Shown one piece after another: positions 1-64,000 of a stretch of DNA of 64,000 bases. The DNA lies in the IMG/VR virus record IMGVR_UViG_3300027782_000076; one strand, given 5' to 3'. This DNA is from an uncultured virus (IMG/VR IMGVR_UViG_3300027782_000076). Lineage: Duplodnaviria; Heunggongvirae; Uroviricota; Caudoviricetes; Crassvirales. How positions within the stretch are numbered: the first letter of the stretch is position 1; the number at the start of each line of letters is the position of its first letter. Below the pieces are notes generated by a model. It ran no database searches and was not told where the DNA came from. It was given only the letters and a program-made list of their open reading frames with translations. The translations under genes and the position numbers were made by a program.

Positions 1-1
1 G

Positions 2-154
2 GTACAAAGACATAACGCTGATAAAGATGGTAAACTTGCGGTGTTACCAAAAGACAAAGTTAAAGAACATTTAGGCAGAAGTCCGGATATAAGTGATGCT
101 TTAATGATGCGGATGTGGTTTGAACTCAAGAAGTTTGACTTCGTAGTTATGTAA
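2..154 (+). CDS. terL: Terminase large subunit, C-terminal fragment (module A)
   Basis: Manual translation gives ...KEHLGRSPDISDALMMRMWF...*; the GRSPDxxDAL nuclease tail is typical of TerL, and it sits directly upstream of a portal gene. Confidence 0.8.
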   Translation, partial: VQRHNADKDGKLAVLPKDKVKEHLGRSPDISDALMMRMWFELKKFDFVVM

Positions 155-162
155 ATTTATCG

Positions 163-170
163 TAAATTTG
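163..170 (+). promoter_or_regulatory. Bacteroidota-type -7 promoter element
   Basis: TAAATTTG matches TAnnTTTG, just upstream of the portal start. Confidence 0.6.
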
Positions 171-179
171 TAAAAATAA

Positions 180-1511
180 ATGCTTATGAATCTCTATCAA
201 CGAATTAAAGCTGCTATACTTCCTACTCAAGGTTCAAGTGCAGGTAACAAATATAACCAGTCTTTATTCTCTTATTTTAACGGAATATTCTTTAACATCC
301 CTAACAACCCAAGAGCGTATGTAAGAAGTGGCTATCAGGCTAACCCTGATGTATTTGCTATTATTAATATGATTGCAAAGAAGGCTGCTTCAGTTCCCTT
401 TTATGTATACGAGGTAAGCAATAAGAAGAGTTTTAATAGAACAAAAAACAATCCTATTAACATACTTAAAAAGGGATTAACGGAAGTAGAAGGTACTGAC
501 TTGAATAAGCTGATTGCAAGACCAAACGAAATGCAAAGCCAGCAGGAATATATTGAATCTTTAGTTTCTTTTTTAGAGATTACTGGTAACGCTTATTCTT
601 ATAAGTTTATGCCTGAAGTTGGTAGAAACAAAGGTGTGCCTACGAAACTTTACCCTTTACCATCACAATTCACACAAATCATAGGAAGTGGAACTTTTGA
701 GCCAATTAGTGCTTATAAGCTACAAATAGGAAACCAAGAGATTGAATTTAAAGTAAACGAAGTAAACCATATTAAGTTCTTCAATCCCGATTATAATGTA
801 AGTGGGAATCAATTATACGGAATGAGTCCTTTGATGGCGGCTTGGGAAACTGTTTCAAGTTCTAACGAAGGCACAAGGGCAAAGGCTAAAGCATTTATTA
901 ATGGTGGTGCAGCAGGTCTTTTATTTAGTGGGGATAAGGATGCAATGCTTGATGGCGAGCAAATAAGTAAGATTAACCAACAGATTGACACAAAATTAAC
1001 AGGTGCAGACAATTATAAGAGAATAGTAGCTACTAATGGTATTGTAGATTACAAGCAAATTGGAATGTCTCCAGCAGACCTTGAGATTATTAAATCAATA
1101 GGAGCGGATAGAGATACTTTATGTAGAGTGTTCGGAGTAGACCCTATCTTAATGGCTACCGATTCTGCTTCTTACAATAATAAGGAAATGGCTTACAAAG
1201 GATTAGTAACCAATACGGTTATTCCTATCTTAAATATGATTAGAGGTATGTTTAACGAGGTTGCTTTGTACTATTCTTTAAGAGATGGTGTTGAGTATTA
1301 TATTGACTACGATGCACAAGCATTCCCTGAAATGCAAAAGGATATGGAGAAGATAGTTGCACAGATGAAAGAATCTTGGTGGATTACTCCTAACGAAAAA
1401 AGAGATGCTATGAATTACGATAGATTAGACCAGGAAGATATGGATAGAATTTTAGTCCCTACTAACTTAACTTATCTTGATGAATTAGGAATGAGCGACC
1501 AAGCACTATAA
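180..1511 (+). CDS. HK97-family portal protein
   Basis: RPNEMQS, LEITGNAY, LYPLPS, GMSPL, FGVDP motifs; lies between TerL and head genes. Confidence 0.92.
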   Translation: MLMNLYQRIKAAILPTQGSSAGNKYNQSLFSYFNGIFFNIPNNPRAYVRSGYQANPDVFAIINMIAKKAASVPFYVYEVSNKKSFNRTKNNPINILKKGLTEVEGTDLNKLIARPNEMQSQQEYIESLVSFLEITGNAYSYKFMPEVGRNKGVPTKLYPLPSQFTQIIGSGTFEPISAYKLQIGNQEIEFKVNEVNHIKFFNPDYNVSGNQLYGMSPLMAAWETVSSSNEGTRAKAKAFINGGAAGLLFSGDKDAMLDGEQISKINQQIDTKLTGADNYKRIVATNGIVDYKQIGMSPADLEIIKSIGADRDTLCRVFGVDPILMATDSASYNNKEMAYKGLVTNTVIPILNMIRGMFNEVALYYSLRDGVEYYIDYDAQAFPEMQKDMEKIVAQMKESWWITPNEKRDAMNYDRLDQEDMDRILVPTNLTYLDELGMSDQAL

Positions 1512-2290
1512 TGACACAAGAAGAATTTGACACTAAACTACAAAAGTATTTAGAAACTTACGGCTATCGTTTGTATTCTAAGGCTTTAAAAGAATCTATA
1601 CAACCTATCATAGATGCTCTAAATGAATCGGAATCGGTTGAGTTTACTAAATCTATTTCTGGGATGTTATACACAGGAGTGCCTATCGCAATTGCTATGC
1701 AAACCTTTTATAATACTGCTTGGAATAAACAGTTAAGAGGTTATGTTAAATGGCTAAAGGCTAACTTACCTGCAGAAGCAACTATTGGAATAGGCTTTGA
1801 GAATCCTATAATGGATGCAGCACTAAAAGAATACTTTGCTACCATAGGTGGGCAACACATCAAAGATATAAACGCTACAAGTTTAAAGAAGATACAATCA
1901 GCATTCCAAACTGCTTTAGAAAATAACGAAGGTTTTAGAGGTGCAGAAAGAAGATTAATTAATGAAGTAGGAATGAATAAAACAAGAGCAAGGCTTATAG
2001 CAAGAACAGAATCAGTAATGGTTACTAACGCTTCTAAGTTTACTCAAAGTGAGTTAATGCCTATTTATATGGAAAAGACTTGGGTACACGACCACCCAAA
2101 GATGCCACGAGATTGGCATATAACTTTAAGTGGTAAGACTATTGACTTAAACGAGAAGTTTAATGCTAATGGATATATGATGAAACATCCAGGCGACCCT
2201 AATGGTGGCTTAACAAATAATGCTAATTGCAAATGTACAATGCTTACCAAAGCAAAATACGATGACGAAAATAATATCATTTATAAATAA
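1511..2290 (+). CDS. MuF/SPP1 gp7-like minor head protein
   Basis: RARLIARTE, KTW, HPGDP and NCKC motifs; follows portal. Confidence 0.85.
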   Translation: MTQEEFDTKLQKYLETYGYRLYSKALKESIQPIIDALNESESVEFTKSISGMLYTGVPIAIAMQTFYNTAWNKQLRGYVKWLKANLPAEATIGIGFENPIMDAALKEYFATIGGQHIKDINATSLKKIQSAFQTALENNEGFRGAERRLINEVGMNKTRARLIARTESVMVTNASKFTQSELMPIYMEKTWVHDHPKMPRDWHITLSGKTIDLNEKFNANGYMMKHPGDPNGGLTNNANCKCTMLTKAKYDDENNIIYK

Positions 2291-2306
2291 TTGCTAAAAA
2301 AGTTAG

Positions 2307-2314
2307 TATCTTTG
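2307..2314 (+). promoter_or_regulatory. Bacteroidota-type promoter
   Basis: TATCTTTG within GCTAAAAAnnTTAGTATCTTTGT, which recurs at 4291-4313. Confidence 0.65.
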
Positions 2315-2342
2315 TACTATCATAGTTTGGTGTTTTGGTTTT

Positions 2343-2373
2343 AGGGTGGGTAGGTAACTACTCACTCTTTTTT
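2343..2373 (+). terminator. Intrinsic terminator
   Basis: GGGTGGGTAG/CTACTCACTC hairpin followed by a T run. Confidence 0.6.
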
Positions 2374-2396
2374 AAACACTCTAAAAATAATCGCTT

Positions 2397-3101
2397 ATGA
2401 AAAATATAAGTTTCAAGAATTACAACGCTACTATTAAGGACTTAGATGTCGCAACAGGAATCGTTACAGGTTACTTCTCACAATTCAATTCTATTGATTT
2501 AGATGGAGATGTTATAATGCCAGGTGCATTCACAAAAACTATTGCAGAAAGAGGACCAGATTCATCAAAGCCTGAAATTGCGTACCTGTGGCAACACGAC
2601 ACAACAAAGCCTTTGGGAAAACTTTTAGTATTAAGAGAAGATAACTTTGGTTTGTACTTTGAAGCTAAAATGAGCGATACTACTTGGGGAGAAGATGCTT
2701 TAAAACTATATAGAGATGGTGTAATAACCCAACATTCTATCGGTTATCAAGTAATAAAATCGGTAGAAACACAAATGGATATGGAAGAAGAAGTTGAGCA
2801 AATCTACGAAGTTAAACTTTGGGAAGGTTCTGCGGTTACTTTTGGAGCAAATCCAAACACACCTTTTACTGGCTTTAAGTCTTTAGAAGAAAGAGAAGAC
2901 CGAATTAAAACTTTAGTAAAGGCTATCAAGAACGGTAGCTACACTGATGAAACATTCGGACTTATTGAATTTGAATTATTAAAACTTGTTTCACTTGCGA
3001 AAACTGAAGAGCCGAGTAAAATCACTACAACAGTACAAGAGCCGAAAGAGGACAATAAGATACAAGAAATAAAATTATTTAGAAATCTCTTAAACCTTTA
3101 A
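2397..3101 (+). CDS. HK97-type prohead protease
   Basis: D..GDVIMPGAF, LWQHD, SIGY, LWEGSAVTFGANP motifs. Confidence 0.93.
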   Translation: MKNISFKNYNATIKDLDVATGIVTGYFSQFNSIDLDGDVIMPGAFTKTIAERGPDSSKPEIAYLWQHDTTKPLGKLLVLREDNFGLYFEAKMSDTTWGEDALKLYRDGVITQHSIGYQVIKSVETQMDMEEEVEQIYEVKLWEGSAVTFGANPNTPFTGFKSLEEREDRIKTLVKAIKNGSYTDETFGLIEFELLKLVSLAKTEEPSKITTTVQEPKEDNKIQEIKLFRNLLNL

Positions 3102-3103
3102 AA

Positions 3104-4234
3104 ATGGAAGAAATTAAAAATTTAGCAAATGACATCAACACAAAGTTTGATGCTAACGCTAACGCTTTATTAAGCGTAAAAAGTGAATTATCTACGATGG
3201 TAGAAAAAAGTATTGATTCAGTTAAGGCTGAAATCAAAGCAGTAAAAGATGAAATGGACAAACAAGCTGAAGAAGTATCTCGTAAGAGTGCAGCTAAAAT
3301 TGCGTCTACTAAATCTATCGGTGAGCAAATCGCTGAAAACTTAGATTCTAATATGGCTATTGCTGAAAAAGAATTAAAGTCTTCAGGTGGTTCATTTACT
3401 ATGAATTTAAAAGCGGTTGGTAATATGTTATTATCTTCTAACTTAACAGGAGATTCAGTAGCTACTTACAACCAACAACAAGCAATCTTGCCTTCGCAAA
3501 AATTGAACTTTAGAGATTTAATCCCTACTGTACAATCAGCGACTGGTACTTTTGTTACTTACAAAGAAAGTGGTTCGGAAGGTGCTATTGCATCTCAAAC
3601 TGAAGGTGCTTCTAAAGGACAAATTGATTACGATTTGACTGAAGTTAAAACTGTTAATGCTTATATCGCAGGTTTCGCAACCTTCTCTAAGCAAATGATG
3701 AGGTCTTTACCTTTTATCGAGCAAACTTTAACTCGTATGTTAATTCGTGATTTCTTTAAAGCAGAAAACGCTTCTTTCTTCGGTACTGTTTCAGGTGCTG
3801 CTACTGGTTCTACAACTGTTAGTGCTACTGATGATGTTGAAGAAATTATCCAATTAATCGGTAACCAAAAGAGTGCTAACTTTAATGCTTCTTACGCATT
3901 AGTTTCTCCTACTCAAATGGCTCGTTTAATTATCTCTACTTACAACAAAGGTTACTATGCAGGTGCAGGTGCGGTTATTCTTAACGGTGCAGGTGGTTTG
4001 ACTATCTTTGGTACTCCAGTATTTGAGGCTTCTTGGGTAACTGATGACAAAGTATTAATCTTTGACCGTGATTACTTAGAGCGTGTTGAAGTAGAAGGAT
4101 TAAATGTAACTTTCTCTTACGAGAATGGAACTAACTTCGTTCAAAACTTAGTAACTGCTCGTATTGAGTGTTACGAGGCTATCAACTTAATGTTACCTAC
4201 TGCTGCAATCTACGCAGACTTAGGAAATGTTTAA
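3104..4234 (+). CDS. HK97-type major capsid protein (module A)
   Basis: N-terminal coiled-coil delta domain, EGASK, IFGTPV and FVQNLVTARIE motifs; follows the protease. Confidence 0.92.
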   Translation: MEEIKNLANDINTKFDANANALLSVKSELSTMVEKSIDSVKAEIKAVKDEMDKQAEEVSRKSAAKIASTKSIGEQIAENLDSNMAIAEKELKSSGGSFTMNLKAVGNMLLSSNLTGDSVATYNQQQAILPSQKLNFRDLIPTVQSATGTFVTYKESGSEGAIASQTEGASKGQIDYDLTEVKTVNAYIAGFATFSKQMMRSLPFIEQTLTRMLIRDFFKAENASFFGTVSGAATGSTTVSATDDVEEIIQLIGNQKSANFNASYALVSPTQMARLIISTYNKGYYAGAGAVILNGAGGLTIFGTPVFEASWVTDDKVLIFDRDYLERVEVEGLNVTFSYENGTNFVQNLVTARIECYEAINLMLPTAAIYADLGNV

Positions 4235-4252
4235 TTAGTTCTTAAATAATAA

Positions 4253-4287
4253 AGAGGGTAGGTGCTTAATTGTATCTACCCTTTTTT
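4253..4287 (+). terminator. Intrinsic terminator after capsid gene
   Basis: AGGGTAGGTGC/GTATCTACCCT hairpin plus T run. Confidence 0.75.
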
Positions 4288-4304
4288 AATGCTAAAAATC
4301 TTAG

Positions 4305-4312
4305 TATCTTTG
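4305..4312 (+). promoter_or_regulatory. Bacteroidota-type promoter (probably leaderless mRNA)
   Basis: TATCTTTG 3 nt before the ATG at 4316. Confidence 0.6.
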
Positions 4313-4315
4313 TGA

Positions 4316-4489
4316 ATGTACAAATGCACAGTTGATATATCTTATAACGGAAAGAAGTATTATAGGAATAACTATTATGACCTTGTTTTAAACGATAAGA
4401 TGAAAGAATTTATAAAGGTTGGCTACTTTACCGAGATTATAAAAGATGGCATTACAAAAGAGTTTAAAGGCAAAATAAAGAAAAAGTGA
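4316..4489 (+). CDS. Small basic hypothetical protein, 57 aa (not in ORF track)
   Basis: MYKCTVDISYNGKKYY...KGKIKKK*; own promoter; GTGA overlap with the next gene. Confidence 0.65.
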   Translation: MYKCTVDISYNGKKYYRNNYYDLVLNDKMKEFIKVGYFTEIIKDGITKEFKGKIKKK

Positions 4490-5703
4490 CAAACTTATAT
4501 CCATACTTAGTCAATAAAAATATAGATTCTATTGTAATGTTTCCTAATGCTTGGAAAGCAGGGAAATTGTACAATATCTATCCAACTACTCTTAATTGGT
4601 TTACTGCCCAAAGGAATTCACAGGCTTATAGAACTGGTGCTGATAAACTATTAGACCTTAGAGGTAACAACGAACCCCGTTTAGATTACGAGTATTCCGA
4701 TTGCCCTGAATTGTTTATGGAGAAATATTCTATGAATTTTTTTCAATATACTAACAATTTTGATTTTTGGACAACTTCAGGTGGTGGTTCTTACACTAAT
4801 AACGCTGGTACTGGTCCTGATGGTGTAGTAGATAGTGCTGCTTTGTTTGACAATAAAGTAGCTTTACAAGGAGTAGACTTCCCTGGAGGATATACTACTC
4901 TTTCAATTTGGGCAAAGTCTGCAGTAAACCCTACTTGTTCAATGAATTTATTTATAGGTGGAGACCAACAATTCTTTACCGTAACTGATGAATGGCAATT
5001 ATATAGTTTTACTATAAATACAGGCGATACTCCAAGTAATTGTGGTTTTGGAATTGTAGATACGGCTTATGTATGGAATCCGCAATTAGAAGAAAGCGAA
5101 TATGCTACTTCTTCTATTTACTCAGGGGATTTTCAAGGCGAAAGAGCCCAAGATGTAATCTACAAAGATATAACCGTTAAGAATTATTATTTAGCTTACT
5201 TTGATATTAGATTAGTAGGTGGTGCAACTATAACTAATATATTTGAGGCTATTGGTTCTATGAACAATAATAGCTTGGATAAATATATAGCTTTAGGCAC
5301 TTCTAAAACTAACGAATTAATCGTAAATTTGTATAATAATCCAACCAACCAAGTTATTAATACAGGTACTTACGCAGATGGCATCCATAAGGTAGCTATT
5401 AAGTGGAGTAATAGTAGTGTTAAAGTGTTTGTAGATGGTGTTTTAGAAGCTGATGTTTCAAATACTGCTGGCTTACCAACTAACACAACTAATAGATTAG
5501 ACTTAGGTACAATAGCAGGTAATTACTACCCTGTAAGAGATAGAATAAGAGGGTTTATATATATGGGTGCTGCAACTGATATACTACCTACGGATGCAGA
5601 ATTAATACAATTAACACTATTAGCACCTTTGCCAGACTTTATAATAAGTCAAGTAGGGGAATATATGGTAACACAAGAAGATAACAATATTATAACGGAA
5701 TAA
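4486..5703 (+). CDS. Virion protein with probable carbohydrate-binding/LamG-like domains
   Basis: Beta-rich; YTTLSIWAK, QLEE..YATS, HKVAIKW...VKVFVDG patterns. Confidence 0.6.
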   Translation: MTNLYPYLVNKNIDSIVMFPNAWKAGKLYNIYPTTLNWFTAQRNSQAYRTGADKLLDLRGNNEPRLDYEYSDCPELFMEKYSMNFFQYTNNFDFWTTSGGGSYTNNAGTGPDGVVDSAALFDNKVALQGVDFPGGYTTLSIWAKSAVNPTCSMNLFIGGDQQFFTVTDEWQLYSFTINTGDTPSNCGFGIVDTAYVWNPQLEESEYATSSIYSGDFQGERAQDVIYKDITVKNYYLAYFDIRLVGGATITNIFEAIGSMNNNSLDKYIALGTSKTNELIVNLYNNPTNQVINTGTYADGIHKVAIKWSNSSVKVFVDGVLEADVSNTAGLPTNTTNRLDLGTIAGNYYPVRDRIRGFIYMGAATDILPTDAELIQLTLLAPLPDFIISQVGEYMVTQEDNNIITE

Positions 5704-5707
5704 AGAT

Positions 5708-7969
5708 ATGGCGAATATTAAATTTACAGAGTTTCCTTCAGCAACCGTAGTTGGTTCAATGGATATAATTCCAATCGTTCAAAGTGGTGTAAACAAGAAG
5801 ACTACTGCTGCAATATTTCAAACTTATCTTAGTTCTAATTTTGTACCTTATACAGGTGCTACTACTGACTTAAACTTAGATACATTTGATTTATACACTG
5901 CAAAGGTTTGGTTAAAAGATGTTCCAAATGATGGATTTGGTAGTTTAGAATTAACTGATGGCGTACTACATTTTGAGGATGTGGATGGACATAGTATGGT
6001 AACTATGGAAGATGGTTATTTAACTATCGCTAATGCTTCAACTATTAGAGCCTTATTAGATGTAAGTGCTTTAAGTGCAAATAGAGATTTTGCTTTCCCT
6101 AATGCTTCAGGAACTTTAGCTTTAACAAGTCAATTAACAAGTGGAACAGTAACAAGTGTAGCTGCTTTAACTTTAGGTACAACTGGAACTGATTTATCAA
6201 GTTCTGTTGCTAATGGAACTACAACCCCAGTTATTACTTTAAATGTACCTACGGCTTCGGCAACTAATAGAGGTGCTTTAAGTAGTGCTGATTGGACAAC
6301 CTTTAATAATAAGCAAAACGCTTTAACAAATCCTATTACTGGAACTGGTACCACTAATTACTTGCCAAAGTTTACAGGAGCAAGTGCTTTAGGAAATTCA
6401 ACTATATTTGATAATGGAAGTAATGTTTATTTAAACACTACAACTGGAACTTATAGATTTGAGGCAAATGCAGGGTCTTCACAATATATTAATGCAAGAT
6501 TTTATGGTTCAAGCCATTCATTATTACAAATAGAAAGTACAACCGCAGGGTTTCAAGCATTATTTTCTTTTAAATCTCCAACACGAATTTGGTCAATGGG
6601 ATTACAAGGAGACGGCAAATTTAATATTTATGATAATACTGCTAACGCTGAAAGGTTTACAATCACATCTGCGGGTAATGTAGGAATAGGAATAACTACT
6701 CCAAGTGAAAAATTAGAAGTTCAAAACGCTGCTGCGGGTGCTAAAATAAAAGTAAGTAATTCGGGCGGTGGTTATGCAACTTTAGAATGTTCATCTAATG
6801 CTACATCTGTTGCTCAATTATCATTTACAAATCAATTATCTTTAACAGGCGGTAATGTATTTTTAAGTAATGGTTTAACTGCATCAGGCGAAGTAAGTGC
6901 GGTAACTCGTTTTAGAATAAATCCAACCACACAATCAAATCAAATTATCGGTGATGGTACTGCTTCAAATTTAGCAGGTGCAAATAACTTACTATTAAGA
7001 AACGATAGTGGTTCTATATTTTTTGCAAGTGGTAGTGCTAATGTTCAAATGCTTTTAAATACAAGCGGAAATCTTCTTTTAGGCACAACCACAGATGCAG
7101 GCTTTAAGTTAGATGTAAATGGTACTGCAAGGGTAACTTCTAATACAATTTTAAATAATATTGGATGGGGTGGAGTAACACCAATTGGCGATGGGGGAAA
7201 TTGCTCAACAATTGAGGGTACTAATGGGGCACAAATAGCAGCAAGAAATGGATTTGCACAATTATATATTGGAAGTAATGTTGTTGGAACACCTTATGCA
7301 GCGACAAGAAGTGTAGCAGGATATGCAACTCAATTATCTTTAGATGCTTTAGGAGGTACAATTAGTTTAAATAGAGCGGTATCGGGTGCGGCAGGGTCGG
7401 CAATTAGTTGGATTTCAAATTTAGGATTTGATAATACAGGTGCAGCAACTTTTACATCAAACGTAACTGCAAATTCATTTATAAAGAGTGGTGGTACATC
7501 AGCACAGTTTTTAAAAGCAAATGGTAGTGTAGATTCAAGCACATTTGTAGGTGCTAATTATGGATATTCTGTTCCAATGACCCAAACAGGAGATTGGATG
7601 GGTATGACTACATCAAGTGGTATATCGGGTTGGACTCACGTTATTAATATTGCTTGGGATGCAACTACTCAAAATTCTTGGGTTAGTCAGATTGCATTTG
7701 CCGCTCAAACAGGGACAGGTGCTTATTACAGAACAACGTCAGGTGCAATTACAAGTGCATCTTGGGTACAATTAATAGACGGAAATAATATTGGAGGTTA
7801 TTTAAGTGGATACTTACCTTTATCAGGTGGTACTTTAACAGGAGACTTAACGGTAAACACAAAAATTTACGTAGGTACACACGGGTGTTATTTACAAGAG
7901 GTTTTGGTTGGTGGTGTATATGAATTACAAGTAGTAGACTCAGTAGGTAACAGAACAATATTATCATAA
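5708..7969 (+). CDS. Tail fibre/spike-like protein
   Basis: G/T/S-rich; GNVGIGITTP.EKLEV and GNLLLGTTTDAGFKLDVNG repeats, YLPLSGGTLTG. Confidence 0.75.
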   Translation: MANIKFTEFPSATVVGSMDIIPIVQSGVNKKTTAAIFQTYLSSNFVPYTGATTDLNLDTFDLYTAKVWLKDVPNDGFGSLELTDGVLHFEDVDGHSMVTMEDGYLTIANASTIRALLDVSALSANRDFAFPNASGTLALTSQLTSGTVTSVAALTLGTTGTDLSSSVANGTTTPVITLNVPTASATNRGALSSADWTTFNNKQNALTNPITGTGTTNYLPKFTGASALGNSTIFDNGSNVYLNTTTGTYRFEANAGSSQYINARFYGSSHSLLQIESTTAGFQALFSFKSPTRIWSMGLQGDGKFNIYDNTANAERFTITSAGNVGIGITTPSEKLEVQNAAAGAKIKVSNSGGGYATLECSSNATSVAQLSFTNQLSLTGGNVFLSNGLTASGEVSAVTRFRINPTTQSNQIIGDGTASNLAGANNLLLRNDSGSIFFASGSANVQMLLNTSGNLLLGTTTDAGFKLDVNGTARVTSNTILNNIGWGGVTPIGDGGNCSTIEGTNGAQIAARNGFAQLYIGSNVVGTPYAATRSVAGYATQLSLDALGGTISLNRAVSGAAGSAISWISNLGFDNTGAATFTSNVTANSFIKSGGTSAQFLKANGSVDSSTFVGANYGYSVPMTQTGDWMGMTTSSGISGWTHVINIAWDATTQNSWVSQIAFAAQTGTGAYYRTTSGAITSASWVQLIDGNNIGGYLSGYLPLSGGTLTGDLTVNTKIYVGTHGCYLQEVLVGGVYELQVVDSVGNRTILS

Positions 7970-8448
7970 TGGGATTATCGGCTACATATAAATTAGATAC
8001 AAGTAGACAGACTTGGGAGAATAATGATGTTAAGTCAGAATTTGATTATAACATAGGTACATTCCTTGTATCAAATAATAATAATCAGTCAGGTCAATAT
8101 CCTATGACTACCTTTAAGGTAAAGGTAGCATACCGAAATGGTGCTGAATATATACTTGATGCCGAACTATATGTAATGGTTATAGATTTAGGAGGAAGTG
8201 TTGAATTTTTACCGCAAGGTAATAGTGTACAAAATTTTTTCCCAATAGAAACAACTCCTGACTATCAACTGTATGGACATCTTATACATAGTGATACTAT
8301 TAATATTTCGAGTTTTTTTTCTATTTCATTTATTTTTAATTATCCTGCACCCGAAGGCTATTATTACGATATTATCGTACATAGTCCAAGATTAGCTAAT
8401 GGAGCTACAATGATTGCAGATGTTTACACTTATACATTATATCAATAA
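7969..8448 (+). CDS. Hypothetical beta-rich protein
   Basis: Translationally coupled downstream of the fibre gene. Confidence 0.55.
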   Translation: MGLSATYKLDTSRQTWENNDVKSEFDYNIGTFLVSNNNNQSGQYPMTTFKVKVAYRNGAEYILDAELYVMVIDLGGSVEFLPQGNSVQNFFPIETTPDYQLYGHLIHSDTINISSFFSISFIFNYPAPEGYYYDIIVHSPRLANGATMIADVYTYTLYQ

Positions 8449-8804
8449 TGGCTACTAATTTAATAAGATACGATGGGGTTAATGACCCTCAACAAAATAT
8501 AGTTGAGATAGATTTATCTGCTATCCCAAATGGGTCAACATTTACTATTGATATATTATATTCGTGTAGAGCTTTAGGTAATTCAACTATGGAAGAGGCG
8601 GGGATATATAGGTATATTAACACCTATGTAAAATACGGTTCAAGTAGTTATGCTATTTTAAATGAGCATTTAGTCTTAGAGTTTTATTGGGGCACTCTTC
8701 AATATAATATGACTTCTAATATATCAGGAGATATATTATTTTTAGATTTAGTAAATACTAATTCAGATTCAACAGTTTTATTTGATTGTAAATTATCATA
8801 TTAA
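8448..8804 (+). CDS. Hypothetical protein
   Basis: TAATG-coupled ORF. Confidence 0.55.
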   Translation: MATNLIRYDGVNDPQQNIVEIDLSAIPNGSTFTIDILYSCRALGNSTMEEAGIYRYINTYVKYGSSSYAILNEHLVLEFYWGTLQYNMTSNISGDILFLDLVNTNSDSTVLFDCKLSY

Positions 8805-8805
8805 T

Positions 8806-9195
8806 ATGTATACCTACAGAAAACAAATACAAGTATCGCAAGGAATTTTACCGCTTAGTTCTGCTGTTGTTAATACTTTAGATTTATCAGGTCTTGCTAC
8901 AAATAAAATAGCAGATGTGGAGATAAAGGCTACTTTATTTGATAACAATAACTCAACGTCTTCTATTATATATTATCGTAATGTTCAAATTATAGACCCT
9001 GCCGCTGCACCCGGATATGTATTTCAAAAAGATTCATCATTTAATTTTACTGAAAGCACAATACTTTCTGCATATTTATCAGGGAATGCTGTATACAACC
9101 AAGGGACTTCAACAATTATTATTACAGCATTTAATTCGGGGGTTGCTCCTACCAATGTATTGTGTATAATAGACTATAAAATTAACTTTTATTAA
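8806..9195 (+). CDS. Hypothetical protein
   Basis: ATG at 8806 right after the previous stop is more plausible than the track start at 8782. Confidence 0.55.
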   Translation: MYTYRKQIQVSQGILPLSSAVVNTLDLSGLATNKIADVEIKATLFDNNNSTSSIIYYRNVQIIDPAAAPGYVFQKDSSFNFTESTILSAYLSGNAVYNQGTSTIIITAFNSGVAPTNVLCIIDYKINFY

Positions 9196-9229
9196 AATAA
9201 ATACTTATTTTTGCTTAAATTAGAAAAAA

Positions 9230-9502
9230 ATGGAACCAACACCAATGACAAATGGCTTAAAGCCTATCGAACCTGTAGTAGTACCTACATTAGGAACGGC
9301 TACCCAATTGTATGTACAAGCTAATAGCTTCTCAGCTTCTGCTGTGAGTTGCAGCCTTTATTATTACTTAGCTGACGCTATGAATATGCAGTTATTACAA
9401 GGAAACGTACAGATGACTGAAGAGCAGTTTGCTACGTGGGGTATCGACAACCAAGTATTATATACAATCGTTGCAGACGAAAAAGGATTAATTCTTATTT
9501 AA
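9230..9502 (+). CDS. Hypothetical phage protein (possibly fibre-associated)
   Basis: Promoter TATTTTTG at 9206-9213; A-rich leader. Confidence 0.65.
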   Translation: MEPTPMTNGLKPIEPVVVPTLGTATQLYVQANSFSASAVSCSLYYYLADAMNMQLLQGNVQMTEEQFATWGIDNQVLYTIVADEKGLILI

Positions 9503-9518
9503 TTAAATCAAAATCTAT

Positions 9519-9968
9519 ATGAAACAAAAGAAAAAAATCACATTAAAGTTAGCCGAAATTTTATCCTTAGAGGTAGAAATAGGTGGATTAAAAAATCAAC
9601 AAACAGGAGAATCTACATTTAAAGGTTTATTAAGCCATAAAATGCCGATGCCTACTAAGTTCAAGTTAAAGATGTTACTTAATTCTATTTCAGGTATTAA
9701 GAAAGCAAACGATGAAATCAGGGAAGAGTTAATTAAGGAATACGGAACCGAAGCAAACGGCGGTATTTCTATCTCTATGTACGTAGATGAAAATGCGGAA
9801 GTAAAAGAATACAATCCAAATTACATTGAGTTTGTAAAGAAAATGGAAGAACTTTTAGCTAAGGAAATTGAAATTGAATTTGAAGAAATTGCTATTGATG
9901 AGTTTAAAGAATTTAACGAAGAGGATGTATATCCTACGTTTTTAGATATGCTTATCAAAACTATTTAA
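9519..9968 (+). CDS. Hypothetical acidic protein
   Basis: 149-aa ORF with good start context, followed by a terminator. Confidence 0.65.
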   Translation: MKQKKKITLKLAEILSLEVEIGGLKNQQTGESTFKGLLSHKMPMPTKFKLKMLLNSISGIKKANDEIREELIKEYGTEANGGISISMYVDENAEVKEYNPNYIEFVKKMEELLAKEIEIEFEEIAIDEFKEFNEEDVYPTFLDMLIKTI

Positions 9969-9995
9969 TTAAAATAAATACCCCAACTCCAACTG

Positions 9996-10023
9996 AGCCA
10001 CGCAAAATCTGTGTGGCTTTTTT
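9996..10023 (+). terminator. Intrinsic terminator
   Basis: AGCCACGC/GTGTGGCT hairpin plus T run. Confidence 0.7.
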
Positions 10024-10057
10024 GTTTATATTTGCCTTATAAATAATAATAATAATA

Positions 10058-10255
10058 ATGTTGCAGATTGAAGATATAAAAGTTATCGGTTTCAATACAT
10101 TGTGTATGATTACAATGCGTTTTACTACCATTAATGAAGCCCTACAAACCCTTGTATTGTTAGCTACTATAGGTTACACCTTAGTAAGAACTATTAACGA
10201 AATTCAAAAATATAAAGATAATGGCAAAGACAAAGGCACTATCGGAGAAGATTAA
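10058..10255 (+). CDS. Putative holin
   Basis: Small, hydrophobic segments, charged C-terminus; upstream of the endolysin; promoter at 10027-10034. Confidence 0.5.
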   Translation: MLQIEDIKVIGFNTLCMITMRFTTINEALQTLVLLATIGYTLVRTINEIQKYKDNGKDKGTIGED

Positions 10256-10340
10256 AGTTAACTTCGGAAAGCGTAAGGGTGGCAAACACTCAAAGGCAAA
10301 GAGTTTACAACCTAAAAAATATAGAGGGCAAGGACGATGA
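10221..10340 (+). CDS. Small basic protein, 39 aa (not in ORF track)
   Basis: MAKTKALSEK...KKYRGQGR*; ATGA overlap with the endolysin start. Confidence 0.6.
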   Translation: MAKTKALSEKIKVNFGKRKGGKHSKAKSLQPKKYRGQGR

Positions 10341-10804
10341 AACTATCAGAACATTTCATATTAGCTGAACTAACACCGTCATCAACGGCAAAGCGATTGG
10401 GCATCAAGAATGAGCCAACGCCTGCACACTTAGAGTGCTTAAAATTATTAGCTATAAATGTATTAGACAAGGTGCGCGAGCATTTTGATAAGCCTATTTG
10501 GGTATCCTCAGGGTACCGCTCTAAGGCTTTAAACGATGCAACTCCCGGCTCAAGCCCAACGTCACAACATTGCTTAGGCGAGGCAGCCGACTTAGACCAA
10601 GACGGCAGAGGCACGGGCGTATCTAATAAGATGGTATTTGACTACATTAAAGACCACTTAGAGTTCGACCAATTAATTTGGGAGTTTGGAACGGATGACA
10701 ATCCTGATTGGGTTCACGTATCATTTTCTAAAAAAAGAAAGCGCAAGCAGGCGTTAAAAGCAGTAAGAATAAAAGGAAAAACACAATATATACCATACGT
10801 TTAA
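10337..10804 (+). CDS. Endolysin, peptidase M15 family
   Basis: SSGYRS, SQHCLGEAAD and WVHVS zinc-ligand motifs. Confidence 0.88.
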   Translation: MKLSEHFILAELTPSSTAKRLGIKNEPTPAHLECLKLLAINVLDKVREHFDKPIWVSSGYRSKALNDATPGSSPTSQHCLGEAADLDQDGRGTGVSNKMVFDYIKDHLEFDQLIWEFGTDDNPDWVHVSFSKKRKRKQALKAVRIKGKTQYIPYV

Positions 10805-10827
10805 TAAAATAACATTATATTTGCAAA

Positions 10828-11088
10828 ATGGAAATCGTAAACAATCAAATTCAATCTTTAACTCAGGATGAGTTAAAATTGGTTCAAGAAATGAACAATG
10901 ACTTCACAAAGGCTAAGATGGCTTTAGGTGATTTAGAATTAAGAAAGCAAGAATTATTCAAAGCACTTGACGAAATGAGAGCTGAGTTCGCTAAGAACGA
11001 AATTGCATTAGTAGAAAAATATGGTAAAGACTCTGTTATTAACATTATGACAGGAGAAATAACTAAAAAAGATGATGACACCAAGTAA
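10828..11088 (+). CDS. Hypothetical coiled-coil protein
   Basis: Promoter TATATTTG at 10816-10823; heptad pattern. Confidence 0.65.
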   Translation: MEIVNNQIQSLTQDELKLVQEMNNDFTKAKMALGDLELRKQELFKALDEMRAEFAKNEIALVEKYGKDSVINIMTGEITKKDDDTK

Positions 11089-11416
11089 TTTTATTGGAAC
11101 AATGTTTCAATCGAGAGATATAATGCACATTGCACATCTCCAAACTACGTCTTTTGCAGAGCACAAGGCGTTGAATGGGTATTATGATGGTATCCTTGAT
11201 TTGACAGATAAGTTTGTTGAGGTTTACTTTGGTAGAAACAAAAGAGTTCCATTCACAATCTATGAGTCTAAGATTGAGGATGCTGTTACACATTTAAAGG
11301 GAATCCAAAAGATTCTTGATGAAGAGCGTAATGGTTATGCTTCAGAGCTTCAGAATATTATGGATGAGATGCTTGCTTTAGTAAATCAAACATTATATTT
11401 ATTAACCTTATCTTAA
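11072..11416 (+). CDS. Ferritin/Dps-like four-helix protein (DUF5856-like)
   Basis: HIAHLQT.SFAEHKALNGYYDGI...DKFVE...QTLYLLTL pattern. Confidence 0.65.
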   Translation: MMTPSNFIGTMFQSRDIMHIAHLQTTSFAEHKALNGYYDGILDLTDKFVEVYFGRNKRVPFTIYESKIEDAVTHLKGIQKILDEERNGYASELQNIMDEMLALVNQTLYLLTLS

Positions 11417-11423
11417 AAATAAA

Positions 11424-11663
11424 ATGGCAAGAATAAGTCAATATCCTACCACAGGTGTACCGTCACTTGCAGATAAAGTAATTGCTACAAGTGTAAGTAA
11501 TAATGATGAAACTGTAAACATTACACTTGGAGAAATAAAATCTTTACCGTTTCCTAATGTACCTGTTTATGCAAACAATGCAGCGGCTATAATAGGTGGG
11601 TTACAAGAAGGTAATATATACAGGATTACAGGTACAGATTACTTGGGGGTAGTTTGGTTTTAA
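11424..11663 (+). CDS. Small virion-associated hypothetical protein
   Basis: N-terminus MARISQYP resembles fibre N-termini (compare MANIKFTEFP at 5708). Confidence 0.55.
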   Translation: MARISQYPTTGVPSLADKVIATSVSNNDETVNITLGEIKSLPFPNVPVYANNAAAIIGGLQEGNIYRITGTDYLGVVWF

Positions 11664-11664
11664 T

Positions 11665-11892
11665 ATGGAGATTCGTAAAATATCAGTAGGTCCTGACTAT
11701 AAGGGTGGTGCTATGCATTATATTGTGGGGCAGAAAGTATTGAACGATACCAACGAAATTCATCTTATTAAGATGGACACCGATAAGGCGTCTGTTAAAA
11801 TATACATCATTAACGAAAAACAGGAGGTGGTACTTTGGAAGGAGTTCACCTCTACAATACCAATTTCAATCGAATATAATATAAATTATTAA
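11665..11892 (+). CDS. Hypothetical protein
   Basis: TAATG-coupled to the GroES-like gene. Confidence 0.65.
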   Translation: MEIRKISVGPDYKGGAMHYIVGQKVLNDTNEIHLIKMDTDKASVKIYIINEKQEVVLWKEFTSTIPISIEYNINY

Positions 11893-12455
11893 TGAAATCT
11901 CCATTCTACTTCATAGTTAAACCAATGAAGGGGAAAAGGTACGATAACACAAAGAGCATAGGAGGTATTGACTTTATTGTCAGTACATCTGAGGAGGACC
12001 ATAGGTTCTCTAATCGCTATGCCGAGGTTATTGAAACTCCTCTAAGATATTCAGGACCTGTTCAGGTTGGGGATACATTACTTGTACATCACAACGCATT
12101 TAAGTTTTATAATGATATGAGAGGTCGTCAAAAGAGCGGTAAGAGCTTTTTTAGAGATGACATCTTTCTTATTGAGCCCGACCAATTCTTTATGTATAAG
12201 CACGAGGATAATTGGAATGCGTACGATAAGTATTGTTTTGTAAAGCCTATTGAAGCTGAGGATTCATATATTAAGAAACATCTTAGTGAGGAACCATTAA
12301 TGGGGCTTATGGTCTATCCTAATAAAACATTAACGGACTATGGTGTTATGGCGGGAGACAAAGTTTGTTTTAAGCCTGACAGTGAGTATGAGTTTGAGGT
12401 AGACGGGCAAAAGTTATACCGAATGTTTGACCATCAAATAACAATTAAGTTATGA
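11892..12455 (+). CDS. groES: Co-chaperonin GroES-like protein with two tandem domains
   Basis: Two GroES-like units: FIVKP...AEVI...VQVGDTLL and CFVKP...GVMAGDKVCF...EFEVDGQKLY. Confidence 0.7.
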   Translation: MKSPFYFIVKPMKGKRYDNTKSIGGIDFIVSTSEEDHRFSNRYAEVIETPLRYSGPVQVGDTLLVHHNAFKFYNDMRGRQKSGKSFFRDDIFLIEPDQFFMYKHEDNWNAYDKYCFVKPIEAEDSYIKKHLSEEPLMGLMVYPNKTLTDYGVMAGDKVCFKPDSEYEFEVDGQKLYRMFDHQITIKL

Positions 12456-12739
12456 GAGATTCAAAAGAAATTAAGAAAAAGATAATTGAAGCCGGCAGAT
12501 TAGCTGTAGAGCAACTAATAAAAGTTGCAAAGGAAGATATTATTAAACCAAATGCTGAGGATGATTTGGCTGCAGATAAATTAAAGAACGCTGCTGCCAC
12601 TAAGAAATTAGCAATCTTTGATGCATTTGAGATATTAAGTCGGATTGAATTAGAAGAGGAGACTCTTGACTCATTAGATAATGGCAACAAAAAAACTGAT
12701 ACAAGACAGGGATTTGCAGAGCGAAGGTCAAGGCAATAG
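12452..12739 (+). CDS. Putative terminase small subunit
   Basis: Small helical protein overlapping the 5' end of TerL; positional inference. Confidence 0.5.
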   Translation: MRDSKEIKKKIIEAGRLAVEQLIKVAKEDIIKPNAEDDLAADKLKNAAATKKLAIFDAFEILSRIELEEETLDSLDNGNKKTDTRQGFAERRSRQ

Positions 12740-14963
12740 ATTATACTATGTAGTCGAAGACTACCTTCCTGCAAATGCAAAGACTAAAAAAAATACCTCA
12801 CGTAGTTGGCTATACGGGTATAACGAGCAATATGATTTGGTGGTTATATCTAAGAACGGTCAAATAGGAGATATTATTAATATATCAGGACTATACATTG
12901 CGCTGCCGCCTACTCCCAAAGAGTGTCTTCAAAGACACTACAAGTCATCGGAACAGTATTGGGAGAGACAGGAAATCCCTAAAGAATTAGCAAGAATACA
13001 ATCAATCTTTCATTGGAACGAAAAACCTAAGGAGTTTAAAGACCGATGGGTAGATTACATTGAGCAAGAGTTTGATTACAGAGAGCAAGGATTTTGGTTT
13101 ATGAATAATGGTAAACCTACCTACATTACAGGCTCACATTATATGTACTTGCAATGGTCAAGTATTGACGTTGGATACCCTGACTTCAGAGAAGCAAATA
13201 GAATTTATTGGATATTTTGGGAAGCCTGTAAAGCAGACCCGCGTTCATTTGGTATGATATACCTAAAGATTAGACGTTCGGGATTTTCATTTATGGCATC
13301 TTCAGAATGTATTAATGTGGGAACGCTTGCGCGCGATGCAAGGGTTGGTATCCTGTCTAAGACGGGTGCCGATGCTAAGAAGATGTTTACAGACAAGGTT
13401 GTTCCAATTAATAGCAGACTACCGTTTTTCTTCAAACCGATTATGGATGGTATGGACAAGCCAAAGACAGAGCTTGCCTTTAGGTTGCCGGCATCCAAGA
13501 TTACAAAGAAGAATATGTACGACAATAGTCAAGAAGATATAGACGGACTTGATACATCTATCGATTGGAAGAATACAGAAGACAACTCTTATGATGGGGA
13601 GAAGCTATTATTCTTAGCTCACGATGAGAGTGCTAAGTGGCTTAAACCTAATAACATCAAAGACAATTGGCGTGTAACTAAAACGTGTTTACGTTTGGGT
13701 TCTAAAATTATTGGTAAGTGTATGATGGGCTCGACCTCAAATGCATTATCAAAGGGCGGTCAAAACTACAAAGATATTTACGAGGACTCACGTGTTGCCA
13801 ATAGAAACGCCAATGGTCAAACTAAGAGCGGACTATATGCTTTGTTTATTCCAATGGAATGGAATATGGAGGGATTTATAGACATCTTTGGTATGCCCGT
13901 GTTTAAAAAACCTGAGCAGCCTATCTTAGGTGTTGACAAGGCAATGATTAAGAATGGTGCTATTGATTATTGGGAGGCGGAGGTTGACTCACTTAAAAGT
14001 GATGCCGACGCACTCAACGAATTTTACCGTCAGTTTCCGCGCACGGAGTCGCATGCATTCAGGGACGAGAGCAAGCAAGCACTATTCAATTTAACTAAAA
14101 TATACCAACAGATTGACTACAACGATTCGCTTATAACCGAGCACCACGTTACACGTGGAACCTTTCATTGGCGGGACGGTGTGAAGGATTCGACGGTTGT
14201 TTGGACTCCCGATAATAAGGGTAGATTCTTAGTGAGTTGGCTTCCGCCAAGGCACCTACAAAATAACGTAAGAGATAAGGGTGGAAACAAATATCCTGCA
14301 AGTGAGAGCTTAGGTTCGTTTGGTTGTGACTCGTATGATATATCGGCAGTAGTTGGGGGGCGTGGTTCTAATGGTTCGCTACACGGACTTACTAAGTTTC
14401 ATATGGACGACGGTCCTGTAAATCAATTTTTTTTAGAGTATATTGCAAGACCTCAGACGGCAGAGATATTTTTTGAAGAAGTATTAATGGCTTGCGTATT
14501 TTATGGTATGCCAATCTTAGTGGAGAATAACAAACCAAGATTGCTTTACCATTTTAAAAATAGAGGCTACAGACAGTTTTGTTTGAACAGACCCGACAAA
14601 CACATTAGCAAGCTCTCTAAGACAGAGAAAGAACTTGGGGGAATACCTAACTCATCTGAGGATGTTAAGCAGGCTCACGCGGCTGCTATCGAGTCCTACA
14701 TCGAAAAATATGTGGGGATGGATTTAGCGGGTAACTATAGAGACCCTGACGAGATGGGAACAATGCCATTCACAAGGACTTTAGAAGATTGGGCTAAATT
14801 TGATATTAATGATAGAACAAAATTTGACGCTTCTATTAGTTCGGGATTAGCTATTATGGCTAACCAAAAACATATGTACGTGCCTGAGAAAAAAGAGTCA
14901 AAAATAAGCATTAACTTTGCAAGATATACAAACGATGGAACATCAAGTCAAATAATTAGATGA
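12681..14963 (+). CDS. terL: Terminase large subunit (module B)
   Basis: KIRRSGFS Walker A-like, LAHDE Walker B, GST coupling motif, GCDSYD RNase H-like nuclease; true start may be slightly downstream. Confidence 0.88.
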   Translation: MATKKLIQDRDLQSEGQGNRLYYVVEDYLPANAKTKKNTSRSWLYGYNEQYDLVVISKNGQIGDIINISGLYIALPPTPKECLQRHYKSSEQYWERQEIPKELARIQSIFHWNEKPKEFKDRWVDYIEQEFDYREQGFWFMNNGKPTYITGSHYMYLQWSSIDVGYPDFREANRIYWIFWEACKADPRSFGMIYLKIRRSGFSFMASSECINVGTLARDARVGILSKTGADAKKMFTDKVVPINSRLPFFFKPIMDGMDKPKTELAFRLPASKITKKNMYDNSQEDIDGLDTSIDWKNTEDNSYDGEKLLFLAHDESAKWLKPNNIKDNWRVTKTCLRLGSKIIGKCMMGSTSNALSKGGQNYKDIYEDSRVANRNANGQTKSGLYALFIPMEWNMEGFIDIFGMPVFKKPEQPILGVDKAMIKNGAIDYWEAEVDSLKSDADALNEFYRQFPRTESHAFRDESKQALFNLTKIYQQIDYNDSLITEHHVTRGTFHWRDGVKDSTVVWTPDNKGRFLVSWLPPRHLQNNVRDKGGNKYPASESLGSFGCDSYDISAVVGGRGSNGSLHGLTKFHMDDGPVNQFFLEYIARPQTAEIFFEEVLMACVFYGMPILVENNKPRLLYHFKNRGYRQFCLNRPDKHISKLSKTEKELGGIPNSSEDVKQAHAAAIESYIEKYVGMDLAGNYRDPDEMGTMPFTRTLEDWAKFDINDRTKFDASISSGLAIMANQKHMYVPEKKESKISINFARYTNDGTSSQIIR

Positions 14964-17398
14964 AGAACGATATATTAATAAATGTTTTATCTACAGGGTT
15001 CCCGTCTCAGTTCGTATCCGATAGCGAAAAGGCTACCTATGAGTATGGATTACTTATAGGTCAGGCTATTCAATATGAGTGGTTTAGAAAAGATGGTAAT
15101 CAATGTAGATTTTACAGTCAATGGAGAGACTTCCATAGACTAAGGTTATATGCAAGGGGCGAGCAGTCTATTGCTAAATACAAAAATGAATTAGCTATTG
15201 ATGGAGATTTATCTTATCTAAACTTAGATTGGACTCCCGTTCCTATCATTCCTAAATTTGTTGACATTGTTGTTAATGGAATGTCTGATAGACTTTTTAA
15301 AGTTAAGGCTTATGCACAAGATGCAATGTCTCAATCTAAGAGAAGTAAATACCAAGATACCATTGAAGCTCAAATGGCTGCAAAGGACATCTTAACTACA
15401 ATACAAGATAAGACAGGTGTAAATCCTTTTATGATGGACCCTGCACAATTGCCAAATACAGACGAGGAACTCGCGTTGTATATGCAGTTGAATTATAAAC
15501 CTGCAATTGAAATTGCAGAAGAAGAAGCTATCAATACCATACTTGACGAGAATCATTATCAAGACTTACGTAAAAGAACTGATTATGATTTGATGGTATT
15601 AGGTATTGGTGTAGCTAAGCACGAGTTTTTGCCGGGCGCAGGCGTTGAGGTTTCATACGTAGACCCTGCCAATGTTGTGTATAGTTATACAGAAGACCCA
15701 TATTTTAGAGATTGTTTTTATTGGGGAGAAATTAAAACTCTACCCGTAATTGAATGTATGAAGATTGACCCAACACTTACTAACGAGGATTTAAAAGAAA
15801 TCTCTATGTTTAGTCAAAGTTGGTATAATTATTACAACGTAGCTCAATTCTACGAGAACAGTATGTTTAATGCAGATACCTGTACGTTAATGTACTTTAA
15901 TTATAAGACCACTAAGAAAGTAGTTTACAAAAAGAAAAAACTTGAAGGTGGCGCTACAAGAGTAATTGAGAAAGATGATACCTTTAATCCTCCTGTAGAA
16001 ATGATGGAGGAAGGTAACTTTGAGAAAATAGAAAAAACTATTGATGTTTGGTACAATGGCATAATGGTTATGGGTACCAACATCTTATTAAAGTGGGAGA
16101 TGGCAGAGAATATGGTTCGTCCAAAGTCTGCTACTCAGCACGCATTACCAAACTATGTTGCCGTTGCTCCACGTATGTACAAGGGAGTTATTGAGTCATT
16201 AGTAAGAAGGATGATTCCTTTTGCCGATTTGATTCAGATTACTCACTTAAAATTACAACAAGTAATTGCACGTGTAGTTCCTGACGGTGTATTCATTGAT
16301 GCCGATGGTTTAAATGAAGTAGATTTAGGGACGGGTAATGCTTACAATCCTGAGGACGCTTTAAGATTATACTTCCAAACAGGTAGTGTAATTGGTAGAA
16401 GTTATACTCAAGATGGTGAGTTTAATAATGCAAGGGTGCCAATCCAACAGTTAACATCTAACTCAGGAGCAAGTAAAACCCAAATGCTTATTACAAACTA
16501 CAATCATTATATGGATATGATTCGTTCTGTAACAGGTTTAAATGAAGCAAGAGACGGTTCAATGCCTGACCCTAACTCATTAGTTGGTTTACAAAAGTTA
16601 GCTGCGCTAAACTCAAACACAGCTACTCGTCACATATTAGAAAGTAGTTTATTTATTTTCCGTTCATTATCCGAGGCTTTAACGTATCGTATTGGTGATA
16701 TTTTAGAGTACGCAGACTTTAAAGATGATTTTGCAAATAAGATTGGTAAATATAATGTATCAATTTTAGGAGAGATTAATGATTTATACATTTATGATTT
16801 TGGCATTTTTATAGAGGTTTCACCGGATGAGGAAGAGAAAGCGCAACTTGAAGCGAATATTCAAATGGCATTATCTAAGGGCGATATTAATCTTGAAGAT
16901 GCTATCGACATACGTGAGATAAAGAATTTAAAACTTGCTAATCAATTATTAAAATTAAAGAGGACTAAGAAGCAAGAGCGTGAGGAGAAGATGGCTATGC
17001 AAAACCAAGCTATGACCGCTCAACAAAATCTTAAATCTCAGGAGATGGCAGGACAGTTGGCTATGCAGAAGATTCAAATGGAGACTCAAGCTAAGATGCA
17101 AATCAAGCAGGCTGAGGTAGCATTTGATATTGAAAAGATGCAGAAGGAAGCCGAGCTAAAGAGTCATCTGATGGCGGAGGAGTTCCAATATAGTATGCAA
17201 CTAAATGGGTTGGAACAAAGCACTATATCAGGTAGAGACAAAGAGAAAGAAGATGCTAAGGCAAAGCGTATTAGTCAACAAAACACAGAGCAATCTAAGT
17301 TGATTAATCAACGTAAGAATAACTTACCACCTTTAAACTTTGAGTCTAACGAGGATAGTTTAGATGGCTTTGATATGGGTGAATTTGAACCAAGATAA
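14960..17398 (+). CDS. Portal protein (podophage type, module B)
   Basis: 812 aa directly after TerL; IPKFVDIVVNG, VTGLNEARDG, long Q/M-rich C-terminal barrel helix. Confidence 0.85.
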   Translation: MKNDILINVLSTGFPSQFVSDSEKATYEYGLLIGQAIQYEWFRKDGNQCRFYSQWRDFHRLRLYARGEQSIAKYKNELAIDGDLSYLNLDWTPVPIIPKFVDIVVNGMSDRLFKVKAYAQDAMSQSKRSKYQDTIEAQMAAKDILTTIQDKTGVNPFMMDPAQLPNTDEELALYMQLNYKPAIEIAEEEAINTILDENHYQDLRKRTDYDLMVLGIGVAKHEFLPGAGVEVSYVDPANVVYSYTEDPYFRDCFYWGEIKTLPVIECMKIDPTLTNEDLKEISMFSQSWYNYYNVAQFYENSMFNADTCTLMYFNYKTTKKVVYKKKKLEGGATRVIEKDDTFNPPVEMMEEGNFEKIEKTIDVWYNGIMVMGTNILLKWEMAENMVRPKSATQHALPNYVAVAPRMYKGVIESLVRRMIPFADLIQITHLKLQQVIARVVPDGVFIDADGLNEVDLGTGNAYNPEDALRLYFQTGSVIGRSYTQDGEFNNARVPIQQLTSNSGASKTQMLITNYNHYMDMIRSVTGLNEARDGSMPDPNSLVGLQKLAALNSNTATRHILESSLFIFRSLSEALTYRIGDILEYADFKDDFANKIGKYNVSILGEINDLYIYDFGIFIEVSPDEEEKAQLEANIQMALSKGDINLEDAIDIREIKNLKLANQLLKLKRTKKQEREEKMAMQNQAMTAQQNLKSQEMAGQLAMQKIQMETQAKMQIKQAEVAFDIEKMQKEAELKSHLMAEEFQYSMQLNGLEQSTISGRDKEKEDAKAKRISQQNTEQSKLINQRKNNLPPLNFESNEDSLDGFDMGEFEPR

Positions 17399-17404
17399 TA
17401 ATAG

Positions 17405-17710
17405 ATGTTTAGTTCTTCAAATGAATGGGTAATGATAGCCGGTGTATTCACCGGTATATTATTTATAATTGCTTGTGTATTATATGTAAATAGGTTATTT
17501 GTAAATAGTACAAAAGATATATTAGTAAAGTTTATTCTTTTGGTCTTTGCGTCACTTGTAGGCGTGTTTATTGTAGATAAAATTATTGCTTTTAAAATAG
17601 CATTATTATCAGATGAGCAGAATAACCAATTATTTGACTTGATTAAGACACTAACATTAATGATATTTAGTTACTATTTTGGAACTCAAAAATATGATAA
17701 ACAAGACTAA
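17405..17710 (+). CDS. Small membrane protein (3 predicted TM segments)
   Basis: Three hydrophobic stretches; AT-rich. Confidence 0.6.
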   Translation: MFSSSNEWVMIAGVFTGILFIIACVLYVNRLFVNSTKDILVKFILLVFASLVGVFIVDKIIAFKIALLSDEQNNQLFDLIKTLTLMIFSYYFGTQKYDKQD

Positions 17711-17763
17711 AGAAATAATATTAAAATTTTTATATAAATTTGCACTAAATAAAATCATATCCA

Positions 17764-18855
17764 ATGGAATTTAAAGTAAGAGCTGTAGAAGGTTACGAAC
17801 CTAAATCAGTACAAGAAGTAGAAAAAGAATTGCTTGCTAAACATGAAGAGCAATTTGGTGAAACTGTTGAGGAAACTCCGGTTATAAATATGGAAACACC
17901 TGTACAGGAAACTGTACAAGAAGTTGAATTAAAAGAAGAAGACGTTCTTTCATATATTGGGAAGAGATATAATAAGCAGATTAACTCATTTGATGAGTTG
18001 TTAGCTGAGCGTAGTCAGGCAGAAGATTTGCCCGAAGACGTTGCTGCTTATTTTAAATACAAAAAGGAAACAGGAAGAGGATTTGAAGACTTTGTCAATT
18101 TGAAAAAGGATTTTGATTCAATGGAACCTGAAGAACTTTTGCATAATTATTTGGCTGCTACTCAAGAAGGTCTTGACGATAATGATATTGATGTCCTAAT
18201 GGACGACTATCGTTATGACGAAGACATTGACGAGGAACATACAATTAAAAAAATAAAGTTAGCAAAAAAGAAGATTATTGGTGAAGCCAAAAAATACTTC
18301 AATCAACAAAAGGAAAAATACAAAATGCCCCTTGAGTCAAGTACGGTAGGTATTCCTGATGAAGAGAAGGAAGTGTATGAGGCTTATAAACAATATACAC
18401 AACAAGCAAAAACCGAACAGGAGCAAGAATCTCGCAAACGCGATTGGTTCCAAAAGAAGACAGATGAGGTTTTTAACGAAGAGTTCAAAGGTTTTGAATT
18501 TAACGTAAACGACCGAAAGTTATCTTTTACTCCCGGTGATTCTAATGAGTTGAAAAAAAGTCAATCAACACCACTAAACTTTATTAATAAGTTTTTGGAC
18601 GATGACGGACTAATGAAAGACGCAGCAGGATACCATAGGTCATTAGCAATCGCAATGAATCCCGACAGATTCGCTAAGTTCTTTTACGAACAAGGTTTAT
18701 CTGATGCTACCGAGGATGTAATGCGCAAGACTAAAAACATTAATATGTCTGAGCGTAGAGCACCCGAAGTGACAAACAAAGGAGGAATGCAAGTAAGAGC
18801 AAAGGATAACGACTCAGGTCGTACCTTAAAAATTAAAAGTATTAAAAAGATTTAA
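17764..18855 (+). CDS. Probable scaffolding protein
   Basis: Acidic, helical, between portal and capsid; promoter TAAATTTG at 17735-17742. Confidence 0.65.
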   Translation: MEFKVRAVEGYEPKSVQEVEKELLAKHEEQFGETVEETPVINMETPVQETVQEVELKEEDVLSYIGKRYNKQINSFDELLAERSQAEDLPEDVAAYFKYKKETGRGFEDFVNLKKDFDSMEPEELLHNYLAATQEGLDDNDIDVLMDDYRYDEDIDEEHTIKKIKLAKKKIIGEAKKYFNQQKEKYKMPLESSTVGIPDEEKEVYEAYKQYTQQAKTEQEQESRKRDWFQKKTDEVFNEEFKGFEFNVNDRKLSFTPGDSNELKKSQSTPLNFINKFLDDDGLMKDAAGYHRSLAIAMNPDRFAKFFYEQGLSDATEDVMRKTKNINMSERRAPEVTNKGGMQVRAKDNDSGRTLKIKSIKKI

Positions 18856-18875
18856 AAACTTAAAAAAAAGAAAAA

Positions 18876-20321
18876 ATGGCAATATTACCTAATCCGGGTT
18901 ACCAATTACAGCCAAGTGCTGAGCAGGTCCCTTTATCGACAAATTACATTACCAACTTTGACTTCTTAAATCAGTATCTTCCTGATACTTATGAAAAAGA
19001 ATTTGAGCGTTATGGTAACAGAACAATCGCTTCTTTCCTTCGTATGGTAGGAGCTGAGATGCCTTCAAACTCTGACTTAGTAAAATGGGCAGAACAAGGT
19101 CGTCTTCACACTAAATACATTGATTGTGAGTCTTCTGCAGCTGCAGGAGCTGATACAGCTACAATCACAGTAAATGACACTTTAATCCCTTCTTCAGGTC
19201 CGGGTTCAGGTGGAATCGCTATCCGTAAAGGACAGACTGTTTTCATTTCTGACAATAATGCAGGTCATCACAACAAGGGTATTGTTATCGCAGTTAACAC
19301 TTCTGCAGGTACTTTCCAAGTTGCTTACTACGAAGGTGGTGGTCAAACTTTTGCTGCTACAGCAACTTTAACTGTTTGGATTTATGGTTCAGAGTTTAAA
19401 AAAGGTACAAACGGAATGGAAGGCTCTTTAGAGGCTAACGACGATTTCTTTGAAAACTCTCCAATCATTATCAAAGACAAGTATGCAGTATCAGGTTCTG
19501 ATATGGCTCAAATTGGATGGGTAGAAATTACTACTGAAAATGGAGCAAATGGTTACTTATGGTACTTAAAATCAGAGCACGAAACTCGTTTACGTTTTGA
19601 GGATTACTTAGAAACAGCTATGATTGAAGCAGTTCCTGCTGAAGCAGGTTCAGGTGTAGCAAATCAAACTACTTACACTGCTGCAGGTAACAAAGGTTCT
19701 GAAGGTATCTTCTACGTAGTAGAAAATAGAGGAAACGTTTGGGCAGGTGGTAACCCTACTACTTTAGCTGATTTCGATACAATCATCTCTCGTTTAGATA
19801 AGCAAGGTGCAATCGAAGAGAATGCAATCTTCTTAAACAGACAGTTTGGGTTTGACATCGACGATATGTTGGCTACATTGAACGGATACGTTTCAGGCGG
19901 TCCTGCAGGTGGTGCTTCATTCGGTTTGTTTGATAACGACATCGAGATGGCATTAAACTTAGGTTTCACAGGATTCCGTAGAGGTTACGATTTCTACAAG
20001 TCTGATTGGAAATACTTAAATGACCCAACTATGCGTGGTGGTTTAAACCCTGTTGCAGGTTCAGGTCGTGTAAACGGTTTATTAGTTCCTGCAGGTTCTA
20101 CTTCAGTGTATGACCAAATTATGGGTAAAAACGCTAAGAGACCATTCTTGCACGTACGTTACAGAGCTACAGAGGCAGAAGACCGCAGATACAAAACTTG
20201 GATTACAGGTTCTGCAGGTGGTGCAGCTACAAGCGACCTTGACGCAATGGAGGTTAACTTCTTGTCTGAAAGATGTGTATGTACACTTGGAGCGAACAAC
20301 TTCGTAATGTTCAACTACTAA
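18876..20321 (+). CDS. Major capsid protein (module B)
   Basis: 481 aa, highly biased codons, follows the scaffold, strong terminator after it. Confidence 0.8.
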   Translation: MAILPNPGYQLQPSAEQVPLSTNYITNFDFLNQYLPDTYEKEFERYGNRTIASFLRMVGAEMPSNSDLVKWAEQGRLHTKYIDCESSAAAGADTATITVNDTLIPSSGPGSGGIAIRKGQTVFISDNNAGHHNKGIVIAVNTSAGTFQVAYYEGGGQTFAATATLTVWIYGSEFKKGTNGMEGSLEANDDFFENSPIIIKDKYAVSGSDMAQIGWVEITTENGANGYLWYLKSEHETRLRFEDYLETAMIEAVPAEAGSGVANQTTYTAAGNKGSEGIFYVVENRGNVWAGGNPTTLADFDTIISRLDKQGAIEENAIFLNRQFGFDIDDMLATLNGYVSGGPAGGASFGLFDNDIEMALNLGFTGFRRGYDFYKSDWKYLNDPTMRGGLNPVAGSGRVNGLLVPAGSTSVYDQIMGKNAKRPFLHVRYRATEAEDRRYKTWITGSAGGAATSDLDAMEVNFLSERCVCTLGANNFVMFNY

Positions 20322-20330
20322 TTAATATAA

Positions 20331-20363
20331 GAAGGTGGTGTCTTTAAAGACACTGCCTTCTTT
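20331..20363 (+). terminator. Intrinsic terminator containing the 16-bp palindrome
   Basis: GAAGGTGGTGTCTT-TA-AAGACACTGCCTTC followed by T-rich run. Confidence 0.75.
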
Positions 20364-20395
20364 ATTTTATTTATTATTTAATTTTATTATATCAA

Positions 20396-21136
20396 ATGAA
20401 AAATGCAACACCTGTAGACAAGGTCTACAAATTAACAAAAGAAGCAGCTCCACTTTCGTACACGCTGCCTATAAGAAATTCAAGACGCTATCCATTACTT
20501 TGGTTTGACGAAACAAATAACGTCAACAGAGCATTAAGATATGCTGTCAATCAAAGAACTCCTTTCGAGGACGAACAAGACGGTAATGCTATTGTTGAAC
20601 CTGTTATTTTTGAAAATGGCTTTTTAAGCGTTCCAAGAACTAACCCTGTTTTACAACAATTTTTATATTACCATCCATTAAACGGTAAATCTTTTATTGA
20701 GGTTAACCACGAGAAGGATGCCAATAAAGAAGTAGAGATTTTAAATGTTGAAGTTGATGCGCTTATTGAGGCACGTCAATTATCAATAGACCAATTAGAA
20801 ACAGTATCAAGAGTATTGTTTGGAAGAGACCCACAGAAAGTAACTACAGCTGAGTTAAAGAGAGATATATTGGTGTTTGCTAAAAGAGACCCAAGAGCTT
20901 TCTTAAACGTATTAAATGACCCAATGCTTAGACATAATGCTAACGTTCACGTGTTCTTTAATGCTAAGCTATTAACTTTTAGAAACAACAATAAGGAGGT
21001 TTGGTTTAATACCGCTACCAATAAAAAGAAGATGCTTTCAGTTCCATACGGAGAAGACCCTTATGTAGCAGTAGGTCATTACTTACAATCTGATGAAGGT
21101 CTTGACTATTTAAAAATGTTAGAGAGTAATCTATAG
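20396..21136 (+). CDS. Hypothetical structural-module protein
   Basis: 246-aa ORF between capsid and tail genes. Confidence 0.7.
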   Translation: MKNATPVDKVYKLTKEAAPLSYTLPIRNSRRYPLLWFDETNNVNRALRYAVNQRTPFEDEQDGNAIVEPVIFENGFLSVPRTNPVLQQFLYYHPLNGKSFIEVNHEKDANKEVEILNVEVDALIEARQLSIDQLETVSRVLFGRDPQKVTTAELKRDILVFAKRDPRAFLNVLNDPMLRHNANVHVFFNAKLLTFRNNNKEVWFNTATNKKKMLSVPYGEDPYVAVGHYLQSDEGLDYLKMLESNL

Positions 21137-21164
21137 ATTAGTTTATAGTAAAAATACAATTAAC

Positions 21165-21191
21165 GGGGGTGCAATTTGTACCCCCTTTTTT
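21165..21191 (+). terminator. Intrinsic terminator
   Basis: GGGGGTGCA/TGTACCCCC plus T run; followed by promoter TATATTTG at 21195-21202. Confidence 0.75.
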
Positions 21192-21219
21192 CTTTATATT
21201 TGTAAAAAAAAGAATATAG

Positions 21220-21975
21220 ATGATTAACGACGTAAGAAACACAGTCTTATCCGTGTTAAATAAAAATAACTACGGGTATATCTCTCCATCAGACTTTAAC
21301 TTGTACGCTAAAAATGCGCAAATGGAGATGTATGAGGAGTATTTTAGTAGTTACAATAAGACTATAAATGCTGAGAATGCTCGTTTGTCAGGTACAGATT
21401 ACGCTGATATTGAAAGTCCTTTAGCTGAAACTTTAGAAACTTTTATGCATACAGATACGCTTGTTCAAGTATCACCTACAACTAATAAATATTACTATCC
21501 ATCCTTAGTAACTACGGGGCATAACGCCTATATGGTTTCTAAGATAGAAATCTATAATTCATTAGTACCAAATAAGCGTTTAGGCGAAGCTGAAAAGGTT
21601 TCTGTTAGTAAGATTAATATGTTGGTAGATTCTATTTATACAACTCCTAATACCAAGTACCCTGCATATACATTGCTTGGAGATATTATTACGGTTTACC
21701 CTGAAACAATTAATGGGGTTAACTCTGTACAATGCACATACTTTAGTTATCCTGCAGACCCTAAATGGACTTACATTACTTTAGTAAATGGTGAGCCTGC
21801 GTTTGACCAATCACAACCTGACTACCAAGACTTTGAATTACCACTTGAAGATGGATATAAATTAGTTATGAAGATTCTTCAGTATTGTGGTATTTCTATT
21901 AGAGAGTCTGAAGTTGTAGCTTACGCAATAGGTCAAGAACAACACGAACAACCGACGTTCAGTCAACAACAATAA
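21220..21975 (+). CDS. Tail adaptor/ring-like virion protein
   Basis: GYISPSDFN..A..AQ N-terminus, Y..YP.DPKW, DFELP; position after the capsid genes. Confidence 0.55.
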   Translation: MINDVRNTVLSVLNKNNYGYISPSDFNLYAKNAQMEMYEEYFSSYNKTINAENARLSGTDYADIESPLAETLETFMHTDTLVQVSPTTNKYYYPSLVTTGHNAYMVSKIEIYNSLVPNKRLGEAEKVSVSKINMLVDSIYTTPNTKYPAYTLLGDIITVYPETINGVNSVQCTYFSYPADPKWTYITLVNGEPAFDQSQPDYQDFELPLEDGYKLVMKILQYCGISIRESEVVAYAIGQEQHEQPTFSQQQ

Positions 21976-21986
21976 AAATATAGATT

Positions 21987-22910
21987 ATGGCATACATATC
22001 ACAATACGAATACTACGATAATAATGGAACGGCTCCCGAAGATAAAAATTGGGGGTCGTACCAATACGTATCACTATATGATATAGTTAATAACTTTTTA
22101 TTAATGTATTATGGTAATCACTCTTTAGTAAATAATGAGGAGAGGTATAAGATTCTATTCCACGCTAAGAGAGCGGTTCAAGAATTAAACTACGATGCAT
22201 TTAAAGAAGTTAAAGCATTAGAGTTAACCGTAGCAAGTAATTTGATTTACGTATTACCATCTGACTATGTCAATTGGGTACGTATTTCTTTGTACAAGGA
22301 TGGTTATTTAAGACCACTTTCAGAAAACATTCAGACTTTATCTGCTAATGCTTATCTTCAAGACAATAAAGGGTTTCTTTTATTTGACCAAGATGGAAAT
22401 ATCTTGTCTCCTGAAAATTCAGAGATTGATTTTCAAAGATTACATAATCAAAAGAAAGACATCTACTTAAATCCTAATAGTCCTTACAATGGGCAAGAGG
22501 GTTGGTATATGGACGGACTATGGTACTTTCAATTTACTATTGGTTCTCGTTTTGGTTTAAATACAGAAACTGCTAACTTTAACCCAACATTCAATATTGA
22601 TAAGAAGAAGGGTGTAATTAATTTTAGTTCAGATATGATGGAGCAGTCGTGTATCCTTGAGTATATATCTGATGGTATGGAAAATGGAGATGACTCTTTA
22701 GTAACTGTCAATAAATTATTTGAGTCGTATATATACGCATACATCCAATACGAAATAGTAAACTCTAAATTAGGAGTTCAGGAATATGTCGTTGTACGTG
22801 CTCGTAAAAACAAATCTGCATTATTAAGAAATGCAAAAATTAGAATTAGCAATATACATCCGGGAAGATTATTAATGAATCTAAGAGGGATGGATAAGAT
22901 GATTAAATAA
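21987..22910 (+). CDS. Tail ring-like structural protein
   Basis: LPSDYVNWVRIS and ILEYISDG motifs; position in the tail module. Confidence 0.55.
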   Translation: MAYISQYEYYDNNGTAPEDKNWGSYQYVSLYDIVNNFLLMYYGNHSLVNNEERYKILFHAKRAVQELNYDAFKEVKALELTVASNLIYVLPSDYVNWVRISLYKDGYLRPLSENIQTLSANAYLQDNKGFLLFDQDGNILSPENSEIDFQRLHNQKKDIYLNPNSPYNGQEGWYMDGLWYFQFTIGSRFGLNTETANFNPTFNIDKKKGVINFSSDMMEQSCILEYISDGMENGDDSLVTVNKLFESYIYAYIQYEIVNSKLGVQEYVVVRARKNKSALLRNAKIRISNIHPGRLLMNLRGMDKMIK

Positions 22911-22914
22911 TATT

Positions 22915-25900
22915 ATGGCGAATATAACAAGGAATTTTACAGCGGGCAGAATGAATAAGGTTGTCGATGAGAGACTTATTCCTAATGGTGAGTATATTGA
23001 TGCTTTAAATATTAGGATGGGTTCTACCGAACAATCTGAGATTGGCACTATTGAAAATACCAAAGGTAATCTACCGCTTACTACTTTAAGATATATTGAT
23101 GGTACACCATTAAGTGATGCCGCAAGATGTATCGGTGCTGTTGAAGATTCTGCTAACGAAACTCTTTATTGGTTTGTACACGACCCTAATTTTCCATTAG
23201 GTTTTACAAACAAACTTGATATGATAGTTTCATTTAATATTAATACTAATATTTTAACTTACCATATTATAAGTGTAAACGATGGGGATGGTAACAATAC
23301 AACATTAAATTTTAACCCAACTTATTTAATTACAGGAGTTAATATAGTTAGTGATTTCTTATATTTTACAGATAACTATAATCCACCTCGTTTTATTAAT
23401 ACTAAAACAAGTTATACTAATCCTATTTCCTTTGTAGATACATTTACTGCAGAGTCAATTTTAGTTATAAAGCAACCTCCTATTGAGGCACCTGCTATTC
23501 AACCTATTGTTATAAGCAATCAAGATAATTTCTTGGAGACAAGATTTATTTGCTTTGCTTATAGATATGAGTATGCTGATGGGCAGTATTCTGCTACATC
23601 TCAATTCTCTGCTCCTTCTTTTTATCCTAAACCATTTAATTTTAGTATTGAAAGTTATTTAAATGAGGGTATGGTAAATAATACCAATGCTTGTAATATA
23701 ACTTACAATTCAGGAGGACCTCTTGTTAAAAGTATTGACTTACTTTTTAAAGATGCCGATGGTAATATTATTAGAGTTATTGAGAAATTAAATAAACAAA
23801 AATTAGGTTTATCTAATAATACAGAATACACTTATCAATTTTCAAATAGTAAAATATTTACTGTATTACCTGAATCTGAGTTGCTTAGATTATACGATAA
23901 TGTACCTCTTCTTGCACAGGCTCAGACTATTATGGGTAATAGATTAATGTATGGTAATTATATTGAGGGATACGACCTTGTAGATTTAAATGGTTTCCCA
24001 ACAAAACTTGAATATACTGCAGATTTATTAAGTGAAACAATTGGTAGTACATTTATTCCTGATGGAACAGCTGTTGGTGATTATACTATTAATGGACCTA
24101 TATCTGTAACAGATGCATACGTTACTTTTGATTTAGAAGGCTTAGATTTAGTAACAGGTTCAGTAATTAACTTAGATGTTAATATTGAACACGCTCAATT
24201 TTCAGGTGAAGAACCTTATCCAACAGAAACTACAAATACTATACAATTCTCATTCACATTTTATTTGCAAAAAAATTACGCTTCGGCTTATGATTTAGCA
24301 AATAGTACAGAATTTAAAGAAGCTATTGGTACAATTTATAACATTAAGCCTGTATATTCTGCAAATCCATTAGACCCAACGTCTTGTGATGGTACTACAT
24401 TTACAGATAATGTAAATTGTCTTTTACCAAATACATTAGATTCTTTAATAAAATATAGGAGTGGTATAACAGGGACAAACCAACCTATATACATTAATTC
24501 ATCTCCAAGTAGTTCTATTATTAAATTATTATTCCCTTCAATGGAATACGTTAATAATGTAACTACTCCTACTCAAAGTGTATTTGAATATTATCAAGTA
24601 AATTTTGCTCAGGCAACTTTTCAAGAAATAGCAAATCCTGCAAGTTTACATAGTAATAGAGACTATGAAATTGGTATTGTTTATATGGATGAATTTAATA
24701 GGTCTTCTACAGCATTAGTAAGTCTTAATAACACTCAACATATTCCTTGTGGTTACTCTTCAAAAAAGAACAGTATCATTGTAACTATACCTCCAACTCA
24801 AGTAGCTCCTTATTGGGCAACAAGATATAAGTTTGTAATTAAACCTGACGAAGAAAACTATGAGACTATTTATAGTAGCATTTTCTTTAAAGACCCAAAT
24901 ACAAGCGAAACATATTTTTTACTTGAAGGTGAAAATGCAAGAAAGGTAGAGCAAGGAGATAGATTTATTGTTAAGGCAGATTCTGATGGACCTACACAAA
25001 GTTGTGTGTATGCAACTGTTTTAGAAAAAGAATCTAAGTCTGAGAATTTTATTGTTGTACCAAGTGAGTTAGACCCTACTCAAGACATATATGTTCCTTC
25101 AGGAGTTTATATGAAAATAAACACAAATAGTTTTTCTGCTGTTACTGATGAATTATCTATAATAGCTCCGGGAAATTTACTTACAACGGCTGAGTACGAA
25201 GGTACATCTCCTATATTAAATTACCCAATGAATGTTGCTCGTGTAGCAGGATATGACCCTGCAAATCCAACTTGGGTATATCAAGATTATACCGTACCTG
25301 CAGGTAGTATTATTAGATTAAACATTAAGTTATCAAGATTAGGTAAAGGTGATGGTACAGGTTATTGTGAAAGAAGAATATATACTTTAGAACAAGAATA
25401 TACTTCATCAACTAATTATGAAAATATGCAAGATTGGTGGAATGGAGATAATATCCAAACTACAATTGATAATGGTATAGCAGAGTGTGGAGGTGGGTGT
25501 ATAATTAATAATGAATATATAGAAACTACTGCAACAACTGCAATAGATGTTCCAACAGCTCTTGGCACTAACTATTATAAATTTTATAGAAACGCTACAA
25601 CAAATTACTTAGGATTACTTATTACAGGAACGTGGACTTGTGGCGGAAGTCGTGCGGGTAGATTATCAAAGGCAAGTGCAGACATAACTGTTTACAGAGC
25701 AGAAACTACAATTGTGTTTGAAACAGAACCTCAAAATGCACAGCCAAACATTTGGTTTGAAAATGATTTATCATTCCCAATTGTAAATGGATACCATCAA
25801 GGAAATATTGAAGACCAAACAGATGTAGTACCTGCTGTTATAGATACAAAGTTTTATAACTGCTTTGCATTTGGTAATGGTGTAGAGAGTTATAAAATTC

Positions 25901-27624
25901 GTGATTCAATTACAGGAAGAGCGTTTAACTTGGGTAATAGAGTAACATCTGTTGCTAATCAAGATTACAAACAAGTTAATAGATTTGCTGATATTACTTA
26001 TAGTGGTATATTTAATAACGAGTCTAATGTAAATAAACTTAATGAGTTTAACTTAGGTTTAATAAATTACAAACCTTTAGAAATTTCATTTGGTCCTATT
26101 TATGTAATGGACGCAAGAAAGACAGACATACTTGTATTACAAGAAGATAAAATATCTTACGTATTAGAAAGTAAAAGTTTATTATCTGATTCTGCGGGTG
26201 GTGGAGCATTAACATCTGTACCTGAAGTATTGGGCACTCAGATTGCTCGTACCGAAAAATATGGTATTAGCTTAAATCCTGAAAGTTATGTTCAGTGGGG
26301 AGCAGATAGATACTTTACGGATACTAAGAGAGGAGCTGTATTACAATTAACAGGCGATGAAGTTTCTTTGGGTCAATTAAATGTAGTATCAGAAATGGGG
26401 ATGAGGTCTTGGTTTAGAGATTTATTTAATGAATCTTTTAATACTCAAAAACTTGGGGGTTTTGACCCTTATATGAATGAGTATGTATTATCATCTAATA
26501 ATATATCAATACCAAGTAATCCTCAGTGTTTAGATTGTGGTGTTACTCAAACATTTATTTTAGCTGCAGAGCAAACTGTAAACTACTGCGTAGATTTAAG
26601 TCAATTAGTAGGAGAGGTAACAATTTCTTATATAGTTTATGGTGAAGCACAATTCCTTATCACTGAAACAGGTGAAATGAAAATGATAACTGAGACTAAT
26701 GATGATTACATTATTGCAGAAGGTATAACAGCTCAGGTTTTAATTAATGCAGATTATAATGATACCATCTATAGTTCAGGATTTGTAAGCAGTGAAGGTA
26801 GTTTTAGTTTTAATAAAAACTTACAAAGTGTTAGCACAGTTAATATTAGTCTCTTGGCTAATATGAATGTTGGTGTACAAATAATAGTTAGTTGCCCTGC
26901 TCAACAAGAATTAAAAATTGTTAATGTTGTCCTTACAAATAACTACGAGGCAGGAAGTGCAATACACGCTCAATATAGATATGTAGATGGAGCATTTACA
27001 TCTCCATTGCAGTCTAATGCTGTAACATTTGTTGCAGGAACAGCTAACCCTCTTGTGTCTTATTATAATATGTTGACAGGGTATGTGGGTACAGGTGGAT
27101 TCCCTCCTGTAGGAAGCATAATGACTCTTAGCACTAATAAATATTCAGGCGATACATTTGATTTTAATATTGCAAAAGACAAGTTTAAATATCATAGGTC
27201 TAATACTTTATATGCTAATAATCCAACAGCTATCCAATCGTTATTAGCAGTAGCAACTATAGCAACTCCTAACCAAGGAGGCGGTAATTATTTTTATGCT
27301 AACTTTACGGTTCCATCTACAGGATTATATTTATACCAAATATGGGACTTTAGAGATTCAGTAGCAGAAAATTTATGTTACGATGCTACAGATAGATATA
27401 CTATTTGTTGTGATTGTGAATTACCTTGTCGTACATATGCAGCTGAAGGAATGGAAACACCTACTGCAGAGATTGAGTGGATTGATTGTAGTGGAGATAC
27501 CCAAATATTAACAATAACAGAAGAAACTCCATTACCATATAATATATGTGTATTAAAACCTAATACTCCTACAGTAATTAGTGGAGTTATAGGATTTGAT
27601 TTATTAGGTGATTGCAGTGTTTAA
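22915..27624 (+). CDS. Tail stabilisation/nozzle (muzzle)-like protein
   Basis: 1569 aa, beta-rich; MNK..DERLIP.GEYIDALN N-terminus, LYFTDNYNPPR.IN, NRLMYGNY. Confidence 0.65.
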   Translation: MANITRNFTAGRMNKVVDERLIPNGEYIDALNIRMGSTEQSEIGTIENTKGNLPLTTLRYIDGTPLSDAARCIGAVEDSANETLYWFVHDPNFPLGFTNKLDMIVSFNINTNILTYHIISVNDGDGNNTTLNFNPTYLITGVNIVSDFLYFTDNYNPPRFINTKTSYTNPISFVDTFTAESILVIKQPPIEAPAIQPIVISNQDNFLETRFICFAYRYEYADGQYSATSQFSAPSFYPKPFNFSIESYLNEGMVNNTNACNITYNSGGPLVKSIDLLFKDADGNIIRVIEKLNKQKLGLSNNTEYTYQFSNSKIFTVLPESELLRLYDNVPLLAQAQTIMGNRLMYGNYIEGYDLVDLNGFPTKLEYTADLLSETIGSTFIPDGTAVGDYTINGPISVTDAYVTFDLEGLDLVTGSVINLDVNIEHAQFSGEEPYPTETTNTIQFSFTFYLQKNYASAYDLANSTEFKEAIGTIYNIKPVYSANPLDPTSCDGTTFTDNVNCLLPNTLDSLIKYRSGITGTNQPIYINSSPSSSIIKLLFPSMEYVNNVTTPTQSVFEYYQVNFAQATFQEIANPASLHSNRDYEIGIVYMDEFNRSSTALVSLNNTQHIPCGYSSKKNSIIVTIPPTQVAPYWATRYKFVIKPDEENYETIYSSIFFKDPNTSETYFLLEGENARKVEQGDRFIVKADSDGPTQSCVYATVLEKESKSENFIVVPSELDPTQDIYVPSGVYMKINTNSFSAVTDELSIIAPGNLLTTAEYEGTSPILNYPMNVARVAGYDPANPTWVYQDYTVPAGSIIRLNIKLSRLGKGDGTGYCERRIYTLEQEYTSSTNYENMQDWWNGDNIQTTIDNGIAECGGGCIINNEYIETTATTAIDVPTALGTNYYKFYRNATTNYLGLLITGTWTCGGSRAGRLSKASADITVYRAETTIVFETEPQNAQPNIWFENDLSFPIVNGYHQGNIEDQTDVVPAVIDTKFYNCFAFGNGVESYKIRDSITGRAFNLGNRVTSVANQDYKQVNRFADITYSGIFNNESNVNKLNEFNLGLINYKPLEISFGPIYVMDARKTDILVLQEDKISYVLESKSLLSDSAGGGALTSVPEVLGTQIARTEKYGISLNPESYVQWGADRYFTDTKRGAVLQLTGDEVSLGQLNVVSEMGMRSWFRDLFNESFNTQKLGGFDPYMNEYVLSSNNISIPSNPQCLDCGVTQTFILAAEQTVNYCVDLSQLVGEVTISYIVYGEAQFLITETGEMKMITETNDDYIIAEGITAQVLINADYNDTIYSSGFVSSEGSFSFNKNLQSVSTVNISLLANMNVGVQIIVSCPAQQELKIVNVVLTNNYEAGSAIHAQYRYVDGAFTSPLQSNAVTFVAGTANPLVSYYNMLTGYVGTGGFPPVGSIMTLSTNKYSGDTFDFNIAKDKFKYHRSNTLYANNPTAIQSLLAVATIATPNQGGGNYFYANFTVPSTGLYLYQIWDFRDSVAENLCYDATDRYTICCDCELPCRTYAAEGMETPTAEIEWIDCSGDTQILTITEETPLPYNICVLKPNTPTVISGVIGFDLLGDCSV

Positions 27625-27636
27625 ATAAATAAAAAT

Positions 27637-28329
27637 ATGCCAATATCAACAACTTACTACTTAAATGCACCAACACTTGGCACGGCAACTGCAGTCTTTA
27701 CGGATGCGGCACTAACTACTTGTGCTCCTAATGGGTATTATTCAGATACTACAATTACAAGGGAGCAGATAGATTGCGTATTACAGGTAGCTCAAAACTG
27801 TCCAAGCTGTTGCATTTTTCCATTTACTACAACTGAATTAGTTCAAACAAGTTCAACTTTAGCTTGCTCACAAGCAATAGATACTACCTATTACTATCAG
27901 ACTAATGATTGTTTAGATAACGGTCTTGCTGTAGGTGACTTAGTATTTTATGATAGTTTAGGGGTTAATCCATTACCTAATGGTTGGTATACTATAGCTA
28001 CAGTTAATCCTGAGTGTGCTATGTCATATCAAACTGTATTGGGCGTTGTAACGGAATTTGTAAGTTGCTGTGTACTTATACCATATGGGTCAAGTACAAC
28101 TCCTGTGGGGGCATTTGGAGAAGTTTGTGGGCAAGAGATTCCTTCAATATATTATACAAACTCAGTAACACCAACATTAGTAATAGGTGATGCTGTTTAT
28201 GAAGATGAATTTGGACTTACACCTTTAGCAAATGGGTGGTATTTAACACCTACTGAAAATCCTGAATGCCCTGATGGGTACGAGGTATTAGATGGAGTAA
28301 TTCTTACTATGTATAATTGTTGTGCTTAA
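27637..28329 (+). CDS. Cys-rich repeat virion protein
   Basis: About three repeats of YY...L.xGD.V..D..G..PL.NGWY; many Cys. Confidence 0.65.
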   Translation: MPISTTYYLNAPTLGTATAVFTDAALTTCAPNGYYSDTTITREQIDCVLQVAQNCPSCCIFPFTTTELVQTSSTLACSQAIDTTYYYQTNDCLDNGLAVGDLVFYDSLGVNPLPNGWYTIATVNPECAMSYQTVLGVVTEFVSCCVLIPYGSSTTPVGAFGEVCGQEIPSIYYTNSVTPTLVIGDAVYEDEFGLTPLANGWYLTPTENPECPDGYEVLDGVILTMYNCCA

Positions 28330-28339
28330 TATTAAATAG

Positions 28340-29140
28340 ATGGAATATACATTAACATATAGTGAAGCGGCAAAGGGGTGGGTATCATTTTACTCATTCC
28401 AACCTGATTGGATGATTGGGATGAACAATTACTTTTATACATTTAAAGGAGGTAACTTGTATCGTCATAATGTCAATTCAGTTAGGAATAACTTCTATGG
28501 AAACCAATACTTCTCACAACTAACGAGTGTGTTTAATGATGCTCCGCTTGAGAATAAATTATTTAAAACCATAAACTTAGAGGGTGACGACGCTTGGTCT
28601 GCAAGTTTAGCTACCGACATTCAAACGACAGGGTTTATTGAGTATGATTGGTTCTCTAAGAAAGAGCAGTCTTACTTTGCATTTGTCAGAAACTCAGGCA
28701 CGGTGCCGGCATCGCCCGACCAATACCCATTAAGGTCATTAAATGGTATAGGCAGAAGCATCTCCGTATCGGGTCCTAACACAGCACAGATTATTAACTT
28801 TTCTATTAACCCATTAATAGTTATAGGAAGCATTATTAGTATAGGTGACTATGTGTACTATGCAATACCCCCTTCAACAGCATTAGTGCTTGCAGGACAG
28901 GTAACGGCTATTAATGTGGATTACCCTAACGGTATTAATAGAATAGTTATTGACTCTACAATTGTAGGCGCGGTCTATCCTATACCATCTCAAACAGCTT
29001 ATTTCTTATACATTAAGAACTCGGTGGCTGAATCTCACGGTGTATTGGGTCACTACTGCACATTTACTCTTCAAAACACTAATACCAATAAGATAGAATT
29101 ATTTGCTGCAGAGGCGGATATTATGAAAAGTTATCCATAA
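28340..29140 (+). CDS. Tail structural protein
   Basis: TLTYSE..KGWVSFYSF.P, K.FKTINLEG; in the tail module. Confidence 0.6.
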   Translation: MEYTLTYSEAAKGWVSFYSFQPDWMIGMNNYFYTFKGGNLYRHNVNSVRNNFYGNQYFSQLTSVFNDAPLENKLFKTINLEGDDAWSASLATDIQTTGFIEYDWFSKKEQSYFAFVRNSGTVPASPDQYPLRSLNGIGRSISVSGPNTAQIINFSINPLIVIGSIISIGDYVYYAIPPSTALVLAGQVTAINVDYPNGINRIVIDSTIVGAVYPIPSQTAYFLYIKNSVAESHGVLGHYCTFTLQNTNTNKIELFAAEADIMKSYP

Positions 29141-29161
29141 AAACTTTATCTTTGTACTAAG

Positions 29162-29572
29162 ATGGTATTTACTATACGACCTTTAAATACAAACGATTAC
29201 GAGGACATTCTTATAGGATGGTGGAGAGATTGGGGGTTTGAACCTCCTGCTAAAGACTTTTTACCAAGTGATGGTACGGGTGGTATTATGGTATTAGATG
29301 GAGATGTGCCAATTTGTGCGGGTTTTATGTACGCAACAAACTCTAAAATAGTTTGGATAAATTGGATTATATCAAACAAACAATACAGAAAGAAACCATA
29401 TAGAAAGCAAGCGATTAAAGTTTTACTTGAGACGCTTACTAATAGTAGCAAAGAGGCAGGGTATAAATATGGTTATGCTTTAATCCAAAATAATGGTTTA
29501 GTGGAAACATATAAACAACTTGGATATACTGAAGGTCATAAATATACACAGGAATTAATAAAAATATTTTAA
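29162..29572 (+). CDS. GNAT-like acetyltransferase
   Basis: IRPL...DY N-terminus, L..TYKQLGY C-terminus; promoter at 29147-29154. Confidence 0.55.
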   Translation: MVFTIRPLNTNDYEDILIGWWRDWGFEPPAKDFLPSDGTGGIMVLDGDVPICAGFMYATNSKIVWINWIISNKQYRKKPYRKQAIKVLLETLTNSSKEAGYKYGYALIQNNGLVETYKQLGYTEGHKYTQELIKIF

Positions 29573-29574
29573 CA

Positions 29575-30465
29575 ATGGGAGTAGAAACCGCATTAATAAT
29601 TGGCTCAATAGCTGTATCGGCAGGTTCTGCAGGTATGTCATTTGCAGAGGCAGGGAAACAAAGAAAACTTCAACAAGATGCAGAGAAAGATGCAGCTAAA
29701 GCATTAGCCGAAGCTCGTAAAAAACTTGACGTTAATTACTATGCAAACTTAGGTATTAATAAAGAACCTTATCAATTAGAGCGTGAGGCTTTAGTTTCTG
29801 CGGGAGCACAGGCTATTCAAGCAGGGCAAGAAAGCGAGAGAGGAGCGGCTGCTACGGCAGGTCGTATTCAGATGGCGCAACAGCAAGGTCAAAGAGAAAT
29901 AGCAGGTGCTATGGGAGCTGAGATGGCAGGACTTGAAAAATTAACTGCACAAGAAGATTTGAGATTAGCAGGAGCTCAAGCAGGTTTATACTTAAACGAA
30001 GCTGAAGGTGCTCAACTTGCAGCACGTGACGCTCAACAGGCGGCTACTGCATACACAACAGCAGGTGTTCAAGGTATAGCAAATGCAGCTGCACAAACTA
30101 TAGCATCTGCCGCGCCTTTATATTCAAAAACAAATTTAAATGTTGCGGGAAGTGCGGGAGGAGTATCACCTTCGACTTCAAATCAAACATTTCAAGGAAC
30201 ACCATTTGCTGCACCTGCAGCATTAGGCTTAGGACAGATTGCTCCACAAGCATCAAGACCTGTTATGCCTCAAGGTAATATAGCACAAGCTAATATAGCA
30301 AGTCAATTTAAAAACACACCGTTTGGGACTCCTATGCCATTTGGTGGAGCTCAAGGAGCAAGCCCATTAAATGCATTTAATAATCCTTCATTAGGCGGAA
30401 TAACTAAAGAGAAATTAGGATTAATGAGTAAAGAAGAATTATTAAGGTTATTAGGAGGTATATAA
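29575..30465 (+). CDS. Probable DNA ejection/internal virion protein
   Basis: A/G/Q-rich with hydrophobic N-terminus; podophage position. Confidence 0.6.
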   Translation: MGVETALIIGSIAVSAGSAGMSFAEAGKQRKLQQDAEKDAAKALAEARKKLDVNYYANLGINKEPYQLEREALVSAGAQAIQAGQESERGAAATAGRIQMAQQQGQREIAGAMGAEMAGLEKLTAQEDLRLAGAQAGLYLNEAEGAQLAARDAQQAATAYTTAGVQGIANAAAQTIASAAPLYSKTNLNVAGSAGGVSPSTSNQTFQGTPFAAPAALGLGQIAPQASRPVMPQGNIAQANIASQFKNTPFGTPMPFGGAQGASPLNAFNNPSLGGITKEKLGLMSKEELLRLLGGI

Positions 30466-30469
30466 ATAT

Positions 30470-32245
30470 ATGGCAACATATTATAAATACGCAGAACGTC
30501 AAGAAGATGCATACGTAGATTGGAGTGCAATTGGGAAAGAAGTTTCTGATTCATTATTAGCAGAGAAAAAATTTAGAGAAGATACAAAGGCTAAGATTGA
30601 TGAGGATACTCGTAAACTTGGAGTCTTTATTGACAATGCTCCTCAAGGTCAATTCCAAGATGGTAATAAGTTTACTTTACAATACGCATCTGATGCTCAA
30701 CAAGCTCGTTTATTACAAGATAAATTATTAAAATCAGGACAGTTAAGTTTAAAAGACTATACTGTACAACGTCAAAATCTTAATGATGGTACAGGTCAAG
30801 TGTTTGACCTTTCAAAATTATATCAAGAAAATTATAAGTCAAGAATGGAGCGTGTTCAAAAAGGAGAACTCCAAGCATTAAATATAGCTAACCTTGCTTC
30901 GGTAGAAGGCTTTGCTGATTTTTCAAAATCTCAAGCTGTTATCAATGCGAAGGATGGTACGGTAAGTATTGCAGGATTAGAGGTTGACCCTGCTACAGGT
31001 CTTAAAAAAGTAACAAGTAATATTGTACCTGTTAGCGTACTTAAAGGTAAAATTCTTGCAGAGATTCCTACATTTAAAGTAGACGATGCAATGAATAAAG
31101 CTAAAGCAGGATTAGGTTCAAGAGTTGAAACTTTATATAACGCTGCTACTATAACAGGGGCAGGAACACTTACTCAATTAACAGGTGTAGGTGCTATTGG
31201 TAGATATCCACAATATGCGGGTGTCATTAAAGATTTTAATAATGCATTAGATAATCAAGTAGCTTCTTGGTTTTCTAACCCATATAACTTATCTTCGGTA
31301 TTAACTGAAAATACAGGTAATTATAGTTCTGAATCTTTTACTTACGATAAAGAAGCAGCTAAGGCTGACCCAAGTAAAATTTTATTAAAAATTAATACTT
31401 CTACTCAATTACCTACATTAGACGAGAGTGGTGCAAATTATGCTGCTCAAAAGAAAGAAGCTGAAGAGTGGGTTAAAAGTTCTTTATTAGCTAAACTTGA
31501 TTCAGAAGTTAAGAAAACTACTACTGCACAAACAACAGAAAGAAGTGCTTCAAATCAAGAGTACGGTGATAAAAAAGCACAAGAGAAAAAAGATACTAAA
31601 CTTTTTGCTGAGATGTTATCAGACGCAGTATCAGGTAATACAGAACAAGTAAAAGCAGGCGTACAGTATTTACAAGGATTGGGTGTTCCTATTAAAAGAA
31701 CAAAACAAGGATTTGAAATTGTTGATGCAAAAAAAGGTACAACATTAGAATATGAGTTTGGGAAAAAAGTTCCTGATGATATGGTAAAATCTTTATTAGG
31801 AGCTGTAAATATTAAAGATTATAATGAAGATGATATTGTATCATTTGCAAGTCAATTTAATAAAGGAAGAAAAATTAATCTTTTTGATGAAGTATTGGAA
31901 CCTACAAAACAAGAAAAACCTTTTAATTCAAATATTAAAATAGAAATATTTAAAGATGCATCAGATGTGTCAGCTCCAACATTAGAAACTGAATTAAAAA
32001 AATTAAGCGAAGGTTTTACAGTTGAAGATGTTTCAAGTTGGGGTAATGATAAAATAAAAATCATTGGTCCAAGTGGTGCAATTAAAGAATTTTTTGCAGA
32101 TAATGATGAAACTACAGCAGTAAATGTAAAATCTCAAATAGATTCATTTATAAATCAAGAAGTTAAAAAATTAAGAGAAAAAGAAGCAGCAGCTAATAAA
32201 ACTCAAGGAACAACTACTACTACAAGTGGTGGAAAGGTTAGATAA
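30470..32245 (+). CDS. Probable internal virion/ejection protein
   Basis: 591 aa between the ejection-like gene and the giant gene. Confidence 0.55.
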   Translation: MATYYKYAERQEDAYVDWSAIGKEVSDSLLAEKKFREDTKAKIDEDTRKLGVFIDNAPQGQFQDGNKFTLQYASDAQQARLLQDKLLKSGQLSLKDYTVQRQNLNDGTGQVFDLSKLYQENYKSRMERVQKGELQALNIANLASVEGFADFSKSQAVINAKDGTVSIAGLEVDPATGLKKVTSNIVPVSVLKGKILAEIPTFKVDDAMNKAKAGLGSRVETLYNAATITGAGTLTQLTGVGAIGRYPQYAGVIKDFNNALDNQVASWFSNPYNLSSVLTENTGNYSSESFTYDKEAAKADPSKILLKINTSTQLPTLDESGANYAAQKKEAEEWVKSSLLAKLDSEVKKTTTAQTTERSASNQEYGDKKAQEKKDTKLFAEMLSDAVSGNTEQVKAGVQYLQGLGVPIKRTKQGFEIVDAKKGTTLEYEFGKKVPDDMVKSLLGAVNIKDYNEDDIVSFASQFNKGRKINLFDEVLEPTKQEKPFNSNIKIEIFKDASDVSAPTLETELKKLSEGFTVEDVSSWGNDKIKIIGPSGAIKEFFADNDETTAVNVKSQIDSFINQEVKKLREKEAAANKTQGTTTTTSGGKVR

Positions 32246-32261
32246 AATAAAATAATTAATT

Positions 32262-35200
32262 ATGCAAGATATAAAACAAGCATTAAGAGACTTTGTTGCT
32301 ACTTCTAATAGTGGTAAATATACAGACGAGAAAATTTTATTATCTAAATTTCCTGAGTTACAAGGCTATGATGTTGAAGCATTAAGGGATTTTGTTGCTA
32401 CTTCTAATAGTGGTAAGTATACCAATGAAGATGAGTTGTTTTCTAAATTCCCTGAATTTAATCTTAGCGGTGCTCAACCGACATTAAAAAAAAAAGAACC
32501 AACCACTACGGAATCTTCTTTGGCAGGTACTTCTTCGGGCTTATCATCAGAGCAGAATCTTAATCCATTTGCAAAGAATACCGTTGGTATCCCTCAGCCT
32601 ACAAAAACAGTAGCTGCTCAGGAAACTATTCAGCCAACTGAAGGATTTGCTACTACTCCTGTTGAAACTATTACTGAAACTATCGCTCCTGTTAAAACAA
32701 AAAAACAAGAAGTAGAAGATATTCTAAAGAATGTAAAGATTACAGAAGAAGTTCCTGTAATAAAACCATTTGATAAAGAAACTGAAAAGATTCTTTCAGA
32801 AGGACCAAAGTCAAAAAGAACTTCTCTTGCAAGTAACTATAGTGATAATTTTCTTTTAGGTATTGGTGCATTATCAAAAATGGCTGCGTCAATTCCTGAG
32901 GCTGCATACACTTTAATGGCTATTCCACAAAACGCTGTTGCTTTAGCTACAGGGTTAAATATTGCAATGGATGCTAATAATTTTAAAAAGAACCAAGGAC
33001 TTAAAAACCCATTATTAGATGCAGTAAATAGAGAGCAAGAGCTTACAGCTAAAAAAATTGAAACTTTTAATAAGGAAAACTATGAGAGCTCATCTGTTTA
33101 TGAAAATATAAAAAAAGGTAATTATGGCGATGCGTTTGAATTAATGGGTGCAGGTATAATACAGTCTGCCCCTGTAAGTGTTGCTATGATGTATGGAGGT
33201 GCAACATTAACAAAAGCAGAATTTTTAACAGCAGGTACATCAGCATTTTTTCAAGAAAATTATGATGAATTAGATAAAGAAAATCCTGATATGTCTAAGA
33301 TTGAAAAAACATTCAGAGGATTAGGTATGGCGGGAGCCGAGACATTTTTTGCTTTCTTAGGTGATGTTCCCATTGGACAGGTTTATAAAAGTATTATAGC
33401 AAAGGAAGGATTTGAAGCAGGAAAATCTATTTTTAAAAATGGTTTAGTACAGGCATATAAGACAGCATTAAGAAAATACGGTGTACCTATTGGTTTGGTA
33501 GGTGAAGGTTTAGAGGAAGCCGCTACGCAGGTTACTCAAAATATGATTAGTGGAAAGGATGCAACCGAAGGTGTTGCAGATGCATTTATTATAGGTTCGG
33601 GAGCGGGTGGTGTATTTACTGCTCCATTAACAGCAATACAAGGTGTTGAACAAGTAAAAAACTTAACTAAGGATTATCAGGCTAAATCAACAATCAACAC
33701 AATATTAAAGGATAAAGATGTTGAATTAACTCAAGTATATAACGTACCAAAGGCAGATAAATTTACTCCTGAACAAATTGATATTGCAAATACTGATAGG
33801 TCGAGAGATATATTAAGAAAGAATTTATTATCACAATTAAAAAGCGGTGCCATAACTAAGGCAGACGCTAAGCAATCGTTATATGTATTTGATAAAGTAC
33901 AACAAGTTTCTAATGAAGTAAAGGACTTAAATATTTCTTCAACTGAAAAGGCAGAGGTAGCAAATTTGTTATCAGAAAGAAATGATTTAGCTACTCAAAT
34001 TCAAAACAAAGAACCAATTCTTGTTGCAAAAGAAAAAGAAAAAATTATTGAACTTGAAAATAAAATAGTAGATGTTATTCAAAAATCTACTTTTAATGAA
34101 ACAACTAAAACTAAAGAAGATGCCATTCAAGAACCAAGCACAGATGAAAGCCTGCTACTCGGCGAACAACCCGAAGTGGGATTGCCAAAAGTGGAAGAAG
34201 GAAACGCCCAACCTGAAGGACCTACCGAAGGGACCACAGAAGTCACTCCTGCGCAACCGCAAGAAGAAGTAAGTTTTTCTTTAGATAACATAAAAAAAGA
34301 AGGTGTAAACGGAAAATATTATAGTGGTAGTTTAAATGAATTAATTTTTTTAGACCCTAAAGACTTGAGGGGTTTAAATGATGATGAAGAAATTGCAGCT
34401 TATAGAAATAAACAAGAATCAAAAAAAGAAAATAATTGGACAGATAAACAATGGGCTGAATCAATTCTTGATGTTCCTACGTCTGAATACCCTATAATGG
34501 CTACTTTAGCCCCTGATGGTAAAATAAAAATAACAGATGGTCACCACAGACAATTAGCAGCAATAATATTAAATAAAAATTTAGCTGTTAAATTAAAGGT
34601 AGATAATTATGTAGATGAAAAAGGTAAACCTACTTTATTAGAATATTTAAATTCAAAAGTAAAAGAACCTGAAGTGTCTTTAAAGACACCTGAGCAAGAG
34701 GTAACTGAACTAAAGGGATTATTTGGTAAGAAGCAGGCAACTACCGATAGTGGTATCTCTGTATCTGACAAGACTACTGTAAATAATATCAAGACAAAGT
34801 TAGCTGACAAGGCAAAGACTAAAATTATTGAGTCTGCTCAGAGAGGTCTTACAACATTAAAGTCTGTGCTTCCAAATTTTGATATTGTTATCCACGAAAA
34901 CGAGGGTAGTTATAATGCCGCAATGGAAACATTAAATGGCACTCAAAGTTCAAAAGGAAATTTTGCTTATAGTCAAACTGCTGATGGTGGTTATTCAGGT
35001 CGTATTGATATTAATTTGGATAAAGCTGACGGTAGAACGGTAGCACACGAAATTTTCCACGGTGTAATGCTACAGGCATTTGGTGAGAATCCTAAGTTAT
35101 TTAAATCATTTAAAGATAGAATTTCTAAAGTATTAAAGGATAGCACTAACAAGCAATTAATTGAATTTGCTAATCTATACGAGGGTGATGTTACATACGA

Positions 35201-38200
35201 GGAGTATCTTGCAGAGTTAGGTGGTATATTAGAACAACAAGAAGAAACTATATCTCCAAGCACACTACAAAAAATTGCAGCAATCATTAATGAGTTTGTT
35301 GCAAAGATTACTAATGGCACATTAAAACCATTTGAAGATATAAAGAACACTAAAGATATTGTTGATTTCTTTAACACCATATCTGAATCAATCCGTAAGG
35401 GTGAGGAAATAAATTTAAAATATAATAACAACGGTTTAGTTTCTAAATCCGTATCAAAGGCACAGGCAGAGAAAATTTTTAGTGGTGAAGAAAGTAGACC
35501 TGTATTTAAAACATTAAATGAAGTAGCCGATTGGCTTTCAGCTTGGTCTAAGAAAAATAAAATTGTAAAAAAAGATTTAACAAGTGCTACTGATAAATCT
35601 ATTGTCAATGCAATTGTTGACCATACAAAAAAAGAATTAGATGCTTGGGAAAAAGTAAAGGATGGATATGAAGGATTTTACGATGAAGATATTCCTTTAA
35701 AATTAAACCCCGAACTTGTATCTTGGGCAAAGAAAAAATATAATAGAGAGCTTACTACTTCTGAAATATCATTATATCATATTCTTTCATCATTTGCATC
35801 ACCATCCGCTACCCCTGTATTTGACTCTAATATTGGTCTTCAAATATTTGATAAGTATTTAAGAACAGGCGAACTATCTGCATATACAGATAAGCAAGCA
35901 ACTATGTGGGAAACAGATAAAAAAGGAAAAAGATTTGACACAGGTAAACCTAAATTTGATGAAAAGGGTAACCCTGTAATGTCTCAAATAGCAAGAGCTT
36001 ACGCAACAGAATCATTAAATAAATTTAAAAGTATAGTAGACTACTTTAAAGGTGATGTAAAAAAAGCTGTAGAGTGGATAGAATCTAAACACTCTTACGA
36101 AGAATTATCTAAGGTAATGGGTACACCATTAAAGGGGGCAAAAAGTTTACAACCACACGAAAATTTAAGCAGAGAAGATGGTGGATTTGGAGTATTTGCT
36201 ACCTCAGGTCCTAAATTAGGTTCTTATATTTTAAATAGAGTTGGAGAGTACGGAACTGTTACCAAAGATTTATGGTATGCAAGAACTATGGCAAGATTAT
36301 TTGGAGAACCTCTTGTTGATAGTAAAGGCGAAGTATTAAAAAATCCTTGGGCTACAACAATCGAAGGAAACAGAAGAAGAAAGTTAGCCGACGACGCTTG
36401 GTCTATAGTAGCTAAAGATTTAAATACTAAGCCTGCTATAATCCAACAAAGAGTTTGGGATTTTGAAAAAAGATTATGGCAAATGTTGGGAGCAGAAAGC
36501 TCGGCAGCAGGAAAGGCTTCCGAAGGTTTAAAGAGAGGTATAGAGGAAGTTGAAAAAAAATCACAAATATCTAAGTCACAGGTTGACAATAGAAAAAAAG
36601 CTATCGCTGTAGCTAATACTATGGGGATGAACGACAAAGGATTCTTTAAAAGGGATTCTAATCCGTCTCAGCTAAATAATATGCTACGTCAATATGGTTA
36701 CGGTGTAAAACAAGCAAAATTAACACCCGATGGATTTGGTGGAGGATATTACTTAGTTGACGAGGAAGGTAAGAAGGCAATCAAGACTCCTATCTCTAAG
36801 GCACAAAAAATAAATTTAAGAGATTATAAAACAAAAGAAGTAAAAGGCGAAGAATTAAAGGTAGGCGATATTTATGTTAGAGATATATTTGGGGAAAGAT
36901 TTGTATATAAACTTCTTGAAATACCAAGAGTAGATTGGGTAAAAGGAAATTTTTTTAATGCAGATGTAGAAATTTTACATATTGGAACTTGGAATAATGA
37001 AAATGCAAAAAAATATGGCATAAAAGAAAAAATTATAGGAGATAAAACCTTAGATAGATTTAAATCACCAAGAGCAAATCTTCGTAAATTTGGTAAATTA
37101 AAACTTATAGAAAATTGGAATGAAGTTAATTCTGCTATAAATACTCCTATCTCTAAAGCACAGAAGGTGCAGGAAGAGGTAGAACAAATGCAACAAAGCA
37201 TTCCTGTTCCTATTTCTAAGGCTCAGAAGGGATTAATAAATCTTACCGAGAACGATGTACTTAAATACAAGAGAGTTGGTATAGAGGACAAGAGAACTGC
37301 TCAGGCAATGAACCAAATTGGTTTATCGGGAGTTAAGTTTACTAAGGAAGAGGTAGATAAAAAGATAAGAGAAGAGTTTAATAAACTTATAAAGGATATT
37401 GATTTTTATGTAATTAATGAAGATAGTCCTGCAATTACGCAAGCTATTAAAGCTGAGATTACTACATTAGAAGACGAAGGTGCATCTTTAGATAGAATAG
37501 AAAGAGCCAAGTCTGCTCTTGATGAAAACTCTCCTATGAGAACTAATTTTATATCAGAGTATGCAAGAGCTCAAGAAGAAACATTAAGCCAATGGAAGAG
37601 TTATTTATACCAATCTGATTACAGTGATGCGTTTAAATATATAATCTTAGATGCCGTTCTTACTCATAACTACGACGCTAAGACGGGAGCATACACAAAA
37701 AGAAGTAATAAAACAATTAGAAACTTTACACCATTTGATGCAGGAACGCTTGCATCTATCTATGATAGCGAGAGTAAGGCTCTATTAAAAGATTACGTAG
37801 AAGTACAAGGTAATAATGCTAAAAATATTATTGGTGCTAATTCTATGGAATCTACTAATGAAGGTACTTGGTTAAAGTTTGAAGGTGGTAATAATGCAAA
37901 AGATTTAACAGGAACAGCAAATAAATTATCTCAGTTAGTACAAAATACTTATTGGTGTACAAAGACAAATGCACAAAGCCAACTAAGGGGTGGTGACTTT
38001 TATGTTTTTGTTACAGAAGATAATAAAGGAGAGTACATCCCAAGAATTGCTGTAAGAATGGAGGGTGACAAGGTTGGCGAGGTAAGAGGTAATGCTTCTT
38101 CTAAGCAAGACTTAGAGCCAAGTATGTTACCCGTTGCAGATAAGTTTTTAAAGGAAAGTATACCAAACAATAGCGGTAAGAAATGGTTAGATTCTATTGC

Positions 38201-41200
38201 TTACAATACTAAAGTAAAAGACTTTACTAAAAAGATTTTAAATTCTAAAATATCTAAGGATGATATTTTAGAATATTTTGATATAAAAAAAGATATTAAC
38301 AAATATTCTGTTGATTATGGGGAGAATGGTTTAGTAAGTATATTAAGAGAAAATTTTAATGAAAAAATTAGAAAAAATAATTTTACTGAAGATTTAAATG
38401 GTAAGGTAGCACAAGGGTCATACGATATAAATGAAAATACTGAAATATTACTTGATAATTTAAGTTCTACATTTGATGATTTAAAATTAATTAAAAATTT
38501 AAAGTTTATTACAGGTAATGTTAATCTTGAAGATTCTGAAATAATATCATTAGGAAATTTAGAATTTATTGGTGGTAATCTAAATCTTAGAAACTCTGAT
38601 TTAAAAGACTTAGGTAATTTAAAGACTATTGGTGGTTCTGTTTTATTTAAAGAATCTAAAATTAAATCGTTAGGAAATTTAGAAAGTATTGGTGCAAATG
38701 CAGATTTTAGTGACTCTAAGGTTGAATCATTAGGTAATTTAAAGAGTATTGGTGGAATTGCAGAATTTCAAGATTCTTTTATTGAAGACTTAGGTAATTT
38801 AGAAACTATTGGGCAACGTGGATATTTTTCACGTTCTGATGTAAAATCATTAGGTAAATTAAAGAGTATTGGTGATGGTGGATATTTTTGGGGTTCTAAT
38901 ATTAAATCATTAGGTAATTTAGAATTTATTGGTGGAGATATTGATATTGGAGATAGTAAAATTGAAGATTTAGGTAATTTAAAAACTATTAGTGGTAATG
39001 CTCGATTTGGGAACTCTCAAATTAAAAACTTAGGTAATTTAGAAACTATTGGTGGATACGCTGATTTTATACACTCTAATGTTGAAAATTTAGGTAAATT
39101 AAAGACTATTAATCGTGATGTTTATTTTAAAGAATCTAAAATTAAAGATTTAGGTAATTTAAAAACTATTGGTGGTAATGTTTATTTTAATGATTCTAAA
39201 ATTGAATCATTAGGCAATTTAGATAGTATTGGTCAAAATGCTTATTTTACTAACTCTAATTTTAAATCATTAAATAATTTAAAGAGTATTGGTGGAAATG
39301 CTTTTTTTTCAAATTCTTCTGTTGAAGACTTAGGTGATTTAAAAACTATTGGTATCGATGCTGACTTTGAAGATTCTAAAGTTAAATCGTTAGGAAATTT
39401 AAAAACTATTATTGGAAGTGCATATTTTCAAGATTCAAAAGTTGAATCATTAGGTAATTTAGAGAGTGTTGGTGTTAATATTAATATTACAAGGTCTAAT
39501 ATACCAAACTTAGGTAAATTAAAATTTATTGGAGGAATTTTATATAGTGATATTCCTGTATTAAATGCAGAGGCTCTTGATATTAAAGACAAACAATCAC
39601 CTACATTATCAAGGTCTCAATTAACAGACCCAATTACTAAGGTAGTAAGAGAGGCAAGAGCTCAAGGATTCTCTGAGGAAGCTATCAAATTATTCTTAGA
39701 GGGTGAGGGTGTATCTGCATCTGAAATTGAAAGTGCTATGTCTCCCGAGACTCCTGCATCTGCAAGAGTAAAAATATCTGAGAAGTTATCTGCAGGATTT
39801 GACAGGATGATGGGCGAGGTTGAGGGTATTATAGAGAAGTCTAAGAGGCGTAATGTAGACCAAGCAAAGATAACCGAGAACGTAATTAGTTACGTGATGG
39901 GCTCTAAAGTTTACGAGAACGCCACAGACGTACAACGCGAAAAAATTATCCGCGATATTAAGACTAAGTTTGGTATCAACCTAAAGTCTGCTCCAAGCGT
40001 AGCGAAATTATTTGGTACACTAAATGACGTTAAGAAGTTTACGCTAACCGAGAAGCAGCTTTATATTAAGCGACTTAAAGAATTACAAGAGGGAGCAAAG
40101 ACCGCAATTGCAGCTTGGAAACAGGCGTCTGTATTAATGGCTAAAGAGATTAAAGCACTTGTGAAGTCGGGTACTATTACAGCAAGACAAGAAGGTTTTA
40201 TTATAAGCAAGTTTGCTAAGGTAAATATGCTAAGCCCTAAATCTGTGTTAAGATTTGTTGACTATATGGGCAAAGTGTTTGCAGATGCAGAGTACGGTGC
40301 TCAGTTGGGAACAGCAAAGGGTCTTAGAAGTGATATTAAAAAGCTATCTAAAAATAAAGAGAAGAACGCAGACTTTAGAAAGTTAGCAGAAGAGTTTATA
40401 AATATTGACCCGGCAATGGTGGACGATATTTATGCGTACAATGAGATGGCTTCTCAGATTAAGAGTTCTGTAAAGGGTTCTACTTTAAGAGGAGAGAAAG
40501 TTAAATTCTCTGACGTTGTAAGTATTCAGGACGCCACAAGATATATTAGCGATACATTAAGAGTCCAAGATAAAAAAATCTTAGAAGAGCAAAGAGCAGA
40601 GGTACAGGAGCTGATGGGTATTGATGCATCAGATATGACCCCTGAACAATTGAGAGATTTATTAGAAGGCGAAGGAGAAGTTAAAGTAACAAAGTATAAC
40701 GAGTCTATTGTAAGAAGTCTTTTAGATAAAGCATTCAAGGCTTACTCAGGAGTAATAGACGAGATATTAAAGACGGGTTACGATGCGTTCTATACAGGAG
40801 AAAAAGTTGAGCTAACTAAAAATCAGAAGACTTTAATTAAACAATTTATGGATATGGACTTAACCGTTCTTACTCCTAAAGAATCTCTTCAGGCTGTGGA
40901 TGCCCTTGCTAACTTTATTCAAAACCAATCTACTGCGAAGATGGAGACAGTTGTCTCTGATTACACGGGAAGATTAAACGCGCGTAAATTAGCAGCATCA
41001 GGTGTTAAGGCTCAACCTTTAATGAAGTATAAGTCAAAAGGATTTGGTAAATTCTTAGCAGAACAAACTACAACGCTACCTATTCTATTTGAAAAAATGT
41101 TCAAAGGATTTAATAGGTCAGGTGAAGTAATGGATATGATGGGTGTTACTAAACTTATCAATGGTAAGTCTCTTGCGCAGAATATGTCAAATATAATTGT

Positions 41201-43739
41201 TAATGATTACGTAAGGCAGTTCTTTAACAAGAAGGCTAATGGTGAGGCATTTAATACCGACTACAATAACGTAGAGAGAGGTATAGCTTCATTTATGATG
41301 AGGAATGTTATTGGCACCGAGCAGCAAATGCAAACTGAGTTTAACAGAAGAAAAAATTTACTTGAAGAATCTATTGAAGTTTTATCTAAGGGTAACGATA
41401 TAGAAAAACAAAAGGGTGATTTATACCAAAAGGCATACGATAAGATTGTAAAAGACTCTAAGACTATTCAGGAAATAAAAAGCAAAACTGATGCAACTAA
41501 CTTAGAGGCTATTAATTTTTGGACAAGCCAATGGGCTGATAAATACCAAGAGCTATCTGATGTATCTGAGAATGTCTATAATAAAATATTAGACAAAGAT
41601 ATTAACTATAGCCCTGATAGATTTGCAAAGATAAGTTCTGATACAGGTGAGGTTGAATTAGCAAACGACGAGTCTGCATTCCATAGTAATAATGGTACTA
41701 TCTATAAGAAAGAGACAGGCGTATTGATGAAGGCAATTAAGCCTCAAACTTTACCTACCAATAAAAAGAATGGTAAACCTACATCTTATATTGAGCTATC
41801 TTTTGATAAAAACAATTCAAATTCAATGTACGATGCTCTCGTTGATATGAAGACAGCGTCGGCTATTAGACAGATAGAGGCATTTGAAAACTCGGCAGAA
41901 TTTGAGAAGATTGTACCTACAGCTGACGATGCTAAAATATTAAAAGATAGAATTCAATTATATGTAAGAAACATTAGAAATAAAAGTCCTTACTCGGACG
42001 ACCAATTCTCTAAGGCTGTTAGAAATTTAAATAGACTTGCAGCCTTTGGTGTAGGTCAGGCTTTAAGTGGATTTGGTCAGCCTATCAAGCAGATGGTTCC
42101 CGTACTTACCAACACATTAATTAATGCAGGTAGCATAGATATTATGAGTGGCTTCAATGCGGCTAAGCAAAAGTTTATGAGCGAGTCAGGATATGGTATT
42201 GCAAATAGAGGTGTTGAATCACAGGCTCAAATTGAATCTCTTAATAAATTAATTGACAAAGCGCCTACAGGTAATTTTGATAAATCAATAAAATGGATTG
42301 AAAACGTAAATAGAAAATACTTAGAGTTTTTCTTAGTTAACCCCGACGTATTTATAGCGAGAGCATCTTGGATGTCTTACTACGAAAAGTCTTTAAAGGA
42401 ACAAGGAGTAGACCCTAACGGTGTTGACTATAATACTCACGAGTTAAATGAGAAGGCGGCAAACTACGCTCAGCGTATGGTTGACAGACAGCAAAATATA
42501 TCTGACGTAGATTTGTCGGGTAAATTATTTGCAAGTAAGGAATCATCTAATCAAGTTCTTGTAAAAATGTTAATGCCTTTTGCAAGTTTTAGAATGAACC
42601 AATCGGCAAGATTAGGTGCCGACCTTGCAACATTAGCTGACAAGACTGCAACTGCAGAAGATAAGAAGATTGCATCAAAATCTCTTGCAGGTTTTGGAGT
42701 CGAGTTAGCTACATTTAAAATTATTAGTGCAGGTATCGCTATCACATTAGGTACATTAACTAAAATGTTAATGGGTCAGGATGAGGACGAGGAAGAAAAA
42801 GATAAGCGTATTAATAATGTAATTAAGGGTCAATGGACAGGTACAATTACAGATATTATATCTCCATTGCCTGTTGTAGATAAACCAATTCAAGTGGCAG
42901 TAGAAAGTGTTTCTACTTTATTAGAAGAGGGAACAGGACTTCCTGTATCTACCTTTGGTGTAAGTAAATCAGATTGGACTTCTAACTTAGGTACGTTTGG
43001 TATCTCAGCACAAAGAGCTACCGAGCTTTATGATATGAGTATGTTAGCGGCAACAGGAGAGTACACCGATGACTTTAATAAGAAGAAGACCATCTCAAGT
43101 GAAAGTCAAAGTCAAATAACTAAATTACTACCATTTGCAATGCTTTCAAATATGGGTCTTGCTCCTTCGGAGGTAAACACAGTGGTTAAGAATGCTGTTA
43201 AGTATGCTAAGAAGAATACAAAGTCTCCTGAAGAAAAACAGCAGGCTAAAGAAAATAAAGAGGAAAGAGAATCTACTAAGCAAGAAAAGATTAACGCACT
43301 TAGAACTATCATCGAGGAATCTAATGACGAAGCCATCATAAAACAGGCACAAGAAAAGATTGATGAGGTAGATGCCGATAGCGAAGAGAAAAAAATCATT
43401 AAGCAGGAGAACGCTGAAGAAAAGCAAGCAAAGAAAAAGTTATTGGTTGACCCTGATACAGGTGAGGAGTACGACAGCGAGTCAGACTTAAAGAGATACA
43501 ATAAAGATTTGTGGGAACAAAATTTTGGTGAGGGGTCTGATTGGTACGAAAGTCATAAGGAAGAGAAAGAGGTAGAGAGTCTTCTTAGAAAGAAAGTTCA
43601 ACAGATGAAGGACGAGGAAATGAATTATACAGGAAGAAATTCTGACGGTAGCAAAAAAAGATTTGGAGCGAGCGGTACAAAGAAAGCTCAAAGGTTTGGT
43701 TCGAGCAGTAAGGGTAAGGTTAAAAGGTTTGGCTCTTAG
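32262..43739 (+). CDS. Giant multidomain (polyvalent-type) virion protein, 3825 aa
   Basis: ParB/Srx-like ITDGHHR, zincin HEIFH..EEYLAE, PcfJ-like NTYWCT..PRIAVRM..EVRG, 20-aa repeats, helical C-terminus. Confidence 0.8.
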   Translation: MQDIKQALRDFVATSNSGKYTDEKILLSKFPELQGYDVEALRDFVATSNSGKYTNEDELFSKFPEFNLSGAQPTLKKKEPTTTESSLAGTSSGLSSEQNLNPFAKNTVGIPQPTKTVAAQETIQPTEGFATTPVETITETIAPVKTKKQEVEDILKNVKITEEVPVIKPFDKETEKILSEGPKSKRTSLASNYSDNFLLGIGALSKMAASIPEAAYTLMAIPQNAVALATGLNIAMDANNFKKNQGLKNPLLDAVNREQELTAKKIETFNKENYESSSVYENIKKGNYGDAFELMGAGIIQSAPVSVAMMYGGATLTKAEFLTAGTSAFFQENYDELDKENPDMSKIEKTFRGLGMAGAETFFAFLGDVPIGQVYKSIIAKEGFEAGKSIFKNGLVQAYKTALRKYGVPIGLVGEGLEEAATQVTQNMISGKDATEGVADAFIIGSGAGGVFTAPLTAIQGVEQVKNLTKDYQAKSTINTILKDKDVELTQVYNVPKADKFTPEQIDIANTDRSRDILRKNLLSQLKSGAITKADAKQSLYVFDKVQQVSNEVKDLNISSTEKAEVANLLSERNDLATQIQNKEPILVAKEKEKIIELENKIVDVIQKSTFNETTKTKEDAIQEPSTDESLLLGEQPEVGLPKVEEGNAQPEGPTEGTTEVTPAQPQEEVSFSLDNIKKEGVNGKYYSGSLNELIFLDPKDLRGLNDDEEIAAYRNKQESKKENNWTDKQWAESILDVPTSEYPIMATLAPDGKIKITDGHHRQLAAIILNKNLAVKLKVDNYVDEKGKPTLLEYLNSKVKEPEVSLKTPEQEVTELKGLFGKKQATTDSGISVSDKTTVNNIKTKLADKAKTKIIESAQRGLTTLKSVLPNFDIVIHENEGSYNAAMETLNGTQSSKGNFAYSQTADGGYSGRIDINLDKADGRTVAHEIFHGVMLQAFGENPKLFKSFKDRISKVLKDSTNKQLIEFANLYEGDVTYEEYLAELGGILEQQEETISPSTLQKIAAIINEFVAKITNGTLKPFEDIKNTKDIVDFFNTISESIRKGEEINLKYNNNGLVSKSVSKAQAEKIFSGEESRPVFKTLNEVADWLSAWSKKNKIVKKDLTSATDKSIVNAIVDHTKKELDAWEKVKDGYEGFYDEDIPLKLNPELVSWAKKKYNRELTTSEISLYHILSSFASPSATPVFDSNIGLQIFDKYLRTGELSAYTDKQATMWETDKKGKRFDTGKPKFDEKGNPVMSQIARAYATESLNKFKSIVDYFKGDVKKAVEWIESKHSYEELSKVMGTPLKGAKSLQPHENLSREDGGFGVFATSGPKLGSYILNRVGEYGTVTKDLWYARTMARLFGEPLVDSKGEVLKNPWATTIEGNRRRKLADDAWSIVAKDLNTKPAIIQQRVWDFEKRLWQMLGAESSAAGKASEGLKRGIEEVEKKSQISKSQVDNRKKAIAVANTMGMNDKGFFKRDSNPSQLNNMLRQYGYGVKQAKLTPDGFGGGYYLVDEEGKKAIKTPISKAQKINLRDYKTKEVKGEELKVGDIYVRDIFGERFVYKLLEIPRVDWVKGNFFNADVEILHIGTWNNENAKKYGIKEKIIGDKTLDRFKSPRANLRKFGKLKLIENWNEVNSAINTPISKAQKVQEEVEQMQQSIPVPISKAQKGLINLTENDVLKYKRVGIEDKRTAQAMNQIGLSGVKFTKEEVDKKIREEFNKLIKDIDFYVINEDSPAITQAIKAEITTLEDEGASLDRIERAKSALDENSPMRTNFISEYARAQEETLSQWKSYLYQSDYSDAFKYIILDAVLTHNYDAKTGAYTKRSNKTIRNFTPFDAGTLASIYDSESKALLKDYVEVQGNNAKNIIGANSMESTNEGTWLKFEGGNNAKDLTGTANKLSQLVQNTYWCTKTNAQSQLRGGDFYVFVTEDNKGEYIPRIAVRMEGDKVGEVRGNASSKQDLEPSMLPVADKFLKESIPNNSGKKWLDSIAYNTKVKDFTKKILNSKISKDDILEYFDIKKDINKYSVDYGENGLVSILRENFNEKIRKNNFTEDLNGKVAQGSYDINENTEILLDNLSSTFDDLKLIKNLKFITGNVNLEDSEIISLGNLEFIGGNLNLRNSDLKDLGNLKTIGGSVLFKESKIKSLGNLESIGANADFSDSKVESLGNLKSIGGIAEFQDSFIEDLGNLETIGQRGYFSRSDVKSLGKLKSIGDGGYFWGSNIKSLGNLEFIGGDIDIGDSKIEDLGNLKTISGNARFGNSQIKNLGNLETIGGYADFIHSNVENLGKLKTINRDVYFKESKIKDLGNLKTIGGNVYFNDSKIESLGNLDSIGQNAYFTNSNFKSLNNLKSIGGNAFFSNSSVEDLGDLKTIGIDADFEDSKVKSLGNLKTIIGSAYFQDSKVESLGNLESVGVNINITRSNIPNLGKLKFIGGILYSDIPVLNAEALDIKDKQSPTLSRSQLTDPITKVVREARAQGFSEEAIKLFLEGEGVSASEIESAMSPETPASARVKISEKLSAGFDRMMGEVEGIIEKSKRRNVDQAKITENVISYVMGSKVYENATDVQREKIIRDIKTKFGINLKSAPSVAKLFGTLNDVKKFTLTEKQLYIKRLKELQEGAKTAIAAWKQASVLMAKEIKALVKSGTITARQEGFIISKFAKVNMLSPKSVLRFVDYMGKVFADAEYGAQLGTAKGLRSDIKKLSKNKEKNADFRKLAEEFINIDPAMVDDIYAYNEMASQIKSSVKGSTLRGEKVKFSDVVSIQDATRYISDTLRVQDKKILEEQRAEVQELMGIDASDMTPEQLRDLLEGEGEVKVTKYNESIVRSLLDKAFKAYSGVIDEILKTGYDAFYTGEKVELTKNQKTLIKQFMDMDLTVLTPKESLQAVDALANFIQNQSTAKMETVVSDYTGRLNARKLAASGVKAQPLMKYKSKGFGKFLAEQTTTLPILFEKMFKGFNRSGEVMDMMGVTKLINGKSLAQNMSNIIVNDYVRQFFNKKANGEAFNTDYNNVERGIASFMMRNVIGTEQQMQTEFNRRKNLLEESIEVLSKGNDIEKQKGDLYQKAYDKIVKDSKTIQEIKSKTDATNLEAINFWTSQWADKYQELSDVSENVYNKILDKDINYSPDRFAKISSDTGEVELANDESAFHSNNGTIYKKETGVLMKAIKPQTLPTNKKNGKPTSYIELSFDKNNSNSMYDALVDMKTASAIRQIEAFENSAEFEKIVPTADDAKILKDRIQLYVRNIRNKSPYSDDQFSKAVRNLNRLAAFGVGQALSGFGQPIKQMVPVLTNTLINAGSIDIMSGFNAAKQKFMSESGYGIANRGVESQAQIESLNKLIDKAPTGNFDKSIKWIENVNRKYLEFFLVNPDVFIARASWMSYYEKSLKEQGVDPNGVDYNTHELNEKAANYAQRMVDRQQNISDVDLSGKLFASKESSNQVLVKMLMPFASFRMNQSARLGADLATLADKTATAEDKKIASKSLAGFGVELATFKIISAGIAITLGTLTKMLMGQDEDEEEKDKRINNVIKGQWTGTITDIISPLPVVDKPIQVAVESVSTLLEEGTGLPVSTFGVSKSDWTSNLGTFGISAQRATELYDMSMLAATGEYTDDFNKKKTISSESQSQITKLLPFAMLSNMGLAPSEVNTVVKNAVKYAKKNTKSPEEKQQAKENKEERESTKQEKINALRTIIEESNDEAIIKQAQEKIDEVDADSEEKKIIKQENAEEKQAKKKLLVDPDTGEEYDSESDLKRYNKDLWEQNFGEGSDWYESHKEEKEVESLLRKKVQQMKDEEMNYTGRNSDGSKKRFGASGTKKAQRFGSSSKGKVKRFGS
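32280..32460 (+). repeat. Two 99-bp (33-aa) tandem repeats
   Basis: ALRDFVATSNSGKYT.E..L.SKFPE occurs twice. Confidence 0.85.
38490..39540 (+). repeat. 17-18 tandem in-frame 60-bp repeats (20-aa LRR-like)
   Basis: TTAGGTAATTTA core every 60 nt from 38550 to 39510; consensus LGNLKxIGGxAxFxxSxIxS. Confidence 0.92.
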
Positions 43740-44152
43740 GTAAATCGTATATACTTCAACGCTTTTTGTTTATCGTAGTATATCATTAGCTCAGCATCAT
43801 TATAGGAACCTACACGTGGGGCACGTCCGCCCCACTTGGCTTCCCCTATTAATTTATTTGCCTTGCCGTAAATGATACCATCTTCACAAGACCATATTAT
43901 AACGGGCATAATGCGCTTGTCTATTAGCTTCACAATTTTCTTAGCAGATATTGGAAGCGGATACGCCATTCTCATAGACCTTAGTCTGCCCTTTACTTCT
44001 ACGTAAGCAATAAGTTTGCCTTCCTTATCAAATACTTTGTAGTCAATATCAAGAGGGTCAAGTTTTTTATATGAACCTCCAAACATTTTTACAAATAATT
44101 CAATTGCCTTCTTCTCTCTAATTAAGTCTTGCTCTGTCTCAAAAATCGTCAT
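43736..44152 (-). CDS. PD-(D/E)xK nuclease-like protein
   Basis: DIDY...YVEVKGR motif. Confidence 0.55.
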   Translation of the reverse strand: MTIFETEQDLIREKKAIELFVKMFGGSYKKLDPLDIDYKVFDKEGKLIAYVEVKGRLRSMRMAYPLPISAKKIVKLIDKRIMPVIIWSCEDGIIYGKANKLIGEAKWGGRAPRVGSYNDAELMIYYDKQKALKYIRFT

Positions 44153-44336
44153 CGTCCACTGATTTAATAATACCTTTCAGTTCAGTAATAATACTTCTAA
44201 TATCATTCTTTACTGCATCAAATTCTCTGTCTACTAATTTTTCGTAGACAACGGTCAACGTCTTATGACAGCTGTCTATGCTGAAAAAGATTCTAAACGC
44301 TCTGTCGTTCTCCTCCTTAAAGTTTTCTATACTCAT
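44139..44336 (-). CDS. Hypothetical protein
   Basis: Coupled ORF in the minus-strand operon. Confidence 0.55.
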   Translation of the reverse strand: MSIENFKEENDRAFRIFFSIDSCHKTLTVVYEKLVDREFDAVKNDIRSIITELKGIIKSVDDDDF

Positions 44337-44632
44337 TGCATATTTATTTTTCTTAATTTAAAATATTCATTTAGTCTTTCTGAAAGTGCGTGTGTAGTTA
44401 CTTTATACTTATCAGCGTAATACTTCATACTCATCCCGCTATTTAAAAAGTCCTCTAAAAATATTGGAAATATCTTATCAACATAAACAGACTTCTTTTT
44501 AGTATTTTTATATTTTGATTTAATTTTTCTTATTTTAAATACTTGTCTTATTTTTTTATCAGAAATATTATACTTCTGACTTAATTCGGCTATGGTAATA
44601 TCGTTCTTTTGGTAATCCTCTACAAAGTCCAT
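44333..44632 (-). CDS. Tandem HTH DNA-binding protein
   Basis: TIAELSQKYNIS and SMKYYADKYKVT HTH-like units. Confidence 0.55.
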   Translation of the reverse strand: MDFVEDYQKNDITIAELSQKYNISDKKIRQVFKIRKIKSKYKNTKKKSVYVDKIFPIFLEDFLNSGMSMKYYADKYKVTTHALSERLNEYFKLRKINMQ

Positions 44633-44637
44633 CTTCT

Positions 44638-44907
44638 TTATCCTTTAAATACTTCTACTTTTATCCCGTACGATTCTAATTCTTTTATTCTGTATTCCTG
44701 TAGCTTTGACAGCTTACCGTCAGGCTTCTTGACTTCGCTGAAGAGTACGTCTGAGTCACGTGGTATGGCTATCAAGTCAGGTATGCCATTCTTATTGGTC
44801 TTCATTAACTTAATAACGTAGTACCCCTGCTCTTCAAGCTCTTTTATTCTTCTTGTTTGTATCTGTTGCTCTGTCATAAATATGTTTCTCGGTGGCAATG
44901 TAATCAA
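44638..44907 (-). CDS. VRR-NUC nuclease
   Basis: E..IQ, GIPDL, FSEVK.PDGKLSKLQ; real start probably MTEQQ. Confidence 0.85.
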   Translation of the reverse strand: MITLPPRNIFMTEQQIQTRRIKELEEQGYYVIKLMKTNKNGIPDLIAIPRDSDVLFSEVKKPDGKLSKLQEYRIKELESYGIKVEVFKG

Positions 44908-45052
44908 CTAACACTTTAAGTTGCTCGCTTGCAAGTAATGACTTACATTTCTTAATGTCATTAAAGTAAGTGGTGCTGTCCTCTCTTGTGAATGCGTTCC
45001 ATAAATTGGTGTGCTCATTGTAATGGAACAAGTAATCTGTCAAACTTGTCAT
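44834..45052 (-). CDS. Hypothetical protein
   Basis: ATGA-coupled to the helicase stop. Confidence 0.5.
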   Translation of the reverse strand: MTSLTDYLFHYNEHTNLWNAFTREDSTTYFNDIKKCKSLLASEQLKVLVDYIATEKHIYDRATDTNKKNKRA

Positions 45053-46467
45053 AATAATAATTTTTTAAAATGTGAAACTGTATAATCTTTTTTCTTTGTT
45101 ACTGCTTTGTAGATGTCATATTCAATACCATCCTTGGCGAAGACCCAATACACGTCATTCTCAAGACGTTCTTTTGTGGTCATTCGGTCTTTGCTCTGCC
45201 AATAGCTTGTTGCGCTAAAGTCAATGTTGTAATAAACAAGACACGATGCTTGCCTTAAAGATATGCCTTCTCTGCCCGATACAATTTGTAGCGCTATGCT
45301 TTTGTCTGTGTCTTCAAAGACACTAAGCTCCGTTGTTAGCTCATCACCAAATGCTTGCTTGAGCGCATTCAATTCCTCTTTAAACTTATAGAATATACCA
45401 ATCTTCTTACCACGAAAGTGTGAATGGATAAACTCTGCCTTGGTGTTATCTATTACCATAGACTTACCACTCTCAAACTTCACCGTCCCTGAATATAATT
45501 GGTGTAGCTTACTCATTAACTTCACTGCGGTGTCAGCCAATATCGACTCCTCCTTACCCTCTATTACTAAATCTTTTTTAAGTCTTTTTATTAAGTCATA
45601 CGTAGACTGCTTCAACTCTACCTGTAAAACATTCTCTGTCGTTACAACTTTAAACCCTGCATCAGCCTGCGTGTAGTTTATGGTGTATGGTCTCATCACA
45701 TCGAGAATGCTTGGTAAGCCTTCGCTGTAATCATTAATGAACATACTTCCAATTTTCTTTTGCTTTACCTTAACGTGCTTGGCGCAAAACTTATAAAAGT
45801 TTACAAACTCGCTGAACGGGTTATTAGGAATACCATACACTTGATGGTACATCTGAGAGAATGACTCAGGTGTTGGTGTACCTGATAATAAAATTACTTT
45901 GCTTTTGTATTTTTGAATCACCGACTTCACCAACGACGCACGATTGCTTGGCTTTGGAAAAGCCCCCATTGAATGCGCTTCATCGCACACAATTAAATCC
46001 CACTTACATTCATTAGCTACAAGGTGTAGGCTCTCGTAATTGATAACTTTTAAATTGAACGTACCATTCATTAGATTGTAATCACGTTCAATAGAGTCAA
46101 TTGCTTTTTTCTTAGTGATAAATAAAACATTCTCGGCACCTACAGCCTTTGCTATTCCTAAACTTGTTAGTGTCTTTCCTGTTCTAACTTCCATTGTAAG
46201 ATACACGAATCCTTTTGCAGATAAAATTTCTGAGCCCCACTTGATAATGTCCTCTTGGTAATCTCGTAGTTTAAATTTATCTGAATCTGTCATATCTTTT
46301 TTATAGTAATCACAACTCGCAACAACTCTGTCAATTATTTCTTTGGGTGTATAGTATTTTAATGTGTCTTTGTTTTCTTTCTTTGCGAGAATAATATTTT
46401 TTAGTGACTCACAATATTTCCACATCATCTCATCTGAGTATGCGGGTATTCTTTCGAGTATGTCCAT
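45049..46467 (-). CDS. SNF2-like SF2 helicase
   Basis: LRDYQ, RTGKT, DEAH, LSGTP, EGISL, QSKDR motifs. Confidence 0.9.
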   Translation of the reverse strand: MDILERIPAYSDEMMWKYCESLKNIILAKKENKDTLKYYTPKEIIDRVVASCDYYKKDMTDSDKFKLRDYQEDIIKWGSEILSAKGFVYLTMEVRTGKTLTSLGIAKAVGAENVLFITKKKAIDSIERDYNLMNGTFNLKVINYESLHLVANECKWDLIVCDEAHSMGAFPKPSNRASLVKSVIQKYKSKVILLSGTPTPESFSQMYHQVYGIPNNPFSEFVNFYKFCAKHVKVKQKKIGSMFINDYSEGLPSILDVMRPYTINYTQADAGFKVVTTENVLQVELKQSTYDLIKRLKKDLVIEGKEESILADTAVKLMSKLHQLYSGTVKFESGKSMVIDNTKAEFIHSHFRGKKIGIFYKFKEELNALKQAFGDELTTELSVFEDTDKSIALQIVSGREGISLRQASCLVYYNIDFSATSYWQSKDRMTTKERLENDVYWVFAKDGIEYDIYKAVTKKKDYTVSHFKKLLL

Positions 46468-46808
46468 TAGATTATTTGTTTGTTACACGTTCCACATCTT
46501 ACACTTCTACCATATTTTGGTATTGTTGGTTTCTTACAGTCACATATATTTTTTACAACGGGCTTTGGAATAGTTATCTCCGAAAATCTTTCGTCATATA
46601 TTTTACGCAACTCAATACATTCCTCATACATCTCCTCTTGTTCAAAGTATGCAATCATAATCAATAGTTTTTCTTCCTCTATATCTTCGCTCGGCAAATG
46701 AATCACCATATTTAAACCTGAATACAATAAGTCCTCTATTGAAATTTTACCCGTAACTACATTAAATGAATTTAGCATAGCAATGTGAATGTATTGTTCG
46801 TCTGTCAT
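46467..46808 (-). CDS. Hypothetical protein with C-terminal Zn finger
   Basis: EEMYEEC..L UVR-like segment; CDC...CGTC. Confidence 0.6.
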   Translation of the reverse strand: MTDEQYIHIAMLNSFNVVTGKISIEDLLYSGLNMVIHLPSEDIEEEKLLIMIAYFEQEEMYEECIELRKIYDERFSEITIPKPVVKNICDCKKPTIPKYGRSVRCGTCNKQII

Positions 46809-47176
46809 CGTATTTTTTTTATTAATAATTTGTTATAGCAAAACTCAAATGTCAAACCCCAAGCAATTGAAAATATAAATATATCAAATATGCCTAACAT
46901 CGGCTTATAAAAAATAATTGCAAATGAAATAAACATTAGCATAAGAGCCTTTGCTAAATGCCATCCGTCCGTAAGGAACGACAGCATCGTACTTGAAAAT
47001 AAAAACTTCTCTCCGTTTGCTTTCTCGCCCCACTGCCATTTGTTTCTCCAAGACATATTCCAATCCCAAAATTGACGGTTCTTTGGAATACTAAAAATTG
47101 AAATGTAGTATCTCGTTGATAGCACATCCATTACCGCGTTACAAAACGCTGCGAGTATTATAAATATTAAGCTCAT
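46805..47176 (-). CDS. Membrane protein
   Basis: Hydrophobic segments, TDGWHLAK motif. Confidence 0.6.
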   Translation of the reverse strand: MSLIFIILAAFCNAVMDVLSTRYYISIFSIPKNRQFWDWNMSWRNKWQWGEKANGEKFLFSSTMLSFLTDGWHLAKALMLMFISFAIIFYKPMLGIFDIFIFSIAWGLTFEFCYNKLLIKKIR

Positions 47177-47397
47177 AACTTTTCTAATTCTTCTTTAACT
47201 TCTGTCCAAAACTCATATGCTCCGCTTGCTGAATCGTAATGGTATTCATATAGCGTATCAATTACTTCGTTTGTTGCTATTAATGCACATTCTTTAGCTA
47301 TATCAATATGTAAACAATCACACTCTGTATGCTCTAAAGCTGATGGTGGATGTTGAAATTTACCAATTAATTCTCTTGCTTTTTCTTTTGGTGTCAT
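47173..47397 (-). CDS. Hypothetical phage protein
   Basis: MTPKEKA.EL...AKECALIA..E...W.EVK.E pattern; coupled to neighbours. Confidence 0.65.
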   Translation of the reverse strand: MTPKEKARELIGKFQHPPSALEHTECDCLHIDIAKECALIATNEVIDTLYEYHYDSASGAYEFWTEVKEELEKL

Positions 47398-47552
47398 AGT
47401 TTCTCTGTTTCTATAAAAAATAACTCATTAATAACTTCTAATACTTCTACTAATGCATTCTTAGCACCCGCTTGGTATTGGTTGAAATCTGCATCTAACT
47501 CGTTAGCCTTATTTTCAACTATCTCTCTTAATAATTCAACTCCTGTTCTCAT
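47394..47552 (-). CDS. Hypothetical protein, 52 aa (not in ORF track)
   Basis: MRTGVELLREIVE...EKL*; ATGA overlaps on both sides. Confidence 0.6.
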   Translation of the reverse strand: MRTGVELLREIVENKANELDADFNQYQAGAKNALVEVLEVINELFFIETEKL

Positions 47553-47833
47553 AGTCTATTTATTATTGGTCCAAAATTATTTTTAATTTTCTCTTGCTTA
47601 TCTAATTCACTTTTCAAATTGGATGCCATCTCTTCGTACCATCTCGCCTTACTCAAATCTCTATCAACGGGTTGGTTTGGCTTATGCCCCAATCTCATAC
47701 GATACTTGAACGCATTCATCTCGCAATAAGAAATGTATTTTTCTTTGCCCCAAATGTCTATCATCATCTCGTAGACTTCCTTCCCACCAACCTTGTAGTG
47801 GGAAGGGTTTATGTAATCGTAATCGTTACTCAT
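47549..47833 (-). CDS. DUF3310-like protein
   Basis: INPSHY, NAFKYRMR.G.K, DL.KA.WY. Confidence 0.75.
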   Translation of the reverse strand: MSNDYDYINPSHYKVGGKEVYEMMIDIWGKEKYISYCEMNAFKYRMRLGHKPNQPVDRDLSKARWYEEMASNLKSELDKQEKIKNNFGPIINRL

Positions 47834-50249
47834 TGTTTAAAATATTTTGATTAACTGAATCTTGTTTCTTTTTAATTATTATCCAACGCCCTTGTTGGTC
47901 TCTTCCCTCTTCGGGCATTATGCCTTCTTTAAATATTCCGTAAGCAATTAACCACTTATAGAATCTTGTTCTGCTGATTGTCATCTTTGCCTTTGGTCCG
48001 TAGTCAGGATACTCATTGATAAAGTCTTGATACAAGTCTTGCTTGTACAATCTTCTTTCTGACTCAAGATGTCTGTATGTCTCTTGACCGTCAATCAATC
48101 CACACCACTCGATAAAGTCGTGACACGTTTCTGCTGACAGCTGACGAATCTTTAAGTTCACAAATTTAGATTTAACTAATCCCGTATTTAAAAACCCTTG
48201 CAGGCATCCAATCATATAATTGTCAAACTCGCACCAATCATCATCGCTCCAATCGCCAAACATTAACTTACCAAACTCATCAAGCGGAGTGTGGGTCTTA
48301 TTGTAATGCTGATGCAACTCAATCTCCCACTTCCTTCTTGCAAATGAATTACCTGAGCCCTTGATAGCATAGTTTGTTGTGATAGCTATCTTAGGTGACT
48401 TGCTGAATGGAATCTTAATCGCATCCTTGTTCTTTTTCTCAAGCGTTAGTCCTTCAGTTACAACTGAGAATAATCTTTCAAAGTCAAAGTATCTCTTCAC
48501 GTCATCGAAACATAGTATCTGCGTATCGGCTGAGACCAACTGATAGGCAAACGACCTCTCAAATGTAAACGACTTCCCATCTATAACGACTAACTTCTTC
48601 ATACAGCTAAGCGCATTCATAAACAATCCCTTCCCTGTACCACCCTCGGGGTTATCACTTATAACCTCGTCATTTAAAATTACTGCGGGGCAGAATGATA
48701 AATTCTTATGAGCGTGCAGTAGGAATCCTATTGTACTCTCCGTTGAACTTGTCCTTGCCTCGTCGTTACCACAAATGTTTGATATAAACTTCTTATAATC
48801 GCATCTGTCTGTTACTTCACAAATATTAAAATTCCTATCAATCACGTGGTCTTTCCAAACGTAACCGCCCAAGTCCAAGTAATCTATTGGTATAATTTCC
48901 TTCTTTGTAATCTTAACCGCACAATTCTTATAGTAAAGGTACGCAGAGTCTTTCGTATCTTCAATAAAATAAATATCAATTGTTGAAAGCATCGATAAAA
49001 ATTCTTCCTTAAAGAACCTCGTATTGTCCGCAAAGTAATTGTAGACGCTGATGTCGTCCAACTCGAATAGGTGCGCAAGCACGAAATCTTTAATCTCTTT
49101 CTCTGACGTGTGGTCGATTAGGTTATTGGTTACTTTCACAAATACGTAATTCTTACCACCCTCAGGGCAATACTTATAGAATCCCGAGTCCTCCAAGAAC
49201 TGCTTGAATAGAATATGAATTACCTTGATGACTCCCTTGTCGTTCTTGCTCCAAAAAGTTTGCTTCTCATTCTCCTCCTCAACCTTGTTCAGTACAGCTT
49301 CTATAACTTCGCTATCCAAATGGGAATCTTGTAACTGATAGCGAATCTCTTTTTTTGAAACACCTCTTCTAAGTTTTGCTTTGATTTGATTTACCTTCTC
49401 CTCGTCCTCGTAATACTTCGTACCAAAGTTTGTGGTATGAACGTATGCCGAGTCGATTGTTCTTTGAATCTCTGATATGGTAAAGCCTTCCGTTGCGTAT
49501 TGGTTTAGTACGTATGATGCAAGACTCTTGTTTACTCCAAAGTCATTGAACGCCATCGCAAGTATGAACGCGTTATGGTTTCTTTGTCCCTCTGACATTG
49601 GGTATTTTGTTGTCCACCACTTCACAAGTATTTCCACTATCTTGTTCTCGTCCGTGATTGGTATGGTTGGCTTGTCCTTGTACTTACTTACTTCGGTGTA
49701 CTCTGCCTCCTCGATGCTGTCCCATATTGACGAATTTTCGTTTATGTGCAAGAGCGGGTCGTAAGACTCGTAGCATACTCTTGATATGTTTTTACTTGTC
49801 TTGTCAAAGTATGGTGAATTTAAATACTTCTCAAGGGAATTAAAATAGTTTACGTGGTTCTCTGCGTCTGCGGGAATCTTTACTAATACTTTAAGTCCGT
49901 TACCCGACGGAGATATAAATACCGAGAACACATACTTGTTCTTTGATAGGTTCTCCTTATCCTGCAATAGCTCCTTCTGTTTAACGTATCCGTCAAAGTC
50001 CAAGCATATGAGTCCACTATGATTAATTAATGCGCTGTCGGCTCTCTTATTGAACTCTCCGCTAAAGCATATCGCGGGCAACTGCTTCTTCAATTCATTT
50101 CGCTCAGGTTTTCTTTTCTCTAAACGAATCTTCTTTACTAACTCCTTTGTGGCTCCGTTCTTTATTCTTTCAAGGATTATATGCACGTCACGATAGAACG
50201 GAGTGTCCGTGTCCCTGATATTTTGGAAGATTGTTATGTTATGTGTCAT
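47826..50249 (-). CDS. Primase-helicase (BT4734/VirE-N-like primase, PriCT, P-loop helicase)
   Basis: LKKQLP, SGLICLDFD, FISPSGNGLK, GQRN, GGTGKG, FDD. Confidence 0.85.
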   Translation of the reverse strand: MTHNITIFQNIRDTDTPFYRDVHIILERIKNGATKELVKKIRLEKRKPERNELKKQLPAICFSGEFNKRADSALINHSGLICLDFDGYVKQKELLQDKENLSKNKYVFSVFISPSGNGLKVLVKIPADAENHVNYFNSLEKYLNSPYFDKTSKNISRVCYESYDPLLHINENSSIWDSIEEAEYTEVSKYKDKPTIPITDENKIVEILVKWWTTKYPMSEGQRNHNAFILAMAFNDFGVNKSLASYVLNQYATEGFTISEIQRTIDSAYVHTTNFGTKYYEDEEKVNQIKAKLRRGVSKKEIRYQLQDSHLDSEVIEAVLNKVEEENEKQTFWSKNDKGVIKVIHILFKQFLEDSGFYKYCPEGGKNYVFVKVTNNLIDHTSEKEIKDFVLAHLFELDDISVYNYFADNTRFFKEEFLSMLSTIDIYFIEDTKDSAYLYYKNCAVKITKKEIIPIDYLDLGGYVWKDHVIDRNFNICEVTDRCDYKKFISNICGNDEARTSSTESTIGFLLHAHKNLSFCPAVILNDEVISDNPEGGTGKGLFMNALSCMKKLVVIDGKSFTFERSFAYQLVSADTQILCFDDVKRYFDFERLFSVVTEGLTLEKKNKDAIKIPFSKSPKIAITTNYAIKGSGNSFARRKWEIELHQHYNKTHTPLDEFGKLMFGDWSDDDWCEFDNYMIGCLQGFLNTGLVKSKFVNLKIRQLSAETCHDFIEWCGLIDGQETYRHLESERRLYKQDLYQDFINEYPDYGPKAKMTISRTRFYKWLIAYGIFKEGIMPEEGRDQQGRWIIIKKKQDSVNQNILNNE

Positions 50250-50423
50250 TGTACGTCGATTTAATGATAGATTTTGATTAGATAACTTGCTGACTACTAA
50301 TACTTATGTCGATAATGTCAATTTTAACTTTACTTTATAATTAATAAATAATAATAATAATAGAATATATATATATAGAGTATAGAGGATAATAATTTAG
50401 CATTTTCGTCACGGGTTAGAGCC

Positions 50424-50451
50424 AAAAAAAGGGGAGAGAATGCCCCTCCCC
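50424..50451 (-). terminator. Intrinsic terminator after ssb
   Basis: Minus strand GGGGAGGG/CTCTCCCC plus T7. Confidence 0.65.
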
Positions 50452-50467
50452 TCGCTTTTAATTGGTT

Positions 50468-50749
50468 TTAGAATGGTAAACCATCGCTCTCCTCTTCAAC
50501 AGCGGGAGCTGACTTTGCCGTTGGCGTTTCACCCTTGCCCTTAGGCTCGAATGTGTCCAACTCTAAGTAAGCGTTACCGCTTCTTGCGTACTTGGCGTTC
50601 AGGTTAACCCATCCACCTTTTTGATGCTTCTGCATAAATGCAATTGCATCGTCTACCTTAATTGATACTCTTCCGATAACAAAATCGGGTGCGTTCTCTT
50701 GACGTTTGAAAGAGAATCCGTCTGCAAAAATTTTTTCGTCTTGTGACAT
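50468..50749 (-). CDS. ssb: Single-stranded DNA-binding protein (small OB-fold type)
   Basis: Acidic tail EEESDGLPF; lies next to Sak/RecE. Confidence 0.65.
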   Translation of the reverse strand: MSQDEKIFADGFSFKRQENAPDFVIGRVSIKVDDAIAFMQKHQKGGWVNLNAKYARSGNAYLELDTFEPKGKGETPTAKSAPAVEEESDGLPF

Positions 50750-50769
50750 TTTACTTTTTTTTAAAATTT

Positions 50770-50819
50770 ACCTTAGTCTGTTTTAACCGACCACCAACCT
50801 CTAAGGTTAAGCTGATGAT
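50770..50819 (-). promoter_or_regulatory. H-type RNA pseudoknot in the ssb leader
   Basis: S1 AUCAUCAGCUU/AGGUUGGUGGU, L1 = A, S2 ACCUUAG/CUAAGGU. Confidence 0.6.
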
Positions 50820-50825
50820 AGGGCA

Positions 50826-51050
50826 TTATTTTTTATGACTATCATTATCATCTATAATTCCATTTACTATTTCCATTGTCATCTCATAAAGAAAGTAGGG
50901 TATAAATATAGTCATTACTATTACAAACCAAAAAAAGTTAAATAACAATACTGCAACTTTTAATGGTCTACTCCTATTATTTCTAACTAATCTAAAAGGG
51001 AATCCACCAATTTTTTCAATAATAAATCTTACTATATCTTTCTTTTTCAT
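50826..51050 (-). CDS. Small membrane protein
   Basis: One long hydrophobic segment; AT-rich. Confidence 0.5.
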   Translation of the reverse strand: MKKKDIVRFIIEKIGGFPFRLVRNNRSRPLKVAVLLFNFFWFVIVMTIFIPYFLYEMTMEIVNGIIDDNDSHKK

Positions 51051-51078
51051 ATGGGTCTAAGTGTCTTTGAAGACACAC

Positions 51079-51810
51079 CTATAGCGTGTCCTCGATGTAA
51101 TGATTTGCAATGTCGTCCGTGGGGTTTGCACCATAATACTTTTGGTATACCTCTACAGCCTTTAAAACTTTAGCCTCTCCGCCTCGTACGAACTCCTCAG
51201 TCGGTCTAAAGATACCAAGCTGAGCCGTCGCCTTGTCGACCACATAGAACACCAATGGCTTACCAAATAATGTTTGGTATATGTAGCACTGCGAATCGTA
51301 ATTGTAAGACCTCGCAGAATATTTAAACTTCTGAATATCTGCCGTAGTCTTTAGGTCAATAATAGAATCGTTAGTTAAAATATCCGCCTTGCCCTTCCAC
51401 TTCAAACCTGCAATCTCCGTGATTGCGGGAGTCTCAAACAAGTTACCCTCTCTATAAATCTCGTCATAGAATGTAATGTTACGCTTCATCACGCTCACCA
51501 ACCTCTCGATGTCCTCCTTCTCTTTTTTAAGCATACACATCTCCAAGTTATTCTCCTCGCAGTAATTCTTGTACTCCTTCGTCGTCCTTGTCGTCACGTC
51601 TACAAACGGAATTACTTGCGCTTTCTCAGGCTCTATCAGCAACTGATGAAAATATCTACCCTCCAATAAATTTTTACTATCGGGTCTCGACTTACCATAA
51701 CCCTGAGGATTATTAAGCAGAGTACCTATGTCCGAATTGGATAGGTACTGCTTGCCTAATACTCCGTAGTAGTTATTGTCATCTCGCAATTGTTCGATGA
51801 TGTCCATCAT
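51079..51810 (-). CDS. RecE/exonuclease VIII-like PD-(D/E)xK nuclease
   Basis: LSNS, G..FH..L.EP, KGKAD, IIDLKTT, Y..Q..IY. Confidence 0.85.
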   Translation of the reverse strand: MMDIIEQLRDDNNYYGVLGKQYLSNSDIGTLLNNPQGYGKSRPDSKNLLEGRYFHQLLIEPEKAQVIPFVDVTTRTTKEYKNYCEENNLEMCMLKKEKEDIERLVSVMKRNITFYDEIYREGNLFETPAITEIAGLKWKGKADILTNDSIIDLKTTADIQKFKYSARSYNYDSQCYIYQTLFGKPLVFYVVDKATAQLGIFRPTEEFVRGGEAKVLKAVEVYQKYYGANPTDDIANHYIEDTL

Positions 51811-52430
51811 TAAGAATTTACTAAATTAGCAATCTCCTTCTTAACTGCGGGACTCATTTTGTATTTTCTACTCAATTGTTTTCCAATTGCCTCAATACCA
51901 AGCGATTTATTTGCTTCGATGTACGAACAAACCTTAGCCCAACTTGGCGAGTCTTTCTTCAACTCTTCCAACTCTGTTGTTGGTGGTGAAACTACGGGAG
52001 GCGTAGTCGTTAGCTCAGGAACGTCCTCGCCCGTCCATAAACTTAAACCTAATCCGTGCATTGCGATAGCCTTAGCCGTCGAGCGCTGAATCGTTTTGTT
52101 TACGTCCATCGACGTTAATTTCCCAATTGGAATTGCATTGTTACGAAAGTCCATCACGGGCAGGTAGTCAATATGCTCGATGTCGTTCACGACGATACCA
52201 ACCTTAACGTAGGCGGTAGTTCCGTCGGTGAAATAATTTAAGCCCGTGTGGTCGTGCTCGTAAATTTTACGCTGAGCGTTTGGATAGTGGGTCTTTAATA
52301 AAGACCAAGCGTTTGCCCAAGACAAGTAGTCAAGGTTTCCCTTGCGCTCAATCTTGTCCTTGATGCTGATTGCTGATAATGTTTTGAATACCTCGTTGGT
52401 ACTCGAAACTGCTGTTGTGTTTGTCGCCAT
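51810..52430 (-). CDS. sak: Sak/Rad52-like single-strand annealing protein (DUF1071-like)
   Basis: YLSWANAW, LPVMD.RN, VNKTIQR..AKAIAMHGLGL.LW.GED. Confidence 0.85.
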   Translation of the reverse strand: MATNTTAVSSTNEVFKTLSAISIKDKIERKGNLDYLSWANAWSLLKTHYPNAQRKIYEHDHTGLNYFTDGTTAYVKVGIVVNDIEHIDYLPVMDFRNNAIPIGKLTSMDVNKTIQRSTAKAIAMHGLGLSLWTGEDVPELTTTPPVVSPPTTELEELKKDSPSWAKVCSYIEANKSLGIEAIGKQLSRKYKMSPAVKKEIANLVNS

Positions 52431-52441
52431 TTTGTTTTGGA

Positions 52442-52744
52442 TTAAATTGTGATTGAATTTTGAATGTTTTTTACTAATTTTTTGTAGTCGGCGTCTTGTT
52501 TCATCTTGTTTTCAAATGAAGATACGCCCCTATAGATTGTTGACCAACTTGTCTTGTAGCCATTCTCCTTCATATAGGTATTAATTGTTGCTAAGGGCAT
52601 CGGTCTTACTGAACATAGATAGTACAATAAGTGCCTTGCGTCTACATACTCCTGAACCTTTGATTTTTTAAATAGGTGCTTTCTCTCTATACGAAATGTC
52701 TGAACTACCTTCTCCACACACTCATTAAATATATCTTTTTTCAT
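52442..52744 (-). CDS. DnaA domain IV-like HTH protein
   Basis: L..KSK.Q.YVDARHLLYYL...WSTI pattern; own promoter TATATTTG at 52772-52779 (minus). Confidence 0.6.
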   Translation of the reverse strand: MKKDIFNECVEKVVQTFRIERKHLFKKSKVQEYVDARHLLYYLCSVRPMPLATINTYMKENGYKTSWSTIYRGVSSFENKMKQDADYKKLVKNIQNSITI

Positions 52745-52802
52745 TGTATTGTAATTAAATTTGATTGTTCACAAATATACACATTGTGCATTGATTATGC
52801 AA

Positions 52803-53174
52803 TTATTTGGAAATAAACTTCCTTGCGACTCTGTCCCACAACTCCTCCTCTACCAATTCGAGCGACTTATCTTTGATGATGCTATTCATCTCGTCCGATT
52901 GTTCTGCGTCGTTAATCTCGAGCAGGAAATCTCCCGTGATTAAGATTTGGATGTAGAAACCGCCAACGTACCTTACCACGTCCCTGCAATCGGGTCTGAG
53001 CCTTGCGCTTGGGTTGTAGTGTACAAACAACTCTCTCGGTGTTATTCTGCCCGTGTTAATAAACAAATCAAAGCTCATCTCTCCGTCTTGCATCTTCTGC
53101 AGGGTTTGGATGTACAATTTATCGGGCTTGTCCTTTAGTTTTTCCTTCAGGATTTCTTCTGCTACTATGGTCAT
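52803..53174 (-). CDS. Hypothetical protein
   Basis: ORF in the early minus-strand array. Confidence 0.6.
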   Translation of the reverse strand: MTIVAEEILKEKLKDKPDKLYIQTLQKMQDGEMSFDLFINTGRITPRELFVHYNPSARLRPDCRDVVRYVGGFYIQILITGDFLLEINDAEQSDEMNSIIKDKSLELVEEELWDRVARKFISK

Positions 53175-53205
53175 CTTATTTTTACTAAATTGTTAAACAA
53201 TATTT

Positions 53206-53604
53206 TTATGCGTAAACTACTTCGCCCAATGCAATGTATTGGAATATAACGTCCGAACTTGTGGCGTCTCCGTGTTCGTTTATTTCGTTTAGGATAGCCC
53301 AACTATTATCGTCGGTAGCACACTTTTGCAGTCTTTCACTCATCGTAGTCATACTGATTGTTCCAACTGCGTCCTCGTCCTCCTCCTCTTCGATGTCGTG
53401 TATCTCTACGTCAATGTTGTGGTCGTACACTGCTGAGAATAGAGCCTGACTAAATGGTATACTCCTATCAGGCACAACTTCTCTGACTTTCTTAACGGCT
53501 TTACCTCCGATAAGATACCAATAATTACTCCCGCCCTCTAATGCGGTTACAAAGATGTCTTCCAAGACTTCTCTTGTCAATTCAATGTTAATAGATACTT
53601 TCAT
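53206..53604 (-). CDS. Hypothetical phage protein
   Basis: TALEGGSNYW and DA..SDVIFQ...GEVVY motifs. Confidence 0.7.
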   Translation of the reverse strand: MKVSINIELTREVLEDIFVTALEGGSNYWYLIGGKAVKKVREVVPDRSIPFSQALFSAVYDHNIDVEIHDIEEEEDEDAVGTISMTTMSERLQKCATDDNSWAILNEINEHGDATSSDVIFQYIALGEVVYA

Positions 53605-53789
53605 ATTTGGTTTATTATAAATTTAACTTTTGATTTTGTGTTTGGGTTTAACTCTAATTGCCCTATCGAACACCACCCATTTGCCCATTCGAAATTGTTT
53701 TCTCCTATCCAAGTTATCTTGCGGAGAACTTTGCCGTGTTCGTTTTGTAAATAAAACAAATCACCTTTGTAAATTCCTTTCGTCTTCAT
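53601..53789 (-). CDS. Hypothetical protein
   Basis: Coupled ORF. Confidence 0.55.
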   Translation of the reverse strand: MKTKGIYKGDLFYLQNEHGKVLRKITWIGENNFEWANGWCSIGQLELNPNTKSKVKFIINQI

Positions 53790-53790
53790 T

Positions 53791-53994
53791 TTATTTTATA
53801 GTTAAATGACCTACTTCTATTCCGATGTCTTCTCCGTTTTCCAACGCTTGATTTATTTCAAAAAAGTCTTCGACTAAACTTTCGCTATCGTCATCGTGTA
53901 AAACATATAATGAAAATAGTCCGCTTTGATAAACTTCTTTGGCTATGTCAGTTACTAAGAACCACACAAAGCCTTGTACAACTTTTGCTCTCAT
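53791..53994 (-). CDS. Hypothetical protein
   Basis: Closely packed ORF. Confidence 0.55.
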   Translation of the reverse strand: MRAKVVQGFVWFLVTDIAKEVYQSGLFSLYVLHDDDSESLVEDFFEINQALENGEDIGIEVGHLTIK

Positions 53995-53997
53995 AAT

Positions 53998-54324
53998 TTA
54001 GTTTGTTATTGTTTTAGTTATTAAACTCTCGATAATTTCAAACTTCCCGTCCTGAAAGTAAATATCAACGGGAAAGTCAATGTCAGGTAAGCACAATGTC
54101 TGCTCACCGAATAGGTTCATATTCACTGCCCCAAAATCCTCGATAAAGTAATCCTCGATTTCGCTCCAATGGATGAGCAACTCGATGTCCACCTCGTTAA
54201 TTTTTATCTCCACCGAATATATCAATGCAGACTTGTTGTTGACCTCGAACACTTCGAGGTCGATTGTTGGGAACTTGTTCTCTTGTACCCAAGAACTCAG
54301 CTCCGATAATTTAAATTTTTTCAT
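53998..54324 (-). CDS. Hypothetical acidic protein
   Basis: Start moved to ATG 54324 (A-rich leader); the track start at 54360 lies inside the ribozyme. Confidence 0.6.
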   Translation of the reverse strand: MKKFKLSELSSWVQENKFPTIDLEVFEVNNKSALIYSVEIKINEVDIELLIHWSEIEDYFIEDFGAVNMNLFGEQTLCLPDIDFPVDIYFQDGKFEIIESLITKTITN

Positions 54325-54349
54325 TTGTTTGTTTGTTTTGGTTTTTAAA

Positions 54350-54403
54350 TCCCGTTTCATCCTTTTGGAATCATCAGTCGAGACAACTCATCTCGATACG
54401 GGA
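54350..54403 (-). ncRNA. Type III hammerhead ribozyme HH1
   Basis: UCCCG-UA/UCGAGA-UGAGUUG-UCUCGA-CUGAUGA-UUCC-AAAA-GGAU-GAAA-CGGGA. Confidence 0.85.
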
Positions 54404-54571
54404 GAGTGTCCTTAAAGACACTCCCGTTTTTTATGGTCTAAACCTGACGACTTCGGTCTCGGTGAACCAACTACAAAAACCCCCGTAATAATAGTGTGCG
54501 AACCCCATCGAACCTCAGTCGTTATAATAAAGCACTAAGATAGCATATACATTGCACATATCAAAATTAAA

Positions 54572-54772
54572 TTAATCTTTGTAGCTTGGCTTGATAGCAA
54601 AGCACTCAATCATCTCGTCGTGATAGGCGTCAATATTATTGACCTTAGTGAACTCGTTCGCTTGTTGTTTGGTCTCAAACTCAGCCACCAATCTTTCACT
54701 CTTGCACCTATATATTTTGGCGTAATTCGTCGGTACTTCGACCACGCTCCACACAATTTTCTTATTCATCAC
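54572..54772 (-). CDS. Hypothetical protein
   Basis: Early-array ORF. Confidence 0.55.
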   Translation of the reverse strand: MMNKKIVWSVVEVPTNYAKIYRCKSERLVAEFETKQQANEFTKVNNIDAYHDEMIECFAIKPSYKD

Positions 54773-54965
54773 AGGCCTCCTTTACTATTTCAAATACTCT
54801 GACGCCGTTAACTTCCCTGAACTCAATCGGGTACAACTTGATTAACATTTCTAATTTGTCCTTGAAGAATCCTCGTCTGCTCTTAGGCAGATAAATCAAT
54901 CTGTCAATCACCTCTTGCGTCAACTCCCTGCGCTCTTGGTACACATCTACTTTTTGCTCTTGCAT
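54762..54965 (-). CDS. Hypothetical protein
   Basis: Early-array ORF. Confidence 0.55.
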   Translation of the reverse strand: MQEQKVDVYQERRELTQEVIDRLIYLPKSRRGFFKDKLEMLIKLYPIEFREVNGVRVFEIVKEACDE

Positions 54966-54969
54966 AACT

Positions 54970-55119
54970 TTAGTTTTTAAGTTTAATTTTAATCATATCC
55001 AAAATAAAATTGTCAATGTTCTGCTGTCCCCAACTGCGGGCACCCTCGAACGAATCAAAGTCCTTACGTGCTACCTTGTAGGCGTTGTCTTTGTTTAGGT
55101 ATTCAATGTAAATCTCCAT
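54970..55119 (-). CDS. Hypothetical protein, 49 aa (not in ORF track)
   Basis: MEIYIEYLNKD...KLKN* fills the gap exactly. Confidence 0.55.
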   Translation of the reverse strand: MEIYIEYLNKDNAYKVARKDFDSFEGARSWGQQNIDNFILDMIKIKLKN

Positions 55120-55120
55120 C

Positions 55121-55309
55121 TTACTTGTTGTTTAGGGTTTCGTCTAATCTATTACACCCGTACGCAACTGCGCCTAAGGATAAAAACATTGTACACATTA
55201 GCACCACCCATTCGAACGGGTTTAAGCTATCTAAAATACTCATCAGGTAGACTATCAGACCTGAATAAGCTAAGCCTCCTAAGGCTAATAAAATTATTGT
55301 TTTTTTCAT
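55121..55309 (-). CDS. Small two-TM membrane protein
   Basis: Two hydrophobic segments. Confidence 0.55.
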   Translation of the reverse strand: MKKTIILLALGGLAYSGLIVYLMSILDSLNPFEWVVLMCTMFLSLGAVAYGCNRLDETLNNK

Positions 55310-55310
55310 C

Positions 55311-55607
55311 TTACTTTCTTTCTAATTGATAAAGTTTTGTCTCAAATTCTTTGGTCATTTCCTCAACGTCGTAAACCTTTTCGTTGTCGTCGTCCTCGTA
55401 ATAATAAATGGGGACACTTATGCTATCGTCCGACGTTTCGTAGCTATCGAATTGATACTTATCGGTGTTAATCATATCGCAGTTTATAGACGATATAAAC
55501 CACATTACCGACCACACCATTCCATTGTCTTCCGCCCATTGTAGGCGCTCTTCCTTTGTTTGCTCGACCATATCGAATGGCGATGCAAAGATTCTTGTTT
55601 CTTTCAT
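55311..55607 (-). CDS. Hypothetical protein
   Basis: A-rich leader; VPIYY...KVYDVEEM..EF. Confidence 0.6.
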   Translation of the reverse strand: MKETRIFASPFDMVEQTKEERLQWAEDNGMVWSVMWFISSINCDMINTDKYQFDSYETSDDSISVPIYYYEDDDNEKVYDVEEMTKEFETKLYQLERK

Positions 55608-55640
55608 TTTTTGTTTGGTTTAATTAAGCACTATTGCTTG

Positions 55641-55684
55641 GGCTATGCAAGGGACTCGAACCCTTGTTTATACCATACATAGCC
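55641..55684 (-). ncRNA. tRNA-like minihelix (acceptor stem plus T-arm, no anticodon arm)
   Basis: GGCUAUGU-AUGGUAUAAAC-AAGGG-UUCGAGU-CCCUU-GCAUAGCC. Confidence 0.6.
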
Positions 55685-55691
55685 AATCTAA

Positions 55692-55931
55692 TCAATCGTA
55701 GTCGGGGAAAAAATCTTCCCAACCATCTGCAATTCCGTTTGTGTTCATTCTGCGCATTGGCTCCTGTCTCTGCTCCTCCTGTTCGCCTTGCACATCGATA
55801 AAATAAATCGTGTCAGGAAATAAATCCTTTAAACTATCCATCTCGATTACCGCCTCGTCGTACGATAAATCACTTGCCTCGATTTGTGGGTACCCGTCCT
55901 CGTCCACGCCACATACTCTGAACTTGTCCAT
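55692..55931 (-). CDS. Hypothetical acidic protein
   Basis: Start moved to ATG 55931 (MDKFRV). Confidence 0.55.
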   Translation of the reverse strand: MDKFRVCGVDEDGYPQIEASDLSYDEAVIEMDSLKDLFPDTIYFIDVQGEQEEQRQEPMRRMNTNGIADGWEDFFPDYD

Positions 55932-55936
55932 ATCCG

Positions 55937-56101
55937 TTAGTATTTGTCCGTTAAACACTCTCTACGCTCCACCTTAGACCCGTCAATCGTTAGCGCCATC
56001 TTAACTGCGTCGGAACACTTTTTGAACGTGTACATCTGCACAAACTTTCCTAAGCATAGGCAGTCCACTGCCCACAACTTAGCCATCTTTAATTTTCTCA
56101 T
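55937..56101 (-). CDS. Hypothetical protein, 54 aa (not in ORF track)
   Basis: MRKLKMAKLWAVDC...TDKY* fills the gap. Confidence 0.5.
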   Translation of the reverse strand: MRKLKMAKLWAVDCLCLGKFVQMYTFKKCSDAVKMALTIDGSKVERRECLTDKY

Positions 56102-56105
56102 TTTT

Positions 56106-56591
56106 TTAGTTTAATTTAATTTTTTCCTCTAATAATATATCTAAGACTTCCAACTCGGACTCGTATTCCACGTCTCTCCACGAATAGACGTCGGTCTCCT
56201 TGTCGTAGTCTTTTATCCAATAGATGTCGGTCTCCTTGTCGTGGTCGATTCTATCAAAGTCCTCACCCTCTAAGTTCACTACGGACATACCGCCAACGTC
56301 ACCGATAACGCAACCAAATATTTTACCATCGGTCTCAACGTAGTCGTAGCGATAGTCTAACCCGAATTTTAATGCAAGTTGGTCGACCTGATAAATATCA
56401 GGAGTACCCTCAGTAATGAAATCGACAACACCATCTTCAATAGTCAAATCAAAGCAATACTTTTCTTGTTTGCCGTCCATCAAATAAATACTATCGTATC
56501 TATTTTTGGTCGTTCGAGATTTAATAAATTCTAAGCATTCTGCGACTCTATCTCCTTGAAATAAAATCGTATTGTAGCAATTGTTCGCCAT
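56106..56591 (-). CDS. Hypothetical protein (MxNxCxN start, possibly YubB/ferredoxin-like)
   Basis: MANNCYNTI N-terminus; Y.E.D...G. Confidence 0.55.
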   Translation of the reverse strand: MANNCYNTILFQGDRVAECLEFIKSRTTKNRYDSIYLMDGKQEKYCFDLTIEDGVVDFITEGTPDIYQVDQLALKFGLDYRYDYVETDGKIFGCVIGDVGGMSVVNLEGEDFDRIDHDKETDIYWIKDYDKETDVYSWRDVEYESELEVLDILLEEKIKLN

Positions 56592-56597
56592 TTTTTT

Positions 56598-57215
56598 TTA
56601 ATTATTTAAGTGGTTATTATTAATCAGGTAAAAATTATCGGTCACCTCTTGGTTATCCGTGTCAAACTCCTCGATAAGCAAGTCGTAGTTTAACTTATGG
56701 GTGTTGCAAAACTTTAAGTAGTTTTTCAACCCTTGCACGTCGTCCAATTCAAAATGCTTATCAGGCAGAATGTTACTTGGTCTCTTAGGGTCGTCGCACC
56801 TTATCAGGTAGTACATCTCGTATTGATTGCCGTAGTCGTTTATCCACTCGGTAAGCAATTCCCTTGTAACGTAACAGGCATCGGGCGTACCATCGAACAA
56901 TCTTAGCTTGCCGTTCGAATCGTGAGCCATACGCCCTTCCTGCCTCTTATGCAAAATCATTTCGTCTAATACGCTTTGTAGCTCGTGCTTAGATACCTTA
57001 GTTGGCTCGGGGGTATCAATTAGATACGCCCAAGATAACCACACGCTAAGACCATCGTTGTGGTCTCTTCTCGCAATGTACTTCGCATCGTCTTCCGACT
57101 CAGCCTGTACAATACATTTAACCTTCATTAACTCAGGCTCAGCCTTGTCAATGTCTCTCGATGGGTTAACCACTAACTGCATCGAAACTTCGTACTCTTT
57201 TAATTTCTTGTCCAT
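56598..57215 (-). CDS. Hypothetical protein
   Basis: 205-aa early ORF. Confidence 0.65.
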   Translation of the reverse strand: MDKKLKEYEVSMQLVVNPSRDIDKAEPELMKVKCIVQAESEDDAKYIARRDHNDGLSVWLSWAYLIDTPEPTKVSKHELQSVLDEMILHKRQEGRMAHDSNGKLRLFDGTPDACYVTRELLTEWINDYGNQYEMYYLIRCDDPKRPSNILPDKHFELDDVQGLKNYLKFCNTHKLNYDLLIEEFDTDNQEVTDNFYLINNNHLNN

Positions 57216-57228
57216 TTTTTTGGTCTCC

Positions 57229-57537
57229 TTATTTTTGATTTAATTTAATTTTTGTCCATAGAATTTCACAACCGCAACAATTATACACCTCGATTCCGAT
57301 GTACCCGTCTTTCTCTTTGTATTTAAAGTAATCTCGGCTACGACCTACGCAGTAAACACCTTTGTGACCTATTGCGTCAGCCTTGTCAATTTGTATCATC
57401 TCGGTATCTTGGAAATACTCGATGCCGTCAAACATTCCATTGAACCTTGACTTTGTTTCGACGAATAATTCGTCTGCATTTTTAATGAACGACTTTAGCG
57501 TCGCCATCGTGATTTTTTTGTTTTTTAAATTTTCCAT
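57229..57537 (-). CDS. Hypothetical phage protein
   Basis: KITMATLKSFI...SRFNGM.D...GVYCVG.SRDYF...VYNCCG. Confidence 0.7.
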   Translation of the reverse strand: MENLKNKKITMATLKSFIKNADELFVETKSRFNGMFDGIEYFQDTEMIQIDKADAIGHKGVYCVGRSRDYFKYKEKDGYIGIEVYNCCGCEILWTKIKLNQK

Positions 57538-57560
57538 TTTTTTATGGGTTTAAGGGGTTT

Positions 57561-57611
57561 GCCGTTTCGTCCTTTTGGACTCATCAGGTGGGACACTCAT
57601 CCCACGACGTC
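57561..57611 (-). ncRNA. Type III hammerhead ribozyme HH2
   Basis: GACGUC/GUGGGA-UGAGUG-UCCCAC-CUGAUGA-GUCC-AAAA-GGAC-GAAA-CGGC; fully canonical core. Confidence 0.9.
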
Positions 57612-57638
57612 AGGAGCGCCTGAGCGCCCCTGATTTGA

Positions 57639-58043
57639 TTACTCTATCGGGTGAACTTTAATATCATTCTCAACCAATTGCTGAAACCAATTTTTCAACT
57701 CTAAATCAGCGACGTATATCCACGTCGACACCTCACGGGATAGGGCGTTGGTGCTACGCGCCCTGACGTTGCCCTTGCGATTCAATGTTACTTCGTAATT
57801 ACCGATTATTACTTTAAGTTTCTCTTGCTGATGTTTGTTAGCGTGGTTCGGATTGTTAAAGTAAAGTAAATGGTATTTGTACTCCTCAATTTGGTATTGA
57901 TAGGTATATAAATTCTCACCTACTTCGGCAAAGTTTTCTAAGAAATTTGCGTTCAATAATTTTTGCAAATCTTTAACCTTGTACTCCAAATATTTAATTT
58001 GGTTTGTTACTTCTGATGCGATGTCGTTGATGTCTCTTCTCAT
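57639..58043 (-). CDS. Hypothetical protein
   Basis: Early ORF with A-rich leader. Confidence 0.6.
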   Translation of the reverse strand: MRRDINDIASEVTNQIKYLEYKVKDLQKLLNANFLENFAEVGENLYTYQYQIEEYKYHLLYFNNPNHANKHQQEKLKVIIGNYEVTLNRKGNVRARSTNALSREVSTWIYVADLELKNWFQQLVENDIKVHPIE

Positions 58044-58087
58044 TTTTTTTTGGTTTAAATTGTTTCTGATTAAATTGATTAAATTGA

Positions 58088-58369
58088 TTATAATTCCTTA
58101 ACTAAATACTTGTCGTACAACTCTTCCTTGTTCGGTTGTCCTGATACCCAATTGATGTACAGGTAAGGGTCGACGCCATTGCTTAGGATGTGCTTAGCCG
58201 TTAGGATTTTGATGTCCTTAAAGTCGTAATCCATATCCTCGATATCGTACTTCGAGTAGTACAAAATATCTTCCTTGTCCGTTCCCTTGTAGTCCCATCC
58301 ATTTACGATGATGAACGTGCCTTTAAGCACTGCAAAGTGCGTGTACTTTTTTGTTGCTTTGTGTTTCAT
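58088..58369 (-). CDS. Hypothetical protein (first early gene)
   Basis: YTHFAV.K...IVNGWDY; downstream of the candidate early promoter. Confidence 0.65.
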   Translation of the reverse strand: MKHKATKKYTHFAVLKGTFIIVNGWDYKGTDKEDILYYSKYDIEDMDYDFKDIKILTAKHILSNGVDPYLYINWVSGQPNKEELYDKYLVKEL

Positions 58370-58407
58370 TTTTATAGGGGTTTAACAATGCTACCTGCAT
58401 TGGATGT

Positions 58408-58438
58408 GCAATTTACATGCAATACTATTAATATCAAA
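58408..58438 (-). promoter_or_regulatory. Candidate early promoter
   Basis: TTTG-19nt-TAAATTGC, a near match to the Bacteroidota -33/-7 consensus. Confidence 0.45.
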
Positions 58439-58891
58439 ATATTATTTACTTTTTTATTCACTTATTTTAAAAACTCAATGTTTATGCGGGTTTCAGGGGC
58501 GCTCAAGTGATCAAAATTTGTAGTGTTTTGGGTGGTGCAGTAATAACCGCCTTTCTGCGTCTACCTGATAGTTTTTTTGTCCTGTGTTCACATTCATATT
58601 ACCTGAGAGCAGTGCCTTGCGATGTGTCGAATGCGATGCGCAGAGCCACACAAATCACCTGCACCCAATCGACTCTACCTGAGTGCTGCGAACCACTCAT
58701 TCAGGCTCAGGATGCCCACAGGAAAACGCCAAAAAATCCGAGGCGCTCGAGGGAAATCCTGACCCCCCCCCTGCAAAAAAAAATCGTTTCCGTCGCGGGG
58801 GTCGGCTCGCCAAACCGCTATATAGCCCAAACACTACTATCATCTGATATTTTTTTATATCTTTGTATTATTAAACCTTATTATATATCAT

Positions 58892-59119
58892 ATGGATAAT
58901 TTTAAAAACAGTGCGAACCTAAGTGGTTTGACAGTAAAGAACGGTAGATTGATTAACGACAGACCTAATATGGGTATTGCCGGAGTAACTGCTGCTTGTA
59001 TTGCAAGAAAAGAATTAAAGAAGGCTAATAAGATTGAGATGTATGCTGAGGCGGTTGCTATGGGTAACAGAAGGTCTGAAATGTCTGAGGGTCCTGAATT
59101 TGTAAAACTTTTAAAATAA
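58892..59119 (+). CDS. Hypothetical protein
   Basis: Promoter TATCTTTG at 58858-58865; GL.VKNGRLIN. Confidence 0.65.
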   Translation: MDNFKNSANLSGLTVKNGRLINDRPNMGIAGVTAACIARKELKKANKIEMYAEAVAMGNRRSEMSEGPEFVKLLK

Positions 59120-59125
59120 ATAGAA

Positions 59126-59362
59126 ATGGCAAAGCAAACATTAAAGTCAAACGTAAGTCAGAGATTCTCTGATAAAAAAGCAGAGTACACAAGAGATTCT
59201 ACAAAAATGGAAAACTCTATGAAAACAATGGATAGTATTGGCAAGGCAAATAAAAATGCAATGTTATTAAGTCCTCAGGATTCTGATAAATATAAAGCGG
59301 CAAAAGATACTTTCTATGCAGCTGCAGGTAGAACAACCCAAGCAATGAAAAAGAAGAAGTAA
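59126..59362 (+). CDS. Small basic protein
   Basis: K/M-rich ORF. Confidence 0.55.
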   Translation: MAKQTLKSNVSQRFSDKKAEYTRDSTKMENSMKTMDSIGKANKNAMLLSPQDSDKYKAAKDTFYAAAGRTTQAMKKKK

Positions 59363-59505
59363 TGATGGGCGGTAAGGACAGAGGCGATAGTGCCTTTGGT
59401 GTAAAGAAATACTTTCAAGGAGACAAGGGTAAGTCTATATTAGCTGCTAAGGCTGCTAAGGCTAAGAACATAGTCCAATTGAAGAAGCAAGAGTTGATAA
59501 AATAG
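59362..59505 (+). CDS. Small basic protein, 47 aa (not in ORF track)
   Basis: TAATG-coupled; MMGGKDRGDSAF...ELIK*. Confidence 0.45.
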   Translation: MMGGKDRGDSAFGVKKYFQGDKGKSILAAKAAKAKNIVQLKKQELIK

Positions 59506-59537
59506 TATTTGTTTGTTATAGTTATATGTTTTGGTTT

Positions 59538-59570
59538 AGGGGAGTCTTTAGTTAGGCTCCTCTTTTTTTT
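59538..59570 (+). terminator. Intrinsic terminator
   Basis: AGGGGAGTCT/AGGCTCCTCT plus T run. Confidence 0.75.
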
Positions 59571-59770
59571 ATCAAAGTAATAACAATGTTAGAATATCGA
59601 CATTAAGATGTTAGATTTTACGACGATTATTGATAGTTAACTAATTGATTATTAATATACTGTCGATAATGTCAATTTTAAAGTTAGTTTCTAATAGAAA
59701 ATAAATATATAAAAGGAGGAAATATATATATATATATAGGGAGATTAAAAAACGACATAACGACATAAAT

Positions 59771-60358
59771 ATGAAAAACACGCTTGGATGGGCTTTAGCA
59801 ATAGTTTTTGCTATTGCATTACTTAGAAATGGTTGTCACAATGGTGCCAATAATCTAACATTAGACACTGTAAAAATTGACACGCAGTACGTTGAGCTGC
59901 CTGCGCAGACTAAATACATTACTAAATTAGTCCCTAAAACCATAATTAAAAATGATACCATAATTAATACGGTGGTGGATACATCGTACGTAGTAGGAGA
60001 CTATTATGCTACAAAGACCTACGAAGATAGTATAGAGTTTACGGGAGTTAAATTATTTTTAACCGAGCGCATTTCAGAGAATTCTATCCAATCAAGATTG
60101 GCATCACTCAAGATGACACAGGCTCAGATTACTAAGACCAATTATATGATTCATCGTAAGCAGGCATCAATTGGTGTAGGTGGTTCGGTACTGTTTGGTA
60201 AAAAGGGAGTGACCCTATCTGTCGACGGAGTATTTACCCCGGCTTATCAGCCGCACTTTTACTTTGTGGGGTATGATTTAGTGACGGGACAAATGAGAGT
60301 AGGAGCAGCCTTTAAGTTTAATTTGAAGGGCTCAGAGAAGTTTGAACCTGCGCTCTAA
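59771..60358 (+). CDS. Secreted/lipoprotein-like protein (possible spanin component)
   Basis: N-terminal hydrophobic helix with Cys; DT-rich linker; beta-strand C-terminus ending in aromatic residues. Confidence 0.55.
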   Translation: MKNTLGWALAIVFAIALLRNGCHNGANNLTLDTVKIDTQYVELPAQTKYITKLVPKTIIKNDTIINTVVDTSYVVGDYYATKTYEDSIEFTGVKLFLTERISENSIQSRLASLKMTQAQITKTNYMIHRKQASIGVGGSVLFGKKGVTLSVDGVFTPAYQPHFYFVGYDLVTGQMRVGAAFKFNLKGSEKFEPAL

Positions 60359-60725
60359 CCCAATCGGTTAGATATGGAGTATCGGGTCTCACAGAGGCTA
60401 ATATTAGCTCAGACCAAAAGGATATACCATAAGCCATATTCTCATCTAATTCGTCTGCGATGTTTACATTGTGATACTTCAGAACGTACTGCACAAGATG
60501 CGTGACCTCGTGAATAATGTCGCTGATGGTTGCCTCTTGCTTGAGGATAATATAACAAGTATTTAATTTGCCTTCTACGAAGGATGCCACCCAACCGCTG
60601 TAGTCTACCGACTCGTCGTAGTCTGAGTCGTATTGTAAAATTGACGCGGCAATGTCGTTGGTAACGACTACATTAACTTTCGTACCATAGGGTATATAGC
60701 GGTAAGTGGCAATGATATTATTCAT
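60318..60725 (-). CDS. Zincin-like HExxH protein
   Basis: IIHEVTH...DENMAY; start moved to ATG 60725 behind promoter TAATTTTG (60729-60736, minus). Confidence 0.65.
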   Translation of the reverse strand: MNNIIATYRYIPYGTKVNVVVTNDIAASILQYDSDYDESVDYSGWVASFVEGKLNTCYIILKQEATISDIIHEVTHLVQYVLKYHNVNIADELDENMAYGISFWSELILASVRPDTPYLTDWVRAQVQTSLSPSN

Positions 60726-60805
60726 ACCCAAAATTAAGTAAAATATTTTTTGTGTATTAGCGATATTTGTTATATTTGCAAACACACAACATTAAATCAA
60801 ATTAA

Positions 60806-62422
60806 ATGCAAACAGAAAATTTAGGGTACTCCCCGAAGAACTTACAGTTCGACGAGCAGGGTAGGGAAAAATTAGCTAATGGTGTTAAGCTGATGGCGAA
60901 GGCTGTCAAGAGCACATTAGGTCCAAGTGGAAACACGGTGCTAATTGAATCACCAAATCACACACACGGTATTACGGTAACAAAGGACGGGGTAACAGTA
61001 GCAAAGTCTATTGACCTGTTAGACCCTGTAGAAAACCTTGCGGTTAAGATTATGAAGGAGGCGGCAGACAGAACTGCTACGAGTGCCGGTGACGGTACGA
61101 CCACTGCAATTGTGCTAACCGAGGCTTTAGTAATAAATGGTCTTAACTTAATTAACGAGGGTTACAACAGAACAGAAGTATTAAGAGCGTTATCGGACAT
61201 AACCACTAAGGTGGTGGACAAGTTGGTTAAAAAAAGTAAGAAGGTAAGTAACGCAATGTTGTCCGATGTGGCAACTATATCAGCAAACAACGACAAGGAG
61301 ATAGGTAAGATTATCTCTGAGGTATATAAAGAGGTTGGTAAGAACGGTATCGTGACCGTCGAGAGGTCGCAGACTGCGGACACCTATGCTGAAACCACTA
61401 AGGGATTAAAGATTGAGAGAGGTTACTCGTCTCAGCTGTTTATCAATAACCAAAAGAAGGACGAGTGTATATTTGAGGACGTGATGGTAATGGTAGCAGA
61501 TGTGGACATTAGTAACATCTTGCAGATTGAGAACGTATTAAAACCAATTATATCTGAGGGTAAAAAATTACTAATCATTGCACCGTGCTCTACCAATGTG
61601 GTTAACACTATTGCCGCTAACGTAATGAAGAACAACTTAAAGATATGCACAATTCAACCACCGAACTTTGGGTACAAGCAACACGAGCTGATGCAAGATA
61701 TTGCTATTAGCGTCGGAGCCACGTACTTCAGCGAGAAAACCGGAGATGATTTGTCTCATATCAGTTACGCTGATTTAGGTCACGCAAGTAGAGTAATTGT
61801 TGGTAGAGACAGCACGGTACTTGTTAAGTCAACTGCAAAGGCGGACGAAACATTAATTGCTGAGCGCGTTGCACAGCTGTGGGATGCTTACGCAATGGCA
61901 AAGAGAAAGACGGACAAGGACTTTATCTTAGAGAGAATCGCATCACTCACGGGTGGTGTTGGTGTAATCTACGTCGGTGGTAACACTGACTTGGAGCAGA
62001 AGGAATTATTCGATAGAGTAGACGACGCGGTATGCGCGGTACGTTCAGCCTTGGAGGAGGGAATATTGTCGGGAGCGGGTAAGGCATTGTACGAGATTAA
62101 CTGCTCAGAGTTTTTAACAGAAGATGCATCTGACGAATATAAGATTGCGAGTTTAATTATTCAACTTGCAATTGAGTCACCACTAAAACAAATATTAACT
62201 AATGCAGGATTAAGTTCTGAAGATATTTATAGCGGTGAGAAAAAAGAAGGTTGGGGCTATAACCTGAAAGATGGTAAGATGGGAGATTTAATTTCGATGG
62301 GTGTTATTGACCCATTAAAGGTAACGAGAAGCGCACTACAGAATGCAGTCTCAGTTGCAATAACTATACTAAGTACGAATGCTATCATTACGATGTCAAG
62401 GACGTATGAAGCAGGTTCTTAA
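60806..62422 (+). CDS. groEL: Phage-encoded chaperonin GroEL
   Basis: TLGP.G, VTKDGVTVAK, AGDGTTTA, ATISAN, GVIDP.KV.R.ALQNA.S; promoter at 60771-60778. Confidence 0.97.
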   Translation: MQTENLGYSPKNLQFDEQGREKLANGVKLMAKAVKSTLGPSGNTVLIESPNHTHGITVTKDGVTVAKSIDLLDPVENLAVKIMKEAADRTATSAGDGTTTAIVLTEALVINGLNLINEGYNRTEVLRALSDITTKVVDKLVKKSKKVSNAMLSDVATISANNDKEIGKIISEVYKEVGKNGIVTVERSQTADTYAETTKGLKIERGYSSQLFINNQKKDECIFEDVMVMVADVDISNILQIENVLKPIISEGKKLLIIAPCSTNVVNTIAANVMKNNLKICTIQPPNFGYKQHELMQDIAISVGATYFSEKTGDDLSHISYADLGHASRVIVGRDSTVLVKSTAKADETLIAERVAQLWDAYAMAKRKTDKDFILERIASLTGGVGVIYVGGNTDLEQKELFDRVDDAVCAVRSALEEGILSGAGKALYEINCSEFLTEDASDEYKIASLIIQLAIESPLKQILTNAGLSSEDIYSGEKKEGWGYNLKDGKMGDLISMGVIDPLKVTRSALQNAVSVAITILSTNAIITMSRTYEAGS

Positions 62423-62654
62423 TAAAATTATACACGCCTATCCCGAGCAGGAGTTTCTCAAGGCTGACGGTCTTGATGAGGCGGTCATTGGCGTAGAGGA
62501 AGATGAGATGCGATTAGTTTATTCTGTAGATAAATGCATTGAAATTTTTATGAGTCAGGGGATGGAGTACGACGAAGCCTTAGAATTTTTTGATTATAAT
62601 GTACGTGGAGCTTGGATGGGGGATAAAACCCCCATTTGGGTTAAGCTATTATAG
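62379..62654 (+). CDS. Hypothetical phage protein
   Basis: ADGLDEAVIG...VYS..KCI...EALEFF.YN..GAW.G..TP; real start probably MKQVL. Confidence 0.7.
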   Translation: MLSLRCQGRMKQVLNKIIHAYPEQEFLKADGLDEAVIGVEEDEMRLVYSVDKCIEIFMSQGMEYDEALEFFDYNVRGAWMGDKTPIWVKLL

Positions 62655-62918
62655 AAAACATCTATAGGTGGGATTGATAAGATTTAACACCTACAAATAT
62701 TACAAGTGCTGTAATGTCCTGTTTTTTAACGAATTAAGTGGACAAAGTGCATGAAACGTTACTAAAAAATTATGCAAACATTTAACAAGTACCAACAAAA
62801 CAATTAACATTTGTAGCTCAAAAGTGAGCCGTATTGATACGAATTAATACGAATAATGAGCTTTAAAAATCCCAAAATGGGAACTATTTAAAAATTATTT
62901 TTTTTATATCTTTGCTAT

Positions 62919-63167
62919 ATGAAAAAATTAATAACTTGGTTAGGAGAAGTGCTCAAAGATGAGGCAGGAAATCCATCATCAAAGAGAGTTGTAGGTATCA
63001 TATGTGCACTAACGCTTTGCGTTACTATGTACTCTAATTCATTTACCGAGGCGCACTTTGCACCTTCAAGGGAATTAGTTGACGCTGTAGCATTATTAAC
63101 ATTTGGTTGTTTAGGGTTATCCTCGGTAGATAAAATTTGGGGTAAGAAAAAAGAAGGAGAAGAATAA
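62919..63167 (+). CDS. Holin-like two-TM protein
   Basis: SSKRVVG, two TM segments, charged tail; promoter at 62907-62914. Confidence 0.6.
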   Translation: MKKLITWLGEVLKDEAGNPSSKRVVGIICALTLCVTMYSNSFTEAHFAPSRELVDAVALLTFGCLGLSSVDKIWGKKKEGEE

Positions 63168-63454
63168 TGTCGGCTGTTAAAAAAACTGAAGTAAAGGTTC
63201 CTTCGGCAATGCCAATATCATTTGAGCAGTTTAGTAAGGACCCCGTTAAAGGGTTATTATTTATTGTATTGGTTGCAATTGGGTATTTATATGTGGACGG
63301 TAAGATGAATTACACTAAGCAGATAGATAAATGCAACGAGGAGGTGATTGTTCTAAATCAAAAAATAGACAAGTTAACCGAGCACATTAGAAAGAGTGAC
63401 TCTACTTTAGGATATATGATTTCTAAAGTTGAAATGTTACAGATATTAAAATGA
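63167..63454 (+). CDS. Membrane-anchored coiled-coil protein
   Basis: One TM segment followed by heptads. Confidence 0.6.
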   Translation: MSAVKKTEVKVPSAMPISFEQFSKDPVKGLLFIVLVAIGYLYVDGKMNYTKQIDKCNEEVIVLNQKIDKLTEHIRKSDSTLGYMISKVEMLQILK

Positions 63455-63777
63455 GAATAGCAATTATACTTGTACTTTTAATGACTGTTGTGCTTGCGCA
63501 GCCGCCAAAGATGATAGCACCTAAAGAGCAGGAGTTAGAAATTCTTATGCAAAAATCGCAGCAAAGGTTAAAAAAGATTGACGTTCTTACTAAACAGATT
63601 GATAAAATATCTTCAAGTAAAGTCTCAGGAATGAAAGAGAGTATTGAGACATTGCAAGAAGAAAAAGTACAACTAAAAAATGAACTACAAGAAACTAAGG
63701 CTATTGTTGAGTTTAACTCTGCTAATAAGTCTACCCATTTTAACCTTGAGCCAATCGTATCCGACTCAACGAATTGA
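63451..63777 (+). CDS. Signal-anchored coiled-coil protein (i-spanin-like)
   Basis: N-terminal hydrophobic helix plus coiled coil. Confidence 0.55.
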   Translation: MRIAIILVLLMTVVLAQPPKMIAPKEQELEILMQKSQQRLKKIDVLTKQIDKISSSKVSGMKESIETLQEEKVQLKNELQETKAIVEFNSANKSTHFNLEPIVSDSTN

Positions 63778-64000
63778 GGGAAAAGATACGGTGGTTGTAA
63801 TGACCAAGAAGCAGGCTGAGAATATTAATATGGTCTTTAAGAATACAAAGACTCAGATTGATAAACTTAAAATAGAGATTGACTCCATTACTAAGATTAA
63901 GCCTACCTTGGTTAGAGATACGGTGTACAAGCGTGGCTCTATTCTAATTCCAAATGGGAATTACTTACTATATAACTTTAATGAGCAGCAGAATAGGTAC
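63680..64000 (+). CDS. Secreted protein overlapping the upstream gene, 3' truncated
   Basis: MNYKKLRLLLSLTLLISLPILTLSQSYP..., open to the window end. Confidence 0.55.
   Translation, partial: MNYKKLRLLLSLTLLISLPILTLSQSYPTQRIEGKDTVVVMTKKQAENINMVFKNTKTQIDKLKIEIDSITKIKPTLVRDTVYKRGSILIPNGNYLLYNFNEQQNRY

Follow-up and report, generated by a model that had tools for sequence, protein, structure and literature searches.

We propose, with a probability of roughly 55%, that a minus-strand array of small genes in an uncultured freshwater phage of Bacteroidota type gives rise to one or a few long RNAs, and that cis-acting RNA elements located in the gaps between the genes would cut and tune them. The window, by which we mean the whole 64,000-nt stretch analysed, contains four such elements: two type III hammerhead ribozymes (HH1, 57559-57613; HH2, 54349-54404), a tRNA-like minihelix (55642-55683) and an H-type pseudoknot (50770-50819). 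As an earlier note on this DNA had described, all four lie on the coding (minus) strand of the array and in gaps between ORFs. By our model, such elements would cut the polycistronic RNA into mRNAs that are separately stabilised and separately translated.

In the ORF listing of the window, the array (50468..58369, minus strand) comprises about 24 tightly packed small ORFs. These include a PDDEXK exonuclease (51079-51810), a Sak-type annealing protein (51810-52430) and a DnaA-HTH-like ORF (52442-52744), all on the minus strand; 18 of the 22 array ORFs searched had no family match, which leaves the terms 'early' and 'host-takeover' of the earlier note as provisional labels. The first promoter of the array would be expected in the divergent intergenic region at 58370..58506, which is ∼76% conserved in the relative L055/L080; a promoter was sought there and none identified. 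At the other end, an intrinsic terminator (50429..50453, minus strand), consisting of an 11-bp stem and a T run, closes the array after a gene for an SSB-like protein. Within the array, the minus-strand site at 52772-52802 (TTG, 20 nt, then TATATTTG) is a good match to a Bacteroidota-type promoter, judged by the -33/-7 consensus of this type. Because of this internal promoter-like site, the array may not be a single transcript, and its RNA possibly consists of several.

HH1 (57559-57613, minus strand) has a canonical core with a GUC site and a G10.1-C11.1 pair. Its cut is predicted between 57606 and 57605, and the next ORF starts with the ATG at 57537. A stable, GC-rich hairpin (CAGGGGCGCU-CAGG-CGCUCCUG; 57610..57633, minus strand) lies directly 5' of HH1 and would form the 3' end of the upstream RNA after cleavage. 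HH2 (54349-54404, minus strand) has a GUA site, a U10.1.U11.1 mismatch and a predicted cut between 54397 and 54396. The hairpin directly 5' of it (54403..54427, minus strand) is of the GUGUC...GACAC type, and its outer pairs share nucleotides with the 5' strand of HH2 stem III. A lone hairpin of this type (GUGUC-N6-GACAC; 51061..51076, minus strand) is found just after the exonuclease stop codon, and the same type also precedes many hammerheads.

Both ribozymes carry CUGAUGA...GAAAC and thus the conserved catalytic core of RF00008 (C3 U4 G5 A6 N7 G8 A9, G12 A13 A14, A15.1-U16.1 and H17). Scored with the Rfam model Hammerhead_3, HH1 reaches 42.4 bits and HH2 34.2 bits, with E values of 1.1e-6 and 2.4e-4, respectively, in a 10-kb search and of 7.1e-6 and 0.0015 across the whole window. 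Neither attains the RF00008 gathering score of 48.5 bits, and a gathering-threshold Rfam scan of the whole window gave 0 matches. The low scores are explained by stem III and loop 2 being short and, for HH2, also by its U.U pair. This pair weakens HH2, while HH1 has a weak, mismatched short stem III (3 bp, one mismatch, 2 bp). A model trained on 59 hammerheads, both window copies among them, gives these two ∼71-72 bits. In Perreault et al. 2011, U10.1-U11.1 appears as a natural variant, and according to earlier mutational work cited there, no other mismatch supports as much cleavage (PMC3088659). Over 48 nt, HH2 is 89.6% identical to hammerheads of Pseudomonas phages, which belong to a different host phylum. 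The hammerhead of Pseudomonas phage PaP3, which shows core variation and is listed among the active ones in the same paper (PMC3088659), may differ from the one matched by HH2.

The ORF listed at 53998-54360 runs into HH2 solely through the use of an in-frame ATG further upstream as its start. Its homologue in relatives is 108 aa long, which points to 54324 as the likely start from sequence comparison; with this ATG, HH2 is wholly intergenic. On its other side, HH2 now follows a non-coding gene remnant (54405..54527, minus strand), comprising the last ∼97 nt and flank of a GATase/gamma-glutamyl-cyclotransferase gene that is intact in relatives and was lost in the window through a ∼1050 bp deletion. 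HH2 is therefore possibly a leftover.

The identity of the hammerheads is backed independently by covariation and by strand and position statistics in relatives. We collected 73 IMG/VR stretches with the shared core and stem II and, after removing 4 sequences that were not type III, aligned 59 out of 63 distinct ones. Core columns (59/59) and stem II show no variation, in both cases by construction, since the collecting pattern had fixed them; the first pair of stem II is G-C in 31/59 and U.U in 28/59. Stem I is paired in 100% of the 59 sequences, and 6/6 of its pairs covary with changes on both sides. Its covariation score is 0.588, compared with 0.156 in shuffles (reached by 0/500) and 0.06-0.10 in slid registers. 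The inner 5 pairs of stem III are mostly paired and covary. The three helices thus surround the core with stem III open, as in type III of RF00008.

Hammerheads of this family sit in a fixed module of stop codon, stable hairpin, ribozyme, ∼26-nt A-rich leader and ATG. Among 78 distinct type III hammerheads, the tail of the 5' product folds with an MFE of at most -8 kcal/mol in 68 (median -17.7), as against 67 of 300 random 45-nt windows (median -5.2). Where the tail is stable, 0-7 nt separate the end of the hairpin from the cut in 64 of 68 cases. GAAAC and the ATG are a median of 26 nt apart (IQR 23-31), and a downstream ORF is present for 76 of the 78. This module is new here.

Self-cleavage just 3' of the hairpin would leave an upstream mRNA ending in the hairpin with a 2',3'-cyclic phosphate. 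The downstream mRNA would carry a 5'-OH at its start, where the compact ribozyme body precedes the unstructured leader. With hairpin and ribozyme body at their ends, the pieces would thereby be shielded from exonucleases and the start site insulated from upstream sequence. In T7, the early polycistronic RNA is likewise cut between genes at structured intergenic sites by RNase III, and hairpins are left at the 3' ends. The T7 cutter is a host protein enzyme that is specific for double strands and acts on long hairpins, whereas the cutters proposed here are the RNA itself, in the hammerheads, and tRNA-processing enzymes; the comparison is by analogy only.

Chopping a message gene by gene is an existing proposal for phage hammerheads. 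Perreault et al. 2011 describe clustered hammerheads flanking prophage and phage genes and propose processing into gene-length mRNAs (PMC3088659). As in our phage, these hammerheads are intergenic in phage operons, occur several per transcript and lie on the coding strand (PMC3088659). In contrast, the ribozymes described here form one tight type III subfamily, in which stem II and its loop (UCC-AAAA-GGA) hardly vary. They belong to the fixed module of hairpin, ribozyme, ∼26-nt leader and ATG, and at orthologous boundaries their place is taken in some relatives by a tRNA-like element or a bare hairpin. Subfamily, module and alternation were not found in the passages of PMC3088659 consulted. 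Given this precedent, and the parallel between the pseudoknot and T4 gene 32, the earlier note's choice of the window's elements as the best candidate for an undescribed system was overstated as to 'undescribed'.

The minihelix (55642-55683, minus strand) measures 42 nt and consists of a 7-bp acceptor stem, a 5-bp T stem and the loop UUCGAGU. An 11-nt linker, AUGGUAUAAAC, replaces the D arm, anticodon arm and variable region, and no CCA is encoded. The element begins 9 nt past a stop codon and ends 35 nt ahead of the next ATG. Its T arm, GGGTTCGAGTCCC, fits GGTTCRANYCC, and its acceptor and T stems are those of a t-element or RNase P minihelix. The cloverleaf and anticodon arm of a tRNA are absent, in line with 0 tRNAs called by ARAGORN in the window. 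Taken alone, the fold is thermodynamically unexceptional (z = -1.69). Orthologous minihelices in L078, L079, L080 and L130 show compensatory changes, and L082, L106, L136 and L121 keep the architecture with a different sequence. In alignment A3, the pairing of 100% in part reflects the selection step, as the script picked perfectly paired candidates.

In a strict scan of the relatives, tRNA-like elements fell into gaps throughout, 22 of them on the coding strand versus 1 on the opposite strand. In 8 loci they lie 7-18 nt past the stop codon and 35-42 nt ahead of the ATG. ARAGORN calls only 3 tRNAs in 80 loci, so most of the tRNA-like elements are not canonical tRNAs. In an IMG/VR scan, the full architecture was present in 17 of the 104 distinct matches listed, compared with 1 in a shifted-register control. 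The linker carries an invariant UGG, or the D-like loop a GG, and larger versions keep the D-like and T arms with a tetraloop instead of the anticodon loop. We take the T loop and the UGG or GG to be features of the tRNA elbow; the conserved UGG of the linker may mimic the D loop.

The minihelix would thus retain only what tRNA-processing enzymes read, namely the stack of acceptor and T arms, the T loop and the UGG. It could recruit host RNase P and/or RNase Z, leading to the same kind of cut as the hammerheads. A hairpin of acceptor stem, T stem and T loop suffices for RNase P cleavage (McClain, Guerrier-Takada and Altman 1987, as cited in PMC11143913). In plant mitochondria, t-elements, which do not decode and have a GGTTCRANYCC T arm, adjoin mRNA ends and are cut by RNase P or RNase Z (Forner et al. 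2007, PMC1920247). The minihelix resembles them in its matching T arm. Unlike t-elements, it resides in the operon of a DNA phage rather than in an organelle, it is minimal, with 42 nt and the 11-nt linker with its conserved UGG, and its cleavage is only predicted. In the literature searched, we found no description of such tRNA-like elements between phage genes or of their exchange with ribozymes.

Hammerheads were found in 14 of 79 related loci, with 1 to 5 copies per early region, and 33/33 occupy the coding strand, upstream of the primase gene. The elements are thus not randomly oriented and are kept in relatives. In 38 relatives, the sequence extends 8 kb or more upstream of the primase gene; hammerheads occur in 13 of these, tRNA-like elements in 13, both types in 7 and neither type in 19. 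Since half of these lack both types, the element system is accessory. In the closest GenBank relative, neither model detects a hammerhead, and a search covering canonical tRNAs only gave none.

At the boundary downstream of the GATase-GGACT gene, 17 distinct sequences carry a hairpin and hammerhead (8), a tRNA-like element (3, of which 2 were called by script and that of L082 by fold), a hairpin only (5) or none of these (1). This is the swap of ribozyme and minihelix at one gene boundary that the earlier note had predicted, and such interchange at an orthologous boundary is new here. Downstream of a ∼310-aa gene, 16 sequences comprise 13 with a hammerhead, 2 with a hairpin and 1 with none. 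Compared with its 96-99% relatives, the window has other genes upstream of HH1 and HH2 and retains the hairpin and hammerhead. The reading of the array as an RNA segmented by its own elements gains from orientation, conservation and interchange; the possible internal promoter and the relatives with neither element count against it.

The tight spacing between ribozyme and ATG, together with the ORF that almost always follows, would also suit modules that act mainly as 5'-UTR insulators or translation enhancers of the downstream gene, rather than setting stability and stoichiometry across the operon. Here, the upstream RNA would be cut away so that the short A-rich leader stays unstructured. In the window, the module stays with the downstream gene despite deletion of the upstream gene, and the 3' strand of stem III contains the orf01 start codon, ATG, in Pseudomonas phage phiIBB-PAA2. 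Furthermore, for RNA viruses, ribozymes placed immediately before ORFs are reported to enhance translation (PMC13725137). We nevertheless consider insulation as the main role rather unlikely, as it leaves unexplained both the near-universal stable upstream hairpin (68/78) and the swap with hairpin-only or tRNA-like elements at the same boundary. It overlaps with segmentation of the transcript and does not exclude it.

The patchy distribution, with 19/38 relatives lacking both elements, the variable hammerhead copy number, the exchange of upstream genes around a constant hairpin and hammerhead, and the match of HH2 to phages of another host phylum could instead point to junction cassettes of little regulatory role, conserved blocks at gene boundaries that persist by moving along with gene cassettes or as sites of recombination in mosaic phage genomes. 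Purifying selection on structure is strong, with compensatory changes in every stem; this selection, the strict coding-strand orientation (33/33 and 22 to 1) and the fixed distance to the next ATG are otherwise hard to explain and favour a function at the RNA level, making mere cassettes improbable. We are similarly doubtful that the minihelix is a stable small RNA released to act in trans, as a decoy or titrator of a host tRNA-binding enzyme or of a tRNA-directed defence. The T loop and the invariant UGG or GG exceed the needs of a simple cut site, the larger versions retain D-like and T arms around a tetraloop, and the family is widespread in viral contigs. Yet an element with no anticodon arm cannot be the target of an anticodon nuclease, no partner is known, and both the position between stop codon and ATG in the 8 loci and the interchange with hammerheads fit punctuation.

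The fourth element of the proposed cut and tuned transcript is the pseudoknot (50770-50819, minus strand). Stem 1 is an 11-bp hairpin (50819-50809 with 50800-50790), whose loop at 50807-50801 (ACCUUAG) pairs with 50776-50770 (CUAAGGU). The latter ends 20 nt before the ATG at 50749, and the A/U-rich, unstructured leader in between (50750..50769, minus strand) reads AAAUUUUAAAAAAAAGUAAA. In a strict test, 23 of 60 distinct upstream regions contain the pseudoknot, as opposed to 39 of 1800 shuffles. When the test is anchored, a complementary 7-mer is present in 21/29 regions versus 0-1/29 at ten offsets. The pairing of loop and downstream strand is maintained by 11 different 7-mers.

The gene that follows encodes a 93-aa protein (50468..50749, minus strand), in which a variable linker joins a conserved ∼70-aa domain to an acidic D/E-L-P-F tip that is also conserved. 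Tips of this kind are typical of bacterial SSB tails, and the protein is a putative SSB. Profile searches of Pfam, PHROGs and PDB gave no match. The AlphaFold model is poor (pLDDT 53) and contains four strands and one helix of element length in the order strand-strand-helix-strand-strand. Compared with OB-fold topology, this order may fit, in a model too weak to say.

A pseudoknot followed by an unstructured A/U-rich tract up to the start codon is the layout of T4 gene 32. There, a pseudoknot lies 5' of the gene for the ssDNA-binding protein, followed by an unstructured A+U-rich stretch up to the ribosome-binding site (PMC3014915), and in the same review the T4-type pseudoknot figures as maybe the sole viral example in translational autoregulation. 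By analogy, pseudoknot and leader here may work as a translational operator of this type for the SSB-like gene, with binding and repression by its product. The two are not related by descent: the pseudoknot sequences are unrelated, the 93-aa protein has no detectable similarity to gp32 or any family, and our phage is of Bacteroidota type with a different host range. Consistently, the pseudoknot region had no Rfam match at E up to 10, and the protein had no match to the gp32 family. The T4 gene 32 mRNA is also generated through upstream endonucleolytic processing (Uzan and Miller 2010, PMC3014915). In several relatives of our phage, a tRNA-like element or a hairpin lies directly 5' of the pseudoknot, so that a processed mRNA would begin with the pseudoknot.

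About 24 small, tightly packed ORFs occupy the minus strand of the window from 58369 to 50468, and a clear intrinsic terminator (50453-50429, minus strand) closes the array. On the same strand lie two hammerheads (HH1, 57559-57613; HH2, 54349-54404), a 42-nt anticodon-less tRNA-like element (the minihelix, 55642-55683) and an H-type pseudoknot (50770-50819), which precedes a 93-aa SSB-like ORF (50468-50749). All four were found between ORFs, in agreement with the earlier note, which had placed them in the intergenic gaps of this array. The mechanical start of the ORF at 53998-54360 (minus strand) falls within HH2. The true start is likely the ATG at 54324 rather than 54360, since homologues in relatives are 108 aa long, and with that start the overlap with HH2 vanishes. 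The gap between the first two ORFs of the array (58044-58087, minus strand) holds tandem AAUCAAUUU repeats with no evident structure.

At gathering thresholds, Rfam returned no match in the whole window, and ARAGORN found no tRNA. At E-value thresholds, Hammerhead_3 matched the minus strand at HH1 (42.4 bits) and HH2 (34.2 bits), both below the gathering score of 48.5. HH1 has a complete consensus core and a GUC cleavage site, which puts the predicted cut between 57606 and 57605. HH2 has a GUA site, with the cut predicted between 54397 and 54396, and its first stem II pair is a U.U mismatch. This mismatch (U10.1-U11.1) was noted as a natural variant by Perreault et al. 2011 (PMC3088659), who cite earlier mutational work in which it allowed more cleavage than any other mismatch. 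An IMG/VR search with the exact core and stem II pattern yielded 73 stretches, representing 63 distinct 68-nt sequences that include both window copies and the contig L002. After four were dropped as not type III (L016, L021, L035, L044), 59 sequences were aligned. In this alignment, 100% of the stem I cells are paired and each of the six pairs changes on both sides. Covariation is also seen in the inner pairs of stem III; stem II was fixed by the search pattern and is invariant for that reason. The alignment scores 0.588 for covariation, whereas shuffled alignments score 0.156 (0 of 500 reach 0.588) and slid registers 0.06-0.10. Given this covariation and the natural U.U variant, we assign HH1 and HH2 to a phage subfamily of type III hammerheads with predicted catalysis, despite their failing the curated Rfam threshold.

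In the same alignment, the cleavage-site base correlates with the first stem II pair: 26 sequences combine C17 with G-C, 27 combine A17 or U17 with U.U, and 6 of the 59 depart from this pattern; two lineages or a structural coupling may lie behind it. In loop 1, the sequence UG(A/U)GU(G/A) prevails. Outside the phage group of the window, 48 nt of HH2 are 89.6% identical to an unannotated stretch in 26 Pseudomonas Bruynoghevirus records, which in phiIBB-PAA2 ends at the orf01 ATG on the early-gene strand. The Bruynoghevirus hammerhead element is present in 69 records, immediately 5' of orf01; PaP3, a hammerhead of which Perreault et al. tested, is not among the 60 of these that were listed. No open-access paper was found that connects hammerheads with LUZ24.

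Conservation was followed at the primase gene, which has 358 relatives in IMG/VR; 79 loci were used, 72-100% identical in the primase and extending up to 10 kb on each side. A model built from the 59 hammerheads (R1) detects 33 hammerheads in 14 of the 79 loci, one to five per locus, each of which lies 5' of the primase gene in coding-strand orientation. Strictly defined tRNA-like elements are all located between ORFs, 22 on the coding strand and one on the other. The elements are thus neither randomly oriented nor unconserved, which sustains the earlier note on this point. Of the 79 loci, 38 reach 8 kb or further upstream of the primase gene; 13 of these carry a hammerhead, 13 a tRNA-like element, 7 both and 19 neither. 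Six relatives without either element gave no Rfam match at the gathering threshold, indicating that no other known ribozyme class substitutes there. The 20.8-kb early/replication part of MW202828.1 likewise contains no hammerhead (Rfam E up to 1; R1) and no canonical tRNA. From these counts, the elements are conserved where present and strictly oriented, but accessory.

The hammerheads sit in a recurrent module, which we analysed across all loci in 78 distinct hammerheads of type III. The 45-nt tail of the 5' product folds with an MFE of -8 kcal/mol or lower in 68 of the 78 (median -17.7), compared with 67 of 300 random windows (median -5.2). Between hairpin and cleavage site lie 0-7 nt in 64 of these 68. 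In 29 of 68, the fold pairs up to 2 nt or less from the new 3' end, which means that, once the RNA is cut, the upstream segment can capture the strand that formed the 5' side of stem III. Downstream, 76 of the 78 hammerheads are followed by an ORF, with a median of 26 nt (IQR 23-31) between the end of the core and the next ATG. Many of the hairpins share the sequence GUGUC-N6-GACAC.

As DNA, this 16-nt palindrome (GTGTC-N6-GACAC) occurs six times in the window, at 12923, 20338, 34674, 45308, 51061 and 54406, where 0.65 copies are expected and none of 100 shuffles reaches six. It is also found 5' of hammerheads in many unrelated viral contigs. Since three of the window copies lie within ORFs, it is perhaps more than an RNA hairpin and may be, for example, a protein-binding DNA site.

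Orthologous gene boundaries were compared as well. In relatives, the position of HH2 follows a gene for a GATase/gamma-glutamyl-cyclotransferase fusion of about 365 aa, which most of them possess. The window has lost this gene through a deletion of about 1050 bp (54405-54527 versus 4343-5391 of the relative L078), retaining its last ~97 nt, the hairpin and HH2. In 17 distinct sequences, the 3' flank of this gene carries a hairpin and hammerhead in eight, a tRNA-like element in three (two by script, L082 by fold), a hairpin only in five, one of which has a T run, and none of these in one. Ribozyme and minihelix thus replace each other at one boundary (8 versus 3 of 17), as the earlier note had anticipated for a survey of relatives. 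Behind a second gene, of about 310 aa and unassigned family, 13 of 16 sequences have a hairpin and hammerhead, two a hairpin and one nothing. The hairpin and ribozyme of HH1 are homologous to this module, and in the window they are preceded by other genes. Structures, conservation and interchange are all directly observed. That a ribozyme, a mimic of RNase P/Z substrates and a bare hairpin swap at one boundary argues that cutting and end protection are the selected function.

In the minihelix itself, an 11-nt linker joins a 7-bp acceptor stem to a perfect T arm. Orthologues in the four closest relatives show compensatory changes in both the acceptor stem (GCUAUGU/GCAUAGC versus GCUGUGU/GCACAGC) and the T stem (AAGGG/CCCUU versus AAGAG/CUCUU). 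In two other loci (L082, L106), the 7+11+5/7/5+7 layout is identical while the stems are unrelated in sequence, and a minihelix model (R2) adds two further members (L136, L121). Pairing in the minihelix alignment is 100%, partly by construction because the script demanded perfect stems; the linker UGG is invariant in all seven aligned copies. Larger versions (L101, L134, L094/L099) keep the acceptor, D-like and T arms and replace the anticodon loop with a tetraloop, and three more (L123, L125, L126) have a GUCUC...GAGAC hairpin within the linker. Across 80 loci, ARAGORN calls three tRNAs, one of which (L123:1569-1653) overlaps such an element. In eight loci (the window, L078, L079, L080, L106, L125, L126, L130), 35-42 nt lie between the element and the next ATG, and in five of these loci the element begins 7-18 nt past a stop codon. 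An IMG/VR scan for the linker/T-loop pattern gave at least 104 distinct matches, at least 17 of them with the whole architecture and at least 15 acceptor stems, compared with one in the shifted-register control among the matches listed. Two matches 350-620 nt apart on one strand were seen, among the matches listed, in three unrelated viral contigs (L162, L220, L203); both of those in L162 and both in L220 qualify as full minihelices, as if bracketing a small gene.

Two other readings of the minihelix were weighed. We reject an attP site: both acceptor strands are present and covary, and none of the 15 ORFs of at least 300 aa has an integrase match. A decaying tRNA pseudogene is unlikely as well: compensatory changes maintain the stems, and the reduced architecture recurs with unrelated sequences.

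Upstream of the 93-aa ORF, the hairpin loop ACCUUAG can pair with CUAAGGU, and 20 nt separate the latter from the ATG. A strict test, which required a 7-bp loop-downstream pairing and 5 bp or more in the enclosing stem, was passed by 23 of 60 distinct 110-nt regions upstream of homologues of this ORF and by 39 of 1800 shuffles. When the regions were anchored on a conserved NAGA motif rather than on pairing, a complementary 7-mer lay upstream in 21 of 29 versus 0-1 of 29 at ten offsets, and these 7-mers comprise eleven different sequences. An A/U-rich leader of about 20 nt follows the pairing. A few nt 5' of the pseudoknot, a tRNA-like element ends in L080, L130, L121, L088, L097 and probably L085, and a GUGUC hairpin in L076, L115, L116, L117 and L137. 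The 93-aa protein has no family match, only chance-level hits in a PDB profile search (E 0.6 or higher) and only unnamed viral clusters in a protein atlas; its AlphaFold model is poor (pLDDT 53). The label SSB-like is reasonable, though not demonstrated, given the position of the gene between recombination genes and primase gene, the conserved acidic D/E-L-P-F tip and the predicted strand-strand-helix-strand-strand order.

We propose that the gaps of the array are processing and control sites. At a hairpin and hammerhead, the transcript would cut itself 3' of the hairpin, leaving the upstream mRNA with the hairpin and a cyclic phosphate at its 3' end, and the downstream mRNA with a 5'-OH, the folded ribozyme and then an open leader. 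The minihelix would recruit RNase P and/or RNase Z for an equivalent cut, expected on the 5' side of 55683 and/or past 55641. RNase P is reported to cleave acceptor/T-arm hairpins (PMC11143913), and t-elements serve as RNase P/Z cut signals in plant mitochondria (PMC1920247). The pseudoknot and A/U leader before the SSB-like gene resemble the T4 gene 32 operator (PMC3014915) and, by analogy, may behave as it does. All enzymatic steps and all effects on expression in this scheme are inferred. The finding as a whole we rate as real. Its most general form is tentative, at a probability of roughly 0.4: phages of several bacterial phyla would share interchangeable cut-here RNA cassettes (a protective hairpin with a type III hammerhead, or an anticodon-less tRNA mimic using host RNase P/Z) at a fixed distance 5' of the next start codon, turning long early transcripts into singly end-protected, singly translated mRNAs. 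In the phage group of the window, the cassettes would also make the SSB-like mRNA begin precisely at a pseudoknot operator whose origin is independent of that of T4 gene 32.

The earlier note had regarded this as an undescribed system, which does not hold for the hammerheads: Perreault et al. 2011 (PMC3088659) had described hammerheads that flank phage genes in clusters, and suggested that they process transcripts to gene-length mRNAs. In the open-access literature searched, we found no description of the fixed hairpin-ribozyme-leader-ATG module; the same literature yielded none of anticodon-less tRNA mimics between phage genes, of their swapping with ribozymes, or of an SSB-like gene preceded by a second pseudoknot operator unrelated to the first. 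The function of phage hammerheads has been open since their discovery in 2011, and a 2026 paper still terms the roles of such ribozymes elusive (PMC13725137). The boundary interchange represents a natural experiment on this question and supplies precise predicted cleavage coordinates. In nature, the module parallels engineered ribozyme insulators and tRNA-based processing cassettes, and it could provide parts for Bacteroidota, a phylum with unusual translation signals. If true, a second pseudoknot operator of independent origin in front of an SSB-like gene would make this regulatory solution convergent.

Portal and capsid proteins, a crAss-type muzzle domain and a chaperonin are encoded in the window, alongside a replication/recombination block. 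The closest GenBank relative, an uncultured 'Podoviridae sp.' from a spring (MW202828.1), has a primase 80% identical to that of the window; the primases of Flavobacterium, Cellulophaga, Polaribacter and Bacteroides phages are more distantly related. Megablast of the region found no match in GenBank phages. DNA of the phage is present in freshwater metagenomes (24 runs listed, no RNA run among them). Leaders in the window are A-rich and lack Shine-Dalgarno sequences, and there is one TTG-N20-TATATTTG site, which we take to be the Bacteroidota promoter consensus; both features would suit a Bacteroidota host. A sigma-70 scan is uninformative because it found 25 sites where 24.5 are expected, and the host type probably has another consensus. 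A strict TAnnTTTG scan gave one convincing site within the array and none upstream of its first gene.

Within the ORF 21220-21975, a weak Rfam match to CRISPR-DR6 (21350-21416, plus strand; E 0.0019, 34.2 bits with the gathering score at 39) is probably due to chance; solitary repeat-like anti-CRISPR RNAs are reported from phages (PMC10651486). A phage-encoded Cpn60 chaperonin is located at 60806-62422 (plus strand). The ORF with the crAss-type muzzle C-terminal domain (28340-29140, plus strand) lies near a 3825-aa ORF without a Pfam match (32262-43739, plus strand). By analogy with crAss-like or N4-like phages, the latter may encode an injected cargo protein or a virion RNA polymerase.

Follow-up and report, generated by a model that had tools for sequence, protein, structure and literature searches.

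Hammerhead ribozymes have been known from phages and bacteria since 2011, and the locus described here brings no new kind of element. According to Perreault et al. (2011; PMC3088659), clustered hammerheads flank prophage genes in Agrobacterium, Azorhizobium and Clostridium scindens, and arrays of them cleave in transcripts of about 2 kb. The Figure S6 legend of that paper lists a PaP3 phage hammerhead, from a phage intergenic region, among the active core variants; its Dataset S1 taxon list includes both LUZ24 and PaP3, and a primer note refers to a 'PaP3 phage potential type3 HH at end of genome' (PMC3088659). Section 8 of the same paper describes U10.1-U11.1 as a natural hammerhead variant and as the best-tolerated mismatch at this position (PMC3088659). 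In a text search of the literature, we found no paper coupling a hammerhead with LUZ24. As for function, a 2019 review calls the role of bacterial and phage hammerheads largely elusive, and presents the processing of polycistronic transcripts as suggested rather than established.

The element of interest here, hammerhead B, lies at 54403..54350 on the minus strand of what we call the window, the whole 64,000-nt stretch of viral DNA that was analysed. Sequence reading supports it as a genuine-looking type III hammerhead that is predicted to cleave itself and that belongs to a phage subfamily including the PaP3 and LUZ24 elements. This reading draws on a full-length match to the Rfam type III model, covariation across 59 family copies, compensatory changes in orthologues and the likeness to PaP3.

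Read 5′ to 3′, hammerhead B opens with UCCCGU (54403-54398), which pairs with the terminal ACGGGA (54355-54350) to form stem III, including the A15.1-U16.1 pair (A54355 with U54398). The GUA triplet occupies 54399-54397, position 17 being a non-G base, A, at 54397, and the cut is predicted between 54397 and 54396. Next come the 6-bp stem I (UCGAGA, 54396-54391, with UCUCGA, 54383-54378), closed by the 7-nt loop I UGAGUUG (54390-54384), the CUGAUGA core (54377-54371), stem II (UUCC, 54370-54367, with GGAU, 54362-54359) around loop II AAAA (54366-54363), and G12A13A14 (54358-54356). All three helices of the fold are in place, stems I and II loop-closed and stem III open. The invariant bases C3-U4-G5-A6-N7-G8-A9 and G12-A13-A14 are present in both hammerheads of the window; the canonical G10.1-C11.1 pair of stem II is found in hammerhead A, and hammerhead B carries U10.1·U11.1 in its stead (54370 opposite 54359). 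An earlier note on this DNA had named the CUGAUGA and GAAA cores, a 6-bp stem I, a UCCCG/CGGGA stem III and a GUA triplet, all of which we recover by reading the sequence, and it had placed the cut between 54397 and 54396, about 70 nt before the ATG at 54324. Our prediction agrees, with the ATG 72 nt downstream of the cut.

Rfam model RF00008 aligns to hammerhead B over model positions 1-54 of 54 with 34.2 bits, corresponding to E=0.0015 for a search of the whole window on both strands with all 4227 Rfam families and to E=7e-6 when the RF00008 search is limited to 301 nt. Hammerhead A reached 42.4 bits and E=7e-6 in the whole-window search. Because both scores fall under the RF00008 gathering score of 48.5, an Rfam scan of the window at gathering thresholds gives no hit of any family, and the RF00008 matches appear only with E-value reporting. 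The check with Infernal and Rfam that the earlier note proposed therefore returns a full-length match, but one under the gathering score. Another sub-threshold Rfam match in the window, to CRISPR-DR6 at 21350-21416 on the plus strand (34.2 bits against a threshold of 39, E=0.0019), lies inside an ORF (21220..21975) and is probably spurious.

For an assessment with a family-specific model, we built a covariance model, R2, on 57 hammerheads that all came from other phages, leaving the window sequences out. Searched over the window with filters off, R2 gave 71.5 bits for hammerhead B and 71.3 for hammerhead A, the next best match scoring 9. The E-value for hammerhead B is about 1e-18, to be read with the limit that the 24-nt core and stem II of the 57 sequences were set by the search pattern, so that independent evidence comes only from stems I and III, the GUH triplet and loop I.

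Hammerhead A (57613..57559, minus strand) is also of type III and is backed by the Rfam and R2 scores as well as by an orthologue in a relative. It sits in the same leftward operon, on the same strand, 3.2 kb upstream of hammerhead B, and occupies the 101 nt that separate ORF 57639..58043 from ORF 57229..57537. Its triplet is GUC, with C17 at 57606 and the cut predicted between 57606 and 57605. Stem I pairs 57605-57600 with 57593-57588, CUGAUGA occupies 57587-57581, and stem III (57612-57607 with 57565-57560) contains one A·G mismatch. Immediately 5′ of the ribozyme lies a GC-rich hairpin (57630-57613, minus strand) with GGGGCGC and GCGCUCC as its arms and UCAG as its loop, starting 8 nt past the end of a 134-aa ORF upstream, whose stop codon is at 57641-57639. 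On the other side, the 102-aa gene at 57229..57537 (minus strand), which has no PHROG family, begins with an ATG 26 nt past GAAAC. The minimum free energy (MFE) fold of hammerhead A (-39.1) differs from the hammerhead fold, which when enforced comes to -33.0, about 6 kcal/mol higher.

DNA of the window phage was found in 24 freshwater runs, all of them DNA metagenomes. Its large terminase is 45% identical to that of Flavobacterium 'elemo' phages, with matches to Cellulophaga phages too, and the closest record is MW202828.1, an uncultured phage of 60.9 kb with 77-80% amino acid identity in terminase and primase. The structural genes are on the plus strand, and the leftward operon runs from about 58.4 to 45 kb, starting with small unknown ORFs and continuing with a Sak-like annealing protein, an exonuclease, a primase/helicase and a helicase. 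In the order of transcription, this operon comprises two ORFs, hammerhead A, about 10 ORFs, hammerhead B, a 108-aa ORF, and then the recombination and replication genes. Several other features of the window deserve mention in their own right. There are two portal-like genes on the plus strand, one at 180..1511 (phrog_12) adjoining a head-morphogenesis gene (1511..2290) and one at 14960..17398 (phrog_6547) adjoining the large terminase (region 12681-17398); two such genes are unusual for one phage genome and may represent a second module or an assembly join. The plus strand also carries an ORF of 3825 aa at 32262-43739 and a phage-encoded GroEL-like chaperonin at 60806-62422 (phrog_5725, E=4e-131).

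When the 3 kb around hammerhead B were compared with isolate phages by blastn, only a 47-nt piece corresponding to the ribozyme matched. This element occurs in 26 Pseudomonas Bruynoghevirus records and shows 89.6% identity to window positions 54353-54400. The same search with hammerhead A gave a single weak partial match, in a Rhizobium phage (E=0.4). An exact pattern of core plus stem II retrieved 72 stretches from viral contigs in IMG/VR. After duplicates had been dropped, the alignment comprised 59 distinct 62-nt sequences, including both window copies and that of phage phiIBB-PAA2. Left out were L032, an edge-truncated locus, and L015, L020 and L042, pattern matches which we rejected as hammerheads in that they have neither a GUH triplet nor a stem I. 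The signature of the subfamily is a stem II of the form KUCC-WAAA-GGAY together with a UGNGUG loop I, in a phage-borne setting.

Across the 59 copies, every cell of stem I (100%) is paired, and all six of its pairs change on both sides. The inner four pairs of stem III are each formed in 58 of 59 copies, two of them (alignment columns 10-57 and 9-58) with changes on both sides, and 15.1-16.1 is U-A in 58/59. The covariation score is 0.624 as compared to 0.162 in shuffles, none of 500 of which reached it, and to 0.06-0.10 when the partners are slid. Stem II had no part in this, its variation being blocked by a search pattern that fixed it. Loops I and II, whose tertiary contact supports fast cleavage in hammerheads, are conserved in sequence: loop I opens with U in 59/59 and has G as its second base in at least 90%, and the bases of loop II are AAAA or UAAA. 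Loop I is 6 nt long in 57 of the 59 copies, as opposed to 7 nt in hammerhead B.

Relatives with orthologous ribozymes were located through the downstream proteins. The orthologue of hammerhead A (L080) has a stem I of different sequence that is fully compensated, GCGGAG/CUCCGC, along with CUGACGA, GUA and a perfect stem III. Four orthologues of hammerhead B (L075-L078) share its 7-nt loop I and intact core; three of them (L075-L077) keep the U·U and have a UAAA loop II, and in the fourth (L078) G-C replaces U·U, a two-sided change. The element can also be missing. Model R1 finds no copy in MW202828.1, neither across the full record nor in the 13 kb of its early region, and an Rfam search of that region at E<=0.01 yields no ribozyme of any class; a complete 64-kb relative (G002/L079) has no copy, and its corresponding gene junction has zero spacer. 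These absences indicate that the hammerhead element, though conserved where it occurs, is dispensable. At the other extreme, two phage contigs, G003 (L179) and G004 (L180), each hold five same-strand copies within 4.5-5.7 kb, where the ribozymes stand between blocks of ORFs, not between individual genes. Rfam searches of the examined regions of L179-L181 recovered seven copies at 32-44 bits, under the RF00008 gathering score. With the two of the window, all nine copies checked against Rfam fall under that score, and routine annotation probably misses the subfamily.

The earlier note had described the U-U opening of stem II as a variant that may tune the rate. The mismatch is present; besides being a documented natural state, it accounts for 37 of the 82 distinct sequences (98 stretches) obtained in a relaxed search with N at both 10.1 and 11.1. 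Another 44 are G-C, and the single remaining one, A/C, is not a hammerhead; the 75 copies in which a cleavage site can be recognised show no third state. The U·U variant is thus already known, from its description in Perreault et al. 2011 and from the PaP3 element (NC_004466.2, 45419-45499), which has the U·U/GUA/UCC-UAAA-GGA form.

What the larger sample adds is an association between the 10.1/11.1 state and the base at the cleavage site. Among the same 75 copies, those in the G-C state have C17 in 35 cases, A17 in five and U17 in one; those in the U·U state have C17 in one, A17 in 29 and U17 in four. Fisher's exact test gives 6e-14, or 2e-8 after collapse to 52 distinct stem I strands, figures in which shared ancestry may play a part. 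The pair L075/L078 tells us that the 10.1/11.1 state can switch while N17 stays. Both U10.1·U11.1 and A17 are expected from hammerhead mutagenesis to slow cleavage, each relative to G-C and C17, respectively. Tuning of the rate by the U·U of hammerhead B is plausible. If the coupling of N17 with 10.1/11.1 is real, it would indicate an undescribed structural or kinetic link in the hammerhead core. We did not find a two-state pattern tied to N17 stated in the portions of Perreault et al. 2011 (PMC3088659) available to us.

The surroundings of the ribozyme are as regular as its core. Of the 59 copies, 49 are followed by an ORF whose ATG lies no more than 35 nt past GAAAC, mostly at 21-29 nt, and most have an open frame upstream whose stop comes some 45-65 nt ahead of CUGAUGA. 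In 42/59 copies, the 40 nt before G16.2 contain a hairpin at least as stable as -10 kcal/mol, compared with 4/59 control windows taken 150 nt further upstream, and the distance from the end of these 5′ hairpins to the scissile bond is 3-7 nt. Leaders vary, some copies having GGAG and others not. The layout is therefore that of a stable hairpin preceded by a stop codon or a gene remnant and followed first by the ribozyme and then, about 25 nt on, by an ATG.

Hammerhead B conforms to this layout. The hairpin directly 5′ of it extends over 54427..54403 (minus strand), its MFE fold spanning 54424-54403 with 9 pairs, and the MFE structure of 54440..54340 (-28.7 kcal/mol) is this hairpin and the hammerhead fold side by side. 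On the plus strand, the same DNA reads as a terminator-like stem (54404-54423) followed by a six-T run (54404-54432 in all); plus-strand ORFs of at least 150 aa end at 43739 and resume at 59771, none of them near this site. Just before the hairpin, on the minus strand, lies a 27-codon gene remnant (54514..54431, ending in CSWFTETEVVRFRP) with its TAA at 54433-54431. Comparison of stop-to-stop frames with ORF 20..868 of L075 identifies it as what is left, at the 3′ end, of a gene that relatives have in full and that codes there for 282 aa with a C-terminal zinc-ribbon-like CxxC...CxxC. Downstream, an A-rich leader without a Shine-Dalgarno sequence (54349..54325, minus strand) connects stem III with the ATG at 54324, 29 nt past GAAAC, the start of a 108-aa gene with no PHROG family (53998..54324, minus strand).

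In L075 and L078, 4 nt separate the TAA of the 282-aa gene from the hairpin 5′ of the ribozyme, and a 76-aa ORF intervenes between the ribozyme and the counterpart of the 108-aa gene. In the window, the upstream gene is a remnant without a start and the 76-aa ORF is absent, with hairpin, ribozyme and leader all kept. Gene content thus differs on both flanks of the retained cassette.

These relatives also bear on where in the transcript the ribozyme sits. The earlier note had assigned it to an early-gene leader. An early-type region is a reasonable label, given an operon of small ORFs and recombination and replication genes, but a promoter-proximal leader is not borne out. A sigma-70-type promoter scan upstream of hammerhead B found 13 sites versus 11.4 expected and is thus uninformative, and a Bacteroidota-type consensus gave two matches versus 1.7 expected, neither close to the ribozyme; a leader with its own promoter finds no support in these scans. 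Since the 282-aa gene of the relatives ends 4 nt before the hairpin and the window keeps its 27-codon remnant, an intercistronic position is supported for hammerhead B, about 4 kb into the leftward operon, rather than that of a demonstrated promoter leader.

Taken together, we consider it probable that the type III hammerhead at 54403..54350 splits an early polycistronic RNA into separately stable pieces. The leftward operon would be transcribed as a polycistronic RNA in which hammerheads A and B each fold and cut 3′ of N17 by internal transesterification, the chemistry that follows from membership of the hammerhead class. The upstream piece would then end in a 2′,3′-cyclic phosphate 3-7 nt past a stable hairpin, which should shield it from 3′ exonucleases and may in addition stack on the short stem III. 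The RNA on the other side of the cut would have its 5′-OH right where the stem I hairpin starts, and would continue into an open leader of about 25 nt and the next start codon. Cut at both sites, the message would fall into a first piece with two ORFs, a second with about 10, and a third with the 108-aa ORF together with the genes for recombination and replication, and each of these sub-operons could gain a stability and translation of its own, independent of the RNA upstream. Cleavage in the window phage and effects on RNA stability and expression are what we infer from sequence comparisons, and such effects would agree with the suggestion made for bacterial hammerheads in the 2019 review. 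Weighing against the proposal are the sub-gathering Rfam scores of both copies, the absence of the element from MW202828.1 and G002, the MFE fold of hammerhead A, and the slower cleavage expected of U10.1·U11.1 and A17.

A more specific version of this proposal, which we put forward tentatively and regard as rather doubtful, is that hairpin, hammerhead and leader make up a portable insulator between cistrons that comes in two settings, G-C/C17 and U·U/A17, which are mixed within an operon and set how completely each site is cut. If true, the two settings could programme the relative amounts and lifetimes of early sub-operons.

Portability could also be explained without any service to gene expression. 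The cassette might persist selfishly, or as a portable boundary at which blocks of genes are exchanged, with cleavage being incidental to the expression of its neighbours. The variable presence among close relatives would fit this idea, as would the changed flanks of hammerhead B, with the upstream gene truncated and the 76-aa ORF missing around an unchanged cassette, and the near-identical 47-nt element in unrelated Pseudomonas podoviruses; the leaders with and without GGAG further suggest that the cassette occurs in phages differing in their ribosome-binding leader. However, a stem I that stays fully paired while its sequence varies freely speaks of selection on RNA pairing, not on DNA identity, and both the orientation and the spacing to the next start codon are constant. 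We consider this explanation unlikely.

Another alternative concerns the hairpin, which might extend into the 5′ strand of stem III and make the ribozyme conditional, cleavage being gated by opening of the hairpin base, for example by a terminating ribosome. In hammerhead B, the segment ACGGGA at 54427-54422 repeats the 3′ strand of stem III letter for letter and, in an alternative hairpin register, pairs with UCCCGU, the 5′ strand. Across the family, the upstream RNA alone pairs all four inner nucleotides of the stem III 5′ strand in 15/59 copies and three of them in 8/59, and these real 4- and 3-nt tails beat locus-swapped tails (mean ddG -1.73 vs -1.19, Mann-Whitney p=0.002, uncorrected for relatedness); stop codons a few nucleotides before the hairpin are likewise as expected. 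Yet 19/59 copies are without such pairing, so the arrangement is not family-wide; the full-length MFE structure of hammerhead B already is the hairpin beside the hammerhead; and with a startless remnant as the upstream gene of the window, there would be no terminating ribosome. Sequestration of stem III by the hairpin as a general switch has partial support, and as an account of this locus we think it quite improbable.

Less probable still is that the purpose lies in the chemistry of the ends, the 5′-OH and 2′,3′-cyclic phosphate serving RtcB-type ligation into circular or re-joined RNA, or escape from host nucleases or sensors that depend on the 5′ end. The window transcript does carry two ribozymes, and those of relatives up to five; the 3.2-kb piece between hammerheads A and B would bear both types of end, and the stem III 5′ strands are largely interchangeable among copies (CYGU/ACRG). 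Against this, we saw no ligase gene among the 28 ORFs scanned, and many contigs in the 72-stretch set show one pattern match only. Just as improbable is an inactive look-alike or chance match, with activity abolished by U·U and the extra loop I base, or a fortuitous motif, and with the hairpin acting only as a plus-strand terminator, since the sub-threshold Rfam score, the terminator-like site at 54404-54423 and the unusual loop length are outweighed by the E-value from the independent model R2, the retention of the 7-nt loop with an intact core in L075-L078, the frequency of U·U in the family and in a PaP3 element listed as active, and the lack of a plus-strand gene close enough to need a terminator.

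Returning to the proposal that the ribozymes divide the early message, we note that the cassette layout, the pairs of relatives with and without a copy, and the two-state core make the idea of mRNA punctuation testable by simple reporter and kinetic experiments.

How, then, does hammerhead B compare with described systems? The PaP3/LUZ24 (Bruynoghevirus) element resembles it in the CUGAUGA/GAAA core, U10.1·U11.1, the UCC/GGA stem II, the UGNGUG type of loop I, the GUA triplet and type III topology, and likewise sits just 5′ of a small early gene. The host ranges are different, Bruynoghevirus members being Pseudomonas podoviruses and the window phage a freshwater one with relatives among Flavobacterium and Cellulophaga phages. 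The loops differ as well: hammerhead B has 7 nt in loop I and AAAA in loop II, whereas loop II of PaP3 is UAAA. The element of phiIBB-PAA2 comes after the annotated early promoters and before orf01, whose start codon is inside stem III; hammerhead B, in contrast, is operon-internal and about 29 nt before its ATG. To RF00008 (Hammerhead_3; viroids, plant satellite RNAs and others), hammerhead B corresponds in the three-helix junction and core over all 54 positions, but the context there is an RNA replicon with rolling-circle replication, and the window copies lie in an operon of a dsDNA phage and have sub-gathering scores.

With the prophage arrays, the window shares the presence of several ribozymes on one polycistronic RNA in phage-type gene contexts. 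The clustered prophage hammerheads of Agrobacterium, Azorhizobium and Clostridium scindens are mainly of type II, whereas those of the window are of type III, each with a preceding hairpin and a leader of fixed length. Finally, engineered insulators such as RiboJ combine a hammerhead derived from sTRSV with a hairpin, placed 5′ of the ribosome-binding leader, and give the mRNA a uniform 5′ end. RiboJ is synthetic and has its hairpin on the 3′ side, whereas the hairpins of the window are on the 5′ side and would stay with the upstream fragment. By analogy, the window cassette resembles a natural counterpart of these engineered ribozyme insulators.

Follow-up and report, generated by a model that had tools for sequence, protein, structure and literature searches.

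The DNA analysed here (the window) is a 64,000-nucleotide stretch from an uncultured virus, IMG/VR record IMGVR_UViG_3300027782_000076. It carries a run of 32 minus-strand ORFs, from 58369 down to 43736, in which helicase, primase-like, exonuclease and Sak-like annealing proteins are encoded and are preceded by small ORFs without a family. The plus strand carries the structural genes, including ORFs of 1569 and 3825 aa. Neither of these giant ORFs, 22915-27624 (+) and 32262-43739 (+), respectively, matched a Pfam family. The proteins of the window match those of phages of Flavobacterium, Polaribacter, Cellulophaga, and other Bacteroidota, and the DNA occurs in freshwater metagenomes, two runs containing at least half of its words and one of them being perhaps its source. 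The closest GenBank phage is MW202828.1 (60.85 kb, circular), with a primase-like protein that is 80% identical in amino acids. A GroEL is encoded by the phage at 60806-62422 (+) (PHROG 5725, E 4e-131), and MW202828.1 has both GroEL and GroES. The element under study, HH2, lies near the start of the minus-strand run, and a second copy, HH1, lies further down. The features of the two loci are as follows.

57639..58043 (-): gene preceding HH2, 134 aa, no family match; it comes second in a leftward operon with its start near 58369 (ORF list)
57610..57633 (-): 10-bp G+C-rich hairpin with loop UCAG, directly 5' of HH2 (folds)
57559..57613 (-): HH2, predicted type III hammerhead ribozyme (Rfam envelope; RF00008, 42.4 bits, E 7.1e-6; model R1, described below, 71.2 bits, E 1.6e-17)
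57605..57606 (-): predicted self-cleavage site, 3' of C17 (57606) (Rfam alignment and sequence)
57588..57605 (-): stem I (57605-57600 / 57593-57588) with loop I UGAGUG (57599-57594) (sequence, Rfam alignment and fold)
57569..57580 (-): stem II, GUCC/GGAC, with G10.1-C11.1 and loop II AAAA (sequence and Rfam alignment)
57538..57558 (-): A-rich leader without Shine-Dalgarno motif, from the ribozyme to the ATG (intergenic sequences)
57229..57537 (-): downstream gene, 102 aa, no family match (ORF list; homologues in L077 and L078)
54404..54423 (-): hairpin that abuts HH1 on its 5' side, holding the 16-nt palindrome GTGTC-N6-GACAC (folds)
54349..54404 (-): HH1, predicted type III hammerhead with a GUA triplet, U10.1-U11.1 and a predicted cut at 54397/54396 (RF00008, 34.2 bits, E 0.0015; R1, 72.4 bits)

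The gap between the upstream and the downstream gene of HH2 is 101 nt long and is taken up by the hairpin, then the hammerhead, then the A-rich leader. No ORF of 40 aa or more covers HH2 on either strand, and neither PHROGs nor Pfam gave a family for the ORFs that flank HH2 or HH1. Leaders of the UUAAACC..AAAAAUG type are common to several of the early genes. A leader that is A-rich and lacks a Shine-Dalgarno motif fits what we presume to be a Bacteroidota host. Scans of 50000-60000 for sigma-70-type promoters (32 versus 29.6) and for terminators (9 versus 6.3) stayed at chance level.

Read on the minus strand and aligned to the core of the RF00008 model, HH2 has CUGAUGA at 57587-57581 and GAAA at 57568-57565, and all of the conserved C3 U4 G5 A6 N7 G8 A9 and G12 A13 A14 are present (GAA, 57568-57566). 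The triplet GUC (57608-57606) agrees with the NUH rule, H17 not being G, and A57565 pairs with U57607 as A15.1-U16.1. Stem I joins GUGGGA (57605-57600) to UCCCAC (57593-57588), stem II opens with the standard pair G57580-C57569 at 10.1-11.1, and stem III consists of A-U, C-G and G-C, a G/A mismatch (57562/57610), then C-G and A-U. Loops cap stems I and II and stem III is open, which is the type III topology (Rfam structure line 1-54). The original prediction, made from the letters of this DNA, had described a canonical core, a GUC triplet, and a stem II closed by G-C, and each of these bases was found on the minus strand. The cut that it placed between 57606 and 57605 follows from the position of the GUC, with the A of the start codon (57537) 68 nt downstream of G57605, and its short stem III with one mismatch corresponds to the three pairs, the G/A, and the two further pairs given above. 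Its extent for the element, 57561-57611, is two bases narrower on each side than the Rfam envelope.

The whole window was searched on both strands against 4227 Rfam families, and RF00008 aligned to HH2 end to end (model positions 1-54 of 54). At the gathering threshold there were 0 matches in the whole window. The gathering cut-off of RF00008 is 48.5 bits, and HH2 (42.4) and HH1 (34.2) both fall below it and match only under E-value thresholds; because of these scores neither copy would get an automatic annotation. HH2 shares with the RF00008 type III hammerhead (clan CL00010) the full catalytic core, the NUH triplet, A15.1-U16.1, the open stem III, and the loop-capped stems I and II, and it differs in a loop II of 4 nt, where the model consensus has 8, and in a short stem III with a mismatch. 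These two differences are suggested as the source of its score shortfall. The bare pattern CTGATGA-N6-30-GAAA was found 4 times in the window versus 1.1 expected, so that it is weak by itself and it is the full structure that counts. Over the whole window the E-values of the full matches were 7.1e-6 for HH2 and 0.0015 for HH1, and HH2 is beyond chance. A functionless chance resemblance would be in line with a score under the gathering cut-off, but we give that reading next to no credence in view of the E-value (7e-6 in the window), the 71 bits reached with an independent subfamily model, the compensatory changes seen in orthologues, and the second copy in the same operon.

HH1 and HH2 lie on the same strand, 3209 nt apart, within the one 32-ORF run, and nine small ORFs stand between them. 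HH1 contains at 54349-54404 the stem I (UCGAGA/UCUCGA), the loop I (UGAGUUG), and the loop II (AAAA) that had been ascribed to it. As had also been claimed, the letters of stem I differ between the two copies, yet stem I is paired in both and both loops are kept. In nearest-neighbour folding, the minimum free energy (MFE) structure of HH2 is not a hammerhead: GAUG of the core is taken up in a pairing with the CGUC at the cut site. Stems I and II do form in this structure, and the full hammerhead fold lies 2.6 kcal/mol above it. The hammerhead fold of HH1 is only 0.1 kcal/mol off the MFE, and the comparison has to be read with energy models that leave out tertiary contacts.

IMG/VR was scanned with the stem II/loop II word of the window, with positions 10.1 and 11.1 left free, and 73 loci were obtained, which together with the window's two copies and one GenBank phage gave 76 pattern matches. 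Of the 76, 71 are laid out as type III, with a fully paired stem I immediately upstream; the remaining 5 fail the stem I filter (at least 4 bp), and at least 2 of these (L045, L036) read as a type I layout. Among 59 distinct sequences, 91.6% of the pairing cells were paired versus 68.9% in shuffled controls (0 of 500 reached the real value), counts that overstate independence because the sequences are related. When partners were slid by 1-3 columns, 35-47% of the cells of these 59 sequences paired. Stem I, for which a pairing of at least 4 bp had been filtered before the count, was paired in 100%, with changes on both sides at 6 of 6 pairs. The inner four pairs of stem III were 98-100% paired and two of them covary, and altogether 4 of the 6 stem III pairs are supported by compensatory changes. 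Of the 55 positions, 24 were set in advance by the window-derived search pattern (stem II/loop II), and they count for nothing in this respect. The original prediction had argued from HH1 and HH2 that the pairing is kept by selection, and the changes on both sides of every stem I pair in the 59 sequences bear this out far beyond those two copies.

A second scan was anchored on loop I and the core, with stem II freed, and gave 60 distinct sequences. Stem I was paired in 59 of them, the inner part of stem II covaries across at least 8 pair sets, and loop II is 4 nt long and A-rich in 58, mostly AAAA or NAAA. The first two positions of loop I keep U (invariant) and G (at least 90%). The conservation of the two loops fits a tertiary contact between loop I and loop II. 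A covariance model, R1, was built from the 59 sequences, none of them from the window. It recovered both HH2 and HH1 at the scores listed above and gave no third hit in the window at E up to 10.

The subfamily, as defined here, has a 6-bp stem I, a UGNGUG loop I, a 4-bp stem II, and a NAAA loop II. Its word occurred at least 127 times in cellular genomes, overwhelmingly in Patescibacteria MAGs (Saccharibacteria, Paceibacteria, and others), and among the matches listed 127 of 128 distinct genome sequences are of type III. As judged from these sequence comparisons, HH2 and HH1 belong to a large subfamily of viral contigs and Patescibacteria MAGs. The literature search gave no paper that joins hammerhead with Patescibacteria terms among the matches listed. 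Five IMG/VR contigs (L212, L215, L238, L248, and L259) carry two subfamily hammerheads about 300 nt apart on one strand, a spacing large enough to bracket one small gene.

The triplet and the 10.1/11.1 pair are associated in the subfamily. In viral contigs (L004-L076), GUC with G-C was found 26 times, GUA or GUU with U-U 27 times, and mixed combinations 5 times; in genomes (loci from L083 on), among the matches listed, U-U was found 8 times, each time together with GUA and not once with GUC, all of these counts coming from related sequences. The association may reflect common descent or a paired tuning of speed. Across all matches 10.1/11.1 is G/C or U/U, the exceptions being A/C (L036) and U/C (one genome locus), so that U-U, as in HH1, looks like a discrete alternative state and not like decay. 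U10.1-U11.1 is a recognised hammerhead variant in the available text of PMC3088659.

The hairpin directly upstream of HH2 adjoins its stem III without a gap (57610/57609). The 3' arm of this hairpin shares bases with the outer portion of stem III, and the 5' product would therefore end in the hairpin plus 4 nt. For the whole family, the 45 nt that would end the 5' product were folded, with control windows drawn from the same loci. A hairpin of -12 kcal/mol or lower that ends 0-7 nt from the cut was present in 42 of 59 members versus 36 of 590 control windows. Hairpin loops in the family include UUCG, GAAA, and GCAA, and G-U pairs occur on the sense strand, which suggests that selection acts on the RNA. 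We propose that the hairpin could give the upstream fragment a protected 3' end and could aid product release.

The protein encoded downstream of HH2 has two relatives in IMG/VR, L078 (82% identity) and L077 (90%). L078, on a 63-kb contig, has its hammerhead (42.6 bits) in the same place as HH2. It differs from HH2 in having GUA for GUC, double changes at three pairs of stem I, a C at the variable core position 7, a loop II of UAAA, and a perfect 5-bp stem III. In L077 coding sequence was found at the HH2 slot, and no ribozyme. L056 and L033 have the 3' flank in common with HH2 and different stem I sequences. The protein downstream of HH1 has four relatives, each preceded by an HH1-like ribozyme at a distance about 250 nt greater than in the window; one of them, L082, has G10.1-C11.1 where HH1, L079, and L080 have U-U. 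On the contigs behind L078/L082, L056/L079, and L033/L010, an HH2-like copy lies upstream of an HH1-like copy on one strand, the two being about 2.5 to 4.3 kb apart. No hammerhead was found in MW202828.1 by Rfam at E up to 1, and the best R1 hit there reached 12.7 bits (E 0.82). Since MW202828.1 and L077 do without the element, the hammerhead is dispensable. A near-identity search with 53500-58500 against GenBank phages gave no match.

These comparisons bear on whether HH2 is a weakened or decaying copy of an active hammerhead, one that would cut slowly or not at all and would matter little or serve as a structured spacer. The A/G of HH2 at 16.4/15.4 is the sole non-pair at that column among the 59 distinct sequences, the L078 orthologue has its stem III perfect, the active fold lies 2.6 kcal/mol above the MFE, and the close relatives just named lack the element. 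Once the upstream hairpin has formed, stem III is left with 3 bp. However, the core, the GUC, G10.1-C11.1, stems I and II, and both loops of HH2 are all perfect, and weak stems III are very common in natural hammerheads, as far as the available text of Perreault et al. 2011 (PMC3088659) goes. The hairpin can also stack directly on the 3-bp stem III, because nothing separates 57610 from 57609, and an opening at the hairpin base would still allow the two outer stem III pairs. We therefore regard decay as unlikely. By structure, family covariation, and orthologous conservation, HH2 is, on the evidence of its sequence, a type III hammerhead.

The palindrome held by the HH1 hairpin is repeated in the window. 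GTGTC-N6-GACAC occurs 6 times versus 0.06 expected (at 12923, 20338, 34674, 45308, 51061, and 54406; 16 nt each), one copy being the HH1 hairpin, one a terminator-like hairpin after ORF 18876-20321, and three lying inside ORFs. The early operon of MW202828.1 (43745-55154, L002) has 14 exact copies of one 16-nt palindrome of the GTGTC..GACAC type, mostly 20-35 nt before the ATG of small genes, the same slot that the hairpin and hammerhead occupy in the window phage. The palindrome may serve in processing, in protein binding, or as an element of a promoter. A bare hairpin in the slots of a relative that is free of ribozymes might mean that such punctuation marks are interchangeable.

Several known systems resemble the one described here. 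Hundreds of bacterial hammerheads lie near prophage genes, according to the available text of Perreault et al. 2011 (PMC3088659), and where they are clustered they flank prophage genes; for these a processing of long phage transcripts into shorter mRNAs was suggested. In the same text, clustered hammerheads cut transcripts of about 2 kb in vitro, and one triple set cuts in E. coli. The likeness to those clusters, as the available text describes them, lies in same-strand ribozymes placed in the gaps that separate small genes, most of them unknown, on a polycistronic phage transcript, in weak stems III, and in U10.1-U11.1 as in HH1. The difference lies in the phage, here a freshwater podophage with proteins like those of Flavobacteriia phages, and a hairpin abutting upstream was not found described for the clusters in the available text of PMC3088659. 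Both PMC3088659 and a 2019 review (PMC6765202) propose processing by phage hammerheads, the available text of neither containing in vivo proof for a phage, and the purpose of such ribozymes still needs defining according to the part of the review that is available.

The closest homologues by word are in Pseudomonas phages. Blastn with HH1 showed that 71 records of Pseudomonas phages (Bruynoghevirus, LUZ24/PaP3 group) contain its 24-nt word, just before orf01. In phiIBB-PAA2 (KF856712) the hammerhead lies at 1091-1137; Rfam at E up to 1 does not report it, though it can be read in the sequence. The Bruynoghevirus copy equals HH1 in the 24-nt core, stem II, loop II, U10.1-U11.1, and the GUA triplet, and is like it in the 6-bp stem I, the UGNGUG-type loop, and the place just before a start codon. 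HH2 differs from it in G10.1-C11.1 and GUC, the comparison being with relatives of PaP3 and not with PaP3 itself. The start codon of the Pseudomonas phages falls within the 3' strand of stem III, and their ribozyme comes after early promoters, whereas HH2 is placed inside an operon. Main texts that combine 'hammerhead' and 'LUZ24' were not found, LUZ24 appearing in the supplement of PMC3088659; the available part of that supplement lists hammerheads of the phages LUZ24 and PaP3 and gives 'type3 HH at end of genome' of PaP3 as assayed.

The position of the phiIBB-PAA2 ribozyme, downstream of annotated early promoters and directly before orf01, raises the possibility that HH2 trims a primary transcript. 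A promoter would then lie just upstream, with the hairpin maybe part of it, and removal of the triphosphate 5' end would leave an mRNA with a 5'-OH. This would agree with a halovirus transcript whose 5' end lies within 3 nt of a hammerhead cut (PMC3088659, available text), and with the palindromes of MW202828.1, which precede most of its small early genes as a promoter might. We nevertheless consider it quite unlikely for HH2. The gap before HH2 is only 101 nt long and is mostly filled by the hairpin and the ribozyme, and no sigma-70-type site was found in 57538-57640 (-) by a scan that does not cover Bacteroidota-type or phage promoters. Moreover, the hairpin loops and the sense-strand G-U pairs point to selection on an RNA and not on a DNA site.

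The reading that we prefer, and hold to be likely, is that HH2 is a genuine self-cleaving type III hammerhead that processes the leftward early operon RNA of a freshwater podophage of about 60 kb. HH2 would be transcribed within a long minus-strand early operon RNA and, once folded, the 2'-OH of C57606 would attack the adjacent phosphate, as expected from the chemistry of the family. The polycistronic RNA would thus be cut between its second gene (57639-58043) and its third (57229-57537). At the end of the upstream piece, the 10-bp G+C-rich hairpin would be followed by a tail of 4 nt that carries a 2',3'-cyclic phosphate. The downstream piece would start at G57605 with a 5'-OH, and after it would come the stem I hairpin, the unstructured A-rich leader and then the ATG. 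A like cut would be made by HH1 3.2 kb further down. If one transcript spans both HH2 and HH1, as we infer, the pair probably cuts a long early message into pieces, and a cut at HH1 besides that at HH2 would release the nine small ORFs as one unit. Neighbouring cistrons would likely obtain separate stabilities, and the leader would be insulated from upstream sequence.

Insulators of the RiboJ type offer a parallel, as in these a hammerhead in the 5' leader removes the upstream RNA and frees the translation of the next gene from its upstream context. RiboJ was engineered from a satellite RNA ribozyme with an added downstream hairpin. HH2 is natural and its hairpin is upstream of the predicted cut; the likeness would lie in the way of working, that of a leader-cutting hammerhead.

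Being on the same strand and 3209 nt apart, HH2 and HH1 could also cut out the intervening 3.2 kb in one piece, to be circularised by a host ligase or spliced out. In favour of this, RtcB-type ligases join ends of the two kinds that hammerhead cuts produce, 5'-OH and 2',3'-cyclic phosphate. Against this, clustered prophage hammerheads gave no circular or spliced products (PMC3088659, available text). The segment contains nine ordinary ORFs, and the spacing of the ribozymes varies in relatives, from about 2.5 to 4.3 kb. We find excision very improbable and return to processing of the operon RNA by HH2 and HH1.

A more specific form of processing can be put forward tentatively, as possible rather than likely: the unit under selection would not be the hammerhead alone but a strong hairpin with a hammerhead directly after it, the two kinds of hammerhead standing in a graded order and the punctuation marks being interchangeable. 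The polymerase would read on, and the ribozyme would cut 0-7 nt behind the hairpin, making a 3' end without a terminator. The upstream mRNA would then end like a terminated transcript, and the downstream mRNA would have a 5'-OH and a clean leader. The order along the early operon would be fixed, the G10.1-C11.1 copy coming first and the copy with GUA and U10.1-U11.1, presumably slower, second. If this is true, the fixed order of the two grades could set different processing rates for successive blocks of genes. Compared with the available text of PMC3088659, the module of hairpin plus ribozyme and the ordered pair of a canonical and a U-U copy are what would go beyond the known; in other respects HH2 appears to join a well-known kind.

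Taken alone, HH2 is one more phage hammerhead, and the gain would be mainly the annotation of an intergenic RNA. The lineage, with two grades in a conserved order and each abutted by a hairpin, makes a compact test case. It offers natural comparisons, namely L077 and MW202828.1 without the ribozyme and L082 with G-C where the window phage has U-U, and such comparisons could show whether ribozymes set the ends and the stabilities of mRNAs.

Two other RNA-like matches were noted in the window. CRISPR-DR6 gave a weak Rfam match at 21350-21416 (+) (34.2 bits versus a gathering value of 39, E 0.0019), with a 41-nt insertion; it lies inside ORF 21220-21975 and is probably due to chance. In the gap before ORF 55311-55607, a tRNA-like minihelix occupies 55639-55684 (-), with a fold z-score of -2.2. 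It combines an acceptor-like stem of 7 bp with a T-arm whose loop is UUCGAGU; CA comes next, and there is no anticodon arm. ARAGORN found no tRNA in the window, the minihelix was called neither by ARAGORN nor by Rfam, and viral contigs contained no identical copy of its T-arm/acceptor stretch. A further RNA-processing mark of the same operon is one possible role for it.
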